From a bacterium (GTDB lineage Bacteria; UBA8248): a DNA stretch of 64,000 nucleotides. Positions 1 through 64,000 of the stretch are shown here, in pieces (the first letter of the stretch is position 1; each line of letters begins with the position of its first letter). Below the pieces are notes generated by a model. That model was not told the origin of the DNA, ran no database searches, and saw nothing but the letters and a program-made list of their open reading frames with translations. The translations under genes and the position numbers were made by a program. The stretch covers positions 832,001-896,000 of the forward strand of contig OZ241326.1 in the NCBI GenBank assembly GCA_965199855.1, read 5' to 3'.

Positions 1-189
1 GGGCGGGGCGATTGCGCGGAACAAAGCCGCAAATCGCCGGCGGACGGCATCAACGAAACGGACGGCCTCTAGGGACGCGCTGCCAAGCGCTACTTCCTCT
101 CCCGATGCCGCCTCAAAAGTCCGGTTTCAGCAACAATACCACATAAACACGTCCTGGCTTCCAAGCGTTCGCGCGGGGCGGATATGCAA

Positions 190-2886
190 TCAGCCCTCCC
201 CGCTCTTCAGGAGCTGGCGCAGGACGTATTGCAGGATGCCGCCGTGGCGGTAGTAGGCGGCCTCGTTGGGGGTGTCGATGCGGACGATCGCGCTGAAGAC
301 GACGGGCGCGCCGCCGCCCTCGGGCGCCGCCGTAACCCGCGCCTCCTTCGCCTCGCCTCCGGCCAGCCCCTCGACGTCGAACGTCTCCCGGCCCGTGAGG
401 CCCAGCCCCTCCGCCGTGTCGCCCGGCCTGAACTGGAGCGGCAGCACGCCCATGCCGACCAGATTCGAGCGGTGGATGCGCTCGAAGCTCTCGGCGATGA
501 CGGCGCGCACGCCCAGAAGGCTCGACCCCTTGGCCGCCCAGTCGCGCGAGGAGCCCGTGCCGTATTCCTTCCCGCCCAGGATGACGAGCGGAACGCCCGC
601 CTCCCGATACCGCATCGCCGCGTCGTAGATGGGCATGACCTCGCCCGTCGGGAAATGGGTGGTGAAGCCGCCCTCGGTGCCCGGCGCCGCCCTGTTGCGC
701 AGGCGCACGTTCGAGAAGGTCCCGCGCGTCATCACCTCGTGGTTTCCGCGCCTCGAGCCGTAGGAGTTGAAGTCGGCGGGCAGGACGTCGCTGCGCACCA
801 GAAACTCGCCGGCCGGGCCGTCGCGCTTGATGGCGCCGGCGGGCGAGATGTGATCCGTCGTCACCGAATCGCCCAGAAGCGCGAGGCAGCGCGCCCCCTT
901 CACGTCCTCCACCGGGTCGGGCTCCGGCTTCATGCCGTCGAAGTAGGGCGCGCGGCGGATGTAGGTGGACATGTCGTCCCAGGCGAAGAGGCCGCCCTCG
1001 GGCGTGGGGATGCCCTGCCAGCGCAGATCGCCCCGGAACGCGCCGCCGTAGCTCCTGCGGAACATGTCCGCCTTCACGTGGCGCATCACGGCGTCCTGAA
1101 TCTCCGCCCGCGTGGGCCAGATGTCGCGCAGATAGACCGGGCGGCCCTCCGCGTCCTCGCCGAGGGGCTCCTTCGCCATGTCGATGTCCATGCGGCCGGC
1201 GATGGCGTAGGCGACCACGAGGGGGGGCGAGGCCAGGAAGTTCATGCGCACCTCGGCGTGCACGCGGCCCTCGAAGTTCCTGTTGCCCGAGAGCACCGCG
1301 CAGGCCACGAGGTCGCCCTCGGCCACCGCCTTCGAGACGGGATCGGGCAGGGGGCCCGAGTTCCCGATGCAGGTGGTGCAGCCGTAGCCCACGTTGTGGA
1401 AGCCGAGCGCCTCGAGGTGCGGGGTGAGGCCCGCGCTTTCGAGGTATTCCGTCACGACCATGGAGCCGGGCGCCAGCGAGGTCTTCACCCAGGGCTTGAC
1501 GCTCAGCCCCCGCTCGACCGCCTTCTTCGCCGCCAGGCCCGCCCCCAGCATCACGGAGGGGTTCGAGGTGTTGGTGCAGCTCGTGATGGCGGCGATGACG
1601 ACCGCCCCGTGCGTCATCTCGTAGGTCTTCGTCCCGTCCCGGACGGCGACCCTGGGGGGGGCGACGGCCGTCCCGCCGCCGGAGTCGCCCAGCATCCCCT
1701 CCAGCTCGCGCTCGAAGGCGTCCCTGGCGCCGCTCAGCGCGATGCGATCCTGCGGGCGCCGGGGGCCGGAGATGCTGGGAACCACGGCTCCCAGGTCGAG
1801 TTCGAGGGAGTCGCTGTAGATCGCCTCGGGCGCGTCCGCCTCCCGGAACATCCCCTGCGCCCGCGCGTAGGCCTCGACGAGGGCGACCTGCTCCGCCGGC
1901 CGGTTCGTGAGCTCGAGATACCGGATCGTCTCCCCGTCGATGGGGAAGATGCCGCAGGTCGCGCCGTATTCGGGCGCCATGTTGGCGATGGTCGCGCGAT
2001 CCGCCAGGGGCAGGCCGTCCAGGCCCGGGCCGTAGAACTCCACGAACTTGCCCACCACCCCCTTCTCCCGCAGCGTCTGCACCACCGCGAGAACGAGGTC
2101 GGTGGCCGTGGCGCCTTCCGCCAGAACGCCCGAGAGCCTGAAGCCCACCACGTCGGGAATCAGCATCGAGTAGGGCTGGCCCAGCATGGCGGCCTCCGCC
2201 TCGATGCCGCCCACCCCCCAGCCCAGGACGCCCAGGCCGTTGATCATCGTGGTGTGGGAGTCCGTGCCCACGACGGTGTCGGGAAAGGCGCGGAGGACGC
2301 CCCCCTTCTCGTCCGTCCCCACCACGGGCGCGAGGAATTCGAGGTTCACCTGGTGGACGATGCCGGTGTCCGGCGGCACCGCCCGGAAGTTGTCGAACGC
2401 CCCCTGCGCCCACCGGAGAAAGGCGTAGCGCTCCGTGTTGCGCTCGTATTCGAGGCGCGCGTTGTTCTCGAGCGCCGTCGGCGCGCCGAACTCGTCCACC
2501 TGGACGGAGTGGTCGATCACCAGATCGACGGGCTGGAGGGGGTTGATGAGGTCGGGGTCGCCCCCCAGCGCCTTCATGGCGTCGCGCATGGCGGCGAGGT
2601 CCACCACGACGGGAACGCCCGTGAAGTCCTGGAGGAGGACGCGGCTGGGCATGAAGCCGATCTCCTTCGCCGGGTTCTCCCTCGCGTCCCAGGAGGCGAG
2701 CGCCTCGACGTCCGCCGCGCGCGCGGAGCGTCCGTCCTCGCTTCTGAGGAGGTTCTCCAGCAGCACCTTCATGGCGAAGGGAAGACGGGCGACGTCGCCC
2801 CTGTCCTTCAGGGCGTCGATCCGGTAGATCTCGTAGGTTTTCCCGTCCACGTCGAGCGCGGAGCGGGCGCCGAAGCTGTCGTTCAT
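190..2886 (-). CDS. acnA: Aconitate hydratase A
   Basis: 898 aa; motifs [69 protein letters not shown]; RBS GAGGTGA upstream. Confidence 0.98.
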
Positions 2887-3116
2887 GGCTCACCTCGCTC
2901 GATTCGGGCGGACGCCGCGCCTCCCCCCGAAAGCCGCCGGGAAAGCGGAGCCGCCGCCTCAGGCGCCCGCCTCGCCCGAAGCCGCCGGAGGGCGAATCGG
3001 GGCGAGGGCCGCCGCCTGCTGAATCATATCGGGTTAAAGAAAAAACGAACCTTCCACTCCGCCATCATACCACAGACGCGCGGGCGGGACGAGGGCGGCC
3101 GGGGCGCGAGGACGGC

Positions 3117-3542
3117 TCAGGCCTCCTTCACGACCATGTAGGTGGCCGAGGCGAAGCAGACGAGCCTCTCCGCGTCATCGAGAATCCGCACCTCCCACAC
3201 CGAGGTCTTTCGTCCCAGGTGGAGGGCCTTCGCCTCGCCGATGATCGCGCCCTCCGAGACGGGGCGGATGAAGTTGACCTTGAGCTCCACCGTCGCCATT
3301 TCCGTTCCGGCCGGGCGGCTCACGTAGCTGCCCACCCCGCCCGCGGCGTCGGCGAGGCTCGCCAGCGCGCCGCCGTGCGCGATCCCGAAGGGCTGGAGCA
3401 GCCTCGGCTCGAGCGGCATCCGGAGGCGGGCGAATCCCCTTCGGGCGTCGAGAATCTCGAAGCCCATGAGGTCGTTGAAATTCCCCCGCCAGCGCGACCG
3501 GAATACCCGCTCGACCTCCTCCCTGCTCCAGGACTTCTCCAT
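3117..3542 (-). CDS. PaaI-family thioesterase (hotdog fold)
   Basis: QPFGIAHGGALASLAD, ATVELKVNFIRP, LHLGRKTSVWEV. Confidence 0.9.
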   Translation of the reverse strand: MEKSWSREEVERVFRSRWRGNFNDLMGFEILDARRGFARLRMPLEPRLLQPFGIAHGGALASLADAAGGVGSYVSRPAGTEMATVELKVNFIRPVSEGAIIGEAKALHLGRKTSVWEVRILDDAERLVCFASATYMVVKEA

Positions 3543-3681
3543 CGGCGGCCTCCGGGCGCGCGTCCGCCCCGCCGGAGGGGCGAGAATGCGCGCGGCGGAT
3601 GAAAGGGATGACCCGAAGACGCTCCCGGGGGGATCGACACCGGCCGAAGCCGTTCGCCCGCTCGCGGGAGCGAAGGCGCGC

Positions 3682-3996
3682 TCAGCCGAAGATCTGCGTC
3701 GGCACGCGCCCCCAGGCGGACGGGTCGGTGAGGATGCCGCCCTCCGCCTCCTCGTAGGAGAAGAAGAGGATTTCGGTTTCCGTCTTCGCGCCCTTCTTCT
3801 CCAGGCGCCGCACGGTGATGGTCGGAACGTGGACGCCCAGCTCGAAATTCTTCGCGTGGCTCACCGAAACGCCCGCCCCGAACTTGGCGGCGCAGCGCTC
3901 GAGCTGCTCCCTCGTCGTCCGCACCCGCCCGTCGGCGAGAATCTCCCCGCCGAAGTTCTCCGTGAGATCGACCGCAAAAACGTCCGGCTCCAGCAT
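3682..3996 (-). CDS. Hypothetical protein (104 aa)
   Basis: Protein-like composition, GGGGAGA RBS, co-oriented with neighbours; no family recognised. Confidence 0.7.
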   Translation of the reverse strand: MLEPDVFAVDLTENFGGEILADGRVRTTREQLERCAAKFGAGVSVSHAKNFELGVHVPTITVRRLEKKGAKTETEILFFSYEEAEGGILTDPSAWGRVPTQIFG

Positions 3997-4119
3997 GATG
4001 GCGCGTTCTCCCCTGAATTTTCCCGGTGAAAGAAGCCGCGGCGCGCCCTCCCGAAAGCGGCGCGCGAGCGCGGAGTCTAGCAGAAGGAGGGGGCGGGCGA
4101 AAAGGCCGGGCGCGCGCGC

Positions 4120-4893
4120 CTACCAGTCCCAGAAGAGCGTGTAGGCGCGGCCGGTGACGGGGCGGCGCTCCTCCCATTCGAGGCGGGTCCGCCCCGTCTC
4201 GCCCAGGACGCGGGGATAGACCCTTCGCTTGTTGAAGCTGTTGGACGCCCCCTGGGACTCCTCGCGCCGCGCGCCCGCCACCTTGCGCCCGGCGGGCAGG
4301 AGGACTTCCAGGCGAAACGCCTCGGTGGGATACCCCACCACGAGGGTGACCCATTCGTTGCGCGCGGTGAAGGCGTCGCGCAGGCGCGCGCGGTGGCGCA
4401 GCTCGAACGCCTCCCCCTGGCGAATCGGCTCGGGCAGGGGGAAGCTGGCGGAATAGTCCGCCCCCCCCGCCTCCTCGACGCGGCGCTCGAGCGGGGTCCA
4501 GCCGCCCTCCCCGCCCTCTTCCTCCCGGAGGAGCCGGTAGTCGTAGGAAGCCTCGCGCGCGCCGCTTCCGGTGTGGTAGCGCGTCCTGAGCTGCGTCAGA
4601 CGCCTGAGCGCCGCGCACCGGCGAACGCTCTCCATGCGCGCGCGCGCGCCCTGAACGTCCTCTATCACGTAGGAGCGGACGTTCAGCAGCACGCGGTAGT
4701 CGTAGGCGCCCTCCTCGCCGGCCGCGTCCGAAGCCGGGGCGTCCGGCGCGGGCAGCGCCTCCTCGACGCGCCGCAGGCGCGCCTCGAGCGCGTCCATCTT
4801 CCCCGAAAACTCCTCCTGCCGCGCGAGCATGGAGGAGACGCCGCTGGAGAGCGCGTCGAGCAGGCTTTTCAGCTCGGAATCGCTCGCCGCCAT
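4120..4893 (-). CDS. Hypothetical protein: N-terminal coiled coil plus predicted beta-sandwich domain
   Basis: Heptad-like N-terminus (MDALEARLRRVEEAL), beta-strand-rich C-terminus ending YTLFWDW; purine-rich RBS. Confidence 0.7.
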   Translation of the reverse strand: MAASDSELKSLLDALSSGVSSMLARQEEFSGKMDALEARLRRVEEALPAPDAPASDAAGEEGAYDYRVLLNVRSYVIEDVQGARARMESVRRCAALRRLTQLRTRYHTGSGAREASYDYRLLREEEGGEGGWTPLERRVEEAGGADYSASFPLPEPIRQGEAFELRHRARLRDAFTARNEWVTLVVGYPTEAFRLEVLLPAGRKVAGARREESQGASNSFNKRRVYPRVLGETGRTRLEWEERRPVTGRAYTLFWDW

Positions 4894-5035
4894 GTTCGCC
4901 CATCCCCCTGAGTCCGCGCTCGCCGCCTTCCTCCCTCCGGCGGGCGTCGGGGAGAGTGTATAGCAACATCCCCCGCGCCCGCCAACCAGCCCGCGGAGCC
5001 GCGCCTACGGCCCCTCATTCATGGACAACCATCCC

Positions 5036-5475
5036 CGTAGGGGCGGTTCGCGCGCCGCCCGCATTCCCGAATCCTCGGCGGCGACGAGGGCGGCTCGCGC
5101 GCCGCCCCTACGAAACCATGAAACCGCGCATGGATTGACCGGGAACGCCCGTTCGCCGCCGCGCGCCCCGGTTCCGGATTCCGGCCTTCGCCGGAATGAC
5201 GGGTTTTGCGGCGGCGCGCGCCGGAGGGGAAATCCTCGTTGCCGTCTCGATGTTGTTCCCTGTCAGATCGAAGGGGCACCGGGGTTGGCCCTTTCGCCGT
5301 CATTCGCGCATTTCGATTGTAGGGGCGGTTCGGGAACCGCCCGCGCCGCAAACGGGAACGGCGCGGGACGCATGAATGGAAACGCTCTCGCGTTTCACCT
5401 ACGAAACCATGAAACCCGCATCGCCCCCCGCAGGGGGCATCCCCGGCCGTCATTCCGGCGAAGGCCGGAATCCAG
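5036..5475. repeat. REP/BIME-like palindrome cluster 1
   Basis: GTAGGGGCGG..CCGCCC units at 5036-5060, 5088-5112 (inverted) and 5319-5342; GTCATTCCGGCGAAGGCCGGAATCC units at 5176-5200 (inverted) and 5449-5473. Confidence 0.85.
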
Positions 5476-5863
5476 GGTTTGGTTTATGACCGCCCCGCCG
5501 GGACGATTCCTCCGCCCCGTCGGAATCGATCGCGCATTTGCCCGCATTTGCGCCTGTCGGGCTTCCCCGAGAATGCGCGAGAATCCGCCGCGAGAGGGAG
5601 GAGGCGAACGCATGGACTTCGGGAAGCGGATGATGACGAAGGCGAAGGCGTGGGTCAGGGCGTTTTTCGTCCCGCGCCGTTCCCGCGTCGTCAATCTCGG
5701 CGAGGAGGCAAGATTGCGGAATCCGGGGGTTGTCGTCCGGCGACGGGCGATTCGCGAATCGTGGGGCTGCCCCGATGAAGGGTCGCCCCTGCGCGTTTCA
5801 GGCGCGACGCGCGCGCTCCGTTCGCGCCATGATGAAAACGATTCCGTTTTCGACAAAATCCGA

Positions 5864-5913
5864 CAAATTCACGGCCTTATCCCGCAAATTCACGCCTTTT
5901 TTCGACAAATTCA
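5864..5913 (+). repeat. Three CAAATTCA direct repeats with exact 21-bp period
   Basis: Copies at 5864-5871, 5885-5892 and 5906-5913 in an AT-rich patch. Confidence 0.7.
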
Positions 5914-6139
5914 AGACCCTTCGGAGCGCGGAAAAAATATCAAGTCATTGAAAATAAACGGATTATATGGATCAAGAGGCTCCCGGAGAGGTCATTTCAC
6001 GCGGCCGCGGCGTTTGCGCGCATCTGCCCGCATCCGCGCATGGAACGCCCGGCCGTCTTGCCGCGCCCGGGGTTTCCTGCTACATATCCCTCTCCGAAAC
6101 GGAAGCATTCCCATCGCCTGCGGGGAGGAGCGGGGCGCG

Positions 6140-7225
6140 GTGTCGAACGAGGAGATCATCGACGAATTCATCGAGAAGACGGCGGCGCTGAACGGACGAA
6201 AGGTGCGCGAGCGCGAGGCGTGGAACAACGAGGCGAGCGCGGACGCCATCCGCCACTTCGCCTACGGCATCGACGACGACAACCCGCTCTGGCTGGACGC
6301 GGAATACGCCTCGCGCACCCGGCACGGAACCCTCCTCGCGCCGCCGGCGTTCCTGGCGTCGGCGCTCTACCCGATTCTGCACGGCGCGCCCATGGCGGCG
6401 CCTCTCTCCTCGCTCATCGGGGGCGTCGAATACGAGTGGAGCAGGACCATCCCGGTAGGCGCCAGGCTGCGCGCCGAGTCCATCCAGAAGGACTCATACG
6501 TCAAGACGAACAGGGCCGGCCGCCGGCTCATCTTCATCATCTCCGAATGCAGCTACTGGAACGAGAAGGAGGAGATCGTCGGCAGGGCGACGGGCACGAT
6601 GATCCGCGCCCCCCAGGAGGGGAACGCGCTTCTCTACGACAGGCCGATCAAGAAATACGACGAGGCGGAATGGCGGGAGATCGAGAGCGCCTACGAGGCC
6701 GAGGAGCGCAGGGGCGGCGAGAAGCGCCGCTTCGGGGACGTCTCCGTGGGCGACGAACTCCCGTCCATGATTCGAGGCCCCCTCACCATCGGCGACATGG
6801 TGGCCTGGAACGCGGGCAACGGCCCCTCCTACAGGGCGGGCAGGCGCGGCTACCTCGACCTCGGGAAGGCGCCGCACAACGCCGTCCTCATCCCCCAGAT
6901 CGGGATGCGGGTGAAGAACTCCCAGCAGCACGAGGACTTCAACCTCGCCTCGGGGCGCGGGATGCCGGGCCCCTTCGACAACGGCGTCATGCGCTTCGCC
7001 TGGGTGAGCCCCTTCATCACCAACTGGATGGGGGACGACGCCTTTTTGGAAAGCCTCTACGTCCAGGTGCGCCGCCCGATGATCTACGGGGACGTCATCC
7101 GGCACGCGGGCAGGGTGGTCGAGAAGAACGAGGCCGACGGCACCGTCAAGGTCGAGATTGCCGGAAAAAACCAGGAGGGCGAACTCGCGACGGCGGGCCG
7201 CGCCGTCGTCCGCCTCCCCGCGTGA
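6140..7225 (+). CDS. Double-hotdog MaoC/FAS1-like dehydratase
   Basis: AIRHFAYGIDDDNPLW, APPAF, second hotdog with VSVGDELP, QQHED, GMPGPFDNG; GTG start after GGAGGAG. Confidence 0.85.
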   Translation: MSNEEIIDEFIEKTAALNGRKVREREAWNNEASADAIRHFAYGIDDDNPLWLDAEYASRTRHGTLLAPPAFLASALYPILHGAPMAAPLSSLIGGVEYEWSRTIPVGARLRAESIQKDSYVKTNRAGRRLIFIISECSYWNEKEEIVGRATGTMIRAPQEGNALLYDRPIKKYDEAEWREIESAYEAEERRGGEKRRFGDVSVGDELPSMIRGPLTIGDMVAWNAGNGPSYRAGRRGYLDLGKAPHNAVLIPQIGMRVKNSQQHEDFNLASGRGMPGPFDNGVMRFAWVSPFITNWMGDDAFLESLYVQVRRPMIYGDVIRHAGRVVEKNEADGTVKVEIAGKNQEGELATAGRAVVRLPA

Positions 7226-7244
7226 GGCGCGAGGCGGCGAAGCC

Positions 7245-8015
7245 ATGACGCGGGACGGGCTGAGGCTCTTCTACGCGGAGGCGCGGGCGGTTCGGGAGGG
7301 GCGCGCCGCCCTGGGGCCGGAGGAGGCCGCTCACGCCAGCCGCGTTCTCAGGATGAAGCCGGGCGAGGTTTGCCGCGTGGCGACCGAGGAGGGCCGCGAA
7401 TACCTCGTGAGATGGACGGAAGTCTCCGCCGCCGGATGCGCCGGCGAAATCCTCGAGCGCCTGCCCGCGAGACCGCCCTCCCCCCTTTCGATTTCGCTCG
7501 GCCTGCCGCTGCTCAGGGGGGAGCGGTTTGAATGGACGCTTGCGAAGGGCTGCGAGCTCGGGGTCTGCGCGTTTCATCCGCTCGCGCTCGATCGGTGCGA
7601 GGCCAGGGTGCGGGAGAAGAAGAGCGCCGCGCGCCTGGGCCGCTGGCGGCGCGTCATCCTGGAAGCCTCCAAGCAGTGCGACCGCGTCCCCCCGCCCGAG
7701 GCGCGCGACCCGGGCGGACTGGACGACTACCTGGACGCGACGAGGGACTGCGACCTCAAGCTGATGGGCTTTCTGGGAGAAGGCGCGGGTTCCCTCGAGC
7801 AGGCGCTCTCACAGGCGCGCGATCGCGCGAATGGCGAGCCGCTTCGGGCCGCGCTCCTGACGGGCCCCGAGGGAGACTTCACGGATGAGGAATCCCGCCG
7901 GGCGATGGACGCGGGCTTCGCCCCGGTATCCCTGGGGCCGAGAATCCTGCGGGCGGACACGGCGCCCCTCGCGCTCGCCGCCATCGCGCAGCACGTCCTG
8001 GGCGACATGGGCTGA
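7245..8015 (+). CDS. rsmE: 16S rRNA m3U1498 methyltransferase
   Basis: HASRVLRMKPG, EASKQCDR, GPEGDF, SLGPRILRADTA. Confidence 0.93.
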   Translation: MTRDGLRLFYAEARAVREGRAALGPEEAAHASRVLRMKPGEVCRVATEEGREYLVRWTEVSAAGCAGEILERLPARPPSPLSISLGLPLLRGERFEWTLAKGCELGVCAFHPLALDRCEARVREKKSAARLGRWRRVILEASKQCDRVPPPEARDPGGLDDYLDATRDCDLKLMGFLGEGAGSLEQALSQARDRANGEPLRAALLTGPEGDFTDEESRRAMDAGFAPVSLGPRILRADTAPLALAAIAQHVLGDMG

Positions 8016-8108
8016 CATGCCGCTCCCCCGCCTGACGCCCCATCGCTTGACGCCTCCCCCGCCCCGTCCCAGGCCGCGGCTTTCCCCGCTTCAGGACGGA
8101 CGCTTCCG

Positions 8109-9389
8109 ATGAAGATCATCATCGTGGGGAGCGGCGGGCGCGAACACGCCCTGGCCTGGAAGCTGGGCCGCAGCCCGGAGGTGGACGAAGTCGTCTGCGC
8201 CCCCGGAAACGCGGGCACGGCGCGCGTCGGGCGCAACGCGCCGGTCGGGGCGGAGGACGTCGCGGGCCTCGTCGCGCTGGCGAGAGAGGAGAAGCCCGGC
8301 CTCGTCGTCGTCGGCCCCGAAGCCCCCCTCGCGCTCGGTCTCGTGGACGCGCTGGAGGCGGCCGGCGTCCGCGCGTTCGGCCCCTCGGCCGCGGCCGCCC
8401 GCATCGAGGCGAGCAAGGCGTTCTCCAAGGCGCTCATGGACGAGGCGGGAATCCCCACCGCCGCCTACGGGGTATTCGAGGAGGCGGAGGAGGCCGGAAG
8501 CTTCGTCTCGGAGCGCGGCGGCGCCTGGGCGGTGAAGGCGGACGGGCTGGCCGCCGGCAAGGGCGTCCTCCTTTGCCCCGACCCTCCGAGCGCGCGCGAG
8601 GCCATCTCCCGAATCATGGAGGAGAGGGCGTTCGGCGAGGCGGGCGCCCGATGCGTAGTGGAGGAGTTCCTCGAGGGCGAGGAGGCGAGTTTCCTCGCGT
8701 TCGTGGACGGCGAAGCCGCGCTCCCGATGGCCTCCGCCCAGGATCACAAGGCCGTCGGCGAGGGCGACGTCGGGCCCAACACGGGCGGCATGGGCGCGTA
8801 CTCTCCCGCTCCGGCGCTGTCGGGCGCGCTCGAGCGCAAGGCGCTCGAAACCGTCATCCAGCCCGCCGTCGACGCCATGGCGAGAAGGGGAACCCCCTAC
8901 AAGGGGGTTCTCTACGCCGGCCTCATGGCGCGGGGGGACGACCTGAAAGTCCTGGAATTCAACTGCCGGTTCGGCGACCCCGAATGCCAGCCGCTCCTCA
9001 TGCGCATGGAGGGGGACTTGCTGCCCCTCCTCATCGCGTGCGCGGAGGGCGGGCTGCGCGGAATGAAGGTGGATTATTCGGAGGACGCCGCCGTCTGCGT
9101 CGTCATGGCCGCGGGCGGCTATCCGGACGCCTACCGCAAGGGCGACGTGATTCGGGGAATCGACGACGCCGACGCCCTGCCCGGCGCGCGCGTCTTTCAC
9201 GCCGGAACGGCGCTGAACGACGCGGGCGAGGTGGTGACCGCGGGCGGCCGCGTGCTGGGCGTCACCGCGCGAGGGGCGGACGCGCGCGCCGCCATCGCGC
9301 GCGCCTACGAGGCGAGCGACCTCATCCACTGGGAAGACGCCTACTACCGAAAGGACATCGGCGCCAAGGCGCTCAGACGCCCTGGCTGA
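8109..9389 (+). CDS. purD: Phosphoribosylamine--glycine ligase
   Basis: GSGGREHALAW, GPEAPL, KADGLAAGKGV, GPNTGGMGAY, EFNCRFGDPE. Confidence 0.98.
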   Translation: MKIIIVGSGGREHALAWKLGRSPEVDEVVCAPGNAGTARVGRNAPVGAEDVAGLVALAREEKPGLVVVGPEAPLALGLVDALEAAGVRAFGPSAAAARIEASKAFSKALMDEAGIPTAAYGVFEEAEEAGSFVSERGGAWAVKADGLAAGKGVLLCPDPPSAREAISRIMEERAFGEAGARCVVEEFLEGEEASFLAFVDGEAALPMASAQDHKAVGEGDVGPNTGGMGAYSPAPALSGALERKALETVIQPAVDAMARRGTPYKGVLYAGLMARGDDLKVLEFNCRFGDPECQPLLMRMEGDLLPLLIACAEGGLRGMKVDYSEDAAVCVVMAAGGYPDAYRKGDVIRGIDDADALPGARVFHAGTALNDAGEVVTAGGRVLGVTARGADARAAIARAYEASDLIHWEDAYYRKDIGAKALRRPG

Positions 9390-9460
9390 GCGATGGCGGC
9401 GGCCGCCGCCTGAAAGCCCTCACCCCCGCCCGAAGCGAGCGGCGCAATCCGCCTCCGCGG

Positions 9461-9844
9461 TCAGGGGCCGCGCTTCACCCACGGAAATTTGTCATCGAGG
9501 CCCGGCCACGTCTCCCGGATGGCGAAAAAGCAGATGCCTATCCAGATGGCCAGCCCCAGGTCGAAGCCCTCGAGTATCCGCATCATCCAGACGAAATCGA
9601 ACGCGCCCAGAACGATCGCCGCGAGGTAGGCGCACCACGTGAACCCGCGCCAGGCTCCCAGCCCGAACAGGGCCAGGGCGGCGCCTCCCGCCAGCGTCGG
9701 CCAGCCGTAGCCCACCCTGCCCGGCTGATTCGTCCAGAGCGCCGACGCGGTGAAGGCGAGCATCAGCAGCGCGACCAGCAGCGCGACCCGCGCCGCGCGC
9801 CCGGGGTCGAACGCTCTCTCCCCGCTTCCGCCGGATTCGCTCAT
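9461..9844 (-). CDS. Small integral membrane protein (about 4 TM)
   Basis: Four hydrophobic segments in 127 aa starting MSESGG. Confidence 0.65.
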   Translation of the reverse strand: MSESGGSGERAFDPGRAARVALLVALLMLAFTASALWTNQPGRVGYGWPTLAGGAALALFGLGAWRGFTWCAYLAAIVLGAFDFVWMMRILEGFDLGLAIWIGICFFAIRETWPGLDDKFPWVKRGP

Positions 9845-9977
9845 CGTCCTCTCGCTCTGGAAGGGCCGCGCCGCGCGAAGGAAGGCTACGGCATCCGCCT
9901 CCCGTTGCCTAGCCGCTCCCGCGTGTGATGTAATCGGGCGGATGAAATCCCTTGTCATCTTTCGAGGAGGACGCGCT

Positions 9978-11024
9978 TTGAAGGCGATGGTGCTGAGAGA
10001 GCCGGGAAAACCCTTCGTCGAGGAGGAATATCCGGACCCCGAGCCCGGCCCCGGCGAGGCCGTCGCGAAGGTGCTCGCCTGCGGCGCCGGGCTGACGATC
10101 CACCACGCCCGCATGGGGCGGGTGCCCGGGGTGGAGTATCCCCTCGTCATCGGCCACGAGATCACGGGGGTGATCACCGCCGTGGGCGCGGGCGCGGAGG
10201 GGCTCGGGGAAGGCGACGCGGTGACCGCCTACTTCTACGTCACCTGCGGCGCCTGCAAATGGTGCCGCGTCAACCGCGAGACGCTGTGCGAGAATTTCGC
10301 GGGCTACGTCGGCCGCCAGGCGCAGGGCGCCTACGCGGAATACATCAAGCTCCCCGCGCGAAACTTCCTCAAGCTCCCGGCGGGGCTCGACCACGAGAAG
10401 AACGCGGCGGAGGTCTCCGTCATCTGCGACGCGATAGCCACCCCCTACAAGGTGACGAAGCGCGCGCGCATCGCGCCGACGGAGACGGTGGCCGTCATGG
10501 GCGCGGGCGGCGGCGTGGGAATCCACATGGTGATGATGGCGAAGTGGGCGCACGCGAGCGTCATCGCCGTGGACGTCGAGGCGAACAAGCTGGGCAAATG
10601 CCGCGACGTGGGCGCGGACGAGGCGGTGGACGCCTCGCGGGGGGACGTGGCCGGCGCGCTGCTCGACCTCACGGGGGGGGCGGGCGTGGACGTGGTGATC
10701 GATTTCGTCTCCTCCTCCGCCACGCTGGAGGCGGGCGTCCGAGCGCTGGGGCGCGGCGGGCGTCTGGTCGCCCTGGGCGGCACGGGCCAGCCGTTTCAAT
10801 CCGCGGCGCGCGATCTGGTGCAGAAGGAGCTGGAGCTTCTGGGCAGCCGATACGCGACGAAGCAGGAGGTGAAGGAGTCGCTCGACATCGTGGCGCGGGG
10901 CGACGTCTGGCCCGTGGTGACGGAGACCTACCCGTTCCGCGTCGATGAGGTGGAAAAGGTCCACGAGCGGCTGGAGCGCGCCGCCGTCACGGGCCGCGCC
11001 GTCATCGTGATGGACGAGGCCTGA
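9978..11024 (+). CDS. Zn-dependent medium-chain alcohol dehydrogenase
   Basis: GHE motif, CGACKWC..C structural Zn site, GAGGGVG; TTG start after GAGGAGG. Confidence 0.92.
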   Translation: MKAMVLREPGKPFVEEEYPDPEPGPGEAVAKVLACGAGLTIHHARMGRVPGVEYPLVIGHEITGVITAVGAGAEGLGEGDAVTAYFYVTCGACKWCRVNRETLCENFAGYVGRQAQGAYAEYIKLPARNFLKLPAGLDHEKNAAEVSVICDAIATPYKVTKRARIAPTETVAVMGAGGGVGIHMVMMAKWAHASVIAVDVEANKLGKCRDVGADEAVDASRGDVAGALLDLTGGAGVDVVIDFVSSSATLEAGVRALGRGGRLVALGGTGQPFQSAARDLVQKELELLGSRYATKQEVKESLDIVARGDVWPVVTETYPFRVDEVEKVHERLERAAVTGRAVIVMDEA

Positions 11025-11036
11025 GCGGCCGGCGGG

Positions 11037-11732
11037 CTAGTTGACGATCTCCCACTGCCCGTCGGGCCGCCGGCAGGCCGTCCCGTAGGCGCTCTCCTCC
11101 CTGCCGTCCACCACGACCGTCTGCTGGAATTCGCGGCAATACTGGTCGCGCTCGTTCTTGAAGGCGGGCTCCGGCACCACCACGCCGCACGCGCGCCCGC
11201 CGGAGACGCGCCAGATGGTTCGCGTGCCGGAGGGCCGGCTTTCGAGCGCGTATTGCGTGGCGCCGGCGAGCCGGTATCTCGCGGCCTCGTCGAGCTCCCG
11301 CCCGACGCCCGAGCCCACGCCCGCGCCGATGATCGTCCCCAGGAACATCGCCAGCGCCTTTCTTCCGCCCCCGTCTCCGATTTGATAGCCGACGGCGGCG
11401 CCGCCTATCGCGCCCAGCAGCGCCAGGAGACCCTCGTGATCCGGCGCGCGGGACGCGCAGACCGCCTCGACGTAATATCCCTCGCCGCCGTCGTGGGAAT
11501 GCCCGACGCGCCGGTGGACGTGGTCGTCATGCGCGTGGTGATGATGAAGATGGACGACGGGCGGGCTGCGCCAGAGCGGATATACGAAGCGCGGGCCATG
11601 CCAGAACGAATAGTGAACGAAATGCCGGCGCCAGTGGCGTCGCCCATGCTTGCGGCCGGCCTCCGCCAGGTCGTTGATCGCGAAAACGCCCGCCATGACG
11701 CTCAAGACGAAGATGATTCCGAAGCGCCTCAT
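11037..11732 (-). CDS. Secreted 17-kDa surface antigen-like glycine-zipper protein (RT0821/Lpp0805-like)
   Basis: Signal peptide, glycine zipper GAIGGAAVG/GTIIGAGVG, YCREFQQTV..AYGTACRRPDGQW. Confidence 0.88.
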   Translation of the reverse strand: MRRFGIIFVLSVMAGVFAINDLAEAGRKHGRRHWRRHFVHYSFWHGPRFVYPLWRSPPVVHLHHHHAHDDHVHRRVGHSHDGGEGYYVEAVCASRAPDHEGLLALLGAIGGAAVGYQIGDGGGRKALAMFLGTIIGAGVGSGVGRELDEAARYRLAGATQYALESRPSGTRTIWRVSGGRACGVVVPEPAFKNERDQYCREFQQTVVVDGREESAYGTACRRPDGQWEIVN

Positions 11733-11929
11733 TCGTCCATCCCCCCTGGGTATTCCCGCCGCTTGCCGCGCGCCGCCCCTGCTCTACCAAAAATTCCCGA
11801 ACAGGGAAACTGTCCTGATTGTATCATTCAACGAGGCCGGATTCCACCCCTTTTCAAGCCGTTGACGCGAGGAGCGCGCCCCGCTTCCGCCCGTGCCGCG
11901 CCCCGGGGATCAACCCGGCGCGGGCGCGC

Positions 11930-12778
11930 TCACCCGACTTCGATCAACAGCCGGCAGTGGTCGCTCGGTCCCCATTCGTCCACGCCGTTCATGGCGCGAA
12001 CGGAGACGCTCTCGTGAAACCCCCGGGAGGCGAAGACGTAGTCGAGTTGATGTTGGGTACTGTGAAAGGTCGGGACGTTCCGCGTGTCTTTCGGCACGCC
12101 CTGCGGCGGAGGCTCCGCGCGCCTTCCGCCTGTTCCGTCTGGATGATATTGGGGTCCCATGAACTCGAGACCCAGCGCGTCCATCCGCTCGAATATCGTA
12201 CGATCCCGCGCCGGGAGCGCGAGCGTGCTCTTCTCCGTCGCGCCACGAATCGTGTTGAAGTCGCCCGCCGCCAGAATGCGGTGGGTCGAGGGATCCGTGT
12301 CGCCGATGAACGCGGAGATATCCGAGATGACCCGGTGGGCCGAGGCGTCCTGATAGCCGACGAACCACTTCGTCGGAACCTTCGGCTTGAGCCAGGCCGC
12401 ACACAGCGAGAACGCTATGAACGGCTCTCCCTCTCCCTCCTCCGGAGTCACCCGGGCGGCCGCGATTGTCCCGATCTCGCTGACCGCGATTTCATCACAC
12501 TTCACCGCCGCGCTGTTCAGGAAAACTCGCTTGAACCATTCGACCTCGACCCGGTCGGAGAGTTTCACGACCGCCGCTCCCCATTTATGCGCTTTCTGGC
12601 CAAAGAGATCTGCATCCCACGGCTCCCAGGGGGCTTGCGGCCCACACTCGACCGAATGCCCCAGATCGGGCGGCCTGCCCGCCTCCTGCAGCAGGGCAAC
12701 ATCCGCGTCCATCTCCAGCAGCTCCTCCCAAGACTGCCTTTTGTTTTGTTTGATATTCCAGCAGACGACTTTCGTCAT
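11930..12778 (-). CDS. Endonuclease/exonuclease/phosphatase (EEP) family protein
   Basis: WNI, DVALLQE, AGDFN, QLDYVF, SDH motifs. Confidence 0.9.
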   Translation of the reverse strand: MTKVVCWNIKQNKRQSWEELLEMDADVALLQEAGRPPDLGHSVECGPQAPWEPWDADLFGQKAHKWGAAVVKLSDRVEVEWFKRVFLNSAAVKCDEIAVSEIGTIAAARVTPEEGEGEPFIAFSLCAAWLKPKVPTKWFVGYQDASAHRVISDISAFIGDTDPSTHRILAAGDFNTIRGATEKSTLALPARDRTIFERMDALGLEFMGPQYHPDGTGGRRAEPPPQGVPKDTRNVPTFHSTQHQLDYVFASRGFHESVSVRAMNGVDEWGPSDHCRLLIEVG

Positions 12779-13035
12779 AGCGCGCTCCGGTTCTTCTCAT
12801 CCGCAGGCTCCGGCGGCCTTGCGCCGGGTCTTCGGACATTCGCCTTCGTTCATTCGCGCCGGCCAGCATAGCCGAGCGAAGCCGCCCGAACAACCCGGGA
12901 GCCGCCCCGGGGCGGATGGCCCGATGCTTTCCCGTCCCGGGGAGGACGGCCCCGCCCGCGCTTTGAAGATGCGCGCCGCGCGCGTAGAATCGCCTTTACG
13001 CGAGATCACGAGACCATCCGGGAGGTCGGACAGAC

Positions 13036-13491
13036 ATGAGCGAGGGCGTTCCGTTCGAGAAATGGGAAGTCGGGAGCAGGCTCATCACCCGGGGAAGAAC
13101 CATCACCGAGACCGACGTGGTGAGCTACGTCAACCTGGTGGGCTACGCGGAGAGCCTGTTTCTCGACATGGAATTCCTGCGGGAGCAGGGCCACGAGAAG
13201 CGCATGGCGCCCGCCCTGTTCACCTGCGCGATCGCGGACACGCTCATCGTCCAGACGGGCGTTCTGCGCGACTACGCGGTCGCGCTCCTGGGGGTGGACG
13301 GCCTCGCCGCCCGCGCGCCCGTCTACGTGGGCGACACGCTGAGGGTGGAGGTGGAGACGACGGCGGTTCGCCCCTCGAGGAGCCGGCCCGACCGGGGCGT
13401 CGTCTCCACGCATCAGCGGGTGATGAACCAGAGGAGCGAGGTCGTCCTCGAATACGACGTGAAGCGGATGCTGCTCAGAAGCGCGCCGTAG
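13036..13491 (+). CDS. MaoC-family dehydratase
   Basis: GRTITETDVV, APVYVGDTL, DRGVV, NQRSEVV. Confidence 0.88.
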   Translation: MSEGVPFEKWEVGSRLITRGRTITETDVVSYVNLVGYAESLFLDMEFLREQGHEKRMAPALFTCAIADTLIVQTGVLRDYAVALLGVDGLAARAPVYVGDTLRVEVETTAVRPSRSRPDRGVVSTHQRVMNQRSEVVLEYDVKRMLLRSAP

Positions 13492-13505
13492 CCGGCGCCG
13501 CGCCC

Positions 13506-14483
13506 CTACAGCCCGAAAAACGCCCTGGCCGTTCCGCTCCAGACGCTTTCCGCCTCCTCGGGGGAGAGCGCCAGCCCGTTCACCAGATCCACGTGCCGCT
13601 TCACGGGAACCCAGGGGGCGTCGCTGGCGAACATGACGCGCGAGGCGCCCATCTCCTTCAGGGCGAACGCGAGCGCCGTTTCGGAATGGACGACGGCGTC
13701 CGTATGGAAGCGCTCGAAGTAGGCGCTCGGCGGCCGGGCGATGCAATCCCCCTCCTCCCGGTAGCGCGCGCTCAGGCTGTCCACCCGTCCGATGAACAGG
13801 GGGAGCGAGGCGCCCCCGTGCGGCAAAAGCGCCTTCAGGGTCGGGTGGCGCTCCAGAACCCCGCCCAGAATGAGCCGGAGCGCGGCCAGGCACTCGTCGA
13901 ACATGAAGCCTATGAGCGGCCCCAGCCAGTAATCCCGATACTGGGGCGCCGAGGGGGAGGGGCCCGGGTGCAGGACGAGAGGGACGCCGCGCTCCGCCAG
14001 AAGCGCCCACAGGGGCTCGTGGGCGGGATCGTCGATGCGGCGCCTCCCGCCCACGTAGGCGAAGACCTGCAGGGCGACGAAGTCCAGCTCGTCCGCGCAG
14101 CGCTCGAGCTCACGGCAGGCCGCGTCCACGTCCCCGAAGCCGAGCGAGGCCACGCCCCGAAACCGCCCCGGGTGGCGCGCGGCGGCCTCGGCCAGGCCGT
14201 CGTTGCCGATGCGGGCGAGCTCGTCCGCTTCCTTCGGGCTCCTCGCCAGGTCCGGGCCCGGAATGTTCAGGCTGATGAGGGCGAGGTCTATTTCCTGCTC
14301 GTCCATCTCGGCGAGCTTGAGGGAGATGTCGAGGGCGGGAGCGCGCATCGGGAGCTTCTCGTCCGGACTCGCCCACGCCCACCAGAAATCCCCGGCCTTC
14401 TCGTAGCGGGGAAAATCCGAGCGGGCGGCGAGCGCCTTGACGTAGGCCGGCGGTACGTGATGGGTTTGAACGTCGACGCGCAT
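13506..14483 (-). CDS. Amidohydrolase_2 family metal-dependent hydrolase/decarboxylase
   Basis: Start MRVDVQTHH; NDGLAEAAARHPGRF, VLHP, PHGGASLP, MFASDAP. Confidence 0.88.
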   Translation of the reverse strand: MRVDVQTHHVPPAYVKALAARSDFPRYEKAGDFWWAWASPDEKLPMRAPALDISLKLAEMDEQEIDLALISLNIPGPDLARSPKEADELARIGNDGLAEAAARHPGRFRGVASLGFGDVDAACRELERCADELDFVALQVFAYVGGRRRIDDPAHEPLWALLAERGVPLVLHPGPSPSAPQYRDYWLGPLIGFMFDECLAALRLILGGVLERHPTLKALLPHGGASLPLFIGRVDSLSARYREEGDCIARPPSAYFERFHTDAVVHSETALAFALKEMGASRVMFASDAPWVPVKRHVDLVNGLALSPEEAESVWSGTARAFFGL

Positions 14484-14570
14484 GGAATCCTCCTGAAGCG
14501 CGGGGGGGTCTGACGCGCGGAAATTATTCCCCCGAAGCGGTTCGGACGCAAACGAGACGAGGAGGCGATT

Positions 14571-15629
14571 GTGAAAACGACAGGCGTGGCCGTCATCGGC
14601 GCGGGAGGCATCGGAACGCTCAGGGCGCACTCCTGCGCGCAGATTCCCCAGGTGGACTATCTCGCGGTGTGCGACATCGTCCCCGAGAAGCTCGACCGCC
14701 TGGCGGAATCGGTGCGCGCGGACGCGGCGACGGAGAAATACGAGGAGGCGATACGCGATGAGCGCGTGGGCGCCGTCATCGTCTCCTCCGATGAGGAATA
14801 CCACCACGGGCCCGCCGCGCTGGCGGCCGAGCTCGGCAAGCCCGCGCTCATCGAAAAGCCCTTCGTCCTCGATCTGGACGAGGCGGACGACATTCTGGCG
14901 AAGGCGGAGAAGTCGGGCGCGGAGGTTTTCGTGGGCTACACCCAGCGCTACCGGAGGCGCTTTCTGCTGGCGAAGCAGGCGGCCTTCGCGGGGCAGCTGG
15001 GCGACATCGTGATGGCGCTCGGAAAAATCTACGTGACGCGCGCCGTGGGCGAGGCGGTGGCGAGGCGCTCGCCCAACACCACGCCCTCCGTCAACACGCT
15101 CACCTACATGGTCGATCTGATTCTCTGGTACATGGAGGGGAAAAGGCCCGTCGAGGTCTATGCCCGCTCGGCGAGCTTCGTGTTCAAGAAATACGAGCGC
15201 GACGACTTCCAGTGGATGATCGTCACCTTCGACGACGGCAGCGTGGCCACGCTGGGCACGAGCTGGCTCCCGCCCCACCACTGGCCCGCCTACACCGCGA
15301 CGATGGAAATCGACCTCCAGGGAACGAAGGGCTCGCTGAACGTGGACGACGCGCACCGCGACGTGATTCTCGCGCCCGAGGAGGCGATTCCCTGCCCCTA
15401 CACGCCCGAGCATCAGGTGAACGTGGCCTTTCTCGGGTCCGCCATGCCGGGAGACTTCGTGATGGGCGAGTTCTTCGGCCCCATGAAGGAGGAGACGGAC
15501 GCCTTCGCGCGCCGCGTTCTGGGCATCGGCGGCGTGGGACTCGCCACGGGCGCGCACGCCCGAGAGGTGCTGGCCCTCACCATGGCGGCGGACAGATCGT
15601 GCAGGGAGGGAAAGCCCGTAGAGCTCTAG
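14571..15629 (+). CDS. Gfo/Idh/MocA family oxidoreductase
   Basis: VIGAGGIG, LIEKP, GYTQRY. Confidence 0.9.
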   Translation: MKTTGVAVIGAGGIGTLRAHSCAQIPQVDYLAVCDIVPEKLDRLAESVRADAATEKYEEAIRDERVGAVIVSSDEEYHHGPAALAAELGKPALIEKPFVLDLDEADDILAKAEKSGAEVFVGYTQRYRRRFLLAKQAAFAGQLGDIVMALGKIYVTRAVGEAVARRSPNTTPSVNTLTYMVDLILWYMEGKRPVEVYARSASFVFKKYERDDFQWMIVTFDDGSVATLGTSWLPPHHWPAYTATMEIDLQGTKGSLNVDDAHRDVILAPEEAIPCPYTPEHQVNVAFLGSAMPGDFVMGEFFGPMKEETDAFARRVLGIGGVGLATGAHAREVLALTMAADRSCREGKPVEL

Positions 15630-15684
15630 GAGCGAGAGGGAGGAAGCGCGGCGGCCGCTCCTTCCCTCGCCGTATCGGGCGGAA

Positions 15685-17178
15685 TCAGCGCGCCATCAGG
15701 CTTCTGATCTGCGCCTCGAGCGGCTCCGTCCCAAGCCGCCCGAAGCCGAGATGGCGCGAGAGGGCGTCGCCGTCCCGGCGCTGGCCGTCCCGCCACAACT
15801 CCGTCAGGAACGCGCCGCTCGCCTCGCTCGCCCACCACCTGCGGCCGAACCTCCCCTTGAGCGTCTCCGACAGCTGCGCCTGGAGCATCCAGGCCCGGAG
15901 ATAGTTCGCGCAGTAGAAGAACGGGTCCACGTCGTCGAGCCAGGAGGCCTCGGGAAACTCCACCCCCGTGGCCGCGCCCAGCTTCTCCCGATAGAGGTCG
16001 GCCTTGCCCGCCAGCTCCGCGCCCCGGTGAAGCGCGAGCTCGTAGTCCACCTTCGCCGCGTAGCGCCTCAGCATATACAGCTCGAAAAGCGCGTGACGGC
16101 GCAGAAACGCCGCGTAGTCGGACGCCTCCCCGCCCAGGGCGTCCGCCAGCCAGAGCGGCTCCAGCAGAAGGTGGTCGAAGAGCATGGCGAACCCCTCGGT
16201 CACGGAGTTGTCGCCCAGGCGCCTCGCCTCGAAGCCCGCGTCTTCCGCCACGCCCGCGAAATGCAGGGCGTGGCCGAGCTCGTGCCAGAAGGCGCGGTAG
16301 TCGTCGTGCCCGCCCCGGGGCCTGATGACGAGATACACCTCCTCCGGCGCGCGCACGGCGGCGCAAAACGCGCGGGGGCTCTTGCGGGGGCGCTCCTCCA
16401 CGTCGAGGCGCACCCTGCCCTCCGCCAGCAGGTCGAGGCCCATCGCCGCGCAGATCTCTCTCGCGGACGACTCCATCTTCTCCGCCGGGAAAAGGCCGTC
16501 GAACGCCGCGCCCCGGAAAAGGCGAAGGGCGTCGTGGCGGCGCGCGGAGGAGACGGGAACGCCCTCCCGCCGCAGCGCCTCCTCCATCGCCTCGCCGTAG
16601 AGCGTCTCCGTGCGGCCGAGAAACCGGCGCATCTCATCCCGCACCGGCTCCAGCGGATAGGGCTTGAGCTCCGCCATCATCCCCAGATAGCCGCCGAAGC
16701 CGAGGCTTTCGGACATCCCGTGGGTGACGCGGTGGATTTCCTCCAGAAGCCCGTTCTTCTCCCCCAAGGCCTCCGAGCGGGCGTTTTCCAGAAACGTCCG
16801 CCTCGCCCTGTCCGGCTCGTTCAGGAGCGCGACGGCGCTCCCCCGGTAGGGAATCTCCTCGCCCGAGGCCGTCCTCACCATCGCGCGGGTCTCGAAGCGA
16901 AGCGCCCGATCGCTCAAATCCCCGCACGCATGGCGGATCGCGCCGAAGACCAGAAAGCCGAGCAGCGCGGAGAGCCGGGTGGATTCCGCCTCATCGTCCG
17001 CGGCGCGGGCCAGGGCGCGGACGGCCTCGACGCTCTCGCGCGCGAAGAGGTCGGCGTAGGCGGCGAGAATCTCGCCTAGGCGAACTTCCTCCTTCAGGCC
17101 CGCCCCGCACTCGTACCATTCCCTTCGGGATTCGACGAGAAAAGCCTCCGCCCGGGCGCGGAGCTCCGCCAGACGCAT
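15685..17178 (-). CDS. M3-like zinc oligopeptidase
   Basis: RPRKSPRAFC, HEXXH (WHELGHALH), downstream Glu (SVTEGFA). Confidence 0.8.
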   Translation of the reverse strand: MRLAELRARAEAFLVESRREWYECGAGLKEEVRLGEILAAYADLFARESVEAVRALARAADDEAESTRLSALLGFLVFGAIRHACGDLSDRALRFETRAMVRTASGEEIPYRGSAVALLNEPDRARRTFLENARSEALGEKNGLLEEIHRVTHGMSESLGFGGYLGMMAELKPYPLEPVRDEMRRFLGRTETLYGEAMEEALRREGVPVSSARRHDALRLFRGAAFDGLFPAEKMESSAREICAAMGLDLLAEGRVRLDVEERPRKSPRAFCAAVRAPEEVYLVIRPRGGHDDYRAFWHELGHALHFAGVAEDAGFEARRLGDNSVTEGFAMLFDHLLLEPLWLADALGGEASDYAAFLRRHALFELYMLRRYAAKVDYELALHRGAELAGKADLYREKLGAATGVEFPEASWLDDVDPFFYCANYLRAWMLQAQLSETLKGRFGRRWWASEASGAFLTELWRDGQRRDGDALSRHLGFGRLGTEPLEAQIRSLMAR

Positions 17179-17181
17179 GGC

Positions 17182-18414
17182 TCAGATGACGGGCCGGGTG
17201 AACCCGCGCGGCAGGACGATGATGCCGGAAGGGTCGGAGACGGCGCCGGGATAGGCGCCGGCGGCGGCGTCCGTCACGGAGGCGCCCGCCTCGATTCGAT
17301 TGAACCGATCCACGATGGCTCTCTCGAGCCTCGCCCCCGCCCCGATGTGGGTGTGATCCATGACGACGGAATCCGTAATCTCCGCCCCCTTCTCGATCAT
17401 CACGCCGCGCCCGATGACGGAGCGCTCTATTCTCGCTCCCGCGATCTGGCACCCTTCCCCGATGAGGGCGTTCTCCACCCGCGTGGAGAGGATGCGGCTG
17501 CCGGGCCCCGGGTAGGCGCCGGTGCGTATCGGCCACTCGTTGTTCCCCAGGTCGAGGCGCGGCGTCTCCCCCAGCAGGTCCATCTGCGCGTCCCAGTAGG
17601 CCCTGATGGTTCCCACGTCGCGCCAGTAGCCCCGCTCCTCGCTCGCCCTGAGGCCCGGAACCTCGTTTTTCAGAAAATCATAGGCGTACATCTTCTTGCG
17701 CTCGCCCAGCAGGGCGGGAATGACGGTGCGCCCGAAGTCGTGCTCGCCCTCGCGCGCCGCGTCGCTCAGGAGCGCGTCCATCAGCACCTCGGCGGAAAAC
17801 ACGTAGTTTCCCATGGAGCAGAGGGCGCGCGAGGCGTCGCCCGGCATCGGCTGGGGGCGGGAGGGCTTCTCGTCGAAGCGCTCCACCCGCCCCTCCTCGT
17901 CCACGGCCAGCACCCCGAAGCCGCGGGCCTCCGCCAGCGGCGCGGGGAGCGCGGATATCGTCGCGTCCGCCCCGCGCTCGACGTGAAAGCGAACCATCTG
18001 GCTCACGTCCATGCGGTAGATGTGATCCGCCCCGAACACCAGGACGATGTCGGGCGCGTGGTTGGTCACCAGGTTTCTGTTCTGGTGGATGGAGTCCGCC
18101 GTGCCCTTGAACCAGAACTCCCCGCCGGAGCGCTGCTGGGGGGGAACGGCCGTCACGAAATTCTCCTCCAGCGGCCCGCCGATGTTCCAGGAACGCCTCA
18201 GATGATCGATCAGGGACTGCGCCAGATACTGCACCAGCACGTAGATGGACTGATAGCCGGAGTTCACCAGATTGCTCAGCGCGAAGTCGATGATCCGGTA
18301 TTTGGAGCCGAAGGGCACGGCGGGCTTGCCGCGGGCGACCGTCAGGGGGCGCAGCCTGCTTCCGGCGCCGCCCGCCATGACGAAGGATATGACGCGGGGA
18401 CCTCGTGGATCCAA
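17182..18414 (-). CDS. glgC: Glucose-1-phosphate adenylyltransferase
   Basis: MAGGAGSRL, KPAVPFG, ADHIYRMD, SMGNYVF, YWRDVGT; TTG start chosen. Confidence 0.96.
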   Translation of the reverse strand: MDPRGPRVISFVMAGGAGSRLRPLTVARGKPAVPFGSKYRIIDFALSNLVNSGYQSIYVLVQYLAQSLIDHLRRSWNIGGPLEENFVTAVPPQQRSGGEFWFKGTADSIHQNRNLVTNHAPDIVLVFGADHIYRMDVSQMVRFHVERGADATISALPAPLAEARGFGVLAVDEEGRVERFDEKPSRPQPMPGDASRALCSMGNYVFSAEVLMDALLSDAAREGEHDFGRTVIPALLGERKKMYAYDFLKNEVPGLRASEERGYWRDVGTIRAYWDAQMDLLGETPRLDLGNNEWPIRTGAYPGPGSRILSTRVENALIGEGCQIAGARIERSVIGRGVMIEKGAEITDSVVMDHTHIGAGARLERAIVDRFNRIEAGASVTDAAAGAYPGAVSDPSGIIVLPRGFTRPVI

Positions 18415-18418
18415 ACCC

Positions 18419-19903
18419 TCATCCCCCCTTGTCCGGCGCGCCCAGGCCCGCCGCCCGCGCGCGCATCGCCTTCTCGTATAAGTCAACGTAGCGGGGCGCG
18501 GCGTCCTCCCAGCCGGAGTTCTTCTCCATGGCGTTGCGCGTCATCATACGCCAAAGCTCCCGATTCGAGAACGCCTCGCAGACCCGCCTCATTCCGGCGA
18601 GAAAATCGGCCGTGGCGAACGAGTCGAAGTGAAAGCCCGTGTCCGCCTCCGGGTCGGGACGCGGGGAGGAGAGGATGGAATCCGCCAGTCCGCCGACCCG
18701 CCGCGCGTAAGGCAGCGTTCCGTAGCGCATGGCGTAGAGCTGGTTCAGGCCCGACGGCTCGTATCGGGAGGGCATGAGCAGGACGTCGCCGCCCGCATAC
18801 ATGCGGTGGGAGAGCCCCTCGTCGTAGGCGGACGCGAACGCCACCCGGCCCGGCCACGCGGCGGCGGCCTCGGCCAGGGATTCCTCCAGCGCCTTCTCGC
18901 CGGTTCCCAGAACGGCCAGGGTGATTCCCAGCTCCATCAGCGCGTCCAGGGCTTCGAGCAGAAGGTCGATCCCCTTCTGCGCCGCCAGCCGGGAGACGAC
19001 GACGCAGAAAGGCCCCTTCTCCGCCGTCCCCAGCCCCAGCTCCGCCATGAGCGCCGCCCGGCACTTCGCCTTTCCCCCGGGAGAGGCGGCCGAGAACGGC
19101 GCGGGAATGCGCGGATCGCTCTCCGGATTCCAGACCCCGCAGTCGATGCCGTTCATGATCCCGAACAGCGAGGACGCCCTTCGGGCGATCACGCCCTCGA
19201 GCCCCTCGCCCTGCTCTTCCGTCTGAATCTCCCGGGCGTAGCGCTCGCTCACGGTGGAGAGGGCGTCGCTGAAGAGGATGCCTCCCTTGAGGAAGTTCAC
19301 GTCGCCGTGAAACTCGAGGCCCTCGACCCCCATCGCCTCATCGGGCAGGCCCGTGCGCGCGAAATCCGCCGGATGAAACCGGCCCTGATACGCCAGATTG
19401 TGAACCGTGAAAACGGTGGAGACCTCCCGCCATTCCCCGCGCTCCTCGCGCCGCCACTTCAGCAGGGGCGGAATCAGGGCGGTTTGCCAGTCGTGGCAGT
19501 GAATGACGGAGGGGCGCGCCCCCTCCTGCTCCATGTGGGAGAGCGCGCCCCGGGCGAAGCGGGCGAAGCGCTCCGCGTTGTCGGGAAACGCCCCGCGCGC
19601 GTCGCCGTAGAGCCCGCCGCGATCGAACAGGTCATCGGCGGCGACGAGCCGGACGAGGACGCCTTCATGCTCGATCGTGAACACCTCGCAGCGCGCCTCC
19701 GAGAAGACGTCCGAAACCCGCGTGGAACCCCCGGGCGCGCATTTTTCGAGAATCCTGCGGTAGGCGGGAAGATAGACGGAAACCTCATGGCCCATCCGCC
19801 CCAGGGCCAGCGGCAGCGCGCCGACGACGTCCCCCAGCCCGCCCGACTTCGCGAAGGGAAACATCTCGCTCGCCACCATGGCGACTTTGATGGATTTGCC
19901 CAT
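18419..19903 (-). CDS. glgA: Glycogen synthase
   Basis: KSGGLGDV, HCHDWQT, TVHNLAYQG, MPSRYEPSGLNQ. Confidence 0.96.
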   Translation of the reverse strand: MGKSIKVAMVASEMFPFAKSGGLGDVVGALPLALGRMGHEVSVYLPAYRRILEKCAPGGSTRVSDVFSEARCEVFTIEHEGVLVRLVAADDLFDRGGLYGDARGAFPDNAERFARFARGALSHMEQEGARPSVIHCHDWQTALIPPLLKWRREERGEWREVSTVFTVHNLAYQGRFHPADFARTGLPDEAMGVEGLEFHGDVNFLKGGILFSDALSTVSERYAREIQTEEQGEGLEGVIARRASSLFGIMNGIDCGVWNPESDPRIPAPFSAASPGGKAKCRAALMAELGLGTAEKGPFCVVVSRLAAQKGIDLLLEALDALMELGITLAVLGTGEKALEESLAEAAAAWPGRVAFASAYDEGLSHRMYAGGDVLLMPSRYEPSGLNQLYAMRYGTLPYARRVGGLADSILSSPRPDPEADTGFHFDSFATADFLAGMRRVCEAFSNRELWRMMTRNAMEKNSGWEDAAPRYVDLYEKAMRARAAGLGAPDKGG

Positions 19904-20043
19904 GCCGGCTCCCGGGATTTCCTTGGCTCGCCGCGCCATTCTAGCGCAGGCGCCCGGCGATGACACATCCGCAATCTTATAGGCGAATGACGGCGTCCGT
20001 GTTACAATCAGGTGACGCGTCCGTGAAAATGAGGGGCGAGGCC

Positions 20044-20451
20044 ATGCGCTACCTGATGCGGGGAAAGGTCATCAAGGGCAAAAGCGCCGCCCTGCTCGAA
20101 GCCGTCGAATCGGGCGAGCTCGGGCGCGGCTCCATCGCGCATCGGACCTTTCTCAAGTGCATGAAGGAGGCCCGGCTCACCGAGGAGGGCGAGGCGCGCT
20201 GGCTCGAGGTCTGCTACTGCCGGGAGGCGTTCGGGCCGGGCTACGAGCTCTGCGAGGAACTGCCCTACTGGGAGGCGTATTTCGAGGACATCGACGTGCG
20301 CTTCGCCAGAAAGCCCGAAGACTGCGAGGGCTATCCCGTCTGCGGCGACTGCGACTGCACGGAGAAGCTCGAGGCGAAGCTCGGGAAGCTGGGCGTCCCT
20401 TTCCTTGAGCGCCTCAGGGAATCAGCCTCCTCTCCTTCGCCCGAACCGTAA
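20044..20451 (+). CDS. Cys-rich hypothetical protein
   Basis: 135 aa with EVCYC, LCEE and CEGYPVCGDCDC; RBS GAGG. Confidence 0.75.
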   Translation: MRYLMRGKVIKGKSAALLEAVESGELGRGSIAHRTFLKCMKEARLTEEGEARWLEVCYCREAFGPGYELCEELPYWEAYFEDIDVRFARKPEDCEGYPVCGDCDCTEKLEAKLGKLGVPFLERLRESASSPSPEP

Positions 20452-21432
20452 GCCCGCCCCCCGCGTCCGTCCTCCGCCCTTGGCGAGCTTCCACCTGTCG
20501 TGCATCCACAGATATTGCTCCGGCCCTTTTCGGATGAGGCTTTCCGTCTCCTCGTTCAGCGCCGCCGTGAGCCTCGCTATTTCCTCCTTCGCGCTTCGCG
20601 CGCCCATGTCGGGGGCTATCGGCTCGCTCAAAAAGGCTTCATAGCGGCGGGAGGCGCCCTCCCTTCTCAGGCATGAAACCAGGAGGATGGGCCGCTTGTA
20701 GAGAACCGCCAGCGCGGCGGGGGCGGGCGTCGTGCTCGCCTTTCTGCCGAAAAACGGCGCGTCTATTCCGTGGGCGCCCGCGTTCTGATCCGCCAGAATC
20801 GCCACCGAGCGGCCCCTGCGCAGCGCCTCGCGCAGGTGGAAGAAAGCGTTTCGCTTGGAGAGTATCTCCTGGCCGGAAGCGGCGCGCATCCCGCGCAGGG
20901 CGGCCTCGAGCTTCCGGTTGTCCAGGGGCCTCACGGGAATGGTGAGCGGAATCCCCGCCAGCGCGCCCGCGTGGGCGAGGAATTCCCAGTTTCCCAGATG
21001 GGGGGCGACGAACACGCACCCGCCCGCGTCCTCGTGCGCCGCACGCGCTTTTTTCAGCACCTCCTCCCCTCCCTCCACGGTCTCCAGCATCATCTCCCTC
21101 GCCCGCCGCGGATCGAAGCGGGCGAGAAACTTCGCCCCCTCCAGGCCCGTCAGGACGAAGGAGCGGCAGCTGCGCCGCGCCAGAGCCAGACGCTCCGCCT
21201 CGCCCAGTTCGGGAAAGGCGATTCGCAGGTTGGCGCGCGCGATGCGCCTCCTCCTGGGGACGAGGCGGAAAATCGCCTCGCCCGCCGCCGCGGCGACCGC
21301 CCGGCAGACCCCGTAGGGCAGCGCGCGAACCGCCCCCAGCAGGGAGACGAGCAGGACGTATTCCACCCACTGGCGCGGCGCGCCCTTGTCCTTGCTGCGC
21401 TTTCTCTTTTTTCGCTTCGCGGATTCGTTCAC
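20422..21432 (-). CDS. LpxL/HtrB-family lipid acyltransferase
   Basis: PHLGNWE, ILADQ, FFG, PEQYLWMHDRWK; start overlaps upstream stop (GTGA). Confidence 0.92.
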   Translation of the reverse strand: MNESAKRKKRKRSKDKGAPRQWVEYVLLVSLLGAVRALPYGVCRAVAAAAGEAIFRLVPRRRRIARANLRIAFPELGEAERLALARRSCRSFVLTGLEGAKFLARFDPRRAREMMLETVEGGEEVLKKARAAHEDAGGCVFVAPHLGNWEFLAHAGALAGIPLTIPVRPLDNRKLEAALRGMRAASGQEILSKRNAFFHLREALRRGRSVAILADQNAGAHGIDAPFFGRKASTTPAPAALAVLYKRPILLVSCLRREGASRRYEAFLSEPIAPDMGARSAKEEIARLTAALNEETESLIRKGPEQYLWMHDRWKLAKGGGRTRGAGLRFGRRRGG

Positions 21433-22726
21433 GGCGCGGCGACGACGGTCGCGGAGGATTGCCCGCCGATGCCGTGGCTCAGGGACAGGAACGCGGCCCC
21501 CGAGAGGGCGCATTCCTCCCGGGGGATGCGCAGGGCGGCGAACGCCGCGTCCGCCCGCTCGAAGCCGGGCGTGGACGGGAGACGCGCCTCTCGCAGGGCG
21601 CGCAGCCCCAGCACGATTTCCGCCAAATCGCTGACGGAGCCCATGTGACCCGCGCAGGGCTTCCAGCCGGCGAGCGGGACGGCCTCTTTCGCCTCGCCCA
21701 GATACCCCATCAGGGCGGACAGCTCGCCCGCGTCCCCCTGCGGCGTCCCGCTTCCGTGGGGCAGAATGAAGGCCAGATCGTCAGGAGCCAGTCCGGCGTC
21801 GGCCATGGCGGATTCCACCGAGAAGCCCGCCGCCTCGCCGGGGACGGGAATGGAGCGCTCCGGCGACCCCTCCTGGGAATTCGCCGCCCCGAGGACGCGG
21901 CCCAGGGGCTTCGCCCCCCGCGCGCGGGCGGATTCGGCGGCTTCCAGCGTCAGGGCGGCCGCCCCCTCGCCGGTGAAGAACCCGTCCCGCCTCCTGTCAA
22001 AGGGCCGAAACGACGCCGCGCCCTCCTTCGCGCGGGAGAGAACCCCCAGGCCGTCCAGCTCCAGAAGCACGACGGGATGCGCCCAGCTTCCGCAGCCCAC
22101 GACCAGCCCCACGTCGGCTTCTCCCAGGCGAAGCGCGCGCTCGCAGCTCTCGAGCGCCTGCGCGCCGCAGGAGGAAAGGCTGGAGAAGCTGCCGTTCGGC
22201 CCCATGCACTCATACACGGCCGAGAGATAGCTGAAAAGATTGTTGGGGAGGCCTCGAGCAGGAAAAAGGGGCTGACGCTGTGGAGCGCCGCCTCGTTCAG
22301 CGCCGGAGCGTCCGGGAAATCCCACCCCTCGCCGGCCGTCCGCCGCAGGGCGGCGTAGAAGTCCGAATAGCCCACCCGCGTGAAGTCGCCCGATCCTACG
22401 TAGACGGCCTTCCTCTCCGGGGACGCCTCGCTCATGTCCAGCCCCGCGCGCGCCACCGCCTCGGCGGCCGCGTGAAGGCCCAGAATGGAGCTCCTGTTCA
22501 GGAACTTGCGCTGGCTCGAGAGCCCGGGCGGCGCATCGGGCGGATCTTCATGTCCGGCGACCCTGCCGTGATACAGAAAATTCTCCGGCAGGGACTCGCT
22601 TTCCGCGTCCCGATGGCGCGCGACTCCTCTTTCGCCGGCGCGAAGCGCGCGCCAGTTCTCCTCCACGCCCGCGCCCAGAGAGGTGAGCAGTCCCGCGCCG
22701 GTGATCCAGACCTCCCGTCCTTCCAT
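21429..22726 (-). pseudogene. Beta-ketoacyl synthase-like protein, frameshifted near 22252 (genuine lesion or sequencing error)
   Basis: N-half (VWITGAGLLTSLG..SPFFLLE) and C-half (LPNNLFSYLS..RPFDRRRDG..PHGSGT..GIGGQ) are in different frames; one extra G restores LEGLPNN. Confidence 0.85.
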
Positions 22727-23190
22727 CAGCGCCCCGCCTGGTTCAGCCGAACCTCGCGGCCCAGAACGCGAAAATGACGGCGCTGCTCCTCGGGGTCCTC
22801 ATAATCCGCGAGCGCCACCGCCCTGCCGCCGAAGTCGGCGACCACCCGACGCTCCCCCTCGACGGCCGCCACGCCCCTGAAGTTCCTGAGTTCGCCCTCC
22901 GTCCCCTGCGCCTCCACGCTCAGGGCGACCTGATCCCCGGGAAAGGCGAACCCGTAGTATCTGACGGCGCGCGCCCTCTCCAGAAGGATCCATTTCGTGA
23001 AGTCGGAGCCGGCCGCCTCGAGCCAGCCGGCAAGCTGCACCAGCCCCTCGAATATCAGCGCGCCCGGCATGACGGGAAAGCGCGGAAAGTGGAACTCCAG
23101 AAAATCCTCGCTCATGGTGATGTTCTTGACGCCCTGGATGGATTCTCCCGCCTTCCACGCCGTCACCCTGTCCACCAGCATGTATCGCAA
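22726..23190 (-). CDS. FabZ-like 3-hydroxyacyl-ACP dehydratase
   Basis: LVDRV, HFPRFPVMPG..EG; TTG start. Confidence 0.9.
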   Translation of the reverse strand: MRYMLVDRVTAWKAGESIQGVKNITMSEDFLEFHFPRFPVMPGALIFEGLVQLAGWLEAAGSDFTKWILLERARAVRYYGFAFPGDQVALSVEAQGTEGELRNFRGVAAVEGERRVVADFGGRAVALADYEDPEEQRRHFRVLGREVRLNQAGR

Positions 23191-23252
23191 AGCGCCCCTC
23201 TCCCGCTCGCCCGGCGCGCGCCCCTGCGCGGCGAATCCGCCGGACGAAACCT

Positions 23253-23669
23253 CTAGCCGGACTCTTCCGGCGCGCCCTCTCCCATCAGAATCACCTGGGC
23301 CACGGCCAGCTCCAGCGTATGGCTCATCGAGAGGGTCGTCTGGGCGATCTTCTTTCGCGCGCTCATCCGCGCCATCGAGCCGCGCAGCCTGAGCGCGGGC
23401 TTGCCCGACGCCGCCGACTCCACCTCGATCTCGCGCAGGCGGCCCCGCCCGCCCAGGCCGTCGGGCCCCGCAAGGCCGAGGCCGAAGGCCTTGAGGCAGG
23501 CCTCCTTCGCGGCGAAGCGGGCGGCGAAATGGGGATACGGATTGCGGCGCCGGAGGCAGTAGGCGCGCTCGGCTTCGGTGAATACGTCCGCCTGGAACGC
23601 ATCGCGGCGCTCGCAGGCCTTCTTCACGCGCGCCACTTCCACCAGGTCCACCCCCTGATACAGCAGCAT
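23253..23669 (-). CDS. acpS: Holo-ACP synthase (phosphopantetheinyl transferase)
   Basis: GVDLVE, RFAAKEACLKA, GKP, SMSH. Confidence 0.93.
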   Translation of the reverse strand: MLLYQGVDLVEVARVKKACERRDAFQADVFTEAERAYCLRRRNPYPHFAARFAAKEACLKAFGLGLAGPDGLGGRGRLREIEVESAASGKPALRLRGSMARMSARKKIAQTTLSMSHTLELAVAQVILMGEGAPEESG

Positions 23670-23685
23670 CCCCGCCTCCCCCTCC

Positions 23686-24438
23686 TCAGCCGGCGAGCAG
23701 GCCGCCGTCCACGGCGATGGCCTGTCCGTTGATGTAGTCCGCCGCCGGGGAGGCCAGAAACGCCACGAGCCCGGCCACGTCCTCCGGCTCGCCGAAGCGG
23801 CCCGCCGGGATGCGCTCCAGAATCGCCTCTCCCGCCCTCTCTCTCGCGCGCGCGCTCATGTCGGTGACGATCATGCCCGGCAGGACGGCGTTGAACTGTA
23901 TCCCGCGCTTTCCCATCTCGGCGGCGCAGGCGCGCATGAAGGCGATGACGCCCGCCTTGGCGGAGGCGTAGTTCGCCTGCCCTCCTCCGCCGGCGACTCC
24001 CGCGACCGAGGAGATGCTGATCACCTTGCCGGAGCGCTTCCTGAGCATGATCTCGCCGGCCGCCTTCGTGCAGTGATAGGCCCCGTCCAGGCTCACGCCG
24101 AGAACCTTCCGCCATCCATCGGGCTTCATGGTGAGCAGCAGGGTATCGTGAATCACGCCCGCGTTGTTCACCAGGACGTCGATCGTTCCGAAATCCGCCT
24201 TCACGCGCTCGAACATCGCCGCCACCTCCTCGAAGGAGGAAACGTCGGCCTGATAGGCGAGCGCCCTTCCGCCGGCCGCCTCGATTTCCGCGCGGATTTC
24301 CTCGGCGGCCTCGGCCGAGCGGCTGTAGTTGACGGCCACCGCCGCCCCCGCCTCGGCCAGGGCGGCGCAGCAGGCGCGGCCGATGCCCCGGCCGCCTCCG
24401 GTCACCAGCGCGATTTTTCCGCTCAAGTCGATTTTCAT
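23686..24438 (-). CDS. fabG: 3-oxoacyl-ACP reductase
   Basis: TGGGRGIG, NNAG, GQANYASAK, PGMIVTDM. Confidence 0.92.
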   Translation of the reverse strand: MKIDLSGKIALVTGGGRGIGRACCAALAEAGAAVAVNYSRSAEAAEEIRAEIEAAGGRALAYQADVSSFEEVAAMFERVKADFGTIDVLVNNAGVIHDTLLLTMKPDGWRKVLGVSLDGAYHCTKAAGEIMLRKRSGKVISISSVAGVAGGGGQANYASAKAGVIAFMRACAAEMGKRGIQFNAVLPGMIVTDMSARARERAGEAILERIPAGRFGEPEDVAGLVAFLASPAADYINGQAIAVDGGLLAG

Positions 24439-25704
24439 CTAGGCCGCCTTTCTGATGAGGAGGGTGGCGTTCTGCCCGCCGAAGCCGAAGGAATTCGTGA
24501 TGGCGGCGGGCACGGGCATCTCGCGCGCGCCCTCGGCCACGTAGTCGAGGTCGCACTTCGGGTCGGGGTTCTCCAGTCCGACGGTGGGATGCGCGACGTC
24601 GCGCGCCACGCTCAAGGCCGTGAAGATGAACTCGGGCGCGCCGCACGCGGCGATCAGATGCCCGATCATGGACTTGGAGGAACTCACCGCCAGCGCGTCC
24701 GCGCGCGCGCCGAACGCCTCCCGAATCGCCCGGGTCTCGGCCGGGTCGTTGAGCTTCGTGCCCGTGCCGTGCGCGTTGACGTAGGCGACGTCGCCGGGCG
24801 CCATGCCCGCGTCCCCGAGCGCCTCGCGCATTGAGCGAACGGCGCCCCGGCCCGCCGGATGCGGGGCGGTCACCCGCCAGGCGTCCATGCTCGCGCCGTA
24901 GCCCGCCAGGACGGCCCAGGGCGCCGCCCCCCTCTTTTCTACGCGCGCCGCCGACTCCAGAACGACCACGCCCGCCCCCTCGCCCACGGCGAGGCCCGCG
25001 CGCCTGCGGTCGAACGGGCGGCAAACCGGGGGCTTCGATTTCGAGGCGGCGCCCAGCAGGAGGAAGATGGCCATCCCGACGGGGTGGATCATCGAGTCCG
25101 CCCCGCCGCAAACCGCGATATCCGCCTCGCCCCTGCGAATCATCCGCATTCCGAGGCCAATCGCCTGGGCCGCGGCCGCGCAGGCGGAGGTAATGGTTCC
25201 GCCGGGGCCGGCCAGCCCGAACCATTCCGCAATCTTCGTCGTCGCCCGCTCGGGCGGATTGTCGAAGTAGCCGGCGGGGTGCGTTCCGTCCAGCTCCCTT
25301 GCGAAGCGCGCGGCGTCGAAGCCGCTCTCCTCGTCCGCCCAGGCGGAGAAATCCTCCAGCCGATAGCTGCTCAATCCCGTCCCCATCACCACGCCCGCGC
25401 GACCGGGCGCGTAATCCCCGACGCGAAGCCCAGCGTCCGCCATCGCCTCCCGGGCGGCGTGGAGCGCGAACAGCACCCTGTGCTCGCCCTCGTCCGCGTA
25501 TTCATCGGGCAGCCTCTCCCGGATGGCGCGGAGCGTCTCCCCGGGCACCTCCCCCGCCGCAGCGACGGGCAACGCGCCCGCGTCGAAGGATTCTATCGGC
25601 GCGAGGCCCGACTCGCCGGCCAGCGCCCGCCGCCATGAGGTCTCCACGTCGGCGCCGAGGGAGGTCACCATGCCGAGGCCGGTGATGAATACCGGCGCGC
25701 TCAC
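24439..25704 (-). CDS. Beta-ketoacyl-ACP synthase II-like (active Cys-His-His)
   Basis: TSACAA, NAHGTGT, KSMIGH, NSFGFGGQN. Confidence 0.93.
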   Translation of the reverse strand: MSAPVFITGLGMVTSLGADVETSWRRALAGESGLAPIESFDAGALPVAAAGEVPGETLRAIRERLPDEYADEGEHRVLFALHAAREAMADAGLRVGDYAPGRAGVVMGTGLSSYRLEDFSAWADEESGFDAARFARELDGTHPAGYFDNPPERATTKIAEWFGLAGPGGTITSACAAAAQAIGLGMRMIRRGEADIAVCGGADSMIHPVGMAIFLLLGAASKSKPPVCRPFDRRRAGLAVGEGAGVVVLESAARVEKRGAAPWAVLAGYGASMDAWRVTAPHPAGRGAVRSMREALGDAGMAPGDVAYVNAHGTGTKLNDPAETRAIREAFGARADALAVSSSKSMIGHLIAACGAPEFIFTALSVARDVAHPTVGLENPDPKCDLDYVAEGAREMPVPAAITNSFGFGGQNATLLIRKAA

Positions 25705-26153
25705 GCTCCCTCCCCGAACGCCAGCCAGCCGCACCTTCTGAAGCGCTCTCTCAGCCCCTCGGGGTCGTCGTTGGGAAAGTGCGGATAGATGAACCGCCCC
25801 GCCCTCGCCACCAGGGCGCCGTCTTTTTCGACGCGCGCGCGGCACAGGCTCGCCTGCTCGTTCGTGTCGATCATCTCGCCGTGAATCTCCAGGGCCGCGC
25901 CGGGGCGCAGGTCGCTCGCCACCTCCACATCGTCGATGAGGGAGATGACGCACGAGGTCTCGAAGTCATGGGTATAGACCACGAGCCAGCCCGCAATCTG
26001 CGCCATCGCCTCGATGAGCATGGAGCCGGGCACGCGGGGGGCGCGGCTGAAGTGCCCGTTCAGACAGGCCTCCGAGAGCGGAAACGTCTTGAGGCCCACG
26101 ATGCGCTCTCCGCGCGCCGCCTCCTTGATCTGATCGAACAAGAGAAACCGCAA
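25701..26153 (-). CDS. FabZ-like dehydratase
   Basis: LFDQI, GHFSRAPRVPG..EAMAQ; TTG start. Confidence 0.88.
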   Translation of the reverse strand: MRFLLFDQIKEAARGERIVGLKTFPLSEACLNGHFSRAPRVPGSMLIEAMAQIAGWLVVYTHDFETSCVISLIDDVEVASDLRPGAALEIHGEMIDTNEQASLCRARVEKDGALVARAGRFIYPHFPNDDPEGLRERFRRCGWLAFGEGA

Positions 26154-26168
26154 CCGGCCGCTCCTCCG

Positions 26169-27356
26169 TCAGGCGCTCCTCCCCACCACGAAAGCCGCGC
26201 ACGCGCCGTCGAAGCCCTGGAGAAGAACGAGCGCGTTCCTCATATCGCCCCGCTCCGCCCCGGGCTCCGCGCAAAAGCGCAACGCCTCCGCGCCGCGGGA
26301 CGGAGGCGCCTCGCCCTCCGCCAGCGCCCTGAGCGCGATGATGAGGTCCAGCGCGGGACTTCCCCCCCAAAGGTCGCCGAATACGCCCTTTGTCGCAAGT
26401 CCGCAGGGCCTGTGGCGTCCGAAAAGGGCGGAAACCGCCTCGGCCTCCGCCGCGTCCGCCGCGCCCTCCCCCGCTCCATGAAGCGCGAGGAGGTCGATTT
26501 CCCCGGGCGCGAGGCCCGAGAGCGAGAGAGCGGCCTCCGCCGCGTCCCGAATCGCGCCGGCGAGCCCGCCTCCCGTTCCGAGCGCGCGAACCGAGGCGCG
26601 CCCTTTGAGCCAGCCGCGTATCCTGCCGGGGTCGGCTTCTTCCGCCGCCTCGAAAAGCACGACGCCCGCGCCCTCGCCCGGCGCGAAGGCCGCGCTCCGC
26701 GCGCCGCGCTTCACCGCGCGGGCGATCATCCGGGCGGAAATCGCCCCGCTCACGCCGGCGGCGAGACCCAGCTTCGCCTTTCCCAGGCGCGCGGAGTCCG
26801 CCGCCTCCCAAAGGGCGCGCGCCGCCGCCTCCGCGCCCGCGCTGAAGACGGCGTTCTCCCCCCGGAATTGATGCCGAATCGCCGCCTGGCTGAAGCCTAT
26901 CGCGTTCAGCAGTCCGAGCGGCCAAAGAGGGGGAATGCGGTCGATTCCCTCGCTGAAAAAATGATCGAGGCGGACGCCGTCCTCCGACTCCCGAATCGCG
27001 CCGATCAAGTCGCCGGCCGCCGGATCGAAGGAATCCATGCCGGCGAAAAAGGCGACCTCCTCCCCCGCCGCGTCCGCCAGGGCGGGCGCGTCCGCTATCG
27101 CTTCCTGAACCGCCGCCAGAAGCATGCGGGCGTGATGGCCCATGAGCCTGGCCGCGCGATGGTCCGCGCCGATGGATTCAGGGGCGATCCGCGCGCACCG
27201 CGCCGTTTTTATCGGGGCGAAGCCGGCGAGTTCGGGATCCGCGTCGGGAGCGAGGCAGGAGCGTCCCGCGCGAAGCGCCTCCCAGGCGGCGTCGACGCCC
27301 CGCCCCGCCGCCGTTATCAGGCCGACCCCGGTGATGGGAAGGGGCGGGAGCTTCAC
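26169..27356 (-). CDS. Degenerate ketosynthase (chain-length-factor-like)
   Basis: KS fold (ITGVG, PGEGAGVV, LHGAG) but catalytic Cys absent (FSAGAEA) and second His replaced (KGVFGD). Confidence 0.85.
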   Translation of the reverse strand: MKLPPLPITGVGLITAAGRGVDAAWEALRAGRSCLAPDADPELAGFAPIKTARCARIAPESIGADHRAARLMGHHARMLLAAVQEAIADAPALADAAGEEVAFFAGMDSFDPAAGDLIGAIRESEDGVRLDHFFSEGIDRIPPLWPLGLLNAIGFSQAAIRHQFRGENAVFSAGAEAAARALWEAADSARLGKAKLGLAAGVSGAISARMIARAVKRGARSAAFAPGEGAGVVLFEAAEEADPGRIRGWLKGRASVRALGTGGGLAGAIRDAAEAALSLSGLAPGEIDLLALHGAGEGAADAAEAEAVSALFGRHRPCGLATKGVFGDLWGGSPALDLIIALRALAEGEAPPSRGAEALRFCAEPGAERGDMRNALVLLQGFDGACAAFVVGRSA

Positions 27357-28663
27357 GCGCGCCCGGGGCCGCCCAGGCACAGACAGGCGTTCTGCCCCCC
27401 GAAGCCGAAACTGTTGGAGAGCGCCACGCGATGGGCCCGCCTCCTGGTCTCGTTCGGCACGTAGTCCAGGTCGCACTTCGGGTCGCGGTGCTGGTAGTTG
27501 ATGGTGGGCAGAATTTCCGAGCGGCGCATTCCCTCTAGAGTCAGAATCGCCTCGATGGCCCCGGCCGCGCCGATTGTGTGGCCGATCATGGACTTGTTGG
27601 AGCTGATCGGCAGCTTCTCCGCGCGGGCGCCGAACACCTCCTTGACGGCCCTGGTCTCCGTCACGTCGTTCTTGGGCGTCGAGGTGCCGTGCGCGTTGAC
27701 GTATTCGACGCTCCCGGGCGAAACGCCCGCGTCCGCGAGCGCCCTTTTCATGGCGAATATCGCGCCCAGGCCCTTCGGGTGCATGTCGGTGATGCGAAAG
27801 GCGTCGGCGGAATCGCCGTAGCCGAGCACTTCGCCCAGAATCTCCGCGCCGCGCGCGCGCGCGTGGTCGCGGCCCTCGAGAATCATCGCGCCCGCGCCCT
27901 CGGACATCACGAAGCCGTTTCGACGCCTGTCGAAGGGGCGGGACGCCGTTTGCGGGGTTTCGTATTTCTCGGCCAGCGCGGTGAGGAGAACGAAGCCGAG
28001 AAACCCGACGTAGGTGATGGCCGCCTCGCAGCCGCCCGCCACCATGACGTCCGCTTTTCCGTCCCGGATGAGGCGCGCCGACTCGCCAATCGCCTGCGCC
28101 CCCGCCGCGCAGGCCGAGCAGATGGAGGCCGTCGGTCCCCGGCAGTCGAAATCCAGGGCGACGACGGAGGTCGCCACGTCCGCTTTTCGTCTGAAAAAAG
28201 TCATCAGGTCATACGCGCCGCGGGAGCGGAGCGCCTTGACGTCCCATCCGCCCCGCATGGGATCGCCGTTTTCGGGCTTCCAGTAGGGGAAGATGCGCAG
28301 GAGTTCCTCAATCTGGGGGTGATCGCCGTGGGAGCCGAGCGCGACGCCGACCCGCCTTCGATCCGAGACCTCGTCCAGGCGCGCCGCCTTCGCCGCCTGG
28401 GAGACGGCCGCGCGCATCATGCGCGCGCCGCGCGTCGAGAACTTGTCGAGCCTGCGCCCGCCGCCGTCCTCGCGGGATTCGAGCCACGCATCCTCGATTT
28501 CGCCGGCGATCCGGCAGGGAAGGCCCTCGGGGGAGAAGCGGCTGATCTCGTCGATTCCCGAGCGCCCCTCGCGCATGGCCTCGAAGGTGGAGGCGACGTC
28601 CCCGCCCAAGGGCGTCATCGCCCCGTATCCGGTGACCACGACCCGTCTGCCGCGAGCGGCCAT
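27353..28663 (-). CDS. fabF: Beta-ketoacyl-ACP synthase II-like (active)
   Basis: RRVVVTG, CSACAAG, NAHGTST, KSMIGH, SNSFGFGGQN. Confidence 0.93.
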   Translation of the reverse strand: MAARGRRVVVTGYGAMTPLGGDVASTFEAMREGRSGIDEISRFSPEGLPCRIAGEIEDAWLESREDGGGRRLDKFSTRGARMMRAAVSQAAKAARLDEVSDRRRVGVALGSHGDHPQIEELLRIFPYWKPENGDPMRGGWDVKALRSRGAYDLMTFFRRKADVATSVVALDFDCRGPTASICSACAAGAQAIGESARLIRDGKADVMVAGGCEAAITYVGFLGFVLLTALAEKYETPQTASRPFDRRRNGFVMSEGAGAMILEGRDHARARGAEILGEVLGYGDSADAFRITDMHPKGLGAIFAMKRALADAGVSPGSVEYVNAHGTSTPKNDVTETRAVKEVFGARAEKLPISSNKSMIGHTIGAAGAIEAILTLEGMRRSEILPTINYQHRDPKCDLDYVPNETRRRAHRVALSNSFGFGGQNACLCLGGPGRA

Positions 28664-28707
28664 TCGCGCGCGCTCCAGGAAAGATGGGTGAGGCGAGGCG
28701 GGCGGCG

Positions 28708-29271
28708 TCAGGAGGAGAAGAGGCCCCTCTCCTCCTGCACCCCGTTCAGCCAGTTCTGAACCACCTCGTCCCCGCTGGGCAGAGAGGCGGGCGCGCCCGT
28801 CCCGGCGCAGACGATGCGCGTTCCCTCCTCGGTCTTCCAGTCCGCTCCGGCCGGGCTCTTCTCCGGCAGGCAGTTCAGCACGTCGCGCACCGCGCCGGCC
28901 AGCGTTTGGGGGGTGACGAGGGCGGGCAGCTCATCCACGGGGGTTCCTGGCTCCAGCGCCCCGGCCGCCTCGTTCAGGCGCAGCTTCAGCACCTCGACCC
29001 CCTTTTCCGTCACCTCGCTCTCCTCGTTGATGGCCACGCCCTCGCCGAACATCTCCTCCACGTGCTCGAGGACGAAATTGCGCGCCATCTTGATGCCGAA
29101 CACCTGTTCGAGGCGAAAGTTGATGTCCAGGAAATCGAGCGAGAGCACGCCCAGGTCGTCCACCAGTGAGCTGTCCGGCTCGATGGTCTCCTTCTCGATC
29201 CCCGTGGTGTGGGCGATCGCCTTCTTCACCTCTTCCAGAATCGCGTCGTCCGGGATCAGGTTTTGCGGCAT
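28708..29271 (-). CDS. Extended acyl carrier protein (187 aa)
   Basis: DDLGVLSLDFLDINFRLEQVFGIK ACP core plus about 100-aa extension; RBS AGGAG. Confidence 0.88.
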   Translation of the reverse strand: MPQNLIPDDAILEEVKKAIAHTTGIEKETIEPDSSLVDDLGVLSLDFLDINFRLEQVFGIKMARNFVLEHVEEMFGEGVAINEESEVTEKGVEVLKLRLNEAAGALEPGTPVDELPALVTPQTLAGAVRDVLNCLPEKSPAGADWKTEEGTRIVCAGTGAPASLPSGDEVVQNWLNGVQEERGLFSS

Positions 29272-29395
29272 GATTCTCCTCTGGCCGGCAAGCGCGCGGC
29301 CTTCTCGCTTCCATGGGGATGGGCGCGCGGAAATCCTCGGTTCTCGGGGCATATACAAGCAAAGAGGAGCGTGAAAATCAATCGGCTCCGAAAAA

Positions 29396-30175
29396 TCACC
29401 CGCGCGGGCGGTTCAGCCGGTTGCCGAGCCCCCTGTCCACCACGAGCGTCTGGCCGCGTATGGAGGCGGCGCCCGCGCCGGCGAGAAAGCAGACGGACTC
29501 GGCCACTTCCTCGGGCGCGACGAAAAAGCGCTCGGGCAGCTCCTCCAGCTCCGGCTGAATCATCCGCAGCGTCTTGAACGAGTCGGTCTTCACGAGACCC
29601 GCGCAGACGGCGTTGACCGATACGCCCCGCTCGCCGAAGCTCTCCGCCCAATGCCTCACCGCCGCCTCCATGGCCGCCTTCATCGGCCCCAGGGGATACT
29701 CGGGGTGGTGGAAGCGGCCGCCCAGGCTGGAGAGGAACACGACGGCGCCCCCCCGGCGCGAGAGCAGCGGAAGCGCCGACTGCATGCAGAACACGTTGCC
29801 CAGGAAATTCGTCTCGACCAGGAGCCTGAGGTCGCGCTCCAGAAGCTTCTCCCAGGGCTTGAAGGGGGCGCGCGCCGCGTTCAGGATCAGGACGTCGAGC
29901 CGCCCGAATTCCTCCTCCACCCGCGCGAACATCTCCCTTACGGCGTCTTTTTTGGAAATATCGGCGGCGACGGCGAGGGCGCGGCCGCCGGCGGCCTCGA
30001 CCTCCCGGCAAAGCGCGTCCGCCATCCGCGCCGATCTGCCCCGCCCTTCCCGATGGTTCAGCACCAGACGCGCGCCCTCGCGCGCGAAGCGCCTCGCAAT
30101 GGCGGCGCCGATGCCGCGCGAGCCGCCCGTTACGAGAACCACCCTGTCCTTCATCCCAGGCTCCGCCGCGTCCAT
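29396..30175 (-). CDS. FabL-like enoyl-ACP reductase (SDR)
   Basis: TGGSRGIG, LNAA, Y..GPMKAAMEAAVR, VNAVCAG; first gene of the fab cluster. Confidence 0.8.
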   Translation of the reverse strand: MDAAEPGMKDRVVLVTGGSRGIGAAIARRFAREGARLVLNHREGRGRSARMADALCREVEAAGGRALAVAADISKKDAVREMFARVEEEFGRLDVLILNAARAPFKPWEKLLERDLRLLVETNFLGNVFCMQSALPLLSRRGGAVVFLSSLGGRFHHPEYPLGPMKAAMEAAVRHWAESFGERGVSVNAVCAGLVKTDSFKTLRMIQPELEELPERFFVAPEEVAESVCFLAGAGAASIRGQTLVVDRGLGNRLNRPRG

Positions 30176-30398
30176 CGCTCCTCCCCACGGCCGCGCGCCG
30201 CGAAAAGCGGAAAACCGCCTCCCGCCTCTCGAGGAAACGCGGACGGCATCTCTGAAAATTTATATCCCAGGGGCGCGCCCTCATCAAACCCCGCGAGGGA
30301 GGCCGGACGCCGGGGTTTGAATCCCCGCCCGCAACCTCATACAATGCGGGCGTCTGCTCTCTTACCCGCGCGTTGCGGCGCGGCCCGGGGGAAATCCT

Positions 30399-31286
30399 AT
30401 GGAATATCTGGACATCGAAAAGGCGCCGAACCTTCGGGAGCCCGCTCTCCTCATGGCCTTCGCGGGCTGGAACGACGCCAGCAACGCCGCCACGACGGCC
30501 GCGAGCTTCATCACCGAGAAAATGGGGGGGCTGGAATTCGCCCGAATCGACTCCGATCCGTTCTACAATTTTCAGGACATGCGGCCCCAGGTCAGCCTCG
30601 ACGAGGGCAACCGCCGGAAAATCACGTGGCCCACGAACGCCTTCTACGCCTGCGAGACGCCCGACCTCGAGCACGACGTGGTCGTGTTCCTGGGCGTGGA
30701 GCCTCATTTGCAGTGGGGCCGCTTCTCCAAAATCGTCCTCTCCATGGTGCGGGAATGCCGGGTTCGCATGGCCGTGACGGTAGGCGCCCTGCTGGCGGAC
30801 GTCTATCACCGGAGCAGGGTGCGGGTCACCGGCACCTCCACGAACCCGGAGCTGGCCGCGAGGCTCGGCCTCAGCCCCTCGCGCTACGAGGGTCCCACCG
30901 GCATCGTCGGCGTGCTGAACAACCTGTTCCGCGACGAGAGCCTGCCCGCCGTCAGCGTCTGGGCGAACGTGCCCCACTACGTGAACGTGTCGCCCAACCC
31001 GAAGGCGGCGCTCGCGCTGGTGGAGCGGCTCAGCGATCTCCTCTCCTATCCCCTCAACCTCTCGGAGCTCGAGGCGGGCGCGCATGAATTCGAGGAGAAG
31101 GTCGATGAGGCGCTCGAAAAGAACAAATCGGTGCAGGACTACGTGAACCAGCTCAGGATCAGGGACGAGGAACAGGACGACGAGGAAATCCGGCCGGGCG
31201 AACTCCCCTCGGGAGACGATCTGGCCAGGGAGCTGGAGCGCTTCCTCAGAAAACAGGGGAGCGGCGGCGCGCCCGAAAGCGACTAG
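30399..31286 (+). CDS. PAC2 (proteasome assembly chaperone) family protein
   Basis: AFAGWNDA, GVEPHLQW, SRYEGPTGIVG, WANVPHY, NPKAALAL, PSGDDLARELERFL. Confidence 0.92.
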   Translation: MEYLDIEKAPNLREPALLMAFAGWNDASNAATTAASFITEKMGGLEFARIDSDPFYNFQDMRPQVSLDEGNRRKITWPTNAFYACETPDLEHDVVVFLGVEPHLQWGRFSKIVLSMVRECRVRMAVTVGALLADVYHRSRVRVTGTSTNPELAARLGLSPSRYEGPTGIVGVLNNLFRDESLPAVSVWANVPHYVNVSPNPKAALALVERLSDLLSYPLNLSELEAGAHEFEEKVDEALEKNKSVQDYVNQLRIRDEEQDDEEIRPGELPSGDDLARELERFLRKQGSGGAPESD

Positions 31287-31981
31287 CCGGACGATTCGCG
31301 CGGCGACCGCAAGCCGCGCGGCGGCGCGCCCGGATCCTTCGGGAAGCCCTCCGGGACGCTCCGGGCGGCGCGGAAGCGATTCGAGAGGAACTCCCTCACC
31401 AGCCGCCCGAGCATCGCCGCGTCCACGGGCTTCGGCAGGCAGTGCGCCGCGCCCAGGGACATGACGCGCTCGCGCGCGTCCCCGTCGGGGCGGCCGCCGA
31501 TGGCCAGGACGAGCGCGTCTCCTCCCCCCTCGCCGCGCCTGATCTGGCGGCACGCCTCGAAGCCGTCCACGCCCGGATGATTCAGATCGAGAATCACCAC
31601 GTCCGGCCGGAGCGCGGCGTAGAGGACGCCCGCGTGAAACCCGTCGCGCGCCACGCGGACGTCGCACCCCGGGCTGTCGCGCAGCAGCGCCTCCCGGAGG
31701 GAGGCGGCAAGGGCGGCGTCCTCGTTCAGGATGAGCGCCCGGGGAGGCCCCGCCCTCTCCGGAAAGGCGTGGGGAACGCCGCGCGACTCCAGAAAGGCGA
31801 GAAGCGCCTCCCTCTCCACCCGTCTGTGCCCCCCGGGCGTCCGGTAGGCGCGCAGTCAGCCCTTGTCTATCCAGTTCTGAATCGTCACGGGCGTGACGTC
31901 GCAGATTCTCGCCGCCTCGAAGGTGGTGAACACGCTTTTGCCGCGCAGCTTCTCGGCGCCGGACAATGGAGCCGCCCTCAT
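31283..31981 (-). pseudogene. Excisionase-like HTH plus receiver-domain regulator with in-frame TGA at 31856-31858
   Basis: Frame reads [38 protein letters not shown], then a receiver domain (VILDL, PGVDG, LPKP). Confidence 0.85.
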
Positions 31982-32250
31982 GTGGTCGAGACGCGAAGGA
32001 GACTCCGCGCGAACGGGAAACGCCCGAAAATTTCACGGGGGGATATGTCGCACATCCCTCCCCGCGTTTCAACCGGGGCGCGCCGCGCGGACCTTCGCCG
32101 CCCCGGGCGCCGCTCCTTGACGCCCGACTTCGCGGCGTTGAACTGCGGGAGCCTCGCCGTATATGCTTGCTCCGCGCGCCGCGGCGGCCTCGCGCGCCGG
32201 CGCGGAAGCGAGAGGAGCCGCCCGCAAAAACCCTCATCGGATGCGCGAGC

Positions 32251-32700
32251 GTGAGAGCAGTCGTTCAGCGCGCGAGCCGCGCGCGCGTCAGGGCGAACGG
32301 GGAGATCATCGGCGAAATCGGGGCCGGGATGCTCGTCTTTCTGGGCGTCGGCCGCGAGGACGCCGAGGAGGACGCCGACTCCCTCGCCGGGAAAATCGCG
32401 AATCTCCGGATATTCCCGGACGCGGAGCGGAAGATGAACCTCTCGCTGCTGGACGCGGGCGGGGAGATGCTCGTCGTCAGCCAGTTCACCCTGCAGGGCG
32501 ACTGCCGGAAGGGAAGGCGGCCGGCCTTCGCCGCCGCCGCCCCGCCGGAGAGGGCGGAGCCGCTCTATGAGCGCTTCATCGCCCGGGTCGAGGAGCGGGG
32601 GGTCCCGGTCGCCAGGGGCCGCTTCGGCGCCATGATGGAGGTGGAAATCGTGAACGACGGCCCCGTCACCCTGCTCCTCGACACGGGCGGCGCGTTCTGA
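32251..32700 (+). CDS. dtd: D-aminoacyl-tRNA deacylase
   Basis: MRAVVQR, LRIF, VSQFTL, KGRRP, NDGPVT. Confidence 0.96.
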
Positions 32701-33713
32701 TGCGGCCCGCGGACGCCGCGCTCCTCAAGGAGAAGCTCGACGCGCTCGCGCGGACGTATGACAAATCCTACCTCGCCACCGACCCGCTCGGCGTCGCGCA
32801 CGCCTATGAGGACGCGGCAGACCGCGAGGCCGCGGCGTTCATAAGCGCCGCCCTGGCCTTCGGCGGCGCCGCGGCCATCCGCCGGAGCGCGAGGCGCGTC
32901 CTGGAGCGGCTGGGGCCCCGCCCGGCGGCCGCGCTGCGCCGCCTCTCCCCCCGAAAGAGCGCGCGCCTCTTCGAGGGCGTTCGCCACAGATGGGTGGGCC
33001 CCGAGGCGCTGGGGCTCCTCGCCCTCGCGCTGGGCGCCGCGCTCAAAAGCGAGGGGTCGCTCGAAGCCCTGTTCCTTCGCGGCTACCGCCCGGAGGCGGA
33101 GACGCTGCAAGGGGCGCTCAAGGCCTTCCGGGACGCCCTGTTCGGCGCGCTTCCGGCGAGGGTCTCGAATCCGGCCGTCGAGCGCGGGGCGCGCTACCTG
33201 CTGCCCGATCCGGCGGGCGGGGGCGCGTGCAAGCGGCTCCACCTGTTCCTGCGCTGGATGATACGGCCCGCCGACGGCCTGGACCTGGGGCTCTGGAAAG
33301 CGCCCGGAACGCACCAGCTCGTCATCCCCCTCGACACGCACGTCGCGCGCATCGGGCGGCTTCTGGGACTCACGGACAGGAAAACGCCGGACATGAGAAT
33401 GGCGCTCGAAATCACCCGGAGCCTCAGACGCATCGACCCCGCCGATCCCGTGCGCTACGATTTCGCCATCTCGCGCATGGGCATCCTCAGGCATTGCCCG
33501 AGCAGGAGAGACGTCAGGCTCTGCGCGGGCTGTCCCCTTCAGGACGCCTGCCGCTACTGGCGGCGCCTGCCGGGGCGAAGAAAGGAAGCCGCGAGGCGCG
33601 CCGCGCGCGGGCGTGAGCGGTTGCGGGCGGAACGAACCCTTCGAGATACTCCGAAACCCACGCCGATTCGGGAGGCGGGCGCTTGCCGACGAACATCAAA
33701 CGCATCGCGCTGA
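32700..33713 (+). CDS. TIGR02757/DUF2400 family protein (HhH-GPD related) with C-terminal Cys cluster
   Basis: CKRLHLFLRWM, DLGLW, PLDTHV, DPVRYDFA, HC..CAGCPLQDAC. Confidence 0.88.
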   Translation: MRPADAALLKEKLDALARTYDKSYLATDPLGVAHAYEDAADREAAAFISAALAFGGAAAIRRSARRVLERLGPRPAAALRRLSPRKSARLFEGVRHRWVGPEALGLLALALGAALKSEGSLEALFLRGYRPEAETLQGALKAFRDALFGALPARVSNPAVERGARYLLPDPAGGGACKRLHLFLRWMIRPADGLDLGLWKAPGTHQLVIPLDTHVARIGRLLGLTDRKTPDMRMALEITRSLRRIDPADPVRYDFAISRMGILRHCPSRRDVRLCAGCPLQDACRYWRRLPGRRKEAARRAARGRERLRAERTLRDTPKPTPIREAGACRRTSNASR

Positions 33714-34585
33714 CCGCGCGGCCCGAGGCGCAGAGGAGCCCGCTCGACTTCGCCGCCCTCGCCGCTTGGCTGAGGGAGCGGGGCTTCGAGGCGCGGCTCG
33801 ACGCGGACACCGCGAAAATGGCGGGCGAGAAGACGGGCGCGCCGCGCGAGGAGGTCGTCCGCGAAGCCGACCTCGTCATCGTCTTCGGCGGGGACGGCTC
33901 CATGCTGCGCGCCGCCCACGGCGTCGAGGGGGATTCTCCCCTCCTGCTCGGCATCAACACCGGCCACCTGGGGTTTCTCGCCGACGTGCCGCAGGCCGAC
34001 CTCTATCCCGCGCTCGAGAGAATCCTGATCGAGGGGGAATTCTCCATCGAGTCGCGGATGCGGCTCACGGCCTCGGCGCGCAAGAGCGGGGAGGCGCAGA
34101 AGCTCGCCGATTCGCTGAACGACGTCGTCCTCACCACCGGCCCCCTCGCGCGCATGGTGGAATACCGCATCGACATGGAGGGCCGCCACCTGGGCTACTT
34201 CCGCGCGGACGGCCTCATCGTCGCCACGCCCACGGGATCCACCGCCTACTCCCTCTCGGCGGGCGGGCCGCTCGTGCTGCCGGACATGAACGTGACGCTC
34301 ATCAACCCGATATGCCCGCACACGCTCAGCAACCGGCCCATCGTCGCGCCGGCGGAGGCGGCCATCGAAATCACCATCTTCCCGGACACCGAGGCGCAGG
34401 GGCGCGAAGTGCTCCTCACGCTGGACGGCTTTCCCGGCTGCGAGCTCGAGGCCGGCGATTCGGTGCGAATCCGCAAGAGCCGCTCGCCCGCGCGAATCAT
34501 CCGCCCGAAGGGCGCGGACTTCTTCGGGACCCTGCGGGAGAAGCTGCTCTGGGAGACGCATCCGCGCGGCGGGCGGAGGGGCTGA
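33683..34585 (+). CDS. nadK: NAD kinase
   Basis: GGDGS, GHLGFL, LND, DGLIVATPTGSTAYSLSAGGP. Confidence 0.96.
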   Translation: MPTNIKRIALTARPEAQRSPLDFAALAAWLRERGFEARLDADTAKMAGEKTGAPREEVVREADLVIVFGGDGSMLRAAHGVEGDSPLLLGINTGHLGFLADVPQADLYPALERILIEGEFSIESRMRLTASARKSGEAQKLADSLNDVVLTTGPLARMVEYRIDMEGRHLGYFRADGLIVATPTGSTAYSLSAGGPLVLPDMNVTLINPICPHTLSNRPIVAPAEAAIEITIFPDTEAQGREVLLTLDGFPGCELEAGDSVRIRKSRSPARIIRPKGADFFGTLREKLLWETHPRGGRRG

Positions 34586-34592
34586 GTCCGCC

Positions 34593-36305
34593 ATGCTCCG
34601 CCTGCTGAGAATCACGAACCTCGCCATCATCGACGACCTGGAGATCGCCTTCGGCCCCGGCCTCAACGTCCTCACGGGCGAGACGGGGGCGGGAAAATCC
34701 ATCATCTTCGACGCCCTGAACCTCACCCTCGGCGCGCGGGCGAGGGGCGACCTCGTTCGCGCCGAAACCCGGGAGGCCGTCGTCGAGTCCGCATTCGCGC
34801 TTCCGCGGACGCCGGGCGGCCTCGCGGCGCGCGCCCTGCTGGAGGAGGCGGGCGTGGAGGTCGAGGAGGAAGAGCTCATCGCGCGGCGGCGGGTCGCGGC
34901 GGCGGGCGGAAGCCGCATCTACCTGAACGGCGCGCTGGGAACGGCCTCGCTGCTCTCCGCCGTGGGCGAGCGCCTCGTGAACATCCACGGCCAGCACGCC
35001 CACCAGAGCCTCCTTCGTCCCGCCGGCCACCTGGGGCTGCTGGACGACTTCGCGGGAACGACGGCGCGAAGGGACGCCCTGGGGGGGCTTTTGCGAAAAC
35101 TCCGCGCGGCCCAGGAGGCGCTCGGCGCGCACCGAGAGGGCGTCAGGGAGCGCGCCCGGCGGGAGGACCTGCTCCGCTTCCAGGTCGAGGAGCTGGAAAA
35201 CGCCGCTCTGCGCGCGGGCGAACTCGCGGAGATCGAGGCGGAACTGCCGAGGCTCCGGAACGCGGAGCGCCTGGAGAGCGGCGCGGCCTCCCTGTATGCG
35301 CGGCTCTACGAGGCGGAAGGGGCCATCGTCGAGAAAACGGGCGAGCTACGCCGGGAGCTCGAGGGCATGAGCGGCCTGGATGAATCCCTGCGCCCGCTGC
35401 TGGAGGAGGCCGCCTCCGCCCAGGCGCAGCTGGAAAGCCTCGCCGACGCGCTCCGCGACTACGCGGCGGGAATCGCGCGCGACCCCGGCCGCCTGGAGGC
35501 GCTCGAGGCGAGGCGCGCCCTCATCCGCGAGATGTTTCGCAAATACGGGAGCGACGAGGCGCAATGCCTCGCCTTTCTCGAGGCCTGCCGCGAGCAGCTC
35601 GCGGCGATCGCGGACGAGACGGGAGCCGAGGCGCGGCTCGCCGGGGAGCGCGACGCGCTGAGGGCGCAAGTCGCGGAAGCCGCCCTCGCCCTCTCGGAGA
35701 AGCGGGGGCGCGCCTCGCGGAAGCTCGACTCAGGGATGGAGAAGGGGCTGGGCGAGCTCGGGCTTTCGGGGGCGAAATTCCGGACCCTGCTGTCGCGTCA
35801 GGAGGACGCGGCGGGCTTCGTTCAGGCGGACGGCCTGCGCGTGGCGGTTCGCGCCGACGGAATCGACCGCGCCGAGTTCCACTTCTCGCCCAACCCCGGC
35901 GAACCCCCGCGCCCTCTGAGCCGCGTCGCCTCGGGCGGCGAGCTCTCGCGGCTGATGCTCGCCCTCGAATCCGTCCTGCGGCGCGCCGACCTCATCCCCA
36001 CCCTGATCTTCGACGAGGTGGACGCAGGCATCGGTGGGGCGGTGGCCGAGGTGGTGGGGCGGAAGCTCAAGGGGGTGTCGGAGAGCCACCAGGTCATCGT
36101 CGTCACCCACCTGCCGCAGGTCGCCAGCCTGGGGGATCGCCATTTCCGCATCGAGAAGCGGGTCGCCGGGGGGCGCACCCTCACGAAAATCAAACTCCTC
36201 GAAGGCGAGGACAGGGTGGAGGAGATCGCCCGCATGGGAACGGGGCTTTCCATCACCGACGCCGCCCGCGAACACGCGCGCGAGATGCTCGGCAGCGCGG
36301 GGTGA
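34593..36305 (+). CDS. recN: DNA repair protein RecN
   Basis: TGETGAGKS, IHGQH, ASGGELSR, FDEVDAGIGG, VTHLPQVA. Confidence 0.97.
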   Translation: MLRLLRITNLAIIDDLEIAFGPGLNVLTGETGAGKSIIFDALNLTLGARARGDLVRAETREAVVESAFALPRTPGGLAARALLEEAGVEVEEEELIARRRVAAAGGSRIYLNGALGTASLLSAVGERLVNIHGQHAHQSLLRPAGHLGLLDDFAGTTARRDALGGLLRKLRAAQEALGAHREGVRERARREDLLRFQVEELENAALRAGELAEIEAELPRLRNAERLESGAASLYARLYEAEGAIVEKTGELRRELEGMSGLDESLRPLLEEAASAQAQLESLADALRDYAAGIARDPGRLEALEARRALIREMFRKYGSDEAQCLAFLEACREQLAAIADETGAEARLAGERDALRAQVAEAALALSEKRGRASRKLDSGMEKGLGELGLSGAKFRTLLSRQEDAAGFVQADGLRVAVRADGIDRAEFHFSPNPGEPPRPLSRVASGGELSRLMLALESVLRRADLIPTLIFDEVDAGIGGAVAEVVGRKLKGVSESHQVIVVTHLPQVASLGDRHFRIEKRVAGGRTLTKIKLLEGEDRVEEIARMGTGLSITDAAREHAREMLGSAG

Positions 36306-36344
36306 TGCCCAAGGGACGCCCGCCGTCTGGCGGAACGCCGTTTT

Positions 36345-37116
36345 CGCAGGTTCTCCGTAGGGGCGGTTCGGGAACCGCCCGCCGCGTCGGTTGCGTCTCC
36401 GACGGCGCAGGGACGGGTCGCGCAACCCGTCCCTACAAACCCCCTCGCCGCAACGATGGAGAACCCCGAAACCGCAAAGGACAGCCACAGGGGGCTGTCC
36501 CTACGAAACATGAGCCGCCATGCGCGCAACGGGGCGCATGAATGCGCCCCCTACGGTGGGCAAACACTGAAAAACGCGCCGAGAGCGCCATCGCTTGCAA
36601 CTCGTTTTCACGGGAAATCTGTGGTAAAGATCAGCAGACCAACTGGAGAAAAAACGATGAGCCGCGCCGTGACCGAGAACATGGCGACCAAGGCCGATCT
36701 CAAAGCCGAGCTCTCGGCCCTTGAGCAACGAATCACCATCCGGCTGGGCGGGCTCATCGTGGCTGGCGTCGGCTTCCTCGCCGCCCTCATCAAGCTGTTC
36801 TGACGGCCGCCGGGAGAAGCCCCCGCGCCCTTCCCTACCGACGGTCTGTATTCCTTCTCCGTAGGGGACGCATATATGCGTCCCGCCGGGAAGCCTCGTC
36901 ATTCCGGCGGAAGCCGGAATCCAGAAAGGCGAGCGACCTCCGCAGGTTTTCCGTAGGGGCGGTTCGGGAACCGCTCGCCGCGTCGGTTGCGTCTCCGACG
37001 GCGCAGGGACAGGTCGCGCAACCCGTCCCTGCGAACCCCCTCGCCGCAACGATGGAGAACCCCGAAACCGCAAAGGACAACCACAGGGGGCTGTCCCTGC
37101 GAAACATGAACCGCCA
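36345..37116 (+). repeat. REP cluster 2 with a 176-bp direct repeat (36345-36520 and 36941-37116)
   Basis: Two near-identical blocks made of GTAG palindromes; extra units at 36861-36884 and 36898-36922. Confidence 0.9.
36657..36803 (+). CDS. Short DUF1640/CCDC90-like coiled-coil plus TM peptide (possible remnant)
   Basis: MATKADLKAELSALEQRITIRLGGLIVAGVGFLAALIKLF; GGAGA RBS. Confidence 0.65.
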   Translation: MSRAVTENMATKADLKAELSALEQRITIRLGGLIVAGVGFLAALIKLF

Positions 37117-37218
37117 ATCCGCGCGGGGGCGCATGGTGGACAAGCCGCCTTGTTCGGCGCGCATGAGTGCGCCCCCTGCGGGCGGGCGGCGCGTGAAAAA
37201 GCGCGGCGGGGGCGGGCG

Positions 37219-38358
37219 TCAGCCCTCAAGCAGCCTCAACTGCGATCCGAATTTCACGCCCGCGACCTCGCAGGCGGTTTGGATGTATTGCCGCTTTAGG
37301 GCTGTATTGTTGTTGGTCGCCAGCCACCAGCCGTTCCCCAGGTTGCGTGATGCGTTCTGCGCCAATTCTGGATTGGCATAGAGATCGTTGCGGTTGCGAG
37401 CTACCAATCGGCGCTTTGGAGCGCCATCCGCCGTTTTCTGCTTCCCCTCTACTTGAGGCGCGAAGCGCGCCATGAATTCTGAATCCCTGTCCGCAAACGC
37501 TTTCAGTATTCCAGTGAGTGCTTCTATGGCAGTTTTGGTATCGAAGCGTTCGCTATCAAGGATGAAGCCGCGGATTTTGGATTTCCCATCGTCCTGTGGC
37601 GGCGGCTCAGATCGGGGCCGCTTCTCCGCCTTGCCAGCCGAAGTTTCTGACGCGGGAAGGGGTGGCTTTTGAGTCTGTGTAACGCCGCTATCGGCGAGTT
37701 CCTTCAAAAACCTCTCCACGTCGTCTGCTTCCGGCCTGGTTCCACACGCGCTCGCCACTTCTTCGGCGAGCAGGTCTCGAAGCATTTCATCCGGGCCTTC
37801 CAGCAGTTTTCGCCAGATGCCCTGAATGGCCTTGCGCGCCTTTGCTCGCTCCTTGGCACTCTCGTGCCGCCGCTCCGCCTCTTGGCGGGCTTTCCCCGAA
37901 ACGACCCGATCTTTCCCAAAATGCTTTCCGAAAAACTCCACGTATTCGGGCATCCTCTCCTCGCGCTTTAACTCCGCCCGATAGAAACGCCGCTCGGCGG
38001 GGTCGCCTTCCGCCATGCTGAGATAGAAATCCCAGAGATTGCCGTCCGTCAGGATGAGAAAAGGAACTCCCCGGTTGACGGCGTACCCGAACACCTGCTC
38101 CTCCCCGGCAATATCCACGCGGCCGAGTGCCTTGGCTTCGATGAAAACTAAAGGACTGCCGCCATCCCGAAGCAGGGCGTAGTCCACCCGACCCGCGTCG
38201 ACGGAAAATTCCACCCTGACCTCGGCAGGGTCTGTGTCATCCCAGTCCAGAGCACTCAGAATCGGATCGATGACGGACTTCTTCACCTGCGCCTCGTTCT
38301 CCAGCGCGCCGGAGCGGATGTGCCCGACCGCCTTTTTCAGGGCTTCTTCGAGGCTCAT
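37219..38358 (-). CDS. HsdR_N-type PD-(D/E)XK endonuclease with SeqA-like C-terminal domain
   Basis: NEAQVK..IDPIL..LDW, RVDYAL, FIEAK, LTDG..W; C-terminal WWLATNNNT. Confidence 0.82.
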   Translation of the reverse strand: MSLEEALKKAVGHIRSGALENEAQVKKSVIDPILSALDWDDTDPAEVRVEFSVDAGRVDYALLRDGGSPLVFIEAKALGRVDIAGEEQVFGYAVNRGVPFLILTDGNLWDFYLSMAEGDPAERRFYRAELKREERMPEYVEFFGKHFGKDRVVSGKARQEAERRHESAKERAKARKAIQGIWRKLLEGPDEMLRDLLAEEVASACGTRPEADDVERFLKELADSGVTQTQKPPLPASETSAGKAEKRPRSEPPPQDDGKSKIRGFILDSERFDTKTAIEALTGILKAFADRDSEFMARFAPQVEGKQKTADGAPKRRLVARNRNDLYANPELAQNASRNLGNGWWLATNNNTALKRQYIQTACEVAGVKFGSQLRLLEG

Positions 38359-38495
38359 TTTTTCAAAAATTCCTCTCCTTCGGACCTCAAAGGCGCGGGC
38401 GGCTCTTGAAAACCCTCTCCGCGTGAATCATGGACATGGCGGAGGCCGCATGGTCGCATACAGGCGACACGCCCGCAAGTTGGAGCCATTATGAA

Positions 38496-38704
38496 GCAGG
38501 GACAGGTCGCGCGACCTGTCCCTGCGATTCAAACCGCCACGCGGGGCGCATATATGCGTCCCCTACGAACAACCCCGGAAGCCCGACATTCCTTGCGGAG
38601 CCCGCCCCTTCATCTCCTCCCGCGGGGACAACCACGGGGGGTTGTCCCTACGAACCATGAGCCGCCAAGCCACGCCCGGGGCGCGCATATATGCGCCCCC
38701 TATA
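38496..38704. repeat. REP palindrome cluster 3
   Basis: Perfect palindrome GCAGGGACAGGTCGCGCGACCTGTCCCTGC (38496-38525); GCATATATGC units ending CCCTAC; GGGACAACCAC..GTTGTCCCTAC. Confidence 0.85.
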
Positions 38705-38727
38705 AGCGGCCCGCGCGCTCCCTCCCC

Positions 38728-40683
38728 CTACTCGTCCTGATACTGCTGGAGACTCTGGAGGACGGAGATGTCCTCGAGCGTGGTGGTGTCGCCGATTCTC
38801 TCCGCGCCCGAGGCGATGTCGCGCAGGAGGCGGCGCATGATCTTCCCGCTCCTCGTCTTGGGCAGGGCGTCGGTGAAGCGCATGTAGTCGGGCCGGGCGA
38901 TGGCGCCGATCTCCTTGACGACCCACTCCTTGAGCTTCTTCTCCAGCGCCTCGTCCTTCCTGTTCGCCCCCTTCATGGTGACGAAGGCGGCGATGCACTC
39001 GCCCTTGATCTCGTGCGGGATGCCCACGCAGGCAGCCTCGGCGACGGCGGGGTTCGCCACCAGCGCGCTCTCCACCTCCATGGTGCCCAGGCGATGGCCG
39101 GAGATGTTGATGACGTCGTCCACCCGGCCCATGATCCACACGTAGCCGTCCTTGTCGCGGCGCGCGCCGTCGCCCGTGAAGTAGTAGCCCTTCACGTCGC
39201 TCCAGTATTGCTCGCGGTAGCGCGCGTCGTCGCCCCAGATGGTGCGCAGCATGGAGGGCCAGGGCCTGCGGATGACGAGCAGGCCGCCGCCCTCGGGCCC
39301 CACGCTCCGCCCCTCCTTCGTCACCACGTCCGGCGCTACGCCGAAGAACGGAAGGGTGGCGGTGCCGGGCTTGGTGGGCGTGGCACCGGGCAGGGGGGTG
39401 ATCATGATGGAGCCCGTCTCGGTCTGCCACCAGGTGTCCACGATGGGGCAGCGCTTCCCGCCGATGACGGCGTGATACCACATCCAGGCCTCGGGGTTGA
39501 TGGGCTCGCCCACCGTCCCCAGAAGCCGCAGGGAGGAGAGGTCGCGCTTCTTCGGGTGCTCGTCGCCCCACTTCATGAAGGCGCGGATGGCGGTGGGGGC
39601 GGTGTAGAAGATGTTGACCCGGTATTTCTCCACGACGTCCCAGAAGCGGCCCGGGTCCGGGTGGTTGGGCGCGCCCTCGTACATGACGGAGGAGGCGCCG
39701 TTCAGCAGGGGCCCATAGACGATGTAGCTGTGCCCCGTCACCCAGCCGATGTCCGCCGTGCACCAGTAGGTGTCCTCGTCCTTCAGGTCGAAGACGTATT
39801 TCGAGGTGAGGCCGGCGCCGCACATGTAGCCGCCCGTGGTGTGCATGATGCCCTTGGGCTTTCCCGTCGTGCCGCTCGTGTAGAGGATGTAGAGGGGATG
39901 CTCCGAGTCGAGCTTCGCCGCGGGGCAGACGGGCGAGGCGTCCGCCATGAGGTCGTGATACCAGTGGTCGCGCCCGCGCTTCATCGTCACCTTGTTGCCC
40001 GCGCGGCGCAGGACGATCATCTTCTTCACCGACTTCGCGCCCTTCACCGCCTCGTCCGCGTTCTTCTTGAGCGGCACCACGCCGCCGCGCCGGAAGCCGC
40101 CGTCCGCCGTGAGGACGGCCTTGGCGCGGCAGTCGTCGATGCGGTCCCTGAGCGAGTTCGCGCTGAAGCCGGCGAACACCACGCTGTGCGGGGCGCCGAT
40201 GCGCGCGCAGGCGAGCATGGCGACCGCCGCCTCCGGCGTCTGCGGCATGTAGATGATGACGCGATCGCCCCTGCGGATGCCCACGCTCTTCATCGCGTTG
40301 GCGAACTTGCACACCTCGCGGTGGAGCTCCTGGTAGGTGAGAATCCGCGAGTCGCCCGGCTCCCCCTCCCAGATGATGGCCGCCTTGTTCTTGCGCCAGG
40401 TGGAGAGGTGGCGATCCAGGCAGTTGTAGGAGACGTTCGTCCGCCCGCCCACGAACCATTTGGCGTGCGGCGCCTTCCACTCCAGCACCTTCCTCCACCT
40501 GTCGAACCAGTGAAACTCGTTCGCCACCCGCGCCCAGAAGCGGGCGGGCTTTTTGATGGATTCCTCATACATTTCCCGGTACTGGGCCATGGATTTGACG
40601 TGGGCGCGCCTGGCGAATTCCGCGCTCGGCCTGAAGACCCGCTTCTCCTGGAGCAAGGTGTCGAACTGCTTGGCGTCGGCCAT
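38728..40683 (-). CDS. acs: Acetyl-CoA synthetase
   Basis: [37 protein letters not shown]. Confidence 0.98.
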
Positions 40684-40781
40684 GGGATCACTCCTCCGGT
40701 TCGGTCGCGTGGAACGATTCGGTTGGCGAATTTGCGCTTATTATTCAGCATCCGGGGGGATTTCTCAAACGGAGGGGGCGA

Positions 40782-41405
40782 TCAGGCGCGGAGCGCCGCG
40801 CGCACCGCCCGCGCCGCCCGGGCGGGATCGGCGGCGCCCAGAACCGCCCCGATGAGCGCGACGCCGCGCGCCCCCCGCGCGAGACACCCGGCCGCGTTGC
40901 CCGCGTCCACGCCGCCCAGTGCATAGACGGGGCCCTCGCACGCCGCGCACGCGCGCCCGAGCGCGTCCAGCCCCAGGGCGGGGCCGGAGGAGAATTTGCT
41001 GTTGGTGGGGAATACGGGGCTGAGCGTCGCGAAATCCGCGCCCCGGGCGAGCGCCTCCGCCGCCTCGGCTCCGTCGTGGGCGGAGTAGCCGATGAGGCCC
41101 CGGTATCCGCGCGCCCGCGTCTCGCGGACGGAGACCGTCCCCTTGCCCAGGTGCAGGCCGGCCGCGCCCAGCGCCTCGGCCAGCCGCGGATCGCCGTTCA
41201 CCAGCACGCGCGCGCCGCGCGCCTCCGCCAGGGCGGCGACCCGCTCGCCCAGCCGCAGACGCTCCGCGGGCGGCAAATCCTTCTCGCGGAACTGGACGAG
41301 GCGCGCCCCGCCCTCGAAGGCGGCCGCCAGCGCGCCCAGGAGGTCTCCCGAGGGAGGAGCGCGCCTGTCCGTGATGAGGTAGAGCGGGTCGAGAGCCGGG
41401 TTCAA
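40782..41405 (-). CDS. thiE: Thiamine-phosphate synthase (ThiE/TenI family)
   Basis: LYLITD, VQFREK, GLHLG, SPVFPTNSK, ALGGV; downstream of thiG. Confidence 0.85.
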   Translation of the reverse strand: MNPALDPLYLITDRRAPPSGDLLGALAAAFEGGARLVQFREKDLPPAERLRLGERVAALAEARGARVLVNGDPRLAEALGAAGLHLGKGTVSVRETRARGYRGLIGYSAHDGAEAAEALARGADFATLSPVFPTNSKFSSGPALGLDALGRACAACEGPVYALGGVDAGNAAGCLARGARGVALIGAVLGAADPARAARAVRAALRA

Positions 41406-41418
41406 GGCGCAACCGACT

Positions 41419-42192
41419 CTAGGAGCCGATGACGCCCGCCAGGGGACTCGACGCCGTGGCGTAGAGCTTCATGGGAATGCGCCCGGCCTCGTGGGCGAGC
41501 CTGCCCGACTCGACCGCCAGGTTCATCGCCCGTGCCATCTTCACGGGGTCGTCCGCGCCCGCGATGGCCGTCTGCATCAGGACGGCGGTCGCGCCCAGCT
41601 CCATGGCGACCGCCGCGTCCGAGGCGGTGCCCACCCCGGCGTCCACGATGACGGGAACCGAAATCTGCTCCAGGATGATCTTGAGATTCCAGGGGTTGCG
41701 GATGCCCAGCCCCGAGCCGATGGGCGCGGCCAGGGGCATGACGGCGTGGCAGCCCAGATCCTCGAGCTTCCTGCACACCACCGGATCGTCGATGCAGTAG
41801 GGCAGGACGATGAAGCCGTCCTCCAGCAGAATCCGGCACGCCTCGAGCAGGCCCTCGTTGTCCGGGAAAAGGGTGTCCTCATCCCCGATGACCTCGACCT
41901 TCACGAAGTCCGACCCCGTGGCCTCGCGCGCGAGCCGCGCCGTCGTCACCGCGCTCTTCACGTCGCAGCAGCCCGCGGTGTTGGGCAGGATCGCGTATTT
42001 CTCCCTGTCGAAGTGCGCCCAGAAGCCCTCCGCCGAGTCGTCGGCCAGGTCCACGCGGCGCACGGCGACGGTGACCATCTCCGTCCCGCTCGCCTCCAGG
42101 GCGCCGCGCATCACGGCGAAATCCGGATATTTGCCCGACCCCACCCAAAGGCGGGAAGTGAACGTCCTGCCCCCGATTTCATACGCGCCCAT
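41419..42192 (-). CDS. thiG: Thiazole synthase
   Basis: [38 protein letters not shown]. Confidence 0.97.
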
Positions 42193-42244
42193 CACGCCGT
42201 CCTCCCGGCGCGCGCCCGCAGGCCGCGCCCGCTTTCCACGCTGA

Positions 42245-42445
42245 TCAGCCCCCGCCCACGGCGCGGACAATCTCGACCTCATCCCCCTCCGAGAGGCTCG
42301 TCTCGCCGTATGCGCCCCGGCGGACGATCTCCATGTTCACCGCCACGGCGATTCCGCTGGCCGCGAGCGGCATGGAGGCCAGAAGCGCCGCGACCGTCGC
42401 GCCCTCGTCCAGCTCCCTCTCCTCGCCGTTCACCCGAATCCGCAA
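42245..42445 (-). CDS. thiS: Sulfur carrier protein ThiS
   Basis: IRVNGE, IAVAVN, C-terminal VGGG; TTG start after GGAGG. Confidence 0.95.
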
Positions 42446-42741
42446 GCGCCCGCCTCCCCGGGAGGCTTCCGAAGGGGCGGCTCCCGCCAGGCCCGCGCCG
42501 TTCTCCGAAGCCTCCCGCGCAGCGCCGGAAAAACCGCCTTCCCGATTATATACGCGCGCGCGCCGGGTTGCAACGCGGGAGAATGAACGCGGCCCAAGCC
42601 CGCCCGCGCGCCTCCTCCCGCGCCCGCCGGGCCGCGCGCGTGCAATTCCACCGGATTTCGGGTATGAATGCGGAAGCCGCATGAGGCCGCCGGGGCTCCT
42701 CGCCTCGCCCCGCGCGCATCCACCCGCCGAGGAGCGCATCC

Positions 42742-43842
42742 ATGAAAGCAGCCATCTTCCACGAAGTCGGCAAGCCGATGACCATCGAACCCATCGAGGT
42801 GGCGCCGCCCAGGGCCGGGGAAGTCCTCGTGCGCTACCGCGCGGGCGGCGTCTGCCACAGCGATCATCACGCCATGGCGGGCGTGTTTCCGGTGCCGACG
42901 CCCATCGTGATGGGCCACGAGGGGGCGGGCGTCGTGGAGGAGGTGGGCCCGGGGGTGGACTCCGTGAAGCCGGGCGATCACGTGGTCTCCGTCTGGCGCT
43001 ACAGCTGCGGCGCCTGCGAGCTCTGCCTGGCGGGGCGGCCCGCCATCTGCGGCGAGGGCATCCGGATGCGCGCCGACGGCACCCTCTCGGACGGCACCAC
43101 GCGCTTCTCCGTCAACGGCGAGAAGGTGCACCACTTCCTGGGCGTCTCCACGTTCAGCTCCTATTCGGTGGTCTCGGAGAAGTCGGTTCTCAAGATCCGC
43201 GAGGACATGCCGCTCGAGAAGGCGGCGGTGGTGAGCTGCGCCGTCATCACGGGCGTGGGCGCGGTGGTCAACGGCGCCAAGGTGCGCCCGGGCGAGAGCG
43301 TGGCGGTGTTCGGCGCGGGCGGCGTGGGGCTGAACGCCATCCAGGGCGCGGCGCTCGTGGGGGCGGAGCCGATCATCGCGGTCGATCTGATGCAGAACAA
43401 GCTGGAGATGGCCAGAACGTTCGGCGCCACCCACGTGGTGAACTCCTCGGACGAGGACGCGGTGGAGACCATCCGGGAGATCACGGGCGGCAAGGGCGCG
43501 CACTACGCCTTTGAATTCATCGGCGTCCCCGAAGTGATGGCGGCGGCGTTCCAGAGCGTCCGCACGGGCGGCGCCGCCGTCATCGTGGGCATCGCCGACG
43601 TGAAGTCGCGGGTGTCGATTCCCCCGACCGCGCTGGTCACGGAGGAGAAGCGGCTCATCGGCTCCCTCTACGGCTCCTGCAGCCCCCGCATCGAGGTGCC
43701 CAGGCTCATCGACCTCTACATGGCCGGCAAGCTCAACCTCGACGATCTGCTCACGAAGGAGTGGCCGATAGAGCAGATCAACGAAGCCTACGAGGCGCTC
43801 CTGAACGGCGAGGTGGCGCGCAGCGTCGTCGTGCACGGGTAG
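42742..43842 (+). CDS. Zn-dependent alcohol/aldehyde dehydrogenase (class III-like)
   Basis: GVCHSD, GHEGAG, CGACELC, GAGGVGL. Confidence 0.92.
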   Translation: MKAAIFHEVGKPMTIEPIEVAPPRAGEVLVRYRAGGVCHSDHHAMAGVFPVPTPIVMGHEGAGVVEEVGPGVDSVKPGDHVVSVWRYSCGACELCLAGRPAICGEGIRMRADGTLSDGTTRFSVNGEKVHHFLGVSTFSSYSVVSEKSVLKIREDMPLEKAAVVSCAVITGVGAVVNGAKVRPGESVAVFGAGGVGLNAIQGAALVGAEPIIAVDLMQNKLEMARTFGATHVVNSSDEDAVETIREITGGKGAHYAFEFIGVPEVMAAAFQSVRTGGAAVIVGIADVKSRVSIPPTALVTEEKRLIGSLYGSCSPRIEVPRLIDLYMAGKLNLDDLLTKEWPIEQINEAYEALLNGEVARSVVVHG

Positions 43843-43915
43843 GGAAGAGGGGCTATCGCGCTACGGACGCTCCGAAGCAAGAGGATGAATGACTCGATGG
43901 GCAAGGAGCTGCGCG

Positions 43916-44290
43916 ATGAACGAGCAGCTCGGCCACTACTCGAACAAGCCGGCCTATGAAACCGATTCGCGGGATATGAAAGCCGCGCCGGAGGCGGGGG
44001 AGAACATCGTCGCCGTTGACGCGCGCTCGCCCGAGGCGTTCGAGCGAGAGCGCATCCCGGGCGCCGTGAACATCCCGCATCGGCGCATGAGCGCGGAGAC
44101 CACCGGGCACCTCGACGGGAAGGCGCTGATCGTCGTCTATTGCGACGGCACAGGCTGCAACGCCTCGACCAGGGGCGCGCTCAACATGACGCGGCCGGGC
44201 TTCCGGGTCAAGGAACCCATCGGCGGGCTGGATTGGTGGAAGCGGGACGGGCATGCGACGGAGAGCGCCGCCGCGCCCTTGAAGGCGTGA
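43916..44290 (+). CDS. Rhodanese-like protein (possibly decaying)
   Basis: VDARS, IPGAVNIP, VYCDGTGCNAS, GGLDWW. Confidence 0.8.
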   Translation: MNEQLGHYSNKPAYETDSRDMKAAPEAGENIVAVDARSPEAFERERIPGAVNIPHRRMSAETTGHLDGKALIVVYCDGTGCNASTRGALNMTRPGFRVKEPIGGLDWWKRDGHATESAAAPLKA

Positions 44291-44385
44291 CAAGGAGGCC
44301 GCCCCGCCCGAAAGCCGCCGTCCGGACGCGGGCGGGCGCTTTCTGATATTTCGACACTTCTTTTCGTCCCGCCGGAGGAGACTCC

Positions 44386-45027
44386 ATGGACATCATCGAC
44401 ATTTCGGTTCCCGTGCGGGAGGGGGAGACGCCCCTCTGGCCGGGCAACCCGGGCCTCAAGATGCGCTTCCACAAATCCTTCAAGGCGGGGGATTCGGTCT
44501 GCCTGACGGAGGCGGTCATCGGCGTCCACACCGGCACCCACCTGGACGCGCCCATGCACTACCTGCGGGATCAGGGCGGCATCGAGACGCTCCCCCTGGA
44601 AGTCCTCGTCGGCCCCGCCCGGGTCATCGAGACGGAAAACCCCGAATGCGTGAGCGCGGAGGAGCTCGGGACGAAAAACCTGGAGGGGGCGACGCGCTTC
44701 TTGATCAAGACGCGAAACTCGGCCGAGAGGTGGTGGGAGAAGCCCTACGATCCGCATTTTTGCGCCATGACGCCCGACGCCGCGCGTCTTCTGCTCGAAA
44801 GCGGAATGACGCTCCTGGGCGTGGACTACCTCTCCGTGGACGCGCCGAAAAGCGGCGCGCCCGTCCACCTGCTCCTGATGCCCGAGGGGGTCGTCCTGCT
44901 GGAGGGGCTGAACCTGGGCGGCGTCGCCGAGGGCGACTACGAGCTCATCGCCCTGCCCGCCCTGTTCGCCGGGCGCGACGGCGCGCCCGCCCGCGCGATT
45001 CTGCGGCCCCTCCCCGCGTCCGCCTGA
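44386..45027 (+). CDS. Cyclase/kynurenine formamidase (KynB) family
   Basis: HTGTHLDAP, GVDYLSVD, LEGLNL, DGAPARA. Confidence 0.92.
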   Translation: MDIIDISVPVREGETPLWPGNPGLKMRFHKSFKAGDSVCLTEAVIGVHTGTHLDAPMHYLRDQGGIETLPLEVLVGPARVIETENPECVSAEELGTKNLEGATRFLIKTRNSAERWWEKPYDPHFCAMTPDAARLLLESGMTLLGVDYLSVDAPKSGAPVHLLLMPEGVVLLEGLNLGGVAEGDYELIALPALFAGRDGAPARAILRPLPASA

Positions 45028-45165
45028 GCGCGCCTTTCGGGAGGCGCCCGCAGGGAGCGCGCGCGAGCCGCGCGGCGTCGAAAACCCTCCCGCCGCTTGC
45101 CCGAAGCCCGGTTTTGGGGAAATACTCCCCCGTCGGGCCGGGTTCACCTTCCCGCGGGGAGCCGC

Positions 45166-45951
45166 ATGAACGACTCCAAAGAACAGCGCGACGCCGTCCA
45201 GAGAATCTACAACCAGGATTCGGACTACTACGTCACCAGCGCGCCCCACGCGCGGAGCAGCTCCCTCGCGCGCGCGGCCGAGGTGCTGGACCCGAAGGGC
45301 GGCCTGCACCTGGACGTCGCCACCGGCGCGGGGCACACCGCCTACCGGATGGCGGAGCGGTGCCGCCGCGTGATAGCGAGCGACCTGACCGCCGGAATGC
45401 TCGACGCCGCGCGTAGGCTCGGCCGGGAGAGGGGCGTCGAAAACGTATCGTTCCTGAGAACCGACGCCGAGCGCCTGGGCGTCCTCGACGAGGCGCTCGA
45501 TTCGATCTCCGTGCGCATCGCGCCGCATCACTTTCCCGACGCGCAGGCCGCCATGCGCGAGATGTTCCGCGCGCTGAAGCCGGGGGGAAGGCTCATCTAC
45601 ATCGACAACGTCGCGCCCGAGGAGCCGAGGGAGGCGGCGAGCTACAACGACTTCGAGCGGCTGCGCGACCCGAGCCACAACCGATGCGAGAGCCTGCCCG
45701 GCCTGGTGGAGATGCTGGAGGCGGCGGGCTTCCGCGTCCTCTACTCCGAAGCCCTGCGAAAGAAGATGGTTCTCTCCGAATGGGTGAACCGCCCCCACCT
45801 CTTGGAAGAAGACAGGGCGGCGCTTCGGGAATACCTGGAGACCGCCTCGCCCGCCATCGCCTACTGGCTCGACCCGCGCGAGGAGGAGGGCGAGTTCTTC
45901 TTCGACGAGCGCGAGGCCGTCATCCTGGCCGAACGCCCCGCGCGGGCATGA
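45166..45951 (+). CDS. Class I SAM-dependent methyltransferase
   Basis: LDVATGAGHT, APHHF, LKPGG, RDPSH. Confidence 0.9.
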   Translation: MNDSKEQRDAVQRIYNQDSDYYVTSAPHARSSSLARAAEVLDPKGGLHLDVATGAGHTAYRMAERCRRVIASDLTAGMLDAARRLGRERGVENVSFLRTDAERLGVLDEALDSISVRIAPHHFPDAQAAMREMFRALKPGGRLIYIDNVAPEEPREAASYNDFERLRDPSHNRCESLPGLVEMLEAAGFRVLYSEALRKKMVLSEWVNRPHLLEEDRAALREYLETASPAIAYWLDPREEEGEFFFDEREAVILAERPARA

Positions 45952-47315
45952 GCGGGGAGAGGCGCACGGGCCGCCTGGCGGCCGCGGACAGAAAGCACCT
46001 GTGGCACCCCTTCACCCCCATGGACGAGTGGGAGCGCGAGGATCCCCCGCTCATCATCGAGCGCGGCGAGGGCGCGTATCTCATCGACGTGGAGGGCAGG
46101 CGCTACCTGGACGGCGTCTCCTCCCTGTGGGTGAACCTGCACGGGCACCGTCGGGAGGAGATCGACCGCGCGATTCGCGCCCAGCTCGACAGAATCGCCC
46201 ACACCACCCAGCTCGGCATGACGAACCCCGCGGCCATCGCGCTCGCGGAGAAGCTCGTCCATATCGCCCCCGCCGGCCTCACCCGCGTCTTCTATTCGGA
46301 CTCGGGCGCGACGGCGGTGGAAATCGCCCTCAAGATGGCCTTCCAGTACCAGAAGCAGAGAAAAAGCCCGAAGCCGGAGAAGGACAGGTTCCTCGCCCTG
46401 AGCCTCGCCTACCACGGCGACACGATAGGGGCGGTCTCTCTGGGCGGAATCGGCCTGTTCCACCACATTTTCGGCCCCCTGCTCTTTCGCGCCATGCGCG
46501 CGGAGGCGCCCTACTGCCTCTGGTGCCCGAGGGGAGCGGAGCGTCCGCCGTGCGCGGTCTGCTCGGGCGAGGAAATCGCGCGCCATATCGAGGAGAACGC
46601 GGCGCATCTGGCGGCGGTGGTCGTCGAGCCGATGGCGCAGGGGGCGGCGGGGATGATCGTCCAGCCCCCCGGCTTTCTGCGGCGGGTGCGCGAGGCGTGC
46701 GCGGCGAACGACGTCCTGCTCATCGCCGACGAGGTGGCCACGGGCTTCGGACGCGCGGGGACGATGTTCGCCTGCGAGCTCGAGGGGGTCGCCCCCGACA
46801 TCCTCTGCCTCGCCAAGGGAATCACGGGCGGCTACCTGCCGCTCGCGGCGACGCTGGCGACCGAGGAGATATTCGACGCCTTCCGGGGCGCGCCCGAGGC
46901 GGGCCGCGCCTTCTTTCACGGACACTCCTACGCGGGCAACCCCCTGGCCTGCGCCGCCGCGCTGGCGAACCTGGAGATTTTCGAGAAGGAGCGAACCATC
47001 GAGCGCAATCGGCCGAAAATCGCGCGCCTGTGGCGCGAGCTCGAACGCCTGAGGGACTCCCCCCGCGTGGGCGAGGTTCGCGGCCTCGGCTGGATGGTGG
47101 GAATCGAGCTCGTCAAGGACAGGGAGAAGATGGAGCCCTACGCCCCCGCCGAGCGCAAGGGGCGCGAGGCGGTTCTCGCGGCGAGAAGGCGCGGCCTCGC
47201 CATCCGGCCGCTGGGAGACGTCCTCGTCCTCATGCCCCCCTACTGCGTGACGGAGGAGGAGATCGCCTGGATGGTGGATGTCCTCGCCGAAGCCCTCGCC
47301 GAGGCGCGCGCCTGA
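45948..47315 (+). CDS. bioA: DAPA aminotransferase
   Basis: WHPFT, DGVSSLWVNLHG, YHGDT, DEVATGFGR, AKGITGGY, FHGHSY. Confidence 0.95.
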   Translation: MSGERRTGRLAAADRKHLWHPFTPMDEWEREDPPLIIERGEGAYLIDVEGRRYLDGVSSLWVNLHGHRREEIDRAIRAQLDRIAHTTQLGMTNPAAIALAEKLVHIAPAGLTRVFYSDSGATAVEIALKMAFQYQKQRKSPKPEKDRFLALSLAYHGDTIGAVSLGGIGLFHHIFGPLLFRAMRAEAPYCLWCPRGAERPPCAVCSGEEIARHIEENAAHLAAVVVEPMAQGAAGMIVQPPGFLRRVREACAANDVLLIADEVATGFGRAGTMFACELEGVAPDILCLAKGITGGYLPLAATLATEEIFDAFRGAPEAGRAFFHGHSYAGNPLACAAALANLEIFEKERTIERNRPKIARLWRELERLRDSPRVGEVRGLGWMVGIELVKDREKMEPYAPAERKGREAVLAARRRGLAIRPLGDVLVLMPPYCVTEEEIAWMVDVLAEALAEARA

Positions 47316-47319
47316 GGCC

Positions 47320-48048
47320 TCAGCGGGATTTCTCGGGCGCGCCCACCGCGCCCACGTCCGGCTCGCCGCGCGGCGCGCCCACGGCGCGGACGGGCGCCTC
47401 GCCCGCGCGTGGCGTCCTCTCCGCGGAGGAGCCGGCGGCTCCCGCGGACGCCCCGGCGCCGGGGCGCTTCGCCATCAAATCCTCGCGGAGCCTCAAGGGC
47501 CCCGTGATGGCGAGCGAGCCGGCGACGGTCTGCGCCTCCTGACCCTCCACGAGCAGCGTCACGCGGTCGAAAAGATGCGGAAAGTTGCGGATGACGACGG
47601 CGGCGACCCCGTAGGCGGTCATCAGCTCCGCCCAGGCGCCTCCCGGGTGCGCCTCACGGAAGGCCTTGTCGAAATCGACGTAAGCCGCGCCGCCCGCGCC
47701 GGGAAAAACGGCGCGCAGCTTCGTCCCCGGAGGCAGAATCGGCGCGCGGCCCTCCTCCTTCGGCCCCTCGATGAGCGCCTCCAGCGCGTTGCGGAGGGTG
47801 TGGACGTCGTCCTCTCCGATCTCCACCTCCGCCGGATGGGGAACCAGCAGGTCATCCTCCGCGTCGGCGAAGTAGAGCGTCGCCTCGACGGTCGGCGCGA
47901 GCGCCGCCTCCTCCGGCGCGGGACCGAAGGCGACTTCCCGGCCGCGCTCCACGAAGTCGAAAACGGCGTCCTGAAACGCCCAGACGAGCGCCGCTCCCCC
48001 CGCGACGATAAGGCAGGCGAGGGCGAGGTTCCGCATCACCCTGCTCAC
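47320..48048 (-). CDS. GerMN domain protein
   Basis: N-terminal TM, TLYFAD, LIEGP, LPPGTKL, AYVDF. Confidence 0.88.
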   Translation of the reverse strand: MSRVMRNLALACLIVAGGAALVWAFQDAVFDFVERGREVAFGPAPEEAALAPTVEATLYFADAEDDLLVPHPAEVEIGEDDVHTLRNALEALIEGPKEEGRAPILPPGTKLRAVFPGAGGAAYVDFDKAFREAHPGGAWAELMTAYGVAAVVIRNFPHLFDRVTLLVEGQEAQTVAGSLAITGPLRLREDLMAKRPGAGASAGAAGSSAERTPRAGEAPVRAVGAPRGEPDVGAVGAPEKSR

Positions 48049-48896
48049 CTTCGGCCCTCCCCCGCGGCGGATTCGCGCTCCGGCGCGGCCTCATCGCTTT
48101 CGGCGGCCCCGGGCGGCGCGTCCCCGAACGCCGGGGGGGCTTCCGCGGGAATCTCCTCGTCCAGGCCGGCGAAGGCGAATATCTCCCGGACGACGGCGAT
48201 GACGTAGGCGTCCTCCTCCCCCATCTCGCGGAGCCGCGCCTCCTCCTCCGGCGTGCTGATGACGCCCAGGCTTACGTAGACCGCGGGCATCCGCGCCCCC
48301 TCCAGATCCCGCGCGGGCAGGACGCGGAGCGGCGGCTTCTCCCCCGCGCCGAGGGCGGCGAAGCGCCTCTGCAGCCCCTGGGCGAAGCGGCGGCCCGAGG
48401 CCAGATGCACGTTCTGGCTGCGCTGCCAGCGAAGCGCGACGGCCCCGGGCGGTTCGCCCTTCACGCGGGGCGGGCGGCGGGGCGCCGCCGTGATGATGAG
48501 AGGCCCCCGCGCTCCCGGCCGCCAGGAGGCGTCCGCGTGCAGGGAGAGGAACAGGGAGGCGCCCTGGTAGTTCGCGACGGCGGCGCGGCGCGCGGCGCTC
48601 ATCTGCGCGTCCGTCTCGCGCGTCAGCGACGCCTTCACCTCGGGCCGCCTGGAGAGGAGATCGGCGATCATCCGCGCCGCGCGCAGGGTGAAGTCCTTCT
48701 CGGCGAGCGAGGCGCCGCGGCTGCCCGAATCCCGCCCTCCATGGGCGGGGTCGATCACAACGACGAAGGGCGCGTCGGACGAGGGGAGCGGCGCTTCCTC
48801 CCCCCGCGCGGGCGCCGGGAACGCATGACCCGACAGACAGGCGAGCGCCCCGAAGAGCGCCGCCAGCGTGAAAACAGCGCGACCGCGCGGCGACAA
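48045..48896 (-). CDS. N-acetylmuramoyl-L-alanine amidase (Amidase_3), possibly inactive
   Basis: VIDPAHGG, AEK, LTR, SLHAD, MPAVYVSLG. Confidence 0.85.
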   Translation of the reverse strand: MSPRGRAVFTLAALFGALACLSGHAFPAPARGEEAPLPSSDAPFVVVIDPAHGGRDSGSRGASLAEKDFTLRAARMIADLLSRRPEVKASLTRETDAQMSAARRAAVANYQGASLFLSLHADASWRPGARGPLIITAAPRRPPRVKGEPPGAVALRWQRSQNVHLASGRRFAQGLQRRFAALGAGEKPPLRVLPARDLEGARMPAVYVSLGVISTPEEEARLREMGEEDAYVIAVVREIFAFAGLDEEIPAEAPPAFGDAPPGAAESDEAAPERESAAGEGRR

Positions 48897-49003
48897 AGCT
48901 TTCCCTCCCCTTCTCTGGCTTCAAACTAACACCGCGCGGGAGGGGAAGCCAGCCGACGGCGCGGGCGGCGGCGCGCTTGCGTCGGGCGGGAATTTCCCCG
49001 AAC

Positions 49004-49327
49004 ATGGGCGGCGGTTTCCTCCGTCGAAAGCGAGGCGAATCGGGAGGCGGGCGCGTGTGGGGCGACGATGCGCCGGACGGCGTGAAGGGCCTGTCGGATT
49101 CCAGGCGAATCCTCACGGTGGGCGGGCAGATGGAGGCGCTCATCCTCAAGGGCAGGCTGGAGGCCGAGGGCATACCGGCGCACCTGAGCTACGACTCGGC
49201 GGGGGCGATCTACGGCTTCAGCCGGACGAACCTGGGCGCGGTGCACGTCATGGTCCCCGAGGGCTTCGAGGAGGAGGCGCGCCGCGTCTGCCGCAGAATC
49301 CGGGAGAGCGACCGCGCGCCCGAATAA
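49004..49327 (+). CDS. DUF2007-like putative signal-transducing protein
   Basis: EALILKGRLEAEGIPA..VHVMVPE..EEA; start uncertain. Confidence 0.75.
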   Translation: MGGGFLRRKRGESGGGRVWGDDAPDGVKGLSDSRRILTVGGQMEALILKGRLEAEGIPAHLSYDSAGAIYGFSRTNLGAVHVMVPEGFEEEARRVCRRIRESDRAPE

Positions 49328-49375
49328 GCGCATTCGACGACTTTTCTCCGCGCCCGGACACCCGAAGGCGGCGTC

Positions 49376-49978
49376 GTGACGAGCATTCAGGCGGACATCG
49401 AGGCCCTGCGCCGGCTCCTGATCGAGAAGGCGTATGAGAAGCGGGAGGTGACGCTCGCCTCGGGCCGGCGGAGCGACTTCTACGTCGACTGCCGCCAGGT
49501 CACCCTGCACGGCGAGGGGGCGCGGCTCGTGGGCCGGGTGGTTCTCTCGCGCGTCCGGCGAAGCGGCGTCCGGGCCGTGGGCGGCCCCACCCTGGGGGCG
49601 GACCCGATGGTGACGGCCGTCTCGATGACCGCCGCGCTCGAGGGCCTCGACCTTCCCGCCTTCATCATCCGAAAAGGCGACAAGGGCCACGGGACGCGCA
49701 GCCGCATCGAGGGGATGGGCAACCTGCGAAGCGGCATGAGGGTCGCCATCCTCGAGGACGTGGTGACCACGGCGGCCTCGAGCCTCGCCGCCATCGAGGC
49801 GGCGCGGGAGGCGGGGCTGGAAGTCGCCCGCGTCGTCTGCCTCGTGGACAGGGAGGAGGGCGGACGGGAGAGCCTCGCCGCGCGCGGCTTCGCCCTCGAC
49901 GCCGTCTTCACGAAAACGAGCCTGCTGAGAGGCGGGGGGATGAGAAGAGCGGCAAACGGACAGAAAGGGCGACTCTAG
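49376..49978 (+). CDS. pyrE: Orotate phosphoribosyltransferase
   Basis: LASGRRSDFYVD, GGPTLGA, IRK..KGHG, LEDVVTT, VDR. Confidence 0.95.
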   Translation: MTSIQADIEALRRLLIEKAYEKREVTLASGRRSDFYVDCRQVTLHGEGARLVGRVVLSRVRRSGVRAVGGPTLGADPMVTAVSMTAALEGLDLPAFIIRKGDKGHGTRSRIEGMGNLRSGMRVAILEDVVTTAASSLAAIEAAREAGLEVARVVCLVDREEGGRESLAARGFALDAVFTKTSLLRGGGMRRAANGQKGRL

Positions 49979-50078
49979 GCTAATCAAGGCCAGCTCAATA
50001 TATCACGCAATTTTCATCAGAAAAACGACTTCGTAATTCCCTCTTTACCTCCGAGTTCTCGAAACAGAAATTTGCAGT

Positions 50079-51431
50079 TCAAAATAGACGGGGGTCAGCA
50101 GAAAACTTATCTTTCGCCAAGTATTCACGAACCAATTCTACTGACCAAGGTTCTTTCAGTTTTTTCTTTTCAACGTCTTTGGCAAGTTCAGCGGCAGACG
50201 CAAAACTACCGCTGAGAGATGTCCCTCGCCTCTCAAAAAACTCAGTTCTACTAAGCACTACTGCAACTTCGTCTTTCGGTGCGCGCCATTCGTACACGAT
50301 TGCAACATGCTTCGAAGTACTTCCACCGCTATCAAAGTATACCGCTCCAATCAATTTAATGGATGAGGGATCGACTTGGAGTCGCAACTCCTCTTCGAGT
50401 TCCCGGACGGCGCAACTAACTAATGGGGTGCCGTTAACGGCATCTTCGCATCGGACATGTCCACCGGCCCAAATTACGAGCTTCTCATGCAAGGGATTAC
50501 TATTCTTTTTTTCATGGCGGCGAAGACGAAGGACGTCCCCGTTCGCATTCCGAACAACTACTACTGGGAGTGCCTGGACCCGAGAAGCATCATTTTCTAC
50601 CTCGTCTCTAATCAAGAAGTTGCTATCGTCACATTCTGCGAAATATCGGACCAATTCATGCGCTTTGGAATTATCAATAAAATTTCTACCTTCAAATAAT
50701 CCCGTCACGACTTCCTTGGAGCATGAAAGAATATTTTCTGCGATTTGCTCTTCTATCAAACCAAGAATGCAATCAACGACAGTTTCAGCCGTAGATTTTT
50801 GCTCTCTTTTTCTAGAAGTATCAAGGCAATATATCCGAAAATCTTCCCCAAGCTGCGAGGCGCATTGTTTGTTAACTTTCTTAATCTGCTCGAGTATCAG
50901 AGGATTCATGATGGAGCCCTCTTTTTCATCCACAGGGAGTATGCCTTGCTCACGTTTCATTGCGTCCGATGGAGAGACAAGCATTACAAAAACAGCCGAG
51001 ATTCGCTTCCTCCAATCATCAATCGTGAGAAATCTTTGGATGATTTCCCTTTCACTCGAGCGCAAGCGCGAGATTTGCTCCATCATGGTCAGCCAGCAGA
51101 TGGAATCGAAGAGCCCTCGATCGAGAAAAAGAATCTGTGGGTCATCGGCTCGTGGTGGCTCTTGTGTTTTGTCTAAAATCTGAGCGAGTGTCGTACACGC
51201 GGTCCAGATATTAAAATTCGCGTGTTTTTTATCTCGAATTGGGCAAACAGAAGCACGCTCGACAACGACATCCGTCCGAAAACCGGAACGCTTGAGAAAT
51301 GTCTGCACATGCGACAGAGTTGTCGTTTTACCTGCTTTTGGGACTCCCGCAAACTCAATGACCAACGGCTTGCGGGCTTTTTCATCAAATTGTTTCGCTA
51401 AACGCTCTGCTCGTTTTTGAAAATCTCCCAT
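50079..51431 (-). CDS. P-loop nucleotide kinase-like plus NUDIX hydrolase fusion
   Basis: IEFAGVPKAGKTT, FLDRG; VQALP, GGHV..AVRELEEEL; AT-rich compared with flanks. Confidence 0.85.
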   Translation of the reverse strand: MGDFQKRAERLAKQFDEKARKPLVIEFAGVPKAGKTTTLSHVQTFLKRSGFRTDVVVERASVCPIRDKKHANFNIWTACTTLAQILDKTQEPPRADDPQILFLDRGLFDSICWLTMMEQISRLRSSEREIIQRFLTIDDWRKRISAVFVMLVSPSDAMKREQGILPVDEKEGSIMNPLILEQIKKVNKQCASQLGEDFRIYCLDTSRKREQKSTAETVVDCILGLIEEQIAENILSCSKEVVTGLFEGRNFIDNSKAHELVRYFAECDDSNFLIRDEVENDASRVQALPVVVVRNANGDVLRLRRHEKKNSNPLHEKLVIWAGGHVRCEDAVNGTPLVSCAVRELEEELRLQVDPSSIKLIGAVYFDSGGSTSKHVAIVYEWRAPKDEVAVVLSRTEFFERRGTSLSGSFASAAELAKDVEKKKLKEPWSVELVREYLAKDKFSADPRLF

Positions 51432-51541
51432 GTCCGCCCACTCCCATTAATGACTAACTTCCAACGACGCTTTGATCTTCATCGGCATCCTTTCAGATCT
51501 TGATGGGATGGAATCTGCTATTTTCAGAGGGTCATGGGTGC

Positions 51542-51571
51542 ATTATATTCTTGACACCCCTATTGAAGCAA
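51542..51571 (-). promoter_or_regulatory. Putative sigma70 promoter of the kinase-NUDIX gene
   Basis: Minus strand TTGCTT-N18-TATAAT, about 110 bp upstream of the ATG. Confidence 0.5.
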
Positions 51572-51865
51572 ATCCACCCCGTTCAATTTCAGGACTTCAA
51601 TGCCCTTATCGGTAATACACTAACAATCTTTTTGGCCTTTCAACTATTTTGAAATTTTCTAAGTATCCCTTTCTCCTCATAATCGGGACTTATTGCAAGG
51701 ACAGGTTTTCACCTTTCGTCATTTTTTAAGAGGTTCTCTTGCCTTTCGTGGTTCAATATTGTGTCAATTCAAGCTACGGGCGTGAACACCACAACGAGGA
51801 TACATACGCGAGGATTTACAGGGAACACCCCCCGCGCGCATTCGCCCGCATTGGCGGGCGGCGGC

Positions 51866-52477
51866 TCATCGCTCCCCGGGCTTCTCCCAGTAAATCCACA
51901 GACCGCGCCTTGAGGCGACGCGGGCGGACGCGCCGATTCCGGCGCGCCGGGCGACGGCTTCCGCCTCCGCGCGGGAGAGGCGCTTCTTGCCCAGGCGGTC
52001 GTTCAGCTCGCGCGCGGCGGGCAGGAGCGACTCGACGAGCGCGTCCGGCGCGCCCGCCCCGAAGCCGCCGCCGTGCGCGCCCAGGCCGCCGGGCCGGAGG
52101 ACGCGGTTCATCTCGCCGAGAATCTCCTCCTGCCGCTCCCAGAAGAACAGCCCGCCCCGGAAGACCACCAGGTCGAAGGCGTCCGCCTCGAAGGGCAGGC
52201 GGTATTTGTCGAGCGGCGCCACGCGGACGCGCGCGCTCATGCCCGCCTCGGCTATCCTCTCGGCCAGATAGCCGTTCAGGAGGTCGGAATCGTCCCCGCA
52301 GACGAGGCGCATTCCGGGACACCGCGCGGCCAGGGCGAGCGCGACGCCGGGGCCGTAGGGGCCGATTTCGAGAGCGTCTCCCGCGTCGCGCCCGTATCGC
52401 GCGTGAATCTCCTCGGCCGCGTAGGCGTAGAAGGGCTGAAAGTGGGCGTTCACGGCGCGTATCAGGTCGAAATCCAT
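51866..52477 (-). CDS. Class I SAM-dependent methyltransferase
   Basis: LEIGPYGP, LPFEADAFDLV, RVLRPGG. Confidence 0.85.
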   Translation of the reverse strand: MDFDLIRAVNAHFQPFYAYAAEEIHARYGRDAGDALEIGPYGPGVALALAARCPGMRLVCGDDSDLLNGYLAERIAEAGMSARVRVAPLDKYRLPFEADAFDLVVFRGGLFFWERQEEILGEMNRVLRPGGLGAHGGGFGAGAPDALVESLLPAARELNDRLGKKRLSRAEAEAVARRAGIGASARVASRRGLWIYWEKPGER

Positions 52478-52659
52478 GCGGCGATCCCTTCCCGGGCGAC
52501 GGCGCTTCCCGAAGCGGATGATACGCGGCCCGCCGCCCCGGCGGAACCCGCGCCCCGCGAGCGGAGCCTGCCCGGAATCGCCGCCCCCCGGTTTTCAAGG
52601 CCGCCTCTCTCGCGTATGCTGTCGAAAAACCGGAAGGACGAGCGCAGGGAGAGACCCCG

Positions 52660-53745
52660 ATGGACGCGGCGGGCGAAGCGGCGGACGTATATGAGGCGAT
52701 GGAGGCGTATCACGCCAGGGGCTGGACGGACGGCCTGCCCGTCGTCCCCCCGACGGCGGAGGCGGCGGAGCGCTTCCTGGAGGCCGCCGGGCTGGAGGCG
52801 GAGGACGCCGTATTCCATCTGGCCGAGCGCAGGCGAACCGTCCGCGCCGGGAAGGTGGCGCTCAACGCCGTCATGGCGGGGTGCCTGCCCGCCTACATGC
52901 CGGTGATTCTCGCGGCGCTCGAGGCGATGGCCGATCCGGCCTACAACCTGCATTCCAGCGCCACCAGCACGGGCGGCGCCGCCCCCTTCATGGTCGTCAA
53001 CGGCCCGGTTCGCCGCGAGATCGGCCTCAACATGGGGGGGAACATCTACGGGCCGGGCAGCCGCGCGGGCGCGACCATAGGCCGCGCGCTCCGGCTCGTC
53101 ATCATCAACTGCCTGGGCTCGAAGCCGGGGCTTCTGGATCGCTCCACCCAGGGGAATCCGGGCAAATACAGCTTCACCTTCGCCGAATGGGAGGAGAAGA
53201 GCCCTTGGGAGCCGCTGAGCGCGGACCTGGGCCATCCCGCCGGAGCGAGCGCGGTGACCCTCCTCGCCGCCGAGGGGCCGCACAACATCCAGAACCACTA
53301 CGGGCGGGGGCTGGGGATAGCCCGCACCGCCGCGGCCACCATGGCGGGGCTGGGCAGCATGAGCGAGGGACAGTCCTTCTTCGTGTTCGCTCCCGAGCAC
53401 GCGCACCTTCTGGCGGAGGAATTTCCGACGAAGAGGGCGCTCCGGGAGTATCTCTTCGAGAACGCGACCCTCCCCCTCGACCTCCTGCTCGAGACGGGCA
53501 AAATCGACAGGCCCGTCGCCGCCGATGAAAAGGGCCGCGTGCGCCACGCCCTCGCGCCGGAGGACATCCACGTCGTCGTGGCGGGAGGCGAGGCGGGCGG
53601 GCACTCCTCCTGGGTGCCCTCCTGGAGCAGGCGGCGAAACGGCGAGGCGGTCACCCGCCCGGTGCTGGGCGCGGAGGCGCGGCGCGCGCTGAAGAAGCAA
53701 GGCCGCCCCATGGGGGATGAACGCAGGGGAGGGAGCATCGAATGA
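52660..53745 (+). CDS. UGSC-selenoprotein-associated conserved protein
   Basis: GWTDGLPVVPPT, VALNAVMAGC, VNGP, TIGRALRL, GNPGKY; overlaps next gene (ATGA). Confidence 0.85.
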   Translation: MDAAGEAADVYEAMEAYHARGWTDGLPVVPPTAEAAERFLEAAGLEAEDAVFHLAERRRTVRAGKVALNAVMAGCLPAYMPVILAALEAMADPAYNLHSSATSTGGAAPFMVVNGPVRREIGLNMGGNIYGPGSRAGATIGRALRLVIINCLGSKPGLLDRSTQGNPGKYSFTFAEWEEKSPWEPLSADLGHPAGASAVTLLAAEGPHNIQNHYGRGLGIARTAAATMAGLGSMSEGQSFFVFAPEHAHLLAEEFPTKRALREYLFENATLPLDLLLETGKIDRPVAADEKGRVRHALAPEDIHVVVAGGEAGGHSSWVPSWSRRRNGEAVTRPVLGAEARRALKKQGRPMGDERRGGSIE

Positions 53746-54275
53746 ACCCGGCGATACCGATTTACGACCCGACCGTGGAGCCCGAGACCGAGGCGGGCGA
53801 GCGCCCGCGCCGGGACGGCGCGCTGGCGGGCAGGCGCATCGGCCTGCTCTGGAACTCCAAGGCGGGCGGCGACAAACTGATGCGCTACGCGCTGGAGGAG
53901 CTCCGGGCGGACGGGGCGGACCCCGCCCTCGCCATCGAGCTCTCCAAGGAATACGACACCCGGCCGGCGCGGCCCGAGGTCTATGCCGAAATGGCCGAGC
54001 GGTGCGACCTCGCCATCACCGCGGTGGGCGACTGAGGCTCCTGCTCCTCGTGCAGTGTGCACGACGGAATCGAGCTGGAGAAGAGGGGCGTCCCCACCGC
54101 CGTCATCTGCACCGAGCCCTTCCGGCCCACGGTCGAGATGGTCGCCAGGGTGCGCGGGATGCCCGGCTATCCGGTGGCCTACATTCCCCATCCGGTGGGA
54201 AGCCTGACGGACGCGCGGCTCAGGGAGCGCGCGCGCGCGGTCGCCCCCGAAATCCGGGCGCTCCTCACGGGCTGA
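53742..54275 (+). CDS. UGSC-family selenoprotein (Sec at TGA 54033-54035)
   Basis: In-frame read-through gives TAVGD-U-GSCSSCSVHDGIELEKRGVPT; SECIS-like hairpin follows. Confidence 0.88.
54048..54064 (+). promoter_or_regulatory. Putative bacterial SECIS hairpin
   Basis: TCGTGCA-GTG-TGCACGA, perfect 7-bp stem with a G-starting loop about 20 nt after the UGA. Confidence 0.7.
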
Positions 54276-54297
54276 CGCGCGAAGCCCCCGGGGCCGC

Positions 54298-55179
54298 CTA
54301 CATCGCCTTCAGCGCGATGAGCGCCCCGCCCGCCACGACCGAGAGCGTCCCCAGCAGGATGGGGGGCGTTATGCGCTCCACGTCGCGCAGGAACATCCAG
54401 GCGAACAGCAGCGCGAAGAGCGGCGCGGTGGAGGAGAGCGGGGAGACCACCGAGACGTCCCCGTATTTGAGCGCAGCGAAGTGGCTCAGAAAGGCCAGCG
54501 TGTTGATGATCCCGCAGGGGCCGTAGAAGCTCCAGGCGCGCCCGCGCCCGAGGGAGGGGCGCTGGGCCCGCGGCAGAAATCCCACGAGGACGAGCAGTGC
54601 CGCCAGGCCGAACGCGCTGGTGAGCGTGATGCCCAGAAGCGCCGAGGGAACGAGGTCGATTCCGATCTTCCGGAAAATGTTGGAGGCGGAGAAGCCGAGC
54701 ACGGCCACGAGCGGCAGCCAGACGGCGCGCCTGTCCCAGGGGGCGTCGCTCTTCCGCCGCCAGGTGATGCCCGCGCAGCCGAAGACGACCAGGAGGATTC
54801 CCGCCCACACCCAGAAGCCCGGCCGCTCGCCCAGGAAGACGAAGGCGAAGCCCGCCGAGAAGAGCGGATTCGCGGCGAGAAGCGGAATCGCGCGCGACAC
54901 GCCCAGGCTGTGGATGGCGCGGAACATGAACACGCGGCCTATCGCCGGCCCCGTGACGCCCGAGAGGAAGAACCAGAACCACGCCTCCGCGCTCCACCAG
55001 GCGGGCTCCCAGGCGAGAACGGTGAGCGCGGCGAGCCAGGGGACGCTGACGATCAGGCCGATGACGACGCCCGTAAGCGCCGTTCCGTGCCGCTGCCCCC
55101 GCCGGGCGATGAGGCTGAACGCCGAGGACATCGACGCCGTGCCCAGGGCGAACCCCGCCGCCAGCAGCGCGTCATTCAT
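54298..55179 (-). CDS. DMT/EamA family transporter
   Basis: About 10 TM segments, two EamA repeats, FLGERP, VSVVSPL. Confidence 0.9.
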   Translation of the reverse strand: MNDALLAAGFALGTASMSSAFSLIARRGQRHGTALTGVVIGLIVSVPWLAALTVLAWEPAWWSAEAWFWFFLSGVTGPAIGRVFMFRAIHSLGVSRAIPLLAANPLFSAGFAFVFLGERPGFWVWAGILLVVFGCAGITWRRKSDAPWDRRAVWLPLVAVLGFSASNIFRKIGIDLVPSALLGITLTSAFGLAALLVLVGFLPRAQRPSLGRGRAWSFYGPCGIINTLAFLSHFAALKYGDVSVVSPLSSTAPLFALLFAWMFLRDVERITPPILLGTLSVVAGGALIALKAM

Positions 55180-55371
55180 CGCTCCATGCGCCTCTCCCCC
55201 GCCTCGCCGGAACGAAACCCCGCGCCCGACTCCCGCAAGCCTCATACCAGAGGCGGGAGCGGGCGGCTATCGGGCGCAGGCTCCCGGCGCGTCGCTCGCC
55301 CCCCGGCGCGTTGTCAGCCCTTCTCCCAAGCCTTATAGTGCCTCCTCCGCTCATTCCGTATCGGGGACGCC

Positions 55372-56520
55372 GTGAGCCTGCTTCCGCAAATGGACGTGGA
55401 TGACGCCGCCGCGCGGCTGGCCTCGGCGCGCGAGGTCATGCGCGCGGAGTATCGCAAGAGGCACCGCGATCCGTGGGTCGTCGCCTACTCCGGCGGCAAG
55501 GATTCGACCCTGCTCCTCCATCTGGCGTGGGAGGTCATGCTGTCGCACCCTCCGGAGGAGCGCAGGCGCGAGATTCACGTCGTGGCGAACGACACCCTCG
55601 TCGAATCGCCCCTCGTCATCCGGCATCTGAAGAAAAGCCTCAACGCCATCCGCAAGGCGGCGGAGAAGGATCGCCTGCCCGTTCGCGTCACCCTGACGAA
55701 GCCCTGCGTCGATCAGACCTTCTGGGTGAACGTGATCGGGCGCGGCTACATTCCGCCGACGCGCAACTTCCGGTGGTGTACGGACAGGATGAAGATAAAG
55801 CCAACCGAATACGTATTGGAAAAACTGATGCTCGCCCACGGGCGCGCCGCGCTGCTGGTCGGAACCCGCAGGAGCGAATCCCAAACCCGCCGCCGCAGCA
55901 TGAAAAAGCGCGGCGTCCGCGCCGACAGGATGAAGCCGCACGGAAGCGTGAAGGGCCTGCGTATGTTCGCGCCCCTCGCCGACCTGCGGGACGAGGACGT
56001 GTGGATGATTCTCATGCAGCTCAAGCCGCCCTGGGGCGGCTCCCACCGCGACCTCGTCACCCTCTACCGCAACGCGGGCGGCGGCGACTGCCCGCTCGTG
56101 CTGAGCAAGGAGGACGCCCCCTCGTGCGGGACGACCTCGCCGCGCTTCGGCTGCTGGACGTGCACCGTCGTCAAGAAGGACAGGAGCCTGCGCGGGCTGA
56201 TCGACTCCGGCCACGAGGAGGAGAAGCTCGAGGCGCTCGCCGACTTCCGGGAGTGGCTCATCGAGCTGCGCGAGAACGACGGAAACCGCATGACGGTGCG
56301 GCGGGACGGCAAGATCAAGCTCAGGACGAACGGAGAGGTCGTCATGGGGCCGTTCCGCTTCGAGGCGCGCGAGGAGATTCTTGCGCGCCTGCGGAAACTG
56401 GAGGGCGAGGTCGGGGAGCGGCTCATCTCGCCATCGGAAATCGAGATGATCGAGGACATCTGGCGGGTCGATAGAATCCGCGAAGACGGGCGGCTGGCGC
56501 TGATAGAGGCGTGCGGATGA
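55372..56520 (+). CDS. dndC: DNA phosphorothioation sulfurtransferase DndC-like (PAPS reductase family)
   Basis: PWVVAYSGGKDST, DTLVESP, FWVNVIGRGY, FRWCTDRMKIKP, GTRRSES, PPWG, CPLV, RFGCWTCTVV. Confidence 0.9.
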   Translation: MSLLPQMDVDDAAARLASAREVMRAEYRKRHRDPWVVAYSGGKDSTLLLHLAWEVMLSHPPEERRREIHVVANDTLVESPLVIRHLKKSLNAIRKAAEKDRLPVRVTLTKPCVDQTFWVNVIGRGYIPPTRNFRWCTDRMKIKPTEYVLEKLMLAHGRAALLVGTRRSESQTRRRSMKKRGVRADRMKPHGSVKGLRMFAPLADLRDEDVWMILMQLKPPWGGSHRDLVTLYRNAGGGDCPLVLSKEDAPSCGTTSPRFGCWTCTVVKKDRSLRGLIDSGHEEEKLEALADFREWLIELRENDGNRMTVRRDGKIKLRTNGEVVMGPFRFEAREEILARLRKLEGEVGERLISPSEIEMIEDIWRVDRIREDGRLALIEACG

Positions 56521-58298
56521 GTATCTCGAACGGCACCGGGACTATCATCAATACCAAACCGATGATCTTCTCGCATCTGTTTCATACAGGAAGATTTGAG
56601 GTCCCTTGGCACCAACGCCGCTACGACTGGACGAAAGAGCACGTCTGGGAGCTGTTGCGCGATATTGACGAAGCCGTCAGAGAAAAGCGCAAGTGCTATT
56701 TTCTCGGCGCGATCATGCTTTTGCAAAAAGACGAAAGAGTTTGGGAAATCAACGACGGCCAGCAACGCATGGTGACGTTTTCTCTCATCTGCGCCTGCCT
56801 CTGCCGCTTGTTCTATGAAGCGAGCGAACAGCTTCACGAGAACCGCGCACTTCGGGTTTTGTTCAACTTAGATGTGAACAGTACCGCACGATTGCCCGAC
56901 GCCGCCGAACTTGACCCGCGGCTTACACCGCCACGAGACGACAAGACCCGCTACAACCTGATGATTCGAGGAGAAAGCATCGGGACCAACGGCAAGCTCA
57001 CCGATGCGTGGGCGGAAATTGAGCGATTCTTTGAGGGCATGGAAATAGAAAAGCATAAGCAGTTCATGGATTATCTACTCAACAACATCGAAGTCGCGTG
57101 CCTGTACATCCCGGACGACGTTGACCCAAACTCCGTCTATGAAACACTCAACTGCCGGGGAAAACAGCTCGAAGATTTAGACCTGATCCGCAACTACCTG
57201 TATTCCTACTTCAACGCCGCTGAGGAACAACCCCGCCGCGACACAGTGCATGATAATCTCGAAAATATACGCACCCAGCTTAGAACAGACGCAAAAACAG
57301 GTGAATATGCGCGATGTTATTTTCAGTGCAAATATGGCTTTTTGCCAAAGCAAAAATTTTACCGCACGGCCCGCATCAAAATCCGTTCCCTGCTGAGCCC
57401 CGAAAAGCCGGCGGATGACATCTATAATTTGGTGACCGACTTCGCCCGCCAAGAGCGAGTAGAGATTTTTCAGACAATCACAAATCCGAGTGCAACAGAT
57501 TCTCTGATCAAAACCTTTCAAACACATTCCAACTCGAACAGAACCAAGCGAAATTTGTCGATTTTCCTACAGGAACTGAAAAACTATAAAGTAGCGCAAC
57601 CCATGGTGTTCGCGTTGCTAAACCGCTATGTCATGGAATCAAACGCGACAGAGAAGAGGCGTTTGGCGAAGCGCATTCACGGCAACCTGAAACACATTAC
57701 TTCTTTTGTCATGCGGACGGCTTTCGTCGCTCCCAAATTCGAGCCCTCACACTTCGAGAGCGAATTTTCCAGCCTCGCGAAAAAGATCATGTCAGCCGAA
57801 AAGCCTGACAATATCGACATCATGCGCTCCCTAAAAGAGTTTGACGGCACTTATGGAATAATCGACGATGACAGATTCATTGACAAGATGAAGGTTGTCG
57901 AAATGCGAAATACGCGCGATACGAGAAGAAAGCGTTTTCTGCTCGGCGTGAACCACTCCATACAAAGAGACAGTAGCCTGCTCAACGAAACACAGTGCAC
58001 CGTCGAGCATATTTTTCCCCGGTCTGAGGAACATTGGCAGGGCTGGCATAATTTCGAGGAGCATAATCCCGAAGATTGGGTGCATAGGCTTGGCAATCTG
58101 ACGCTACTGGGACAAGAAGACAACAAACCGGGGAGAGACGACAATAGAGATTTCTCTCGCAAAAAAGAAGTTTTCGATCGGAGTGCAATCACGCTTACCC
58201 GAGAATTGCTTGATCGGGAAGATTGGTCTCCGAAAGCGATAACCGCCAGGCAGGAAAAATTGGCGAAAATCGCCGCAAAGGAAGTGTGGTCTTTTTAA
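56517..58298 (+). CDS. DUF262 plus DUF1524 (HNH) protein, GmrSD/SspE-like endonuclease
   Basis: QRRYDW, DGQQR, YETLNCRG; TVEHIFP, LGNLTLL; ATG overlaps dndC stop (ATGA). Confidence 0.92.
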   Translation: MSISNGTGTIINTKPMIFSHLFHTGRFEVPWHQRRYDWTKEHVWELLRDIDEAVREKRKCYFLGAIMLLQKDERVWEINDGQQRMVTFSLICACLCRLFYEASEQLHENRALRVLFNLDVNSTARLPDAAELDPRLTPPRDDKTRYNLMIRGESIGTNGKLTDAWAEIERFFEGMEIEKHKQFMDYLLNNIEVACLYIPDDVDPNSVYETLNCRGKQLEDLDLIRNYLYSYFNAAEEQPRRDTVHDNLENIRTQLRTDAKTGEYARCYFQCKYGFLPKQKFYRTARIKIRSLLSPEKPADDIYNLVTDFARQERVEIFQTITNPSATDSLIKTFQTHSNSNRTKRNLSIFLQELKNYKVAQPMVFALLNRYVMESNATEKRRLAKRIHGNLKHITSFVMRTAFVAPKFEPSHFESEFSSLAKKIMSAEKPDNIDIMRSLKEFDGTYGIIDDDRFIDKMKVVEMRNTRDTRRKRFLLGVNHSIQRDSSLLNETQCTVEHIFPRSEEHWQGWHNFEEHNPEDWVHRLGNLTLLGQEDNKPGRDDNRDFSRKKEVFDRSAITLTRELLDREDWSPKAITARQEKLAKIAAKEVWSF

Positions 58299-58422
58299 GC
58301 TGTTGCATGGAAAGACATTTTGGGAGATATTGAACTGGAGGATGGTTGATTCAGTTGTCGCACAAAGTAGTATTCACATGCCAAGAACAAAGGGCGCAAA
58401 ATTATCGTAAGGGGTCAAACCT

Positions 58423-59241
58423 ATGGCAAGGATTGTCGAATATCGGGAAATCCCGCTTGATCAACTGGTCATCAGCAAGGGACAAGCGCGAGTAGAGAAT
58501 GTTCGGCAAGGAATTGAGGATTTGGCCAGGAGCATTGAGGTACAAGGACTTCTGCAACCGATTGTAGTGTGCCCGGCAACGCAGGAAGGAAAATACGAAA
58601 TACTTACGGGGCAACGACGTTTTCTTGCGCATCAAGAACTGAAAAAGGAAACCATCACTGCCGCTGTTCTTGATGAGCGCGTTGAAGAGGAACAAGCCAA
58701 GACCATCTCAATTACCGAAAATCTGATGCGGCGCAAGCTATCCGGGAAAGAACTGATCGATGGAGTCACTTATTTGCACAACAAATACGGGAGTGCAAAA
58801 GCTGTAGCCGAAGCCACGGGCCTACCCTCCAATGATGTCAGGCAATATGTGAAGTATCCGCGGCTAATACCCAAACTGAAAAAAATGGTCGATGACGGTC
58901 TCGACATCAAGGTTGCCTTGAAGGCTCAGGATGCCGCTACAGAAGGCGATGAAGTCAACCACGAAGACGCTATCAAACTAGCGCAGGAAATGCCCCCGAT
59001 GTCTGGCGCCCAACAGAAAAAGCTCGTTCAAGAGCGTAAAAGTCATCCTGACAAACCGATCGATGATGTAATCGAAGACGCGAAAACCGGCTCAAAGATC
59101 ACCCAGGTACTCGCAACCGTAACCCGAAACACGCATGTCGCTATCCAGAAATTCGCCAATGAGGAAGGATATAACCAGGATGAAGCGGCGGCAGTTCTCA
59201 TTGAGGAAGCGTTGATCGGTCGCGGCCTCCTGGAAGAATAG
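58423..59241 (+). CDS. ParB/Spo0J-family protein (CTPase, HTH, RHH-like tail)
   Basis: LARSIEVQGLLQPIVV, YEILTGQRRFLA, ITENLMRRKLS. Confidence 0.9.
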   Translation: MARIVEYREIPLDQLVISKGQARVENVRQGIEDLARSIEVQGLLQPIVVCPATQEGKYEILTGQRRFLAHQELKKETITAAVLDERVEEEQAKTISITENLMRRKLSGKELIDGVTYLHNKYGSAKAVAEATGLPSNDVRQYVKYPRLIPKLKKMVDDGLDIKVALKAQDAATEGDEVNHEDAIKLAQEMPPMSGAQQKKLVQERKSHPDKPIDDVIEDAKTGSKITQVLATVTRNTHVAIQKFANEEGYNQDEAAAVLIEEALIGRGLLEE

Positions 59242-59246
59242 ACTAG

Positions 59247-59969
59247 ATGATCTCCGGTTTGAGTTCCTTGGAACTTGGGCGTCTCCGAATGTCCGTGGGC
59301 TACGGAGCAAACAAGAAGGGCCGACTTCTCTCTCCCATAGAAGTTGCTTCGCTTCTTCACAATGCGCGCCACGAGGGCGCTTCTCTTAGTGACTGCGCAA
59401 CCGCAATCCACCTTAACGAAACGGGCGCCAGTCGTTTTCTTCGCATTCTAAACCTCCCCCAGGATATTCAGCATCTAATCGACTGGGGAACTCCCCAAAA
59501 TGGCATTGGCTTTTCGACTGCCGTTGAGCTGGCCCGGCTTCAGGATGTTGACGATCAGCGCGCTGTCGCCGACTCGATTCTCTCGATCGGCCTAACCAGC
59601 AAAGAAGTCCGACAAGTCGCGCAACTCCGGATCAGATCGGGGCGCTCCATTGGCGCGTGCGTCAAAGAAGTCTTGGGAATGCGCCCAACTATCGAGAGAC
59701 GCTATGTTTTTATTGGCTCAGTACTTGAGCAGGGCATTGCGGATGCGCTCACCGAGCTTACTCAAGCGGAGAGAGATTCCATCCTTGAATCAGGCATTGA
59801 GCGACTCCATCTTCAAGGAGCATCCGGCCGGCTTGGAAAGCGGCTCTTCACGCTGGTCGGGGACGAGAGCTTTAACGAATCGATGAAAACTGTCGGCAAG
59901 GAGAACATCGAGGAGCAGCTCTGCAACCACATCGCAGAGGCTGTCGGGAATGCCTTCTCCCACCGTTGA
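59247..59969 (+). CDS. ParB-like HTH protein lacking the CTPase domain
   Basis: LSPIEVA..GASLSDCATAIHLNETGASRFLRILNLPQDIQ..IGFSTAVELARL resembles the ParB/KorB central domain. Confidence 0.7.
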   Translation: MISGLSSLELGRLRMSVGYGANKKGRLLSPIEVASLLHNARHEGASLSDCATAIHLNETGASRFLRILNLPQDIQHLIDWGTPQNGIGFSTAVELARLQDVDDQRAVADSILSIGLTSKEVRQVAQLRIRSGRSIGACVKEVLGMRPTIERRYVFIGSVLEQGIADALTELTQAERDSILESGIERLHLQGASGRLGKRLFTLVGDESFNESMKTVGKENIEEQLCNHIAEAVGNAFSHR

Positions 59970-60978
59970 CGTTTTGGGGAGCGGCGCCATCTGCCTCGGC
60001 TCGAAAATAGTATGTGATGGTTTCGCGGAGGGGTATCCTTTCCGCGTGCAGACGCATGTCCACGACGATCACATGAGCGAATTCAACAAGAGCAAGGGGT
60101 TTCAGGACATTTTTATGAGTCCGGAAACCCATGATCTGCTGATCGCGGAATACGACGCGGATATTGAATTTCGCAGCAACCTCCGGCGGGTCGAGCGCAA
60201 CATCGAACATGTCTTTGCCGATGGTTCAAAACTATCTCTTCTGCCCTCCCACCACATGCTTGGTTCGCGCCAAGTCGCGCTCGAGTTGTCCGATGGCTAC
60301 TGCATCGGCTATTCGGGCGATTTCGGTTGGCCTCTTGATGAGGTCATTCAGGTTGACGAACTTGTTGTGGACAGCACCTATGGAAGCCCCCAAAGCGTGC
60401 GTCGCTACACCCAAGCGGAAGCGGAAGAATGTCTGTTGGGTATTGTATGTGAACGATTGCACTATGGCCCCGTCCATATCAAAGCCCACAGGGGAACTAT
60501 CGAGCGCGTCCTCCAGGTCCTGTGGGGCGACATCAGCGTTCCGATTCTCGCGACCGAACGCCTCATTCGGGAAGTGGAAGTCTATCAGAACTACGGATTC
60601 GCTATTGGAACTTTGGTTTCACTTGACTCGGAAGCAGGCCAATCCGCCGTGAAGGAGCGGGCCTATGTTCGATTGTATTCAAAGGGCGATGGCTTCGGAA
60701 ACGAGCCCGCCGGCGGGACGAGCGTCACATGCAGCGCTTATATGACCAACGTCGACCATCCGCTTATTACATATTCAGAGCGGGCTTATGGCGTGGCGCT
60801 GTCCAACCATGCGGATTTTAATGGAACGCTCGCCTATATCGAGGCTACGGGAGCCAAGAAGGTCGTCACGGACAACACGCGAAGGCATGGGTGGGATTTG
60901 GCCATCGCCATCAATCAGCGTCTTGCGGGCGTGGAAGCCAAGCCGTCGTCGAACCTGACCGGATCGCGCTGGCAATAG
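59950..60978 (+). CDS. MBL-fold (beta-CASP-like) nuclease/hydrolase
   Basis: THVHDDH, HHMLGS, YSGDF, DSTYG, SNHADF. Confidence 0.88.
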   Translation: MPSPTVDVLGSGAICLGSKIVCDGFAEGYPFRVQTHVHDDHMSEFNKSKGFQDIFMSPETHDLLIAEYDADIEFRSNLRRVERNIEHVFADGSKLSLLPSHHMLGSRQVALELSDGYCIGYSGDFGWPLDEVIQVDELVVDSTYGSPQSVRRYTQAEAEECLLGIVCERLHYGPVHIKAHRGTIERVLQVLWGDISVPILATERLIREVEVYQNYGFAIGTLVSLDSEAGQSAVKERAYVRLYSKGDGFGNEPAGGTSVTCSAYMTNVDHPLITYSERAYGVALSNHADFNGTLAYIEATGAKKVVTDNTRRHGWDLAIAINQRLAGVEAKPSSNLTGSRWQ

Positions 60979-61012
60979 GTGATGTTCCCTCACCTCCTCG
61001 CGGCGCGGAAGA

Positions 61013-63052
61013 TCACCCCCCCGGCGGGTCGCAGGGGGCGTAGCGCGAAAAGCGCATGACGAAGGCGGCGCGGCCCTGGGTGGCGGAGCGAAGCGCCGTG
61101 GCGTAGCCGAACATCCTGGCGAGGGGCGCCGAGGCGCGGACGACGCTCACCGGCGAGGCGCCGCCGCGCTCCTCCGTCGCGGATATCCTCCCGCCGCGCG
61201 CGGCGAGGTCGCCCAGGACGGCGCCCAGGAACTCCCCCGGGGTCGTCACCTCCACCGACATGACGGGTTCGAGCAGCCGCCCGCCCGCCGCGCGGCAGGC
61301 CTCCGTGAAGGCGTTCGCCGCCGCGATGGCGAAGGCGGCCTCGGAGGCGCGGGCGGGGTCGTAGTCCGCCTCCAGCAGGCGGACGCGCAGGTCGGTCATC
61401 TCGTAGCCCGCCATCGCCCCGCTCGACGCGGACGCCTCGATGGATTCCAGCGCGGCGGCGGCGAGGCTCGCGGGAATCACGGAGTCCTCCAGCGCGCTCT
61501 CGCGCGAGACGCCCGCCCCGGGCGAAGGCGCCACGCCCACGCGCACCCGCGCGAAGCGGGGCTCGCCCGCCAGCTCGCGCTCGAAGACGGACTCCGCCTC
61601 AGCCTCCTTCAGGAGCGTCTCCCGATACACCACGCGGGGGGCGCCGACGCGGACGCGGACGCCGAATTCCTCCTCCAGGCGGCGCGCGAGCACCTCCAGA
61701 TGGAGCTCGCCCATGCCGCTCATCACCGTCTGGCCGGACTCCGCGTCCGCCCGCGCCAGGAAGGTGGGGTCCTCCGCCTGGAGCTTCGCCAGCGCCTCGT
61801 CCAGCTTCCGCGCGCCCGCGGCGTCCGCGGGCTCCGCCGCGACCGAGATGACGGGCCGGGGCGCGCGAATGGACTCGAACGCCACCGGCTCCCTCCCGTC
61901 GCAGAGGGTGTCGCCCGTGGCGGCCTCCTTCAGGCCCGCCGCCGCCACGATGTCGCCCGGCCCGGCGGACTCCAGGCGCTCGCGCTTGTGGGAATACATC
62001 CTGAAGATCCGGGCGAGGCGCTCGGCGCGCCCCCGCGCGGGGTTCCACAGGCTCTCGCCCGCCCTGGCCGAGCCGCTGTACACCCTCAAATAGGTGAGGC
62101 GCCTGCCCTCGTCCATCTGCACCTTGAAGGCGAGGGCGGAGAAGGGGGCGTCCTCCGTCGGCGGGCGGACGGCGCGCTCCCCGTCCCCGGGCCGCGCGCC
62201 GCTCGCGGGGGGGACGTCCGCCGGCGAGGGCAGATAGTCCACCACGGCGTCCAGCAGGGGCTGCGCGCCCATGCTCCTGAGAGAGGAGCCGCAGAAGACG
62301 GGCACGAGCTCGCCCGCGAGCACGGCGCGCCGCAGCGCCGCCTTCACCGCGCCGGCGTCCGCGCGGCCGTCCTCCAGATACGCCTCCATCAGGGCTTCGT
62401 CGCAGTCCGCCGCCGCCTCGACGAGCGCCTCCCGCAGCCGCGCCGCCTTCTCCGCGAGCGCCCCGGCGGGCCGGGAGCGGCGGAGCGCCCCCTCCTCCCA
62501 GGTGAGAAAATCGCCGCTCAGCGCCTCGACCTGGCCGGCGTAGCGCTCCCCCTCCCCGTCGGGCCAGTGCATGAGCGCGGGCCTGGCGCCCAGTTTCTCG
62601 GCCATCATCTCCACCGTCCGCTCGAAGTCGGCGCCCAGGCGATCCATCTTGTTGATGAAGGCGATTCTCGGCACGCCGAACCTGTCCGCCTGGCGCCAGA
62701 CGGCCTCGCTCTGCGGCTCGACGCCCTCCACCGCGCTGAAAATCGCGACGGCGCCGTCCAGCACGCGCAGGCTTCTTTCCACCTCGATCGTGAAGTCCAC
62801 GTGGCCGGGGGTGTCGATGATGGTGATCTCGTGCCCCGCCCAGACGGTGGTGATGGCCGCCGAGGTGATGGTGATGCCGCGCTCGCGCTCCTGGCGCATC
62901 CAGTCCATGGTCGCCGAGCCGTCGTCCACCTCGCCGAGGCGGTGCACGGCGCCCGAGCAGAACAGCATCCGCTCGGTGGTCGTCGTCTTCCCGGCGTCGA
63001 TGTGGGAGATGACGCCGATGTTTCTTCTCATCGAAAGCGCGGGGCGCTTCAT
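61013..63052 (-). CDS. Elongation factor G paralog (EF-G2-like)
   Basis: [43 protein letters not shown]; degenerate domain IV; not in the str operon. Confidence 0.93.
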
Positions 63053-63152
63053 CGGAAAATCCCCTCCCCCCGGAGCCGGGGCGCAGGTTACCTTGACGGG
63101 GACGGGACGGGAAAGCGCGGGCGCGCGCCGGGGACGCGCCCGGACGGGGGAA

Positions 63153-63383
63153 TCAGGCGGCCTCGGGCCTCTGCGGGGTTTTGGGATTCCACCCGGCGAA
63201 GGGGAGCTCAGGCGCGGGCGTAAGCCTCGACTCGAGCTCCTCCTGGCGATGGCGCCAGTCCTCATAGGAGATTCGGCGCTGCAGATAGAGGGCGAGGTTC
63301 CTCATGCACGCCTGGTGGATGCGCCTCGAGTTCCGGCTCGTCTCATTCATTCCGTATCCGGGTCTTCGTTCCGTGGTCGCCAT
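63153..63383 (-). CDS. Small hypothetical protein (76 aa)
   Basis: Strong RBS AAAGGAGG before ATG; helical central segment. Confidence 0.55.
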
Positions 63384-63701
63384 GACGGGCCTCCTTTCCT
63401 GCCTGCTCTCCGCGAGAGAGAATCCCTCTTGATCCTATATATAGTGCCTGTTTCGCTGTCGCGCACTATATTTTGTGTTAAAATCCCGTTAAAAATCCGC
63501 CGCCGGACGAAGAATTTCCGGATTCCCCATCCCGCGCGAATACGAATATAATACGAAAATATGAATCGCGCAACTCTTTTTTTCGCCCCGGCGCGCCAAA
63601 CGCTATACTATCGGGCGGGCGTCGCTTCGGGACGGCTTCCGACGTCCCTGACGCCCCGAAGCTTTCGCGCTCCCCCGCCCCAGGGATGCAAAGGACGCGC
63701 C

Positions 63702-64000
63702 ATGGCCCCGAAGAGAATCTCCCGCAATCCGCTTTCCGGATGGCCCGCCCTGCTGGCGTCCATCCTCCTGCTCGCCGGCTGCGGCGGAGGCTATGAAACG
63801 AAAACCGCGCGCGGCGAGGGCGTTCGGGAGTGGTTTTTGGAATTCTCCTGGGGGCGCGTGGAGGCTTACGCCGTCTGGCCTCCCGACGAGGGGCGCTTCT
63901 CCGGGCGAGGCCGCCCGGCGATCCTTCTCCTGCACGGCTCGAACGCCCGCGCCCAGCGATTCAGGCGCGCCATGCTGAATCACGCGCGGGACGGGTTTTT
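63702..64000 (+). CDS. Lipoprotein alpha/beta hydrolase (truncated by window end)
   Basis: Own translation MAPKRIS..LLASILLLAGC (lipobox)..RPAILLLHGSN; not in the ORF track. Confidence 0.75.
   Translation, partial: MAPKRISRNPLSGWPALLASILLLAGCGGGYETKTARGEGVREWFLEFSWGRVEAYAVWPPDEGRFSGRGRPAILLLHGSNARAQRFRRAMLNHARDGF

Follow-up and report, generated by a model that had tools for sequence, protein, structure and literature searches.

A five-gene locus as a probable reduced and mosaic version of a recurrent phosphorothioation-type defence island

Results

Gene content and genomic setting

The window, the whole analysed stretch of 64 kb, carries five intact co-oriented open reading frames, flanked by the gene of an EamA transporter on one side and by an EF-G paralogue on the other (Table 1). 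ORF analysis, Pfam, TIGR03183, PADLOC and Foldseek agree on the families that the preliminary description had assigned to them. The left-flank orthologues in the congeners G001, G008, G010 and G015 match EamA at 1e-27 to 4e-33; the DNA of this transporter gene is 77-85% conserved in most congeners and has a GC3 of 0.90. The EF-G paralogue is kept in 29 of the 31 relatives searched. The interval between the two genes varies within the genus, holding DndC-HNH-AAA in G001, DndC-nuclease-DndB-like in G008, a DndC fragment plus nuclease in G015 and none of these genes in G010. DndC was found in 5/23 congeners and the metallo-beta-lactamase (MBL) gene in 2/23. GC3 is 0.89 for DndC versus 0.51-0.63 for the four genes behind it; judged from composition, DndC and the four low-GC genes downstream have different histories. 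No integrase had been noted, and both tyrosine recombinases indeed lie outside the window; tRNA genes are absent from its 64 kb. A contig from another study spans 57924-60005 with 3 differences and thus carries the same SNF2-less junction.

Table 1. Features of the locus and its flanks (positions in the window)
Feature	Position	Strand	Basis or remark
EamA-family transporter gene, left flank	54298..55245	-	genus core gene
Promoter-like site TTGTCA-17-TATAGT ahead of dndC	55311..55339	+	consensus scan, 10/12 matches, pattern match only
Short DndC, PP-loop sulfurtransferase type	55372..56520	+	TIGR03183, PADLOC; probable start ATG 55390
DUF262-DUF1524 nuclease, GmrSD/DndI/SspE-type	56511..58298	+	GmrSD_N + GmrSD_C; probable start ATG 56517
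124-nt spacer, site of SNF2 gene in relatives	58299..58422		comparison with 38 full loci
ParB/Noc-type protein, N-terminal NTP-binding domain + HTH	58423..59241	+	ParB_N, TIGR00180
ParB paralogue (ParB-HTH), HTH DNA-binding domain only, + alpha/beta C-terminal half	59247..59969	+	HTH_ParB, model
Beta-CASP metallo-beta-lactamase-fold nuclease	59950..60978	+	fold match, HxHxDH
EF-G paralogue, right flank, core gene	61013..63265	-	GTP_EFTU 2e-62 + EFG domains

A short DndC and a coupled nuclease

The product of the first gene matched PAPS_reduct (Pfam, 3.5e-12) and scored 332.4 bits against the TIGR03183 DndC cut-off of 290.4, aligning only with profile positions 11-360 of 447. The PADLOC DndC model gave 2.4e-109 and the SspD model only 8e-08; on these profiles the writer gene is of the DndC type, not of the SspD type. 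ATG 55390 is likely its true start, supported by a called protein of 376 aa with 100% identity. Alignment with canonical DndC revealed that the SGGKDS motif and the Fe-S cysteines Cys240/261/264 are retained. The aligned canonical cysteines are spaced 18+3 and correspond to what we take to be C262/C280/C283 in the canonical numbering. C280 of DndC is named in PMC11662687. The short protein lacks an equivalent of the C-terminal ~95 residues found in canonical DndC. Its best 120 relatives are 328-416 aa long, and 136 of 139 family-conserved residues are retained, indicating by alignment that the short DndC is a full-length, conserved, C-terminally short subfamily and not a fragment. This does not fit the idea that dndC is the remnant of a deleted dndBCDE operon. 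The short family has a conserved cysteine of its own, absent from canonical DndC. Cys196 (motif GC[RWFL]xFAP), found in 23/23 other short-form rows of alignment A4 and in at least 95% of 71 family members, is replaced by Leu in the window's DndC and its two closest relatives. We found no solved structure matching the DndC profile.

The second gene encodes a single protein of ~600 aa joining a DUF262 domain with DGQQR to a DUF1524 HNH-type domain (GmrSD_N 1.5e-25, GmrSD_C 4.6e-25; Pfam). Its best PADLOC family was HEC-06 (1.8e-72, full length), followed by 'Orf5' (4e-54); the SspE models matched weakly (1e-13). The best solved relative is DndI (9JFL, 3.7e-9), both domains being matched. All 98 conserved residues are present, including DGQQR and the nuclease residues EH..P / GN / N. 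The counterpart of Y25, the PT-sensing tyrosine in the hydrophobic patch at the N-terminus of DndI, is a histidine (PWHQR; phmmer alignment), which is conserved in at least 95% of 65 aligned nuclease family members. ATG 56517, likely the true start, overlaps the dndC stop codon as ATGA; by this overlap dndC and the nuclease gene are predicted to be translationally coupled.

The ParB, ParB-HTH and beta-CASP trio

ParB matched ParB_N (2.6e-16) and TIGR00180 (1.1e-20), and its family profile matched Noc/ParB structures over positions 6-162 (1e-20 to 2e-12). It retains the GQRRFLA and TEN..R motifs and 59 of 61 conserved residues, and is the second, divergent ParB of the genome beside the chromosomal ParB at G000:376791. 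Its paralogue matched HTH_ParB (1.4e-06) with 23/23 conserved residues retained. Residues ~30-140 of the paralogue model (pLDDT 92) resemble the DNA-binding domains of ParB, Noc and Spo0J (Foldseek E 2e-3, prob 1.0, rmsd 2.7-3 A). Pfam gave no match for the third gene, which reached 2.8e-15 with TIGR04122, under the cut-off of that model, and 0.045 with SNM1A by sequence. Its model (pLDDT 88) matched CPSF73, SNM1A, Artemis and Apollo at 4e-16 to 1e-13, or to 2e-12 with RNase J included. All top Foldseek matches were beta-CASP enzymes, and by predicted fold the product is a beta-CASP MBL. H36/H38/D40/H41 of HxHxDH are invariant, and 82/82 conserved residues are retained.

The trio is closest to the solitary trio of the congener G009 (72/64/73% identity). 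Comparison of the two copies yielded pN 0.17-0.22, pS 0.72-0.79 and dN/dS ~0.1, values by which the trio is under purifying selection. Neither DndC nor SspD was found in the G009 genome (95% complete), so the trio can persist without a phosphorothioate (PT) writer.

Missing partners

PADLOC, proposed earlier as a check, recognised only the first two genes of the locus and had no match among the neighbouring ORFs scanned. In PADLOC-DB 2.0 the ParB matched only PD-Lambda-5_A (3.5e-4) and the other two trio members nothing; the trio had no match among the Dnd/Ssp restriction models. Whole-genome searches covered the complete 3.04-Mb genome, in which family search found DndC once. The claim that no dnd or ssp partners lie nearby held to the following extent: family searches of this genome gave no match for DndD (TIGR03185) or DndB, and tblastn with DndD, DndE, DndB, SspB/C/D-like proteins and the SNF2 of relatives (DndD/DndE queries from L106) gave none at E <= 1e-5. 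The TIGR03184 search for DndE was also without a match, its control being likewise silent.

The window contains no desulfurase gene; the absence of dndA had been described before. Elsewhere in the genome there are five class-V aminotransferase genes, one of them IscS-like and 52% identical to the desulfurase found in related loci; IscS can replace DndA according to PMC10853773. A cassette-type SNF2 gene is absent from both the locus and the complete genome. In the spacer ahead of parB, neither an SNF2 remnant nor similarity to G008 or G009 DNA was found. The preliminary description did not contain the loss of desulfurase and SNF2, the short DndC subfamily or the differing histories of DndC and the other genes.

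Recurrence of the gene set

A scan of genome contigs for the short DndC gave 568 relatives, and the best 80 loci were examined. These best 80 of 568 belong to metagenome-assembled genomes from about a dozen phylum-level lineages, many of them sponge-associated. A nuclease gene directly follows DndC in 72/80, and a cysteine desulfurase (PF00266 4e-84, IscS/DndA models) precedes it in 59/80. The order SNF2-ParB-ParB-HTH-MBL stands behind the nuclease in 38 of these best 80 loci, so the gene set does recur, there with two extra genes. In another 31 of the best 80, the ParB module is missing and a DndB-like gene is present instead. A DndD-like ABC ATPase lies within 8 kb in 4 of the 80, DndE in none. 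Recurrence of the order in 38 of the best 80 of 568 loci, in other lineages, is more than chance would give: the gene set is non-random.

The full form comprises seven genes: an IscS/DndA-like desulfurase, short DndC, DUF262-DUF1524 nuclease, SNF2, ParB, ParB-HTH and beta-CASP nuclease. Related loci are tightly packed (median intergenic gaps -23 to +4 nt). The window holds 5/7 of these genes and lacks the desulfurase and SNF2. An SNF2 gene of ~465 aa (PF00176 + PF00271) separates nuclease and ParB in 38/38 related full loci; the helicase is therefore probably needed, and the window's trio may be disabled. The window's order, nuclease directly followed by ParB, occurred in 0/80 genome loci (best 80 of 568) and 0/23 metagenome loci. 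Its nuclease is 69-73% identical to nucleases of DndB-type loci, but identity with the nucleases of cassette loci is only 40-56%.

The ParB cassette accompanies different PT writers

A metagenome scan starting from MBL yielded 23 loci, of which 10 retain DNA upstream of SNF2. All ten have a PT writer directly upstream: short DndC in one (L096, short DndA-DndC-nuclease), canonical DndCDE in eight (L095, L097, L098, L099, L101, L102, L106, L112) and SspBCD in one (L111), where the cassette takes the SspE position. The canonical genes scored 562 bits over the full length (DndC), 488-493 bits (DndD) and 85-87 bits (DndE); SspB/C/D scored e-98 to 0 (PADLOC). The SNF2-ParB-ParBHTH-MBL unit is thus a cassette behind three different PT writers. 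The canonical operons directly ahead of it are complete DndCDE or DndBCDE operons, and within canonical operons it lies between dndE and dndA. On well-supported branches of the MBL tree, the type of writer must have changed at least 2-3 times. In L114, SspABCD is convergent to the trio.

Discussion

Function is inferred here from homology and gene neighbourhood. The locus is probably a shortened and mosaic version of a PT-type defence island that recurs. The full island is widespread and apparently undescribed, occurring in uncultured bacteria that are largely sponge-associated; a published description of the gene set was not found in the literature searched, in agreement with the preliminary description. 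In the proposed mechanism, the short DndC would take sulfur from a housekeeping cysteine desulfurase and place PT on host DNA. The coupled DUF262-DUF1524 enzyme would sense the mark via its NTPase domain and nick DNA, like DndI or SspE. ParB and its HTH-only partner might load on DNA as a clamp that is switched by NTP and recruit the beta-CASP nuclease to foreign DNA lacking the mark, with SNF2 supplying translocation in full systems. The ParB module would then form a second unit of PT-dependent restriction with a role like that of DndFGH or SspFGH. The island would thereby combine a DNA-marking enzyme of minimal form, a nuclease of the sulfur-sensing type and a new module of ParB proteins plus nuclease. 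The window's trio without SNF2 may work in a reduced way or be on its way out. Weighing against this explanation are the SNF2-less order, which none of the 80 genome and 23 metagenome loci shares, the mosaic origin, the writer-less trio of G009, the exchange of Cys196 for Leu and the His at the DndI Y25 position. Moreover, PMC10853773 (section 12) treats DndD/E as an obligate core of Dnd modification.

The earlier proposal of a PT-linked defence-type locus fits the finding that the module follows PT writers in 10/10 metagenome loci with upstream DNA, and with this arrangement the module is best understood as serving restriction linked to PT and not as a stand-in for DndB/D/E. The latter had also been proposed for the ParB-type proteins. 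In this reading ParB, ParB-HTH and MBL, with SNF2 if present, would be parts of the modification machine, replacing the ATPase DndD, the DNA-binding DndE and DndB so that short DndC finds and nicks its sites. The short DndC without canonical tail, the failure to find DndD/E in the genome, the scarcity of DndD-like ATPases (4/80) and of DndE (0/80) among the best 80 of 568 loci, and the insertion of the cassette between dndE and dndA point in this direction, as does the ParB-family DpdB, which serves DNA modification elsewhere (PMC12839542). We nevertheless regard the proposal as quite unlikely. The module also follows DndCDE, DndBCDE and SspBCD, which bring their own targeting proteins, and nine loci pair it with a complete set (DndD + DndE or SspB + SspC). 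DndC does not need the cassette, since 31 of the best 80 short-DndC loci (of 568) lack it, and these have a DndB-like gene instead. Furthermore, the window lacks the cassette's only motor ATPase.

A functional link among the five genes could be missing altogether, if separate hot-spot insertions had left a resident DndC with swapped partners, a stand-alone, HEC-06-like type IV nuclease and an SNF2-less trio that is inactive or PT-independent. The variable EamA/EF-G spot with its patchy DndC and MBL genes, the GC3 split, the mosaic gene origins, the missing SNF2 and desulfurase, the G009 trio and the Leu at Cys196 would be explained in this way. It is rather unlikely, however, in view of five full-length frames with nearly all conserved residues, the dndC/nuclease coupling, the pairing of DndC-nuclease with the ParB module in 38 of the best 80 loci (of 568), the purifying selection on the trio and the same arrangement in samples of another study. 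PP-loop enzymes catalyse many reactions, and the short DndC might instead perform another ATP-dependent sulfur chemistry or an adenylation on DNA, nucleotides or RNA to which the nucleases respond. The missing C-terminal domain and DndD/E, the short family's own cysteine and the nuclease His in place of the PT-sensing Tyr of DndI would agree with this. It is very improbable given a score above the NCBI equivalog cut-off for DndC, the retained Fe-S cysteines, a DndA/IscS-type desulfurase ahead in 59 of the best 80 loci (of 568) and a downstream cassette that also accompanies genuine Dnd and Ssp writers.

Among the closest known systems, the IscS-DndBCDE-DndI set described for Salmonella enterica Cerro 87 (PMC11662687) likewise combines a writer of the DndC family, which a cysteine desulfurase supplies with sulfur, with a DUF262/DUF1524 enzyme, the PT-sensing nickase DndI of 596 aa (DGQQR NTPase and HNH domains). 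In contrast, the window lacks DndB, DndD and DndE, its DndC is ~95 residues shorter, its nuclease has low sequence similarity to DndI and His for Tyr25, and the ParB/ParB-HTH/beta-CASP module is additional. The PT-sensing defence system SspABCD-SspE (PMC11662687, PMC8092258) is alike in desulfurase, PAPS-reductase-type writer and DUF262-DUF1524 effector, whereas the window has neither the SspB nickase nor the SspC ATPase and its writer is DndC-type. DndFGH and SspFGH (PMC10853773, PMC8092258) are modules beside PT writers that combine NTP-driven DNA tracking with a nuclease, the role suggested for SNF2-ParB-ParBHTH-MBL; the DndFGH families (DndF kinase-like, DndG wHTH, DndH HerA/FtsK + REase) are unrelated to the cassette.

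The window's ParB shares the GxxRxxA and ENLxR-like motifs followed by an HTH with the CTP-dependent clamps ParB and Noc, but unlike the chromosomal proteins it has an HTH-only paralogue and a nuclease as partners. HEC-06, the PADLOC candidate single-gene system closest to the window's nuclease, is presumably a stand-alone DUF262/DUF1524 candidate, whereas the window's gene is predicted to be coupled to dndC. TdpAB is reportedly a hexameric translocase-nuclease, different from the SNF2/ParB/beta-CASP proteins of the present family. TdpABC is a compact PT system and a known case of a writer that does without DndD/E (PMC12914056, PMC13223576), the single gene tdpC being sufficient for PT synthesis in Tdp (PMC12914056).

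The five genes and their surroundings

The window stems from a complete genome of 3.04 Mb with a GC content of about 70%. Its open reading frames include five plus-strand genes between the genes of an EamA transporter and an EF-G paralogue. Gene-by-gene assignment confirmed all five identities given in the preliminary description, and its five-gene observation is therefore correct.

Features of the five-gene locus and its two neighbours (positions within the window)
Feature	Position	Strand	Basis or remark
EamA transporter gene	54298-55245	minus	left neighbour of the five-gene set
Gene 1, DndC	55372-56520; probable start ATG 55390	plus	NCBI equivalog model, PADLOC
Gene 2, DUF262 + DUF1524 nuclease	probable start ATG 56517	plus	start overlaps the dndC stop (ATGA)
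Gene 3, ParB/Noc-type protein		plus	domain and profile matches
Gene 4, ParB DNA-binding domain only, plus C-terminal half (ParB-HTH)		plus	domain match and model
Gene 5, beta-CASP metallo-beta-lactamase (MBL) nuclease		plus	fold and motifs; no Pfam match
EF-G paralogue	61013-63265	minus	right neighbour of the five-gene set

With the NCBI DndC equivalog model the first product scored 332 bits against a cut-off of 290, the match covering only positions 11-360 of the 447 in the profile; the match to the PADLOC DndC family reached 2.4e-109. Matches to phage PAPS-reductase families were far weaker (4e-30), and no solved structure was matched by the single sequence or by the family profile. The combination of a PAPS reductase with ParB may resemble the IbrA/IbrB pair. 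The best PADLOC families of the nuclease were HEC-06 (1.8e-72) and 'Orf5', and its best solved relative was DndI (9JFL, 3.7e-9), a nickase sensing phosphorothioate (PT). A second, distant DUF262/DUF1524-like gene lies outside the window (G000:C1:1902406-1904022); tblastn comparison with the GmrSD proteins of the congeners G015 and G008 gave 1.5e-18 and 1.2e-08, respectively.

The absence of dndB, dndD and an integrase, noted at first for the neighbourhood, was borne out: neither dndD nor dndB was found in the complete genome, which also lacks a second DndC, and the window contains no tyrosine recombinase. No tRNA gene was found in the window. Searching the genome by tblastn with DndE from a related locus returned nothing; a DndE profile search was silent, as was its control.

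Recurrence of the gene set in other genomes

A scan for the short DndC with one genome per species yielded 568 relatives, and the best 80 loci (61-94% identical) were examined by local phmmer and all-against-all clustering of the neighbouring ORFs. These best 80 of 568 loci belong to metagenome-assembled genomes, the record titles of which indicate about a dozen phylum-level lineages; some orders were placed in what we take to be their phyla. Many carry names of sponge symbionts (Poribacteria, Poriferihabitaceae, Spongiihabitans, Porisulfidus). The short-DndC family is encountered very often among uncultured bacteria, most of them associated with sponges.

The nuclease gene lies directly 3' of dndC in 72 of the 80 loci, and a class-V aminotransferase gene (IscS/DndA-type cysteine desulfurase) directly 5' of it in 59. 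Two alternatives follow on the 3' side. An SNF2 helicase gene with the trio ParB, ParB-HTH and MBL, together referred to as the cassette, is present in 38 loci, and a 39th ends after SNF2. A small ORF and a DndB-like DGQHR protein are encoded without the cassette in 31 loci, while both alternatives occur in three more. The remaining ten contain HNH_4 proteins, lone fragments or nothing recognised. Median intergenic gaps range from -23 to +4 nt. A DndD-like ABC ATPase gene is found within 8 kb in only four of the 80 loci and DndE beside none of these four. The five-gene set is thus real as an association recurring across genomes, and its full form comprises seven genes (desulfurase-DndC-nuclease-SNF2-ParB-ParB-HTH-MBL). 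The MBL family counts 1199 proteins with E <= 1e-10. No match to the MBL protein was obtained among PLSDB plasmids at 1e-10, and 44 pattern matches of the MBL alignment in IMG/VR viral contigs included no relative.

A conserved small ORF (about 103-112 aa) between the nuclease and the DndB-like gene was seen in 26 of the 80 loci (L018, 10918-11229, and 25 others) and had no Pfam or PADLOC match. Another locus (L039, 9246-12124) combines the short DndC with a fusion of a SAM-methyltransferase and HNH_4 (588 aa) and a lone ParB-HTH gene, with neither ParB nor MBL.

The order found in the window recurred in none of the 80 genome loci and in none of 23 metagenome loci. The desulfurase gene is missing, because the EamA gene directly adjoins dndC. 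Furthermore, SNF2, present in all 38 full loci, is absent: nuclease and ParB genes are separated by 124 nt (58299-58422), in which no remnant of SNF2 or of the 'small protein' was found. The window thus holds a natural two-gene-deletion variant lacking SNF2 and desulfurase, which can serve as a built-in deletion control.

Phosphorothioate writers beside the ParB module

Metagenome contigs were searched with the MBL protein, resulting in 23 loci. In all ten that keep DNA upstream of SNF2, a PT writer is located immediately upstream in the same direction. The short DndA-DndC-nuclease set directly precedes the cassette in one of them (L096), SspBCD in another (L111), and canonical DndCDE or its visible end in eight (L095, L097, L098, L099, L101, L102, L106 and L112). 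The canonical sets scored 562 bits over the whole profile for DndC, 488-493 for DndD and 85-87 for DndE, with 461 for DndB in L106. In five of these eight loci a desulfurase gene follows the MBL gene, which places the cassette inside the operon. L114 contains the trio without SNF2, convergent with SspABCD, and L113 and L105 end in a convergent DndC fragment or desulfurase. The other ten loci end at or inside the cassette and have no bearing on the writer context. A maximum-likelihood tree of the MBL proteins displayed at least two to three changes of writer type on well-supported branches.

A module moving between three PT writers that differ in mechanism, all of them complete, looks more like a reader or effector of the PT mark than like a writer component. 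It had been proposed that ParB-type proteins stand in for DndB, DndD and DndE. Mainly because the module is shared by three writers that are complete in their own right, we rank this proposal below the reading as a restriction module. The PT-type defence locus of the original interpretation is upheld; the replacement of DndB/D/E by ParB is not.

An exception is provided by the congener G009 (L011, G009:C2 5705-10671), where the trio without SNF2 adjoins vsr and dcm, a C5-methylase gene in two ORFs. Neither DndC nor SspD was found in this genome, which is 95% complete. About 20 residues at the start of its ParB are missing from the protein of the window.

Comparison with described systems and a possible mechanism

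PT immunity is built from few writers (Dnd, Ssp, Tdp and BREX type 4) and few readers (DndFGH, DndI, SspE, SspFGH and Pbe). Among described systems, IscS-DndBCDE-DndI comes closest and SspABCD-SspE next; Tdp is comparable as a single-gene writer and DndFGH/SspFGH in the role of the cassette. The locus falls outside the canonical Dnd system, since it has neither the DndD/E nor the full-length DndC that this system requires. PADLOC holds no model for the trio. Four candidates for the cassette were rejected on their descriptions: PbeABCD consists of an HKD-SF2 helicase, a small protein, a CxC ABC ATPase and DndE (PMC10853773), SspFGH includes a Walker-A and an FtsK-like protein (PMC8092258), Menshen combines DUF262, an ABC ATPase and an effector (PMC12065111), and BREX type 4 comprises BrxP with DUF4007, BrxC, PglZ and BrxL (PMC12839542), BrxP matching here at just 1.2e-11. 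Section 6 of PMC12914056 mentions small clusters in which DndC accompanies P-loop genes and a DUF262 gene but does not describe the present system, and the nucleases adjoining Dnd operons catalogued in sections 12 and 17 of PMC10853773 do not include the SNF2-ParB module. Searches of freely accessible full-text articles yielded no description of SNF2-ParB-ParB-HTH-beta-CASP with PT writers. In sponge metagenomes a PT system was enriched though 'not functionally complete' (PMC5099237), a remark that the commonness of the present family in sponge-associated bacteria may explain. We read the locus as a reduced and mosaic local version of an island of PT-type defence that is widespread but apparently undescribed.

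Over ~360 residues the short DndC can be aligned with its canonical counterpart; it lacks only the C-terminal ~95, which, as a guess, may be the part serving DndD/E. Given the desulfurase gene 5' of dndC in most loci, transfer of sulfur to DNA by the short DndC would be the most economical reading. The window's DndC would rely on a housekeeping IscS-like enzyme for sulfur, as E. coli IscS serves Dnd (PMC10853773). PT writing by one protein has a precedent in Tdp, according to a statement in PMC12914056. The coupled DUF262-DUF1524 protein would read the PT mark as DndI or SspE do (PMC11662687). ParB, together with the HTH-only paralogue, would be loaded onto DNA and guide the beta-CASP nuclease; SNF2 would be the motor of the full form. 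A separate, more far-reaching reading is rather improbable. In it, the short DndC and the coupled nuclease would form a self-sufficient two-protein PT restriction-modification unit, in which the DUF262 domain, a member of the ParB superfamily, takes over the DNA scanning of DndD/E. The ParB, HTH-only ParB and beta-CASP proteins would form a new NTP-switched clamp-nuclease that reads PT marks whichever writer (Dnd, Ssp or short DndC) has set them and is able to act without the SNF2 motor, as the window and G009 suggest.

For PT immunity in general, the family would contribute a DndC writer operating without DndD/E, against the view of the DndD-DndE pair as obligate (PMC10853773). Its helicase-ParB-nuclease module, interchangeable among three kinds of writer, would be a general PT reader and would bring a ParB-type NTP switch into restriction. 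The interest lies in the family rather than in the window's copy.

Origin and state of the window's copy

DndC has a host-like composition (GC3 0.89); genes 2-5 have 47-55% GC and a GC3 of 0.51-0.63 inside the 70% GC genome. The possibility that DndC was cut off by a low-GC insertion was ruled out, as its length and end are the same in the congeners G001 and G008 and in the 120 best database relatives, which span 328-416 aa. Comparison within the genus revealed that the EamA/EF-G site differs among congeners. In G001 an orthologous DndC (94% aa identity) precedes genes for HNH_4 and AAA_16-like proteins; in G008 DndC is joined by the nuclease and by a DndB-like protein, and in G015 a DndC fragment accompanies a nuclease. 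In G010 and most other congeners nothing lies between the EamA and EF-G genes. Searches of 23 congeners found DndC in five and the MBL gene in two. In L009 of G001 (7054-9988) and L012 of a further genome, G026 (7881-10315), an HNH_4 endonuclease (381-384 aa) replaces the DUF262-DUF1524 nuclease after the short DndC, which in G026 is split into two ORFs; behind the endonuclease an AAA_16-like protein is encoded in G001 and a DndB-like protein in G026.

With the nucleases of DndB-type loci (L016, L072, G008) the window's nuclease shares 69-73% identity, with those of cassette loci only 40-56%. For the ParB, ParB-HTH and MBL proteins of the window the nearest counterparts are in G009 (72, 64 and 73%), and the two trios are sisters with a tree support of 99/97; pN between them is 0.17-0.22 and pS 0.72-0.79, which is saturated. 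Of the positions conserved in at least 95% of the family, the window's copy has kept 136 of 139 in DndC, 98 of 98 in the nuclease, 59 of 61 in ParB, 23 of 23 in ParB-HTH and 82 of 82 in MBL. SGGKDS, three Fe-S cysteines, DGQQR, the HNH-type residues, GQRRFLA/TEN..R and HxHxDH are all retained. The copy is a mosaic, yet it looks alive.

Sequencing run X4 of another study, labelled sponge metagenome, contained a 2082-nt contig over 57924-60005 (nuclease-ParB-HTH) with three differences. Since it bridges the nuclease-ParB junction, the SNF2-less form exists in nature beyond this assembly. Another X4 contig over 54800-56779 (EamA-DndC-nuclease) differs by 25 letters and four gaps. This pattern, from one sample only, may reflect a later spread of the low-GC part compared with the DndC part. 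In run X9, contigs were found over DndC and the nuclease and none over the trio, the gaps between contigs being uninformative. No RNA data set is listed as containing this stretch.

At residue 196 of DndC (55957-55959; motif GC[RWFL]xFAP) the window has leucine, as do P0125 and P0135, the two relatives nearest to it. Cysteine occupies this position in all 23 other short-form rows of the DndC alignment A4 and in at least 95% of 71 family members; canonical DndC has alanine. Leu196 may be a sign that the writer of the window's clade is inactive or altered. As a second blemish, the PT-sensing tyrosine of DndI corresponds to histidine in the window's nuclease and its family.

Located 4 kb upstream of the locus, a lone 45% GC gene amid 70% GC (50079-51431, minus strand) represents another foreign insert. 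Its 450-aa product had no PADLOC match and combines an N-terminal P-loop (AAA_28, 9e-5, below the cut-off) with a C-terminal NUDIX domain (3e-6); it matched phrog_8902 at 1.7e-12.
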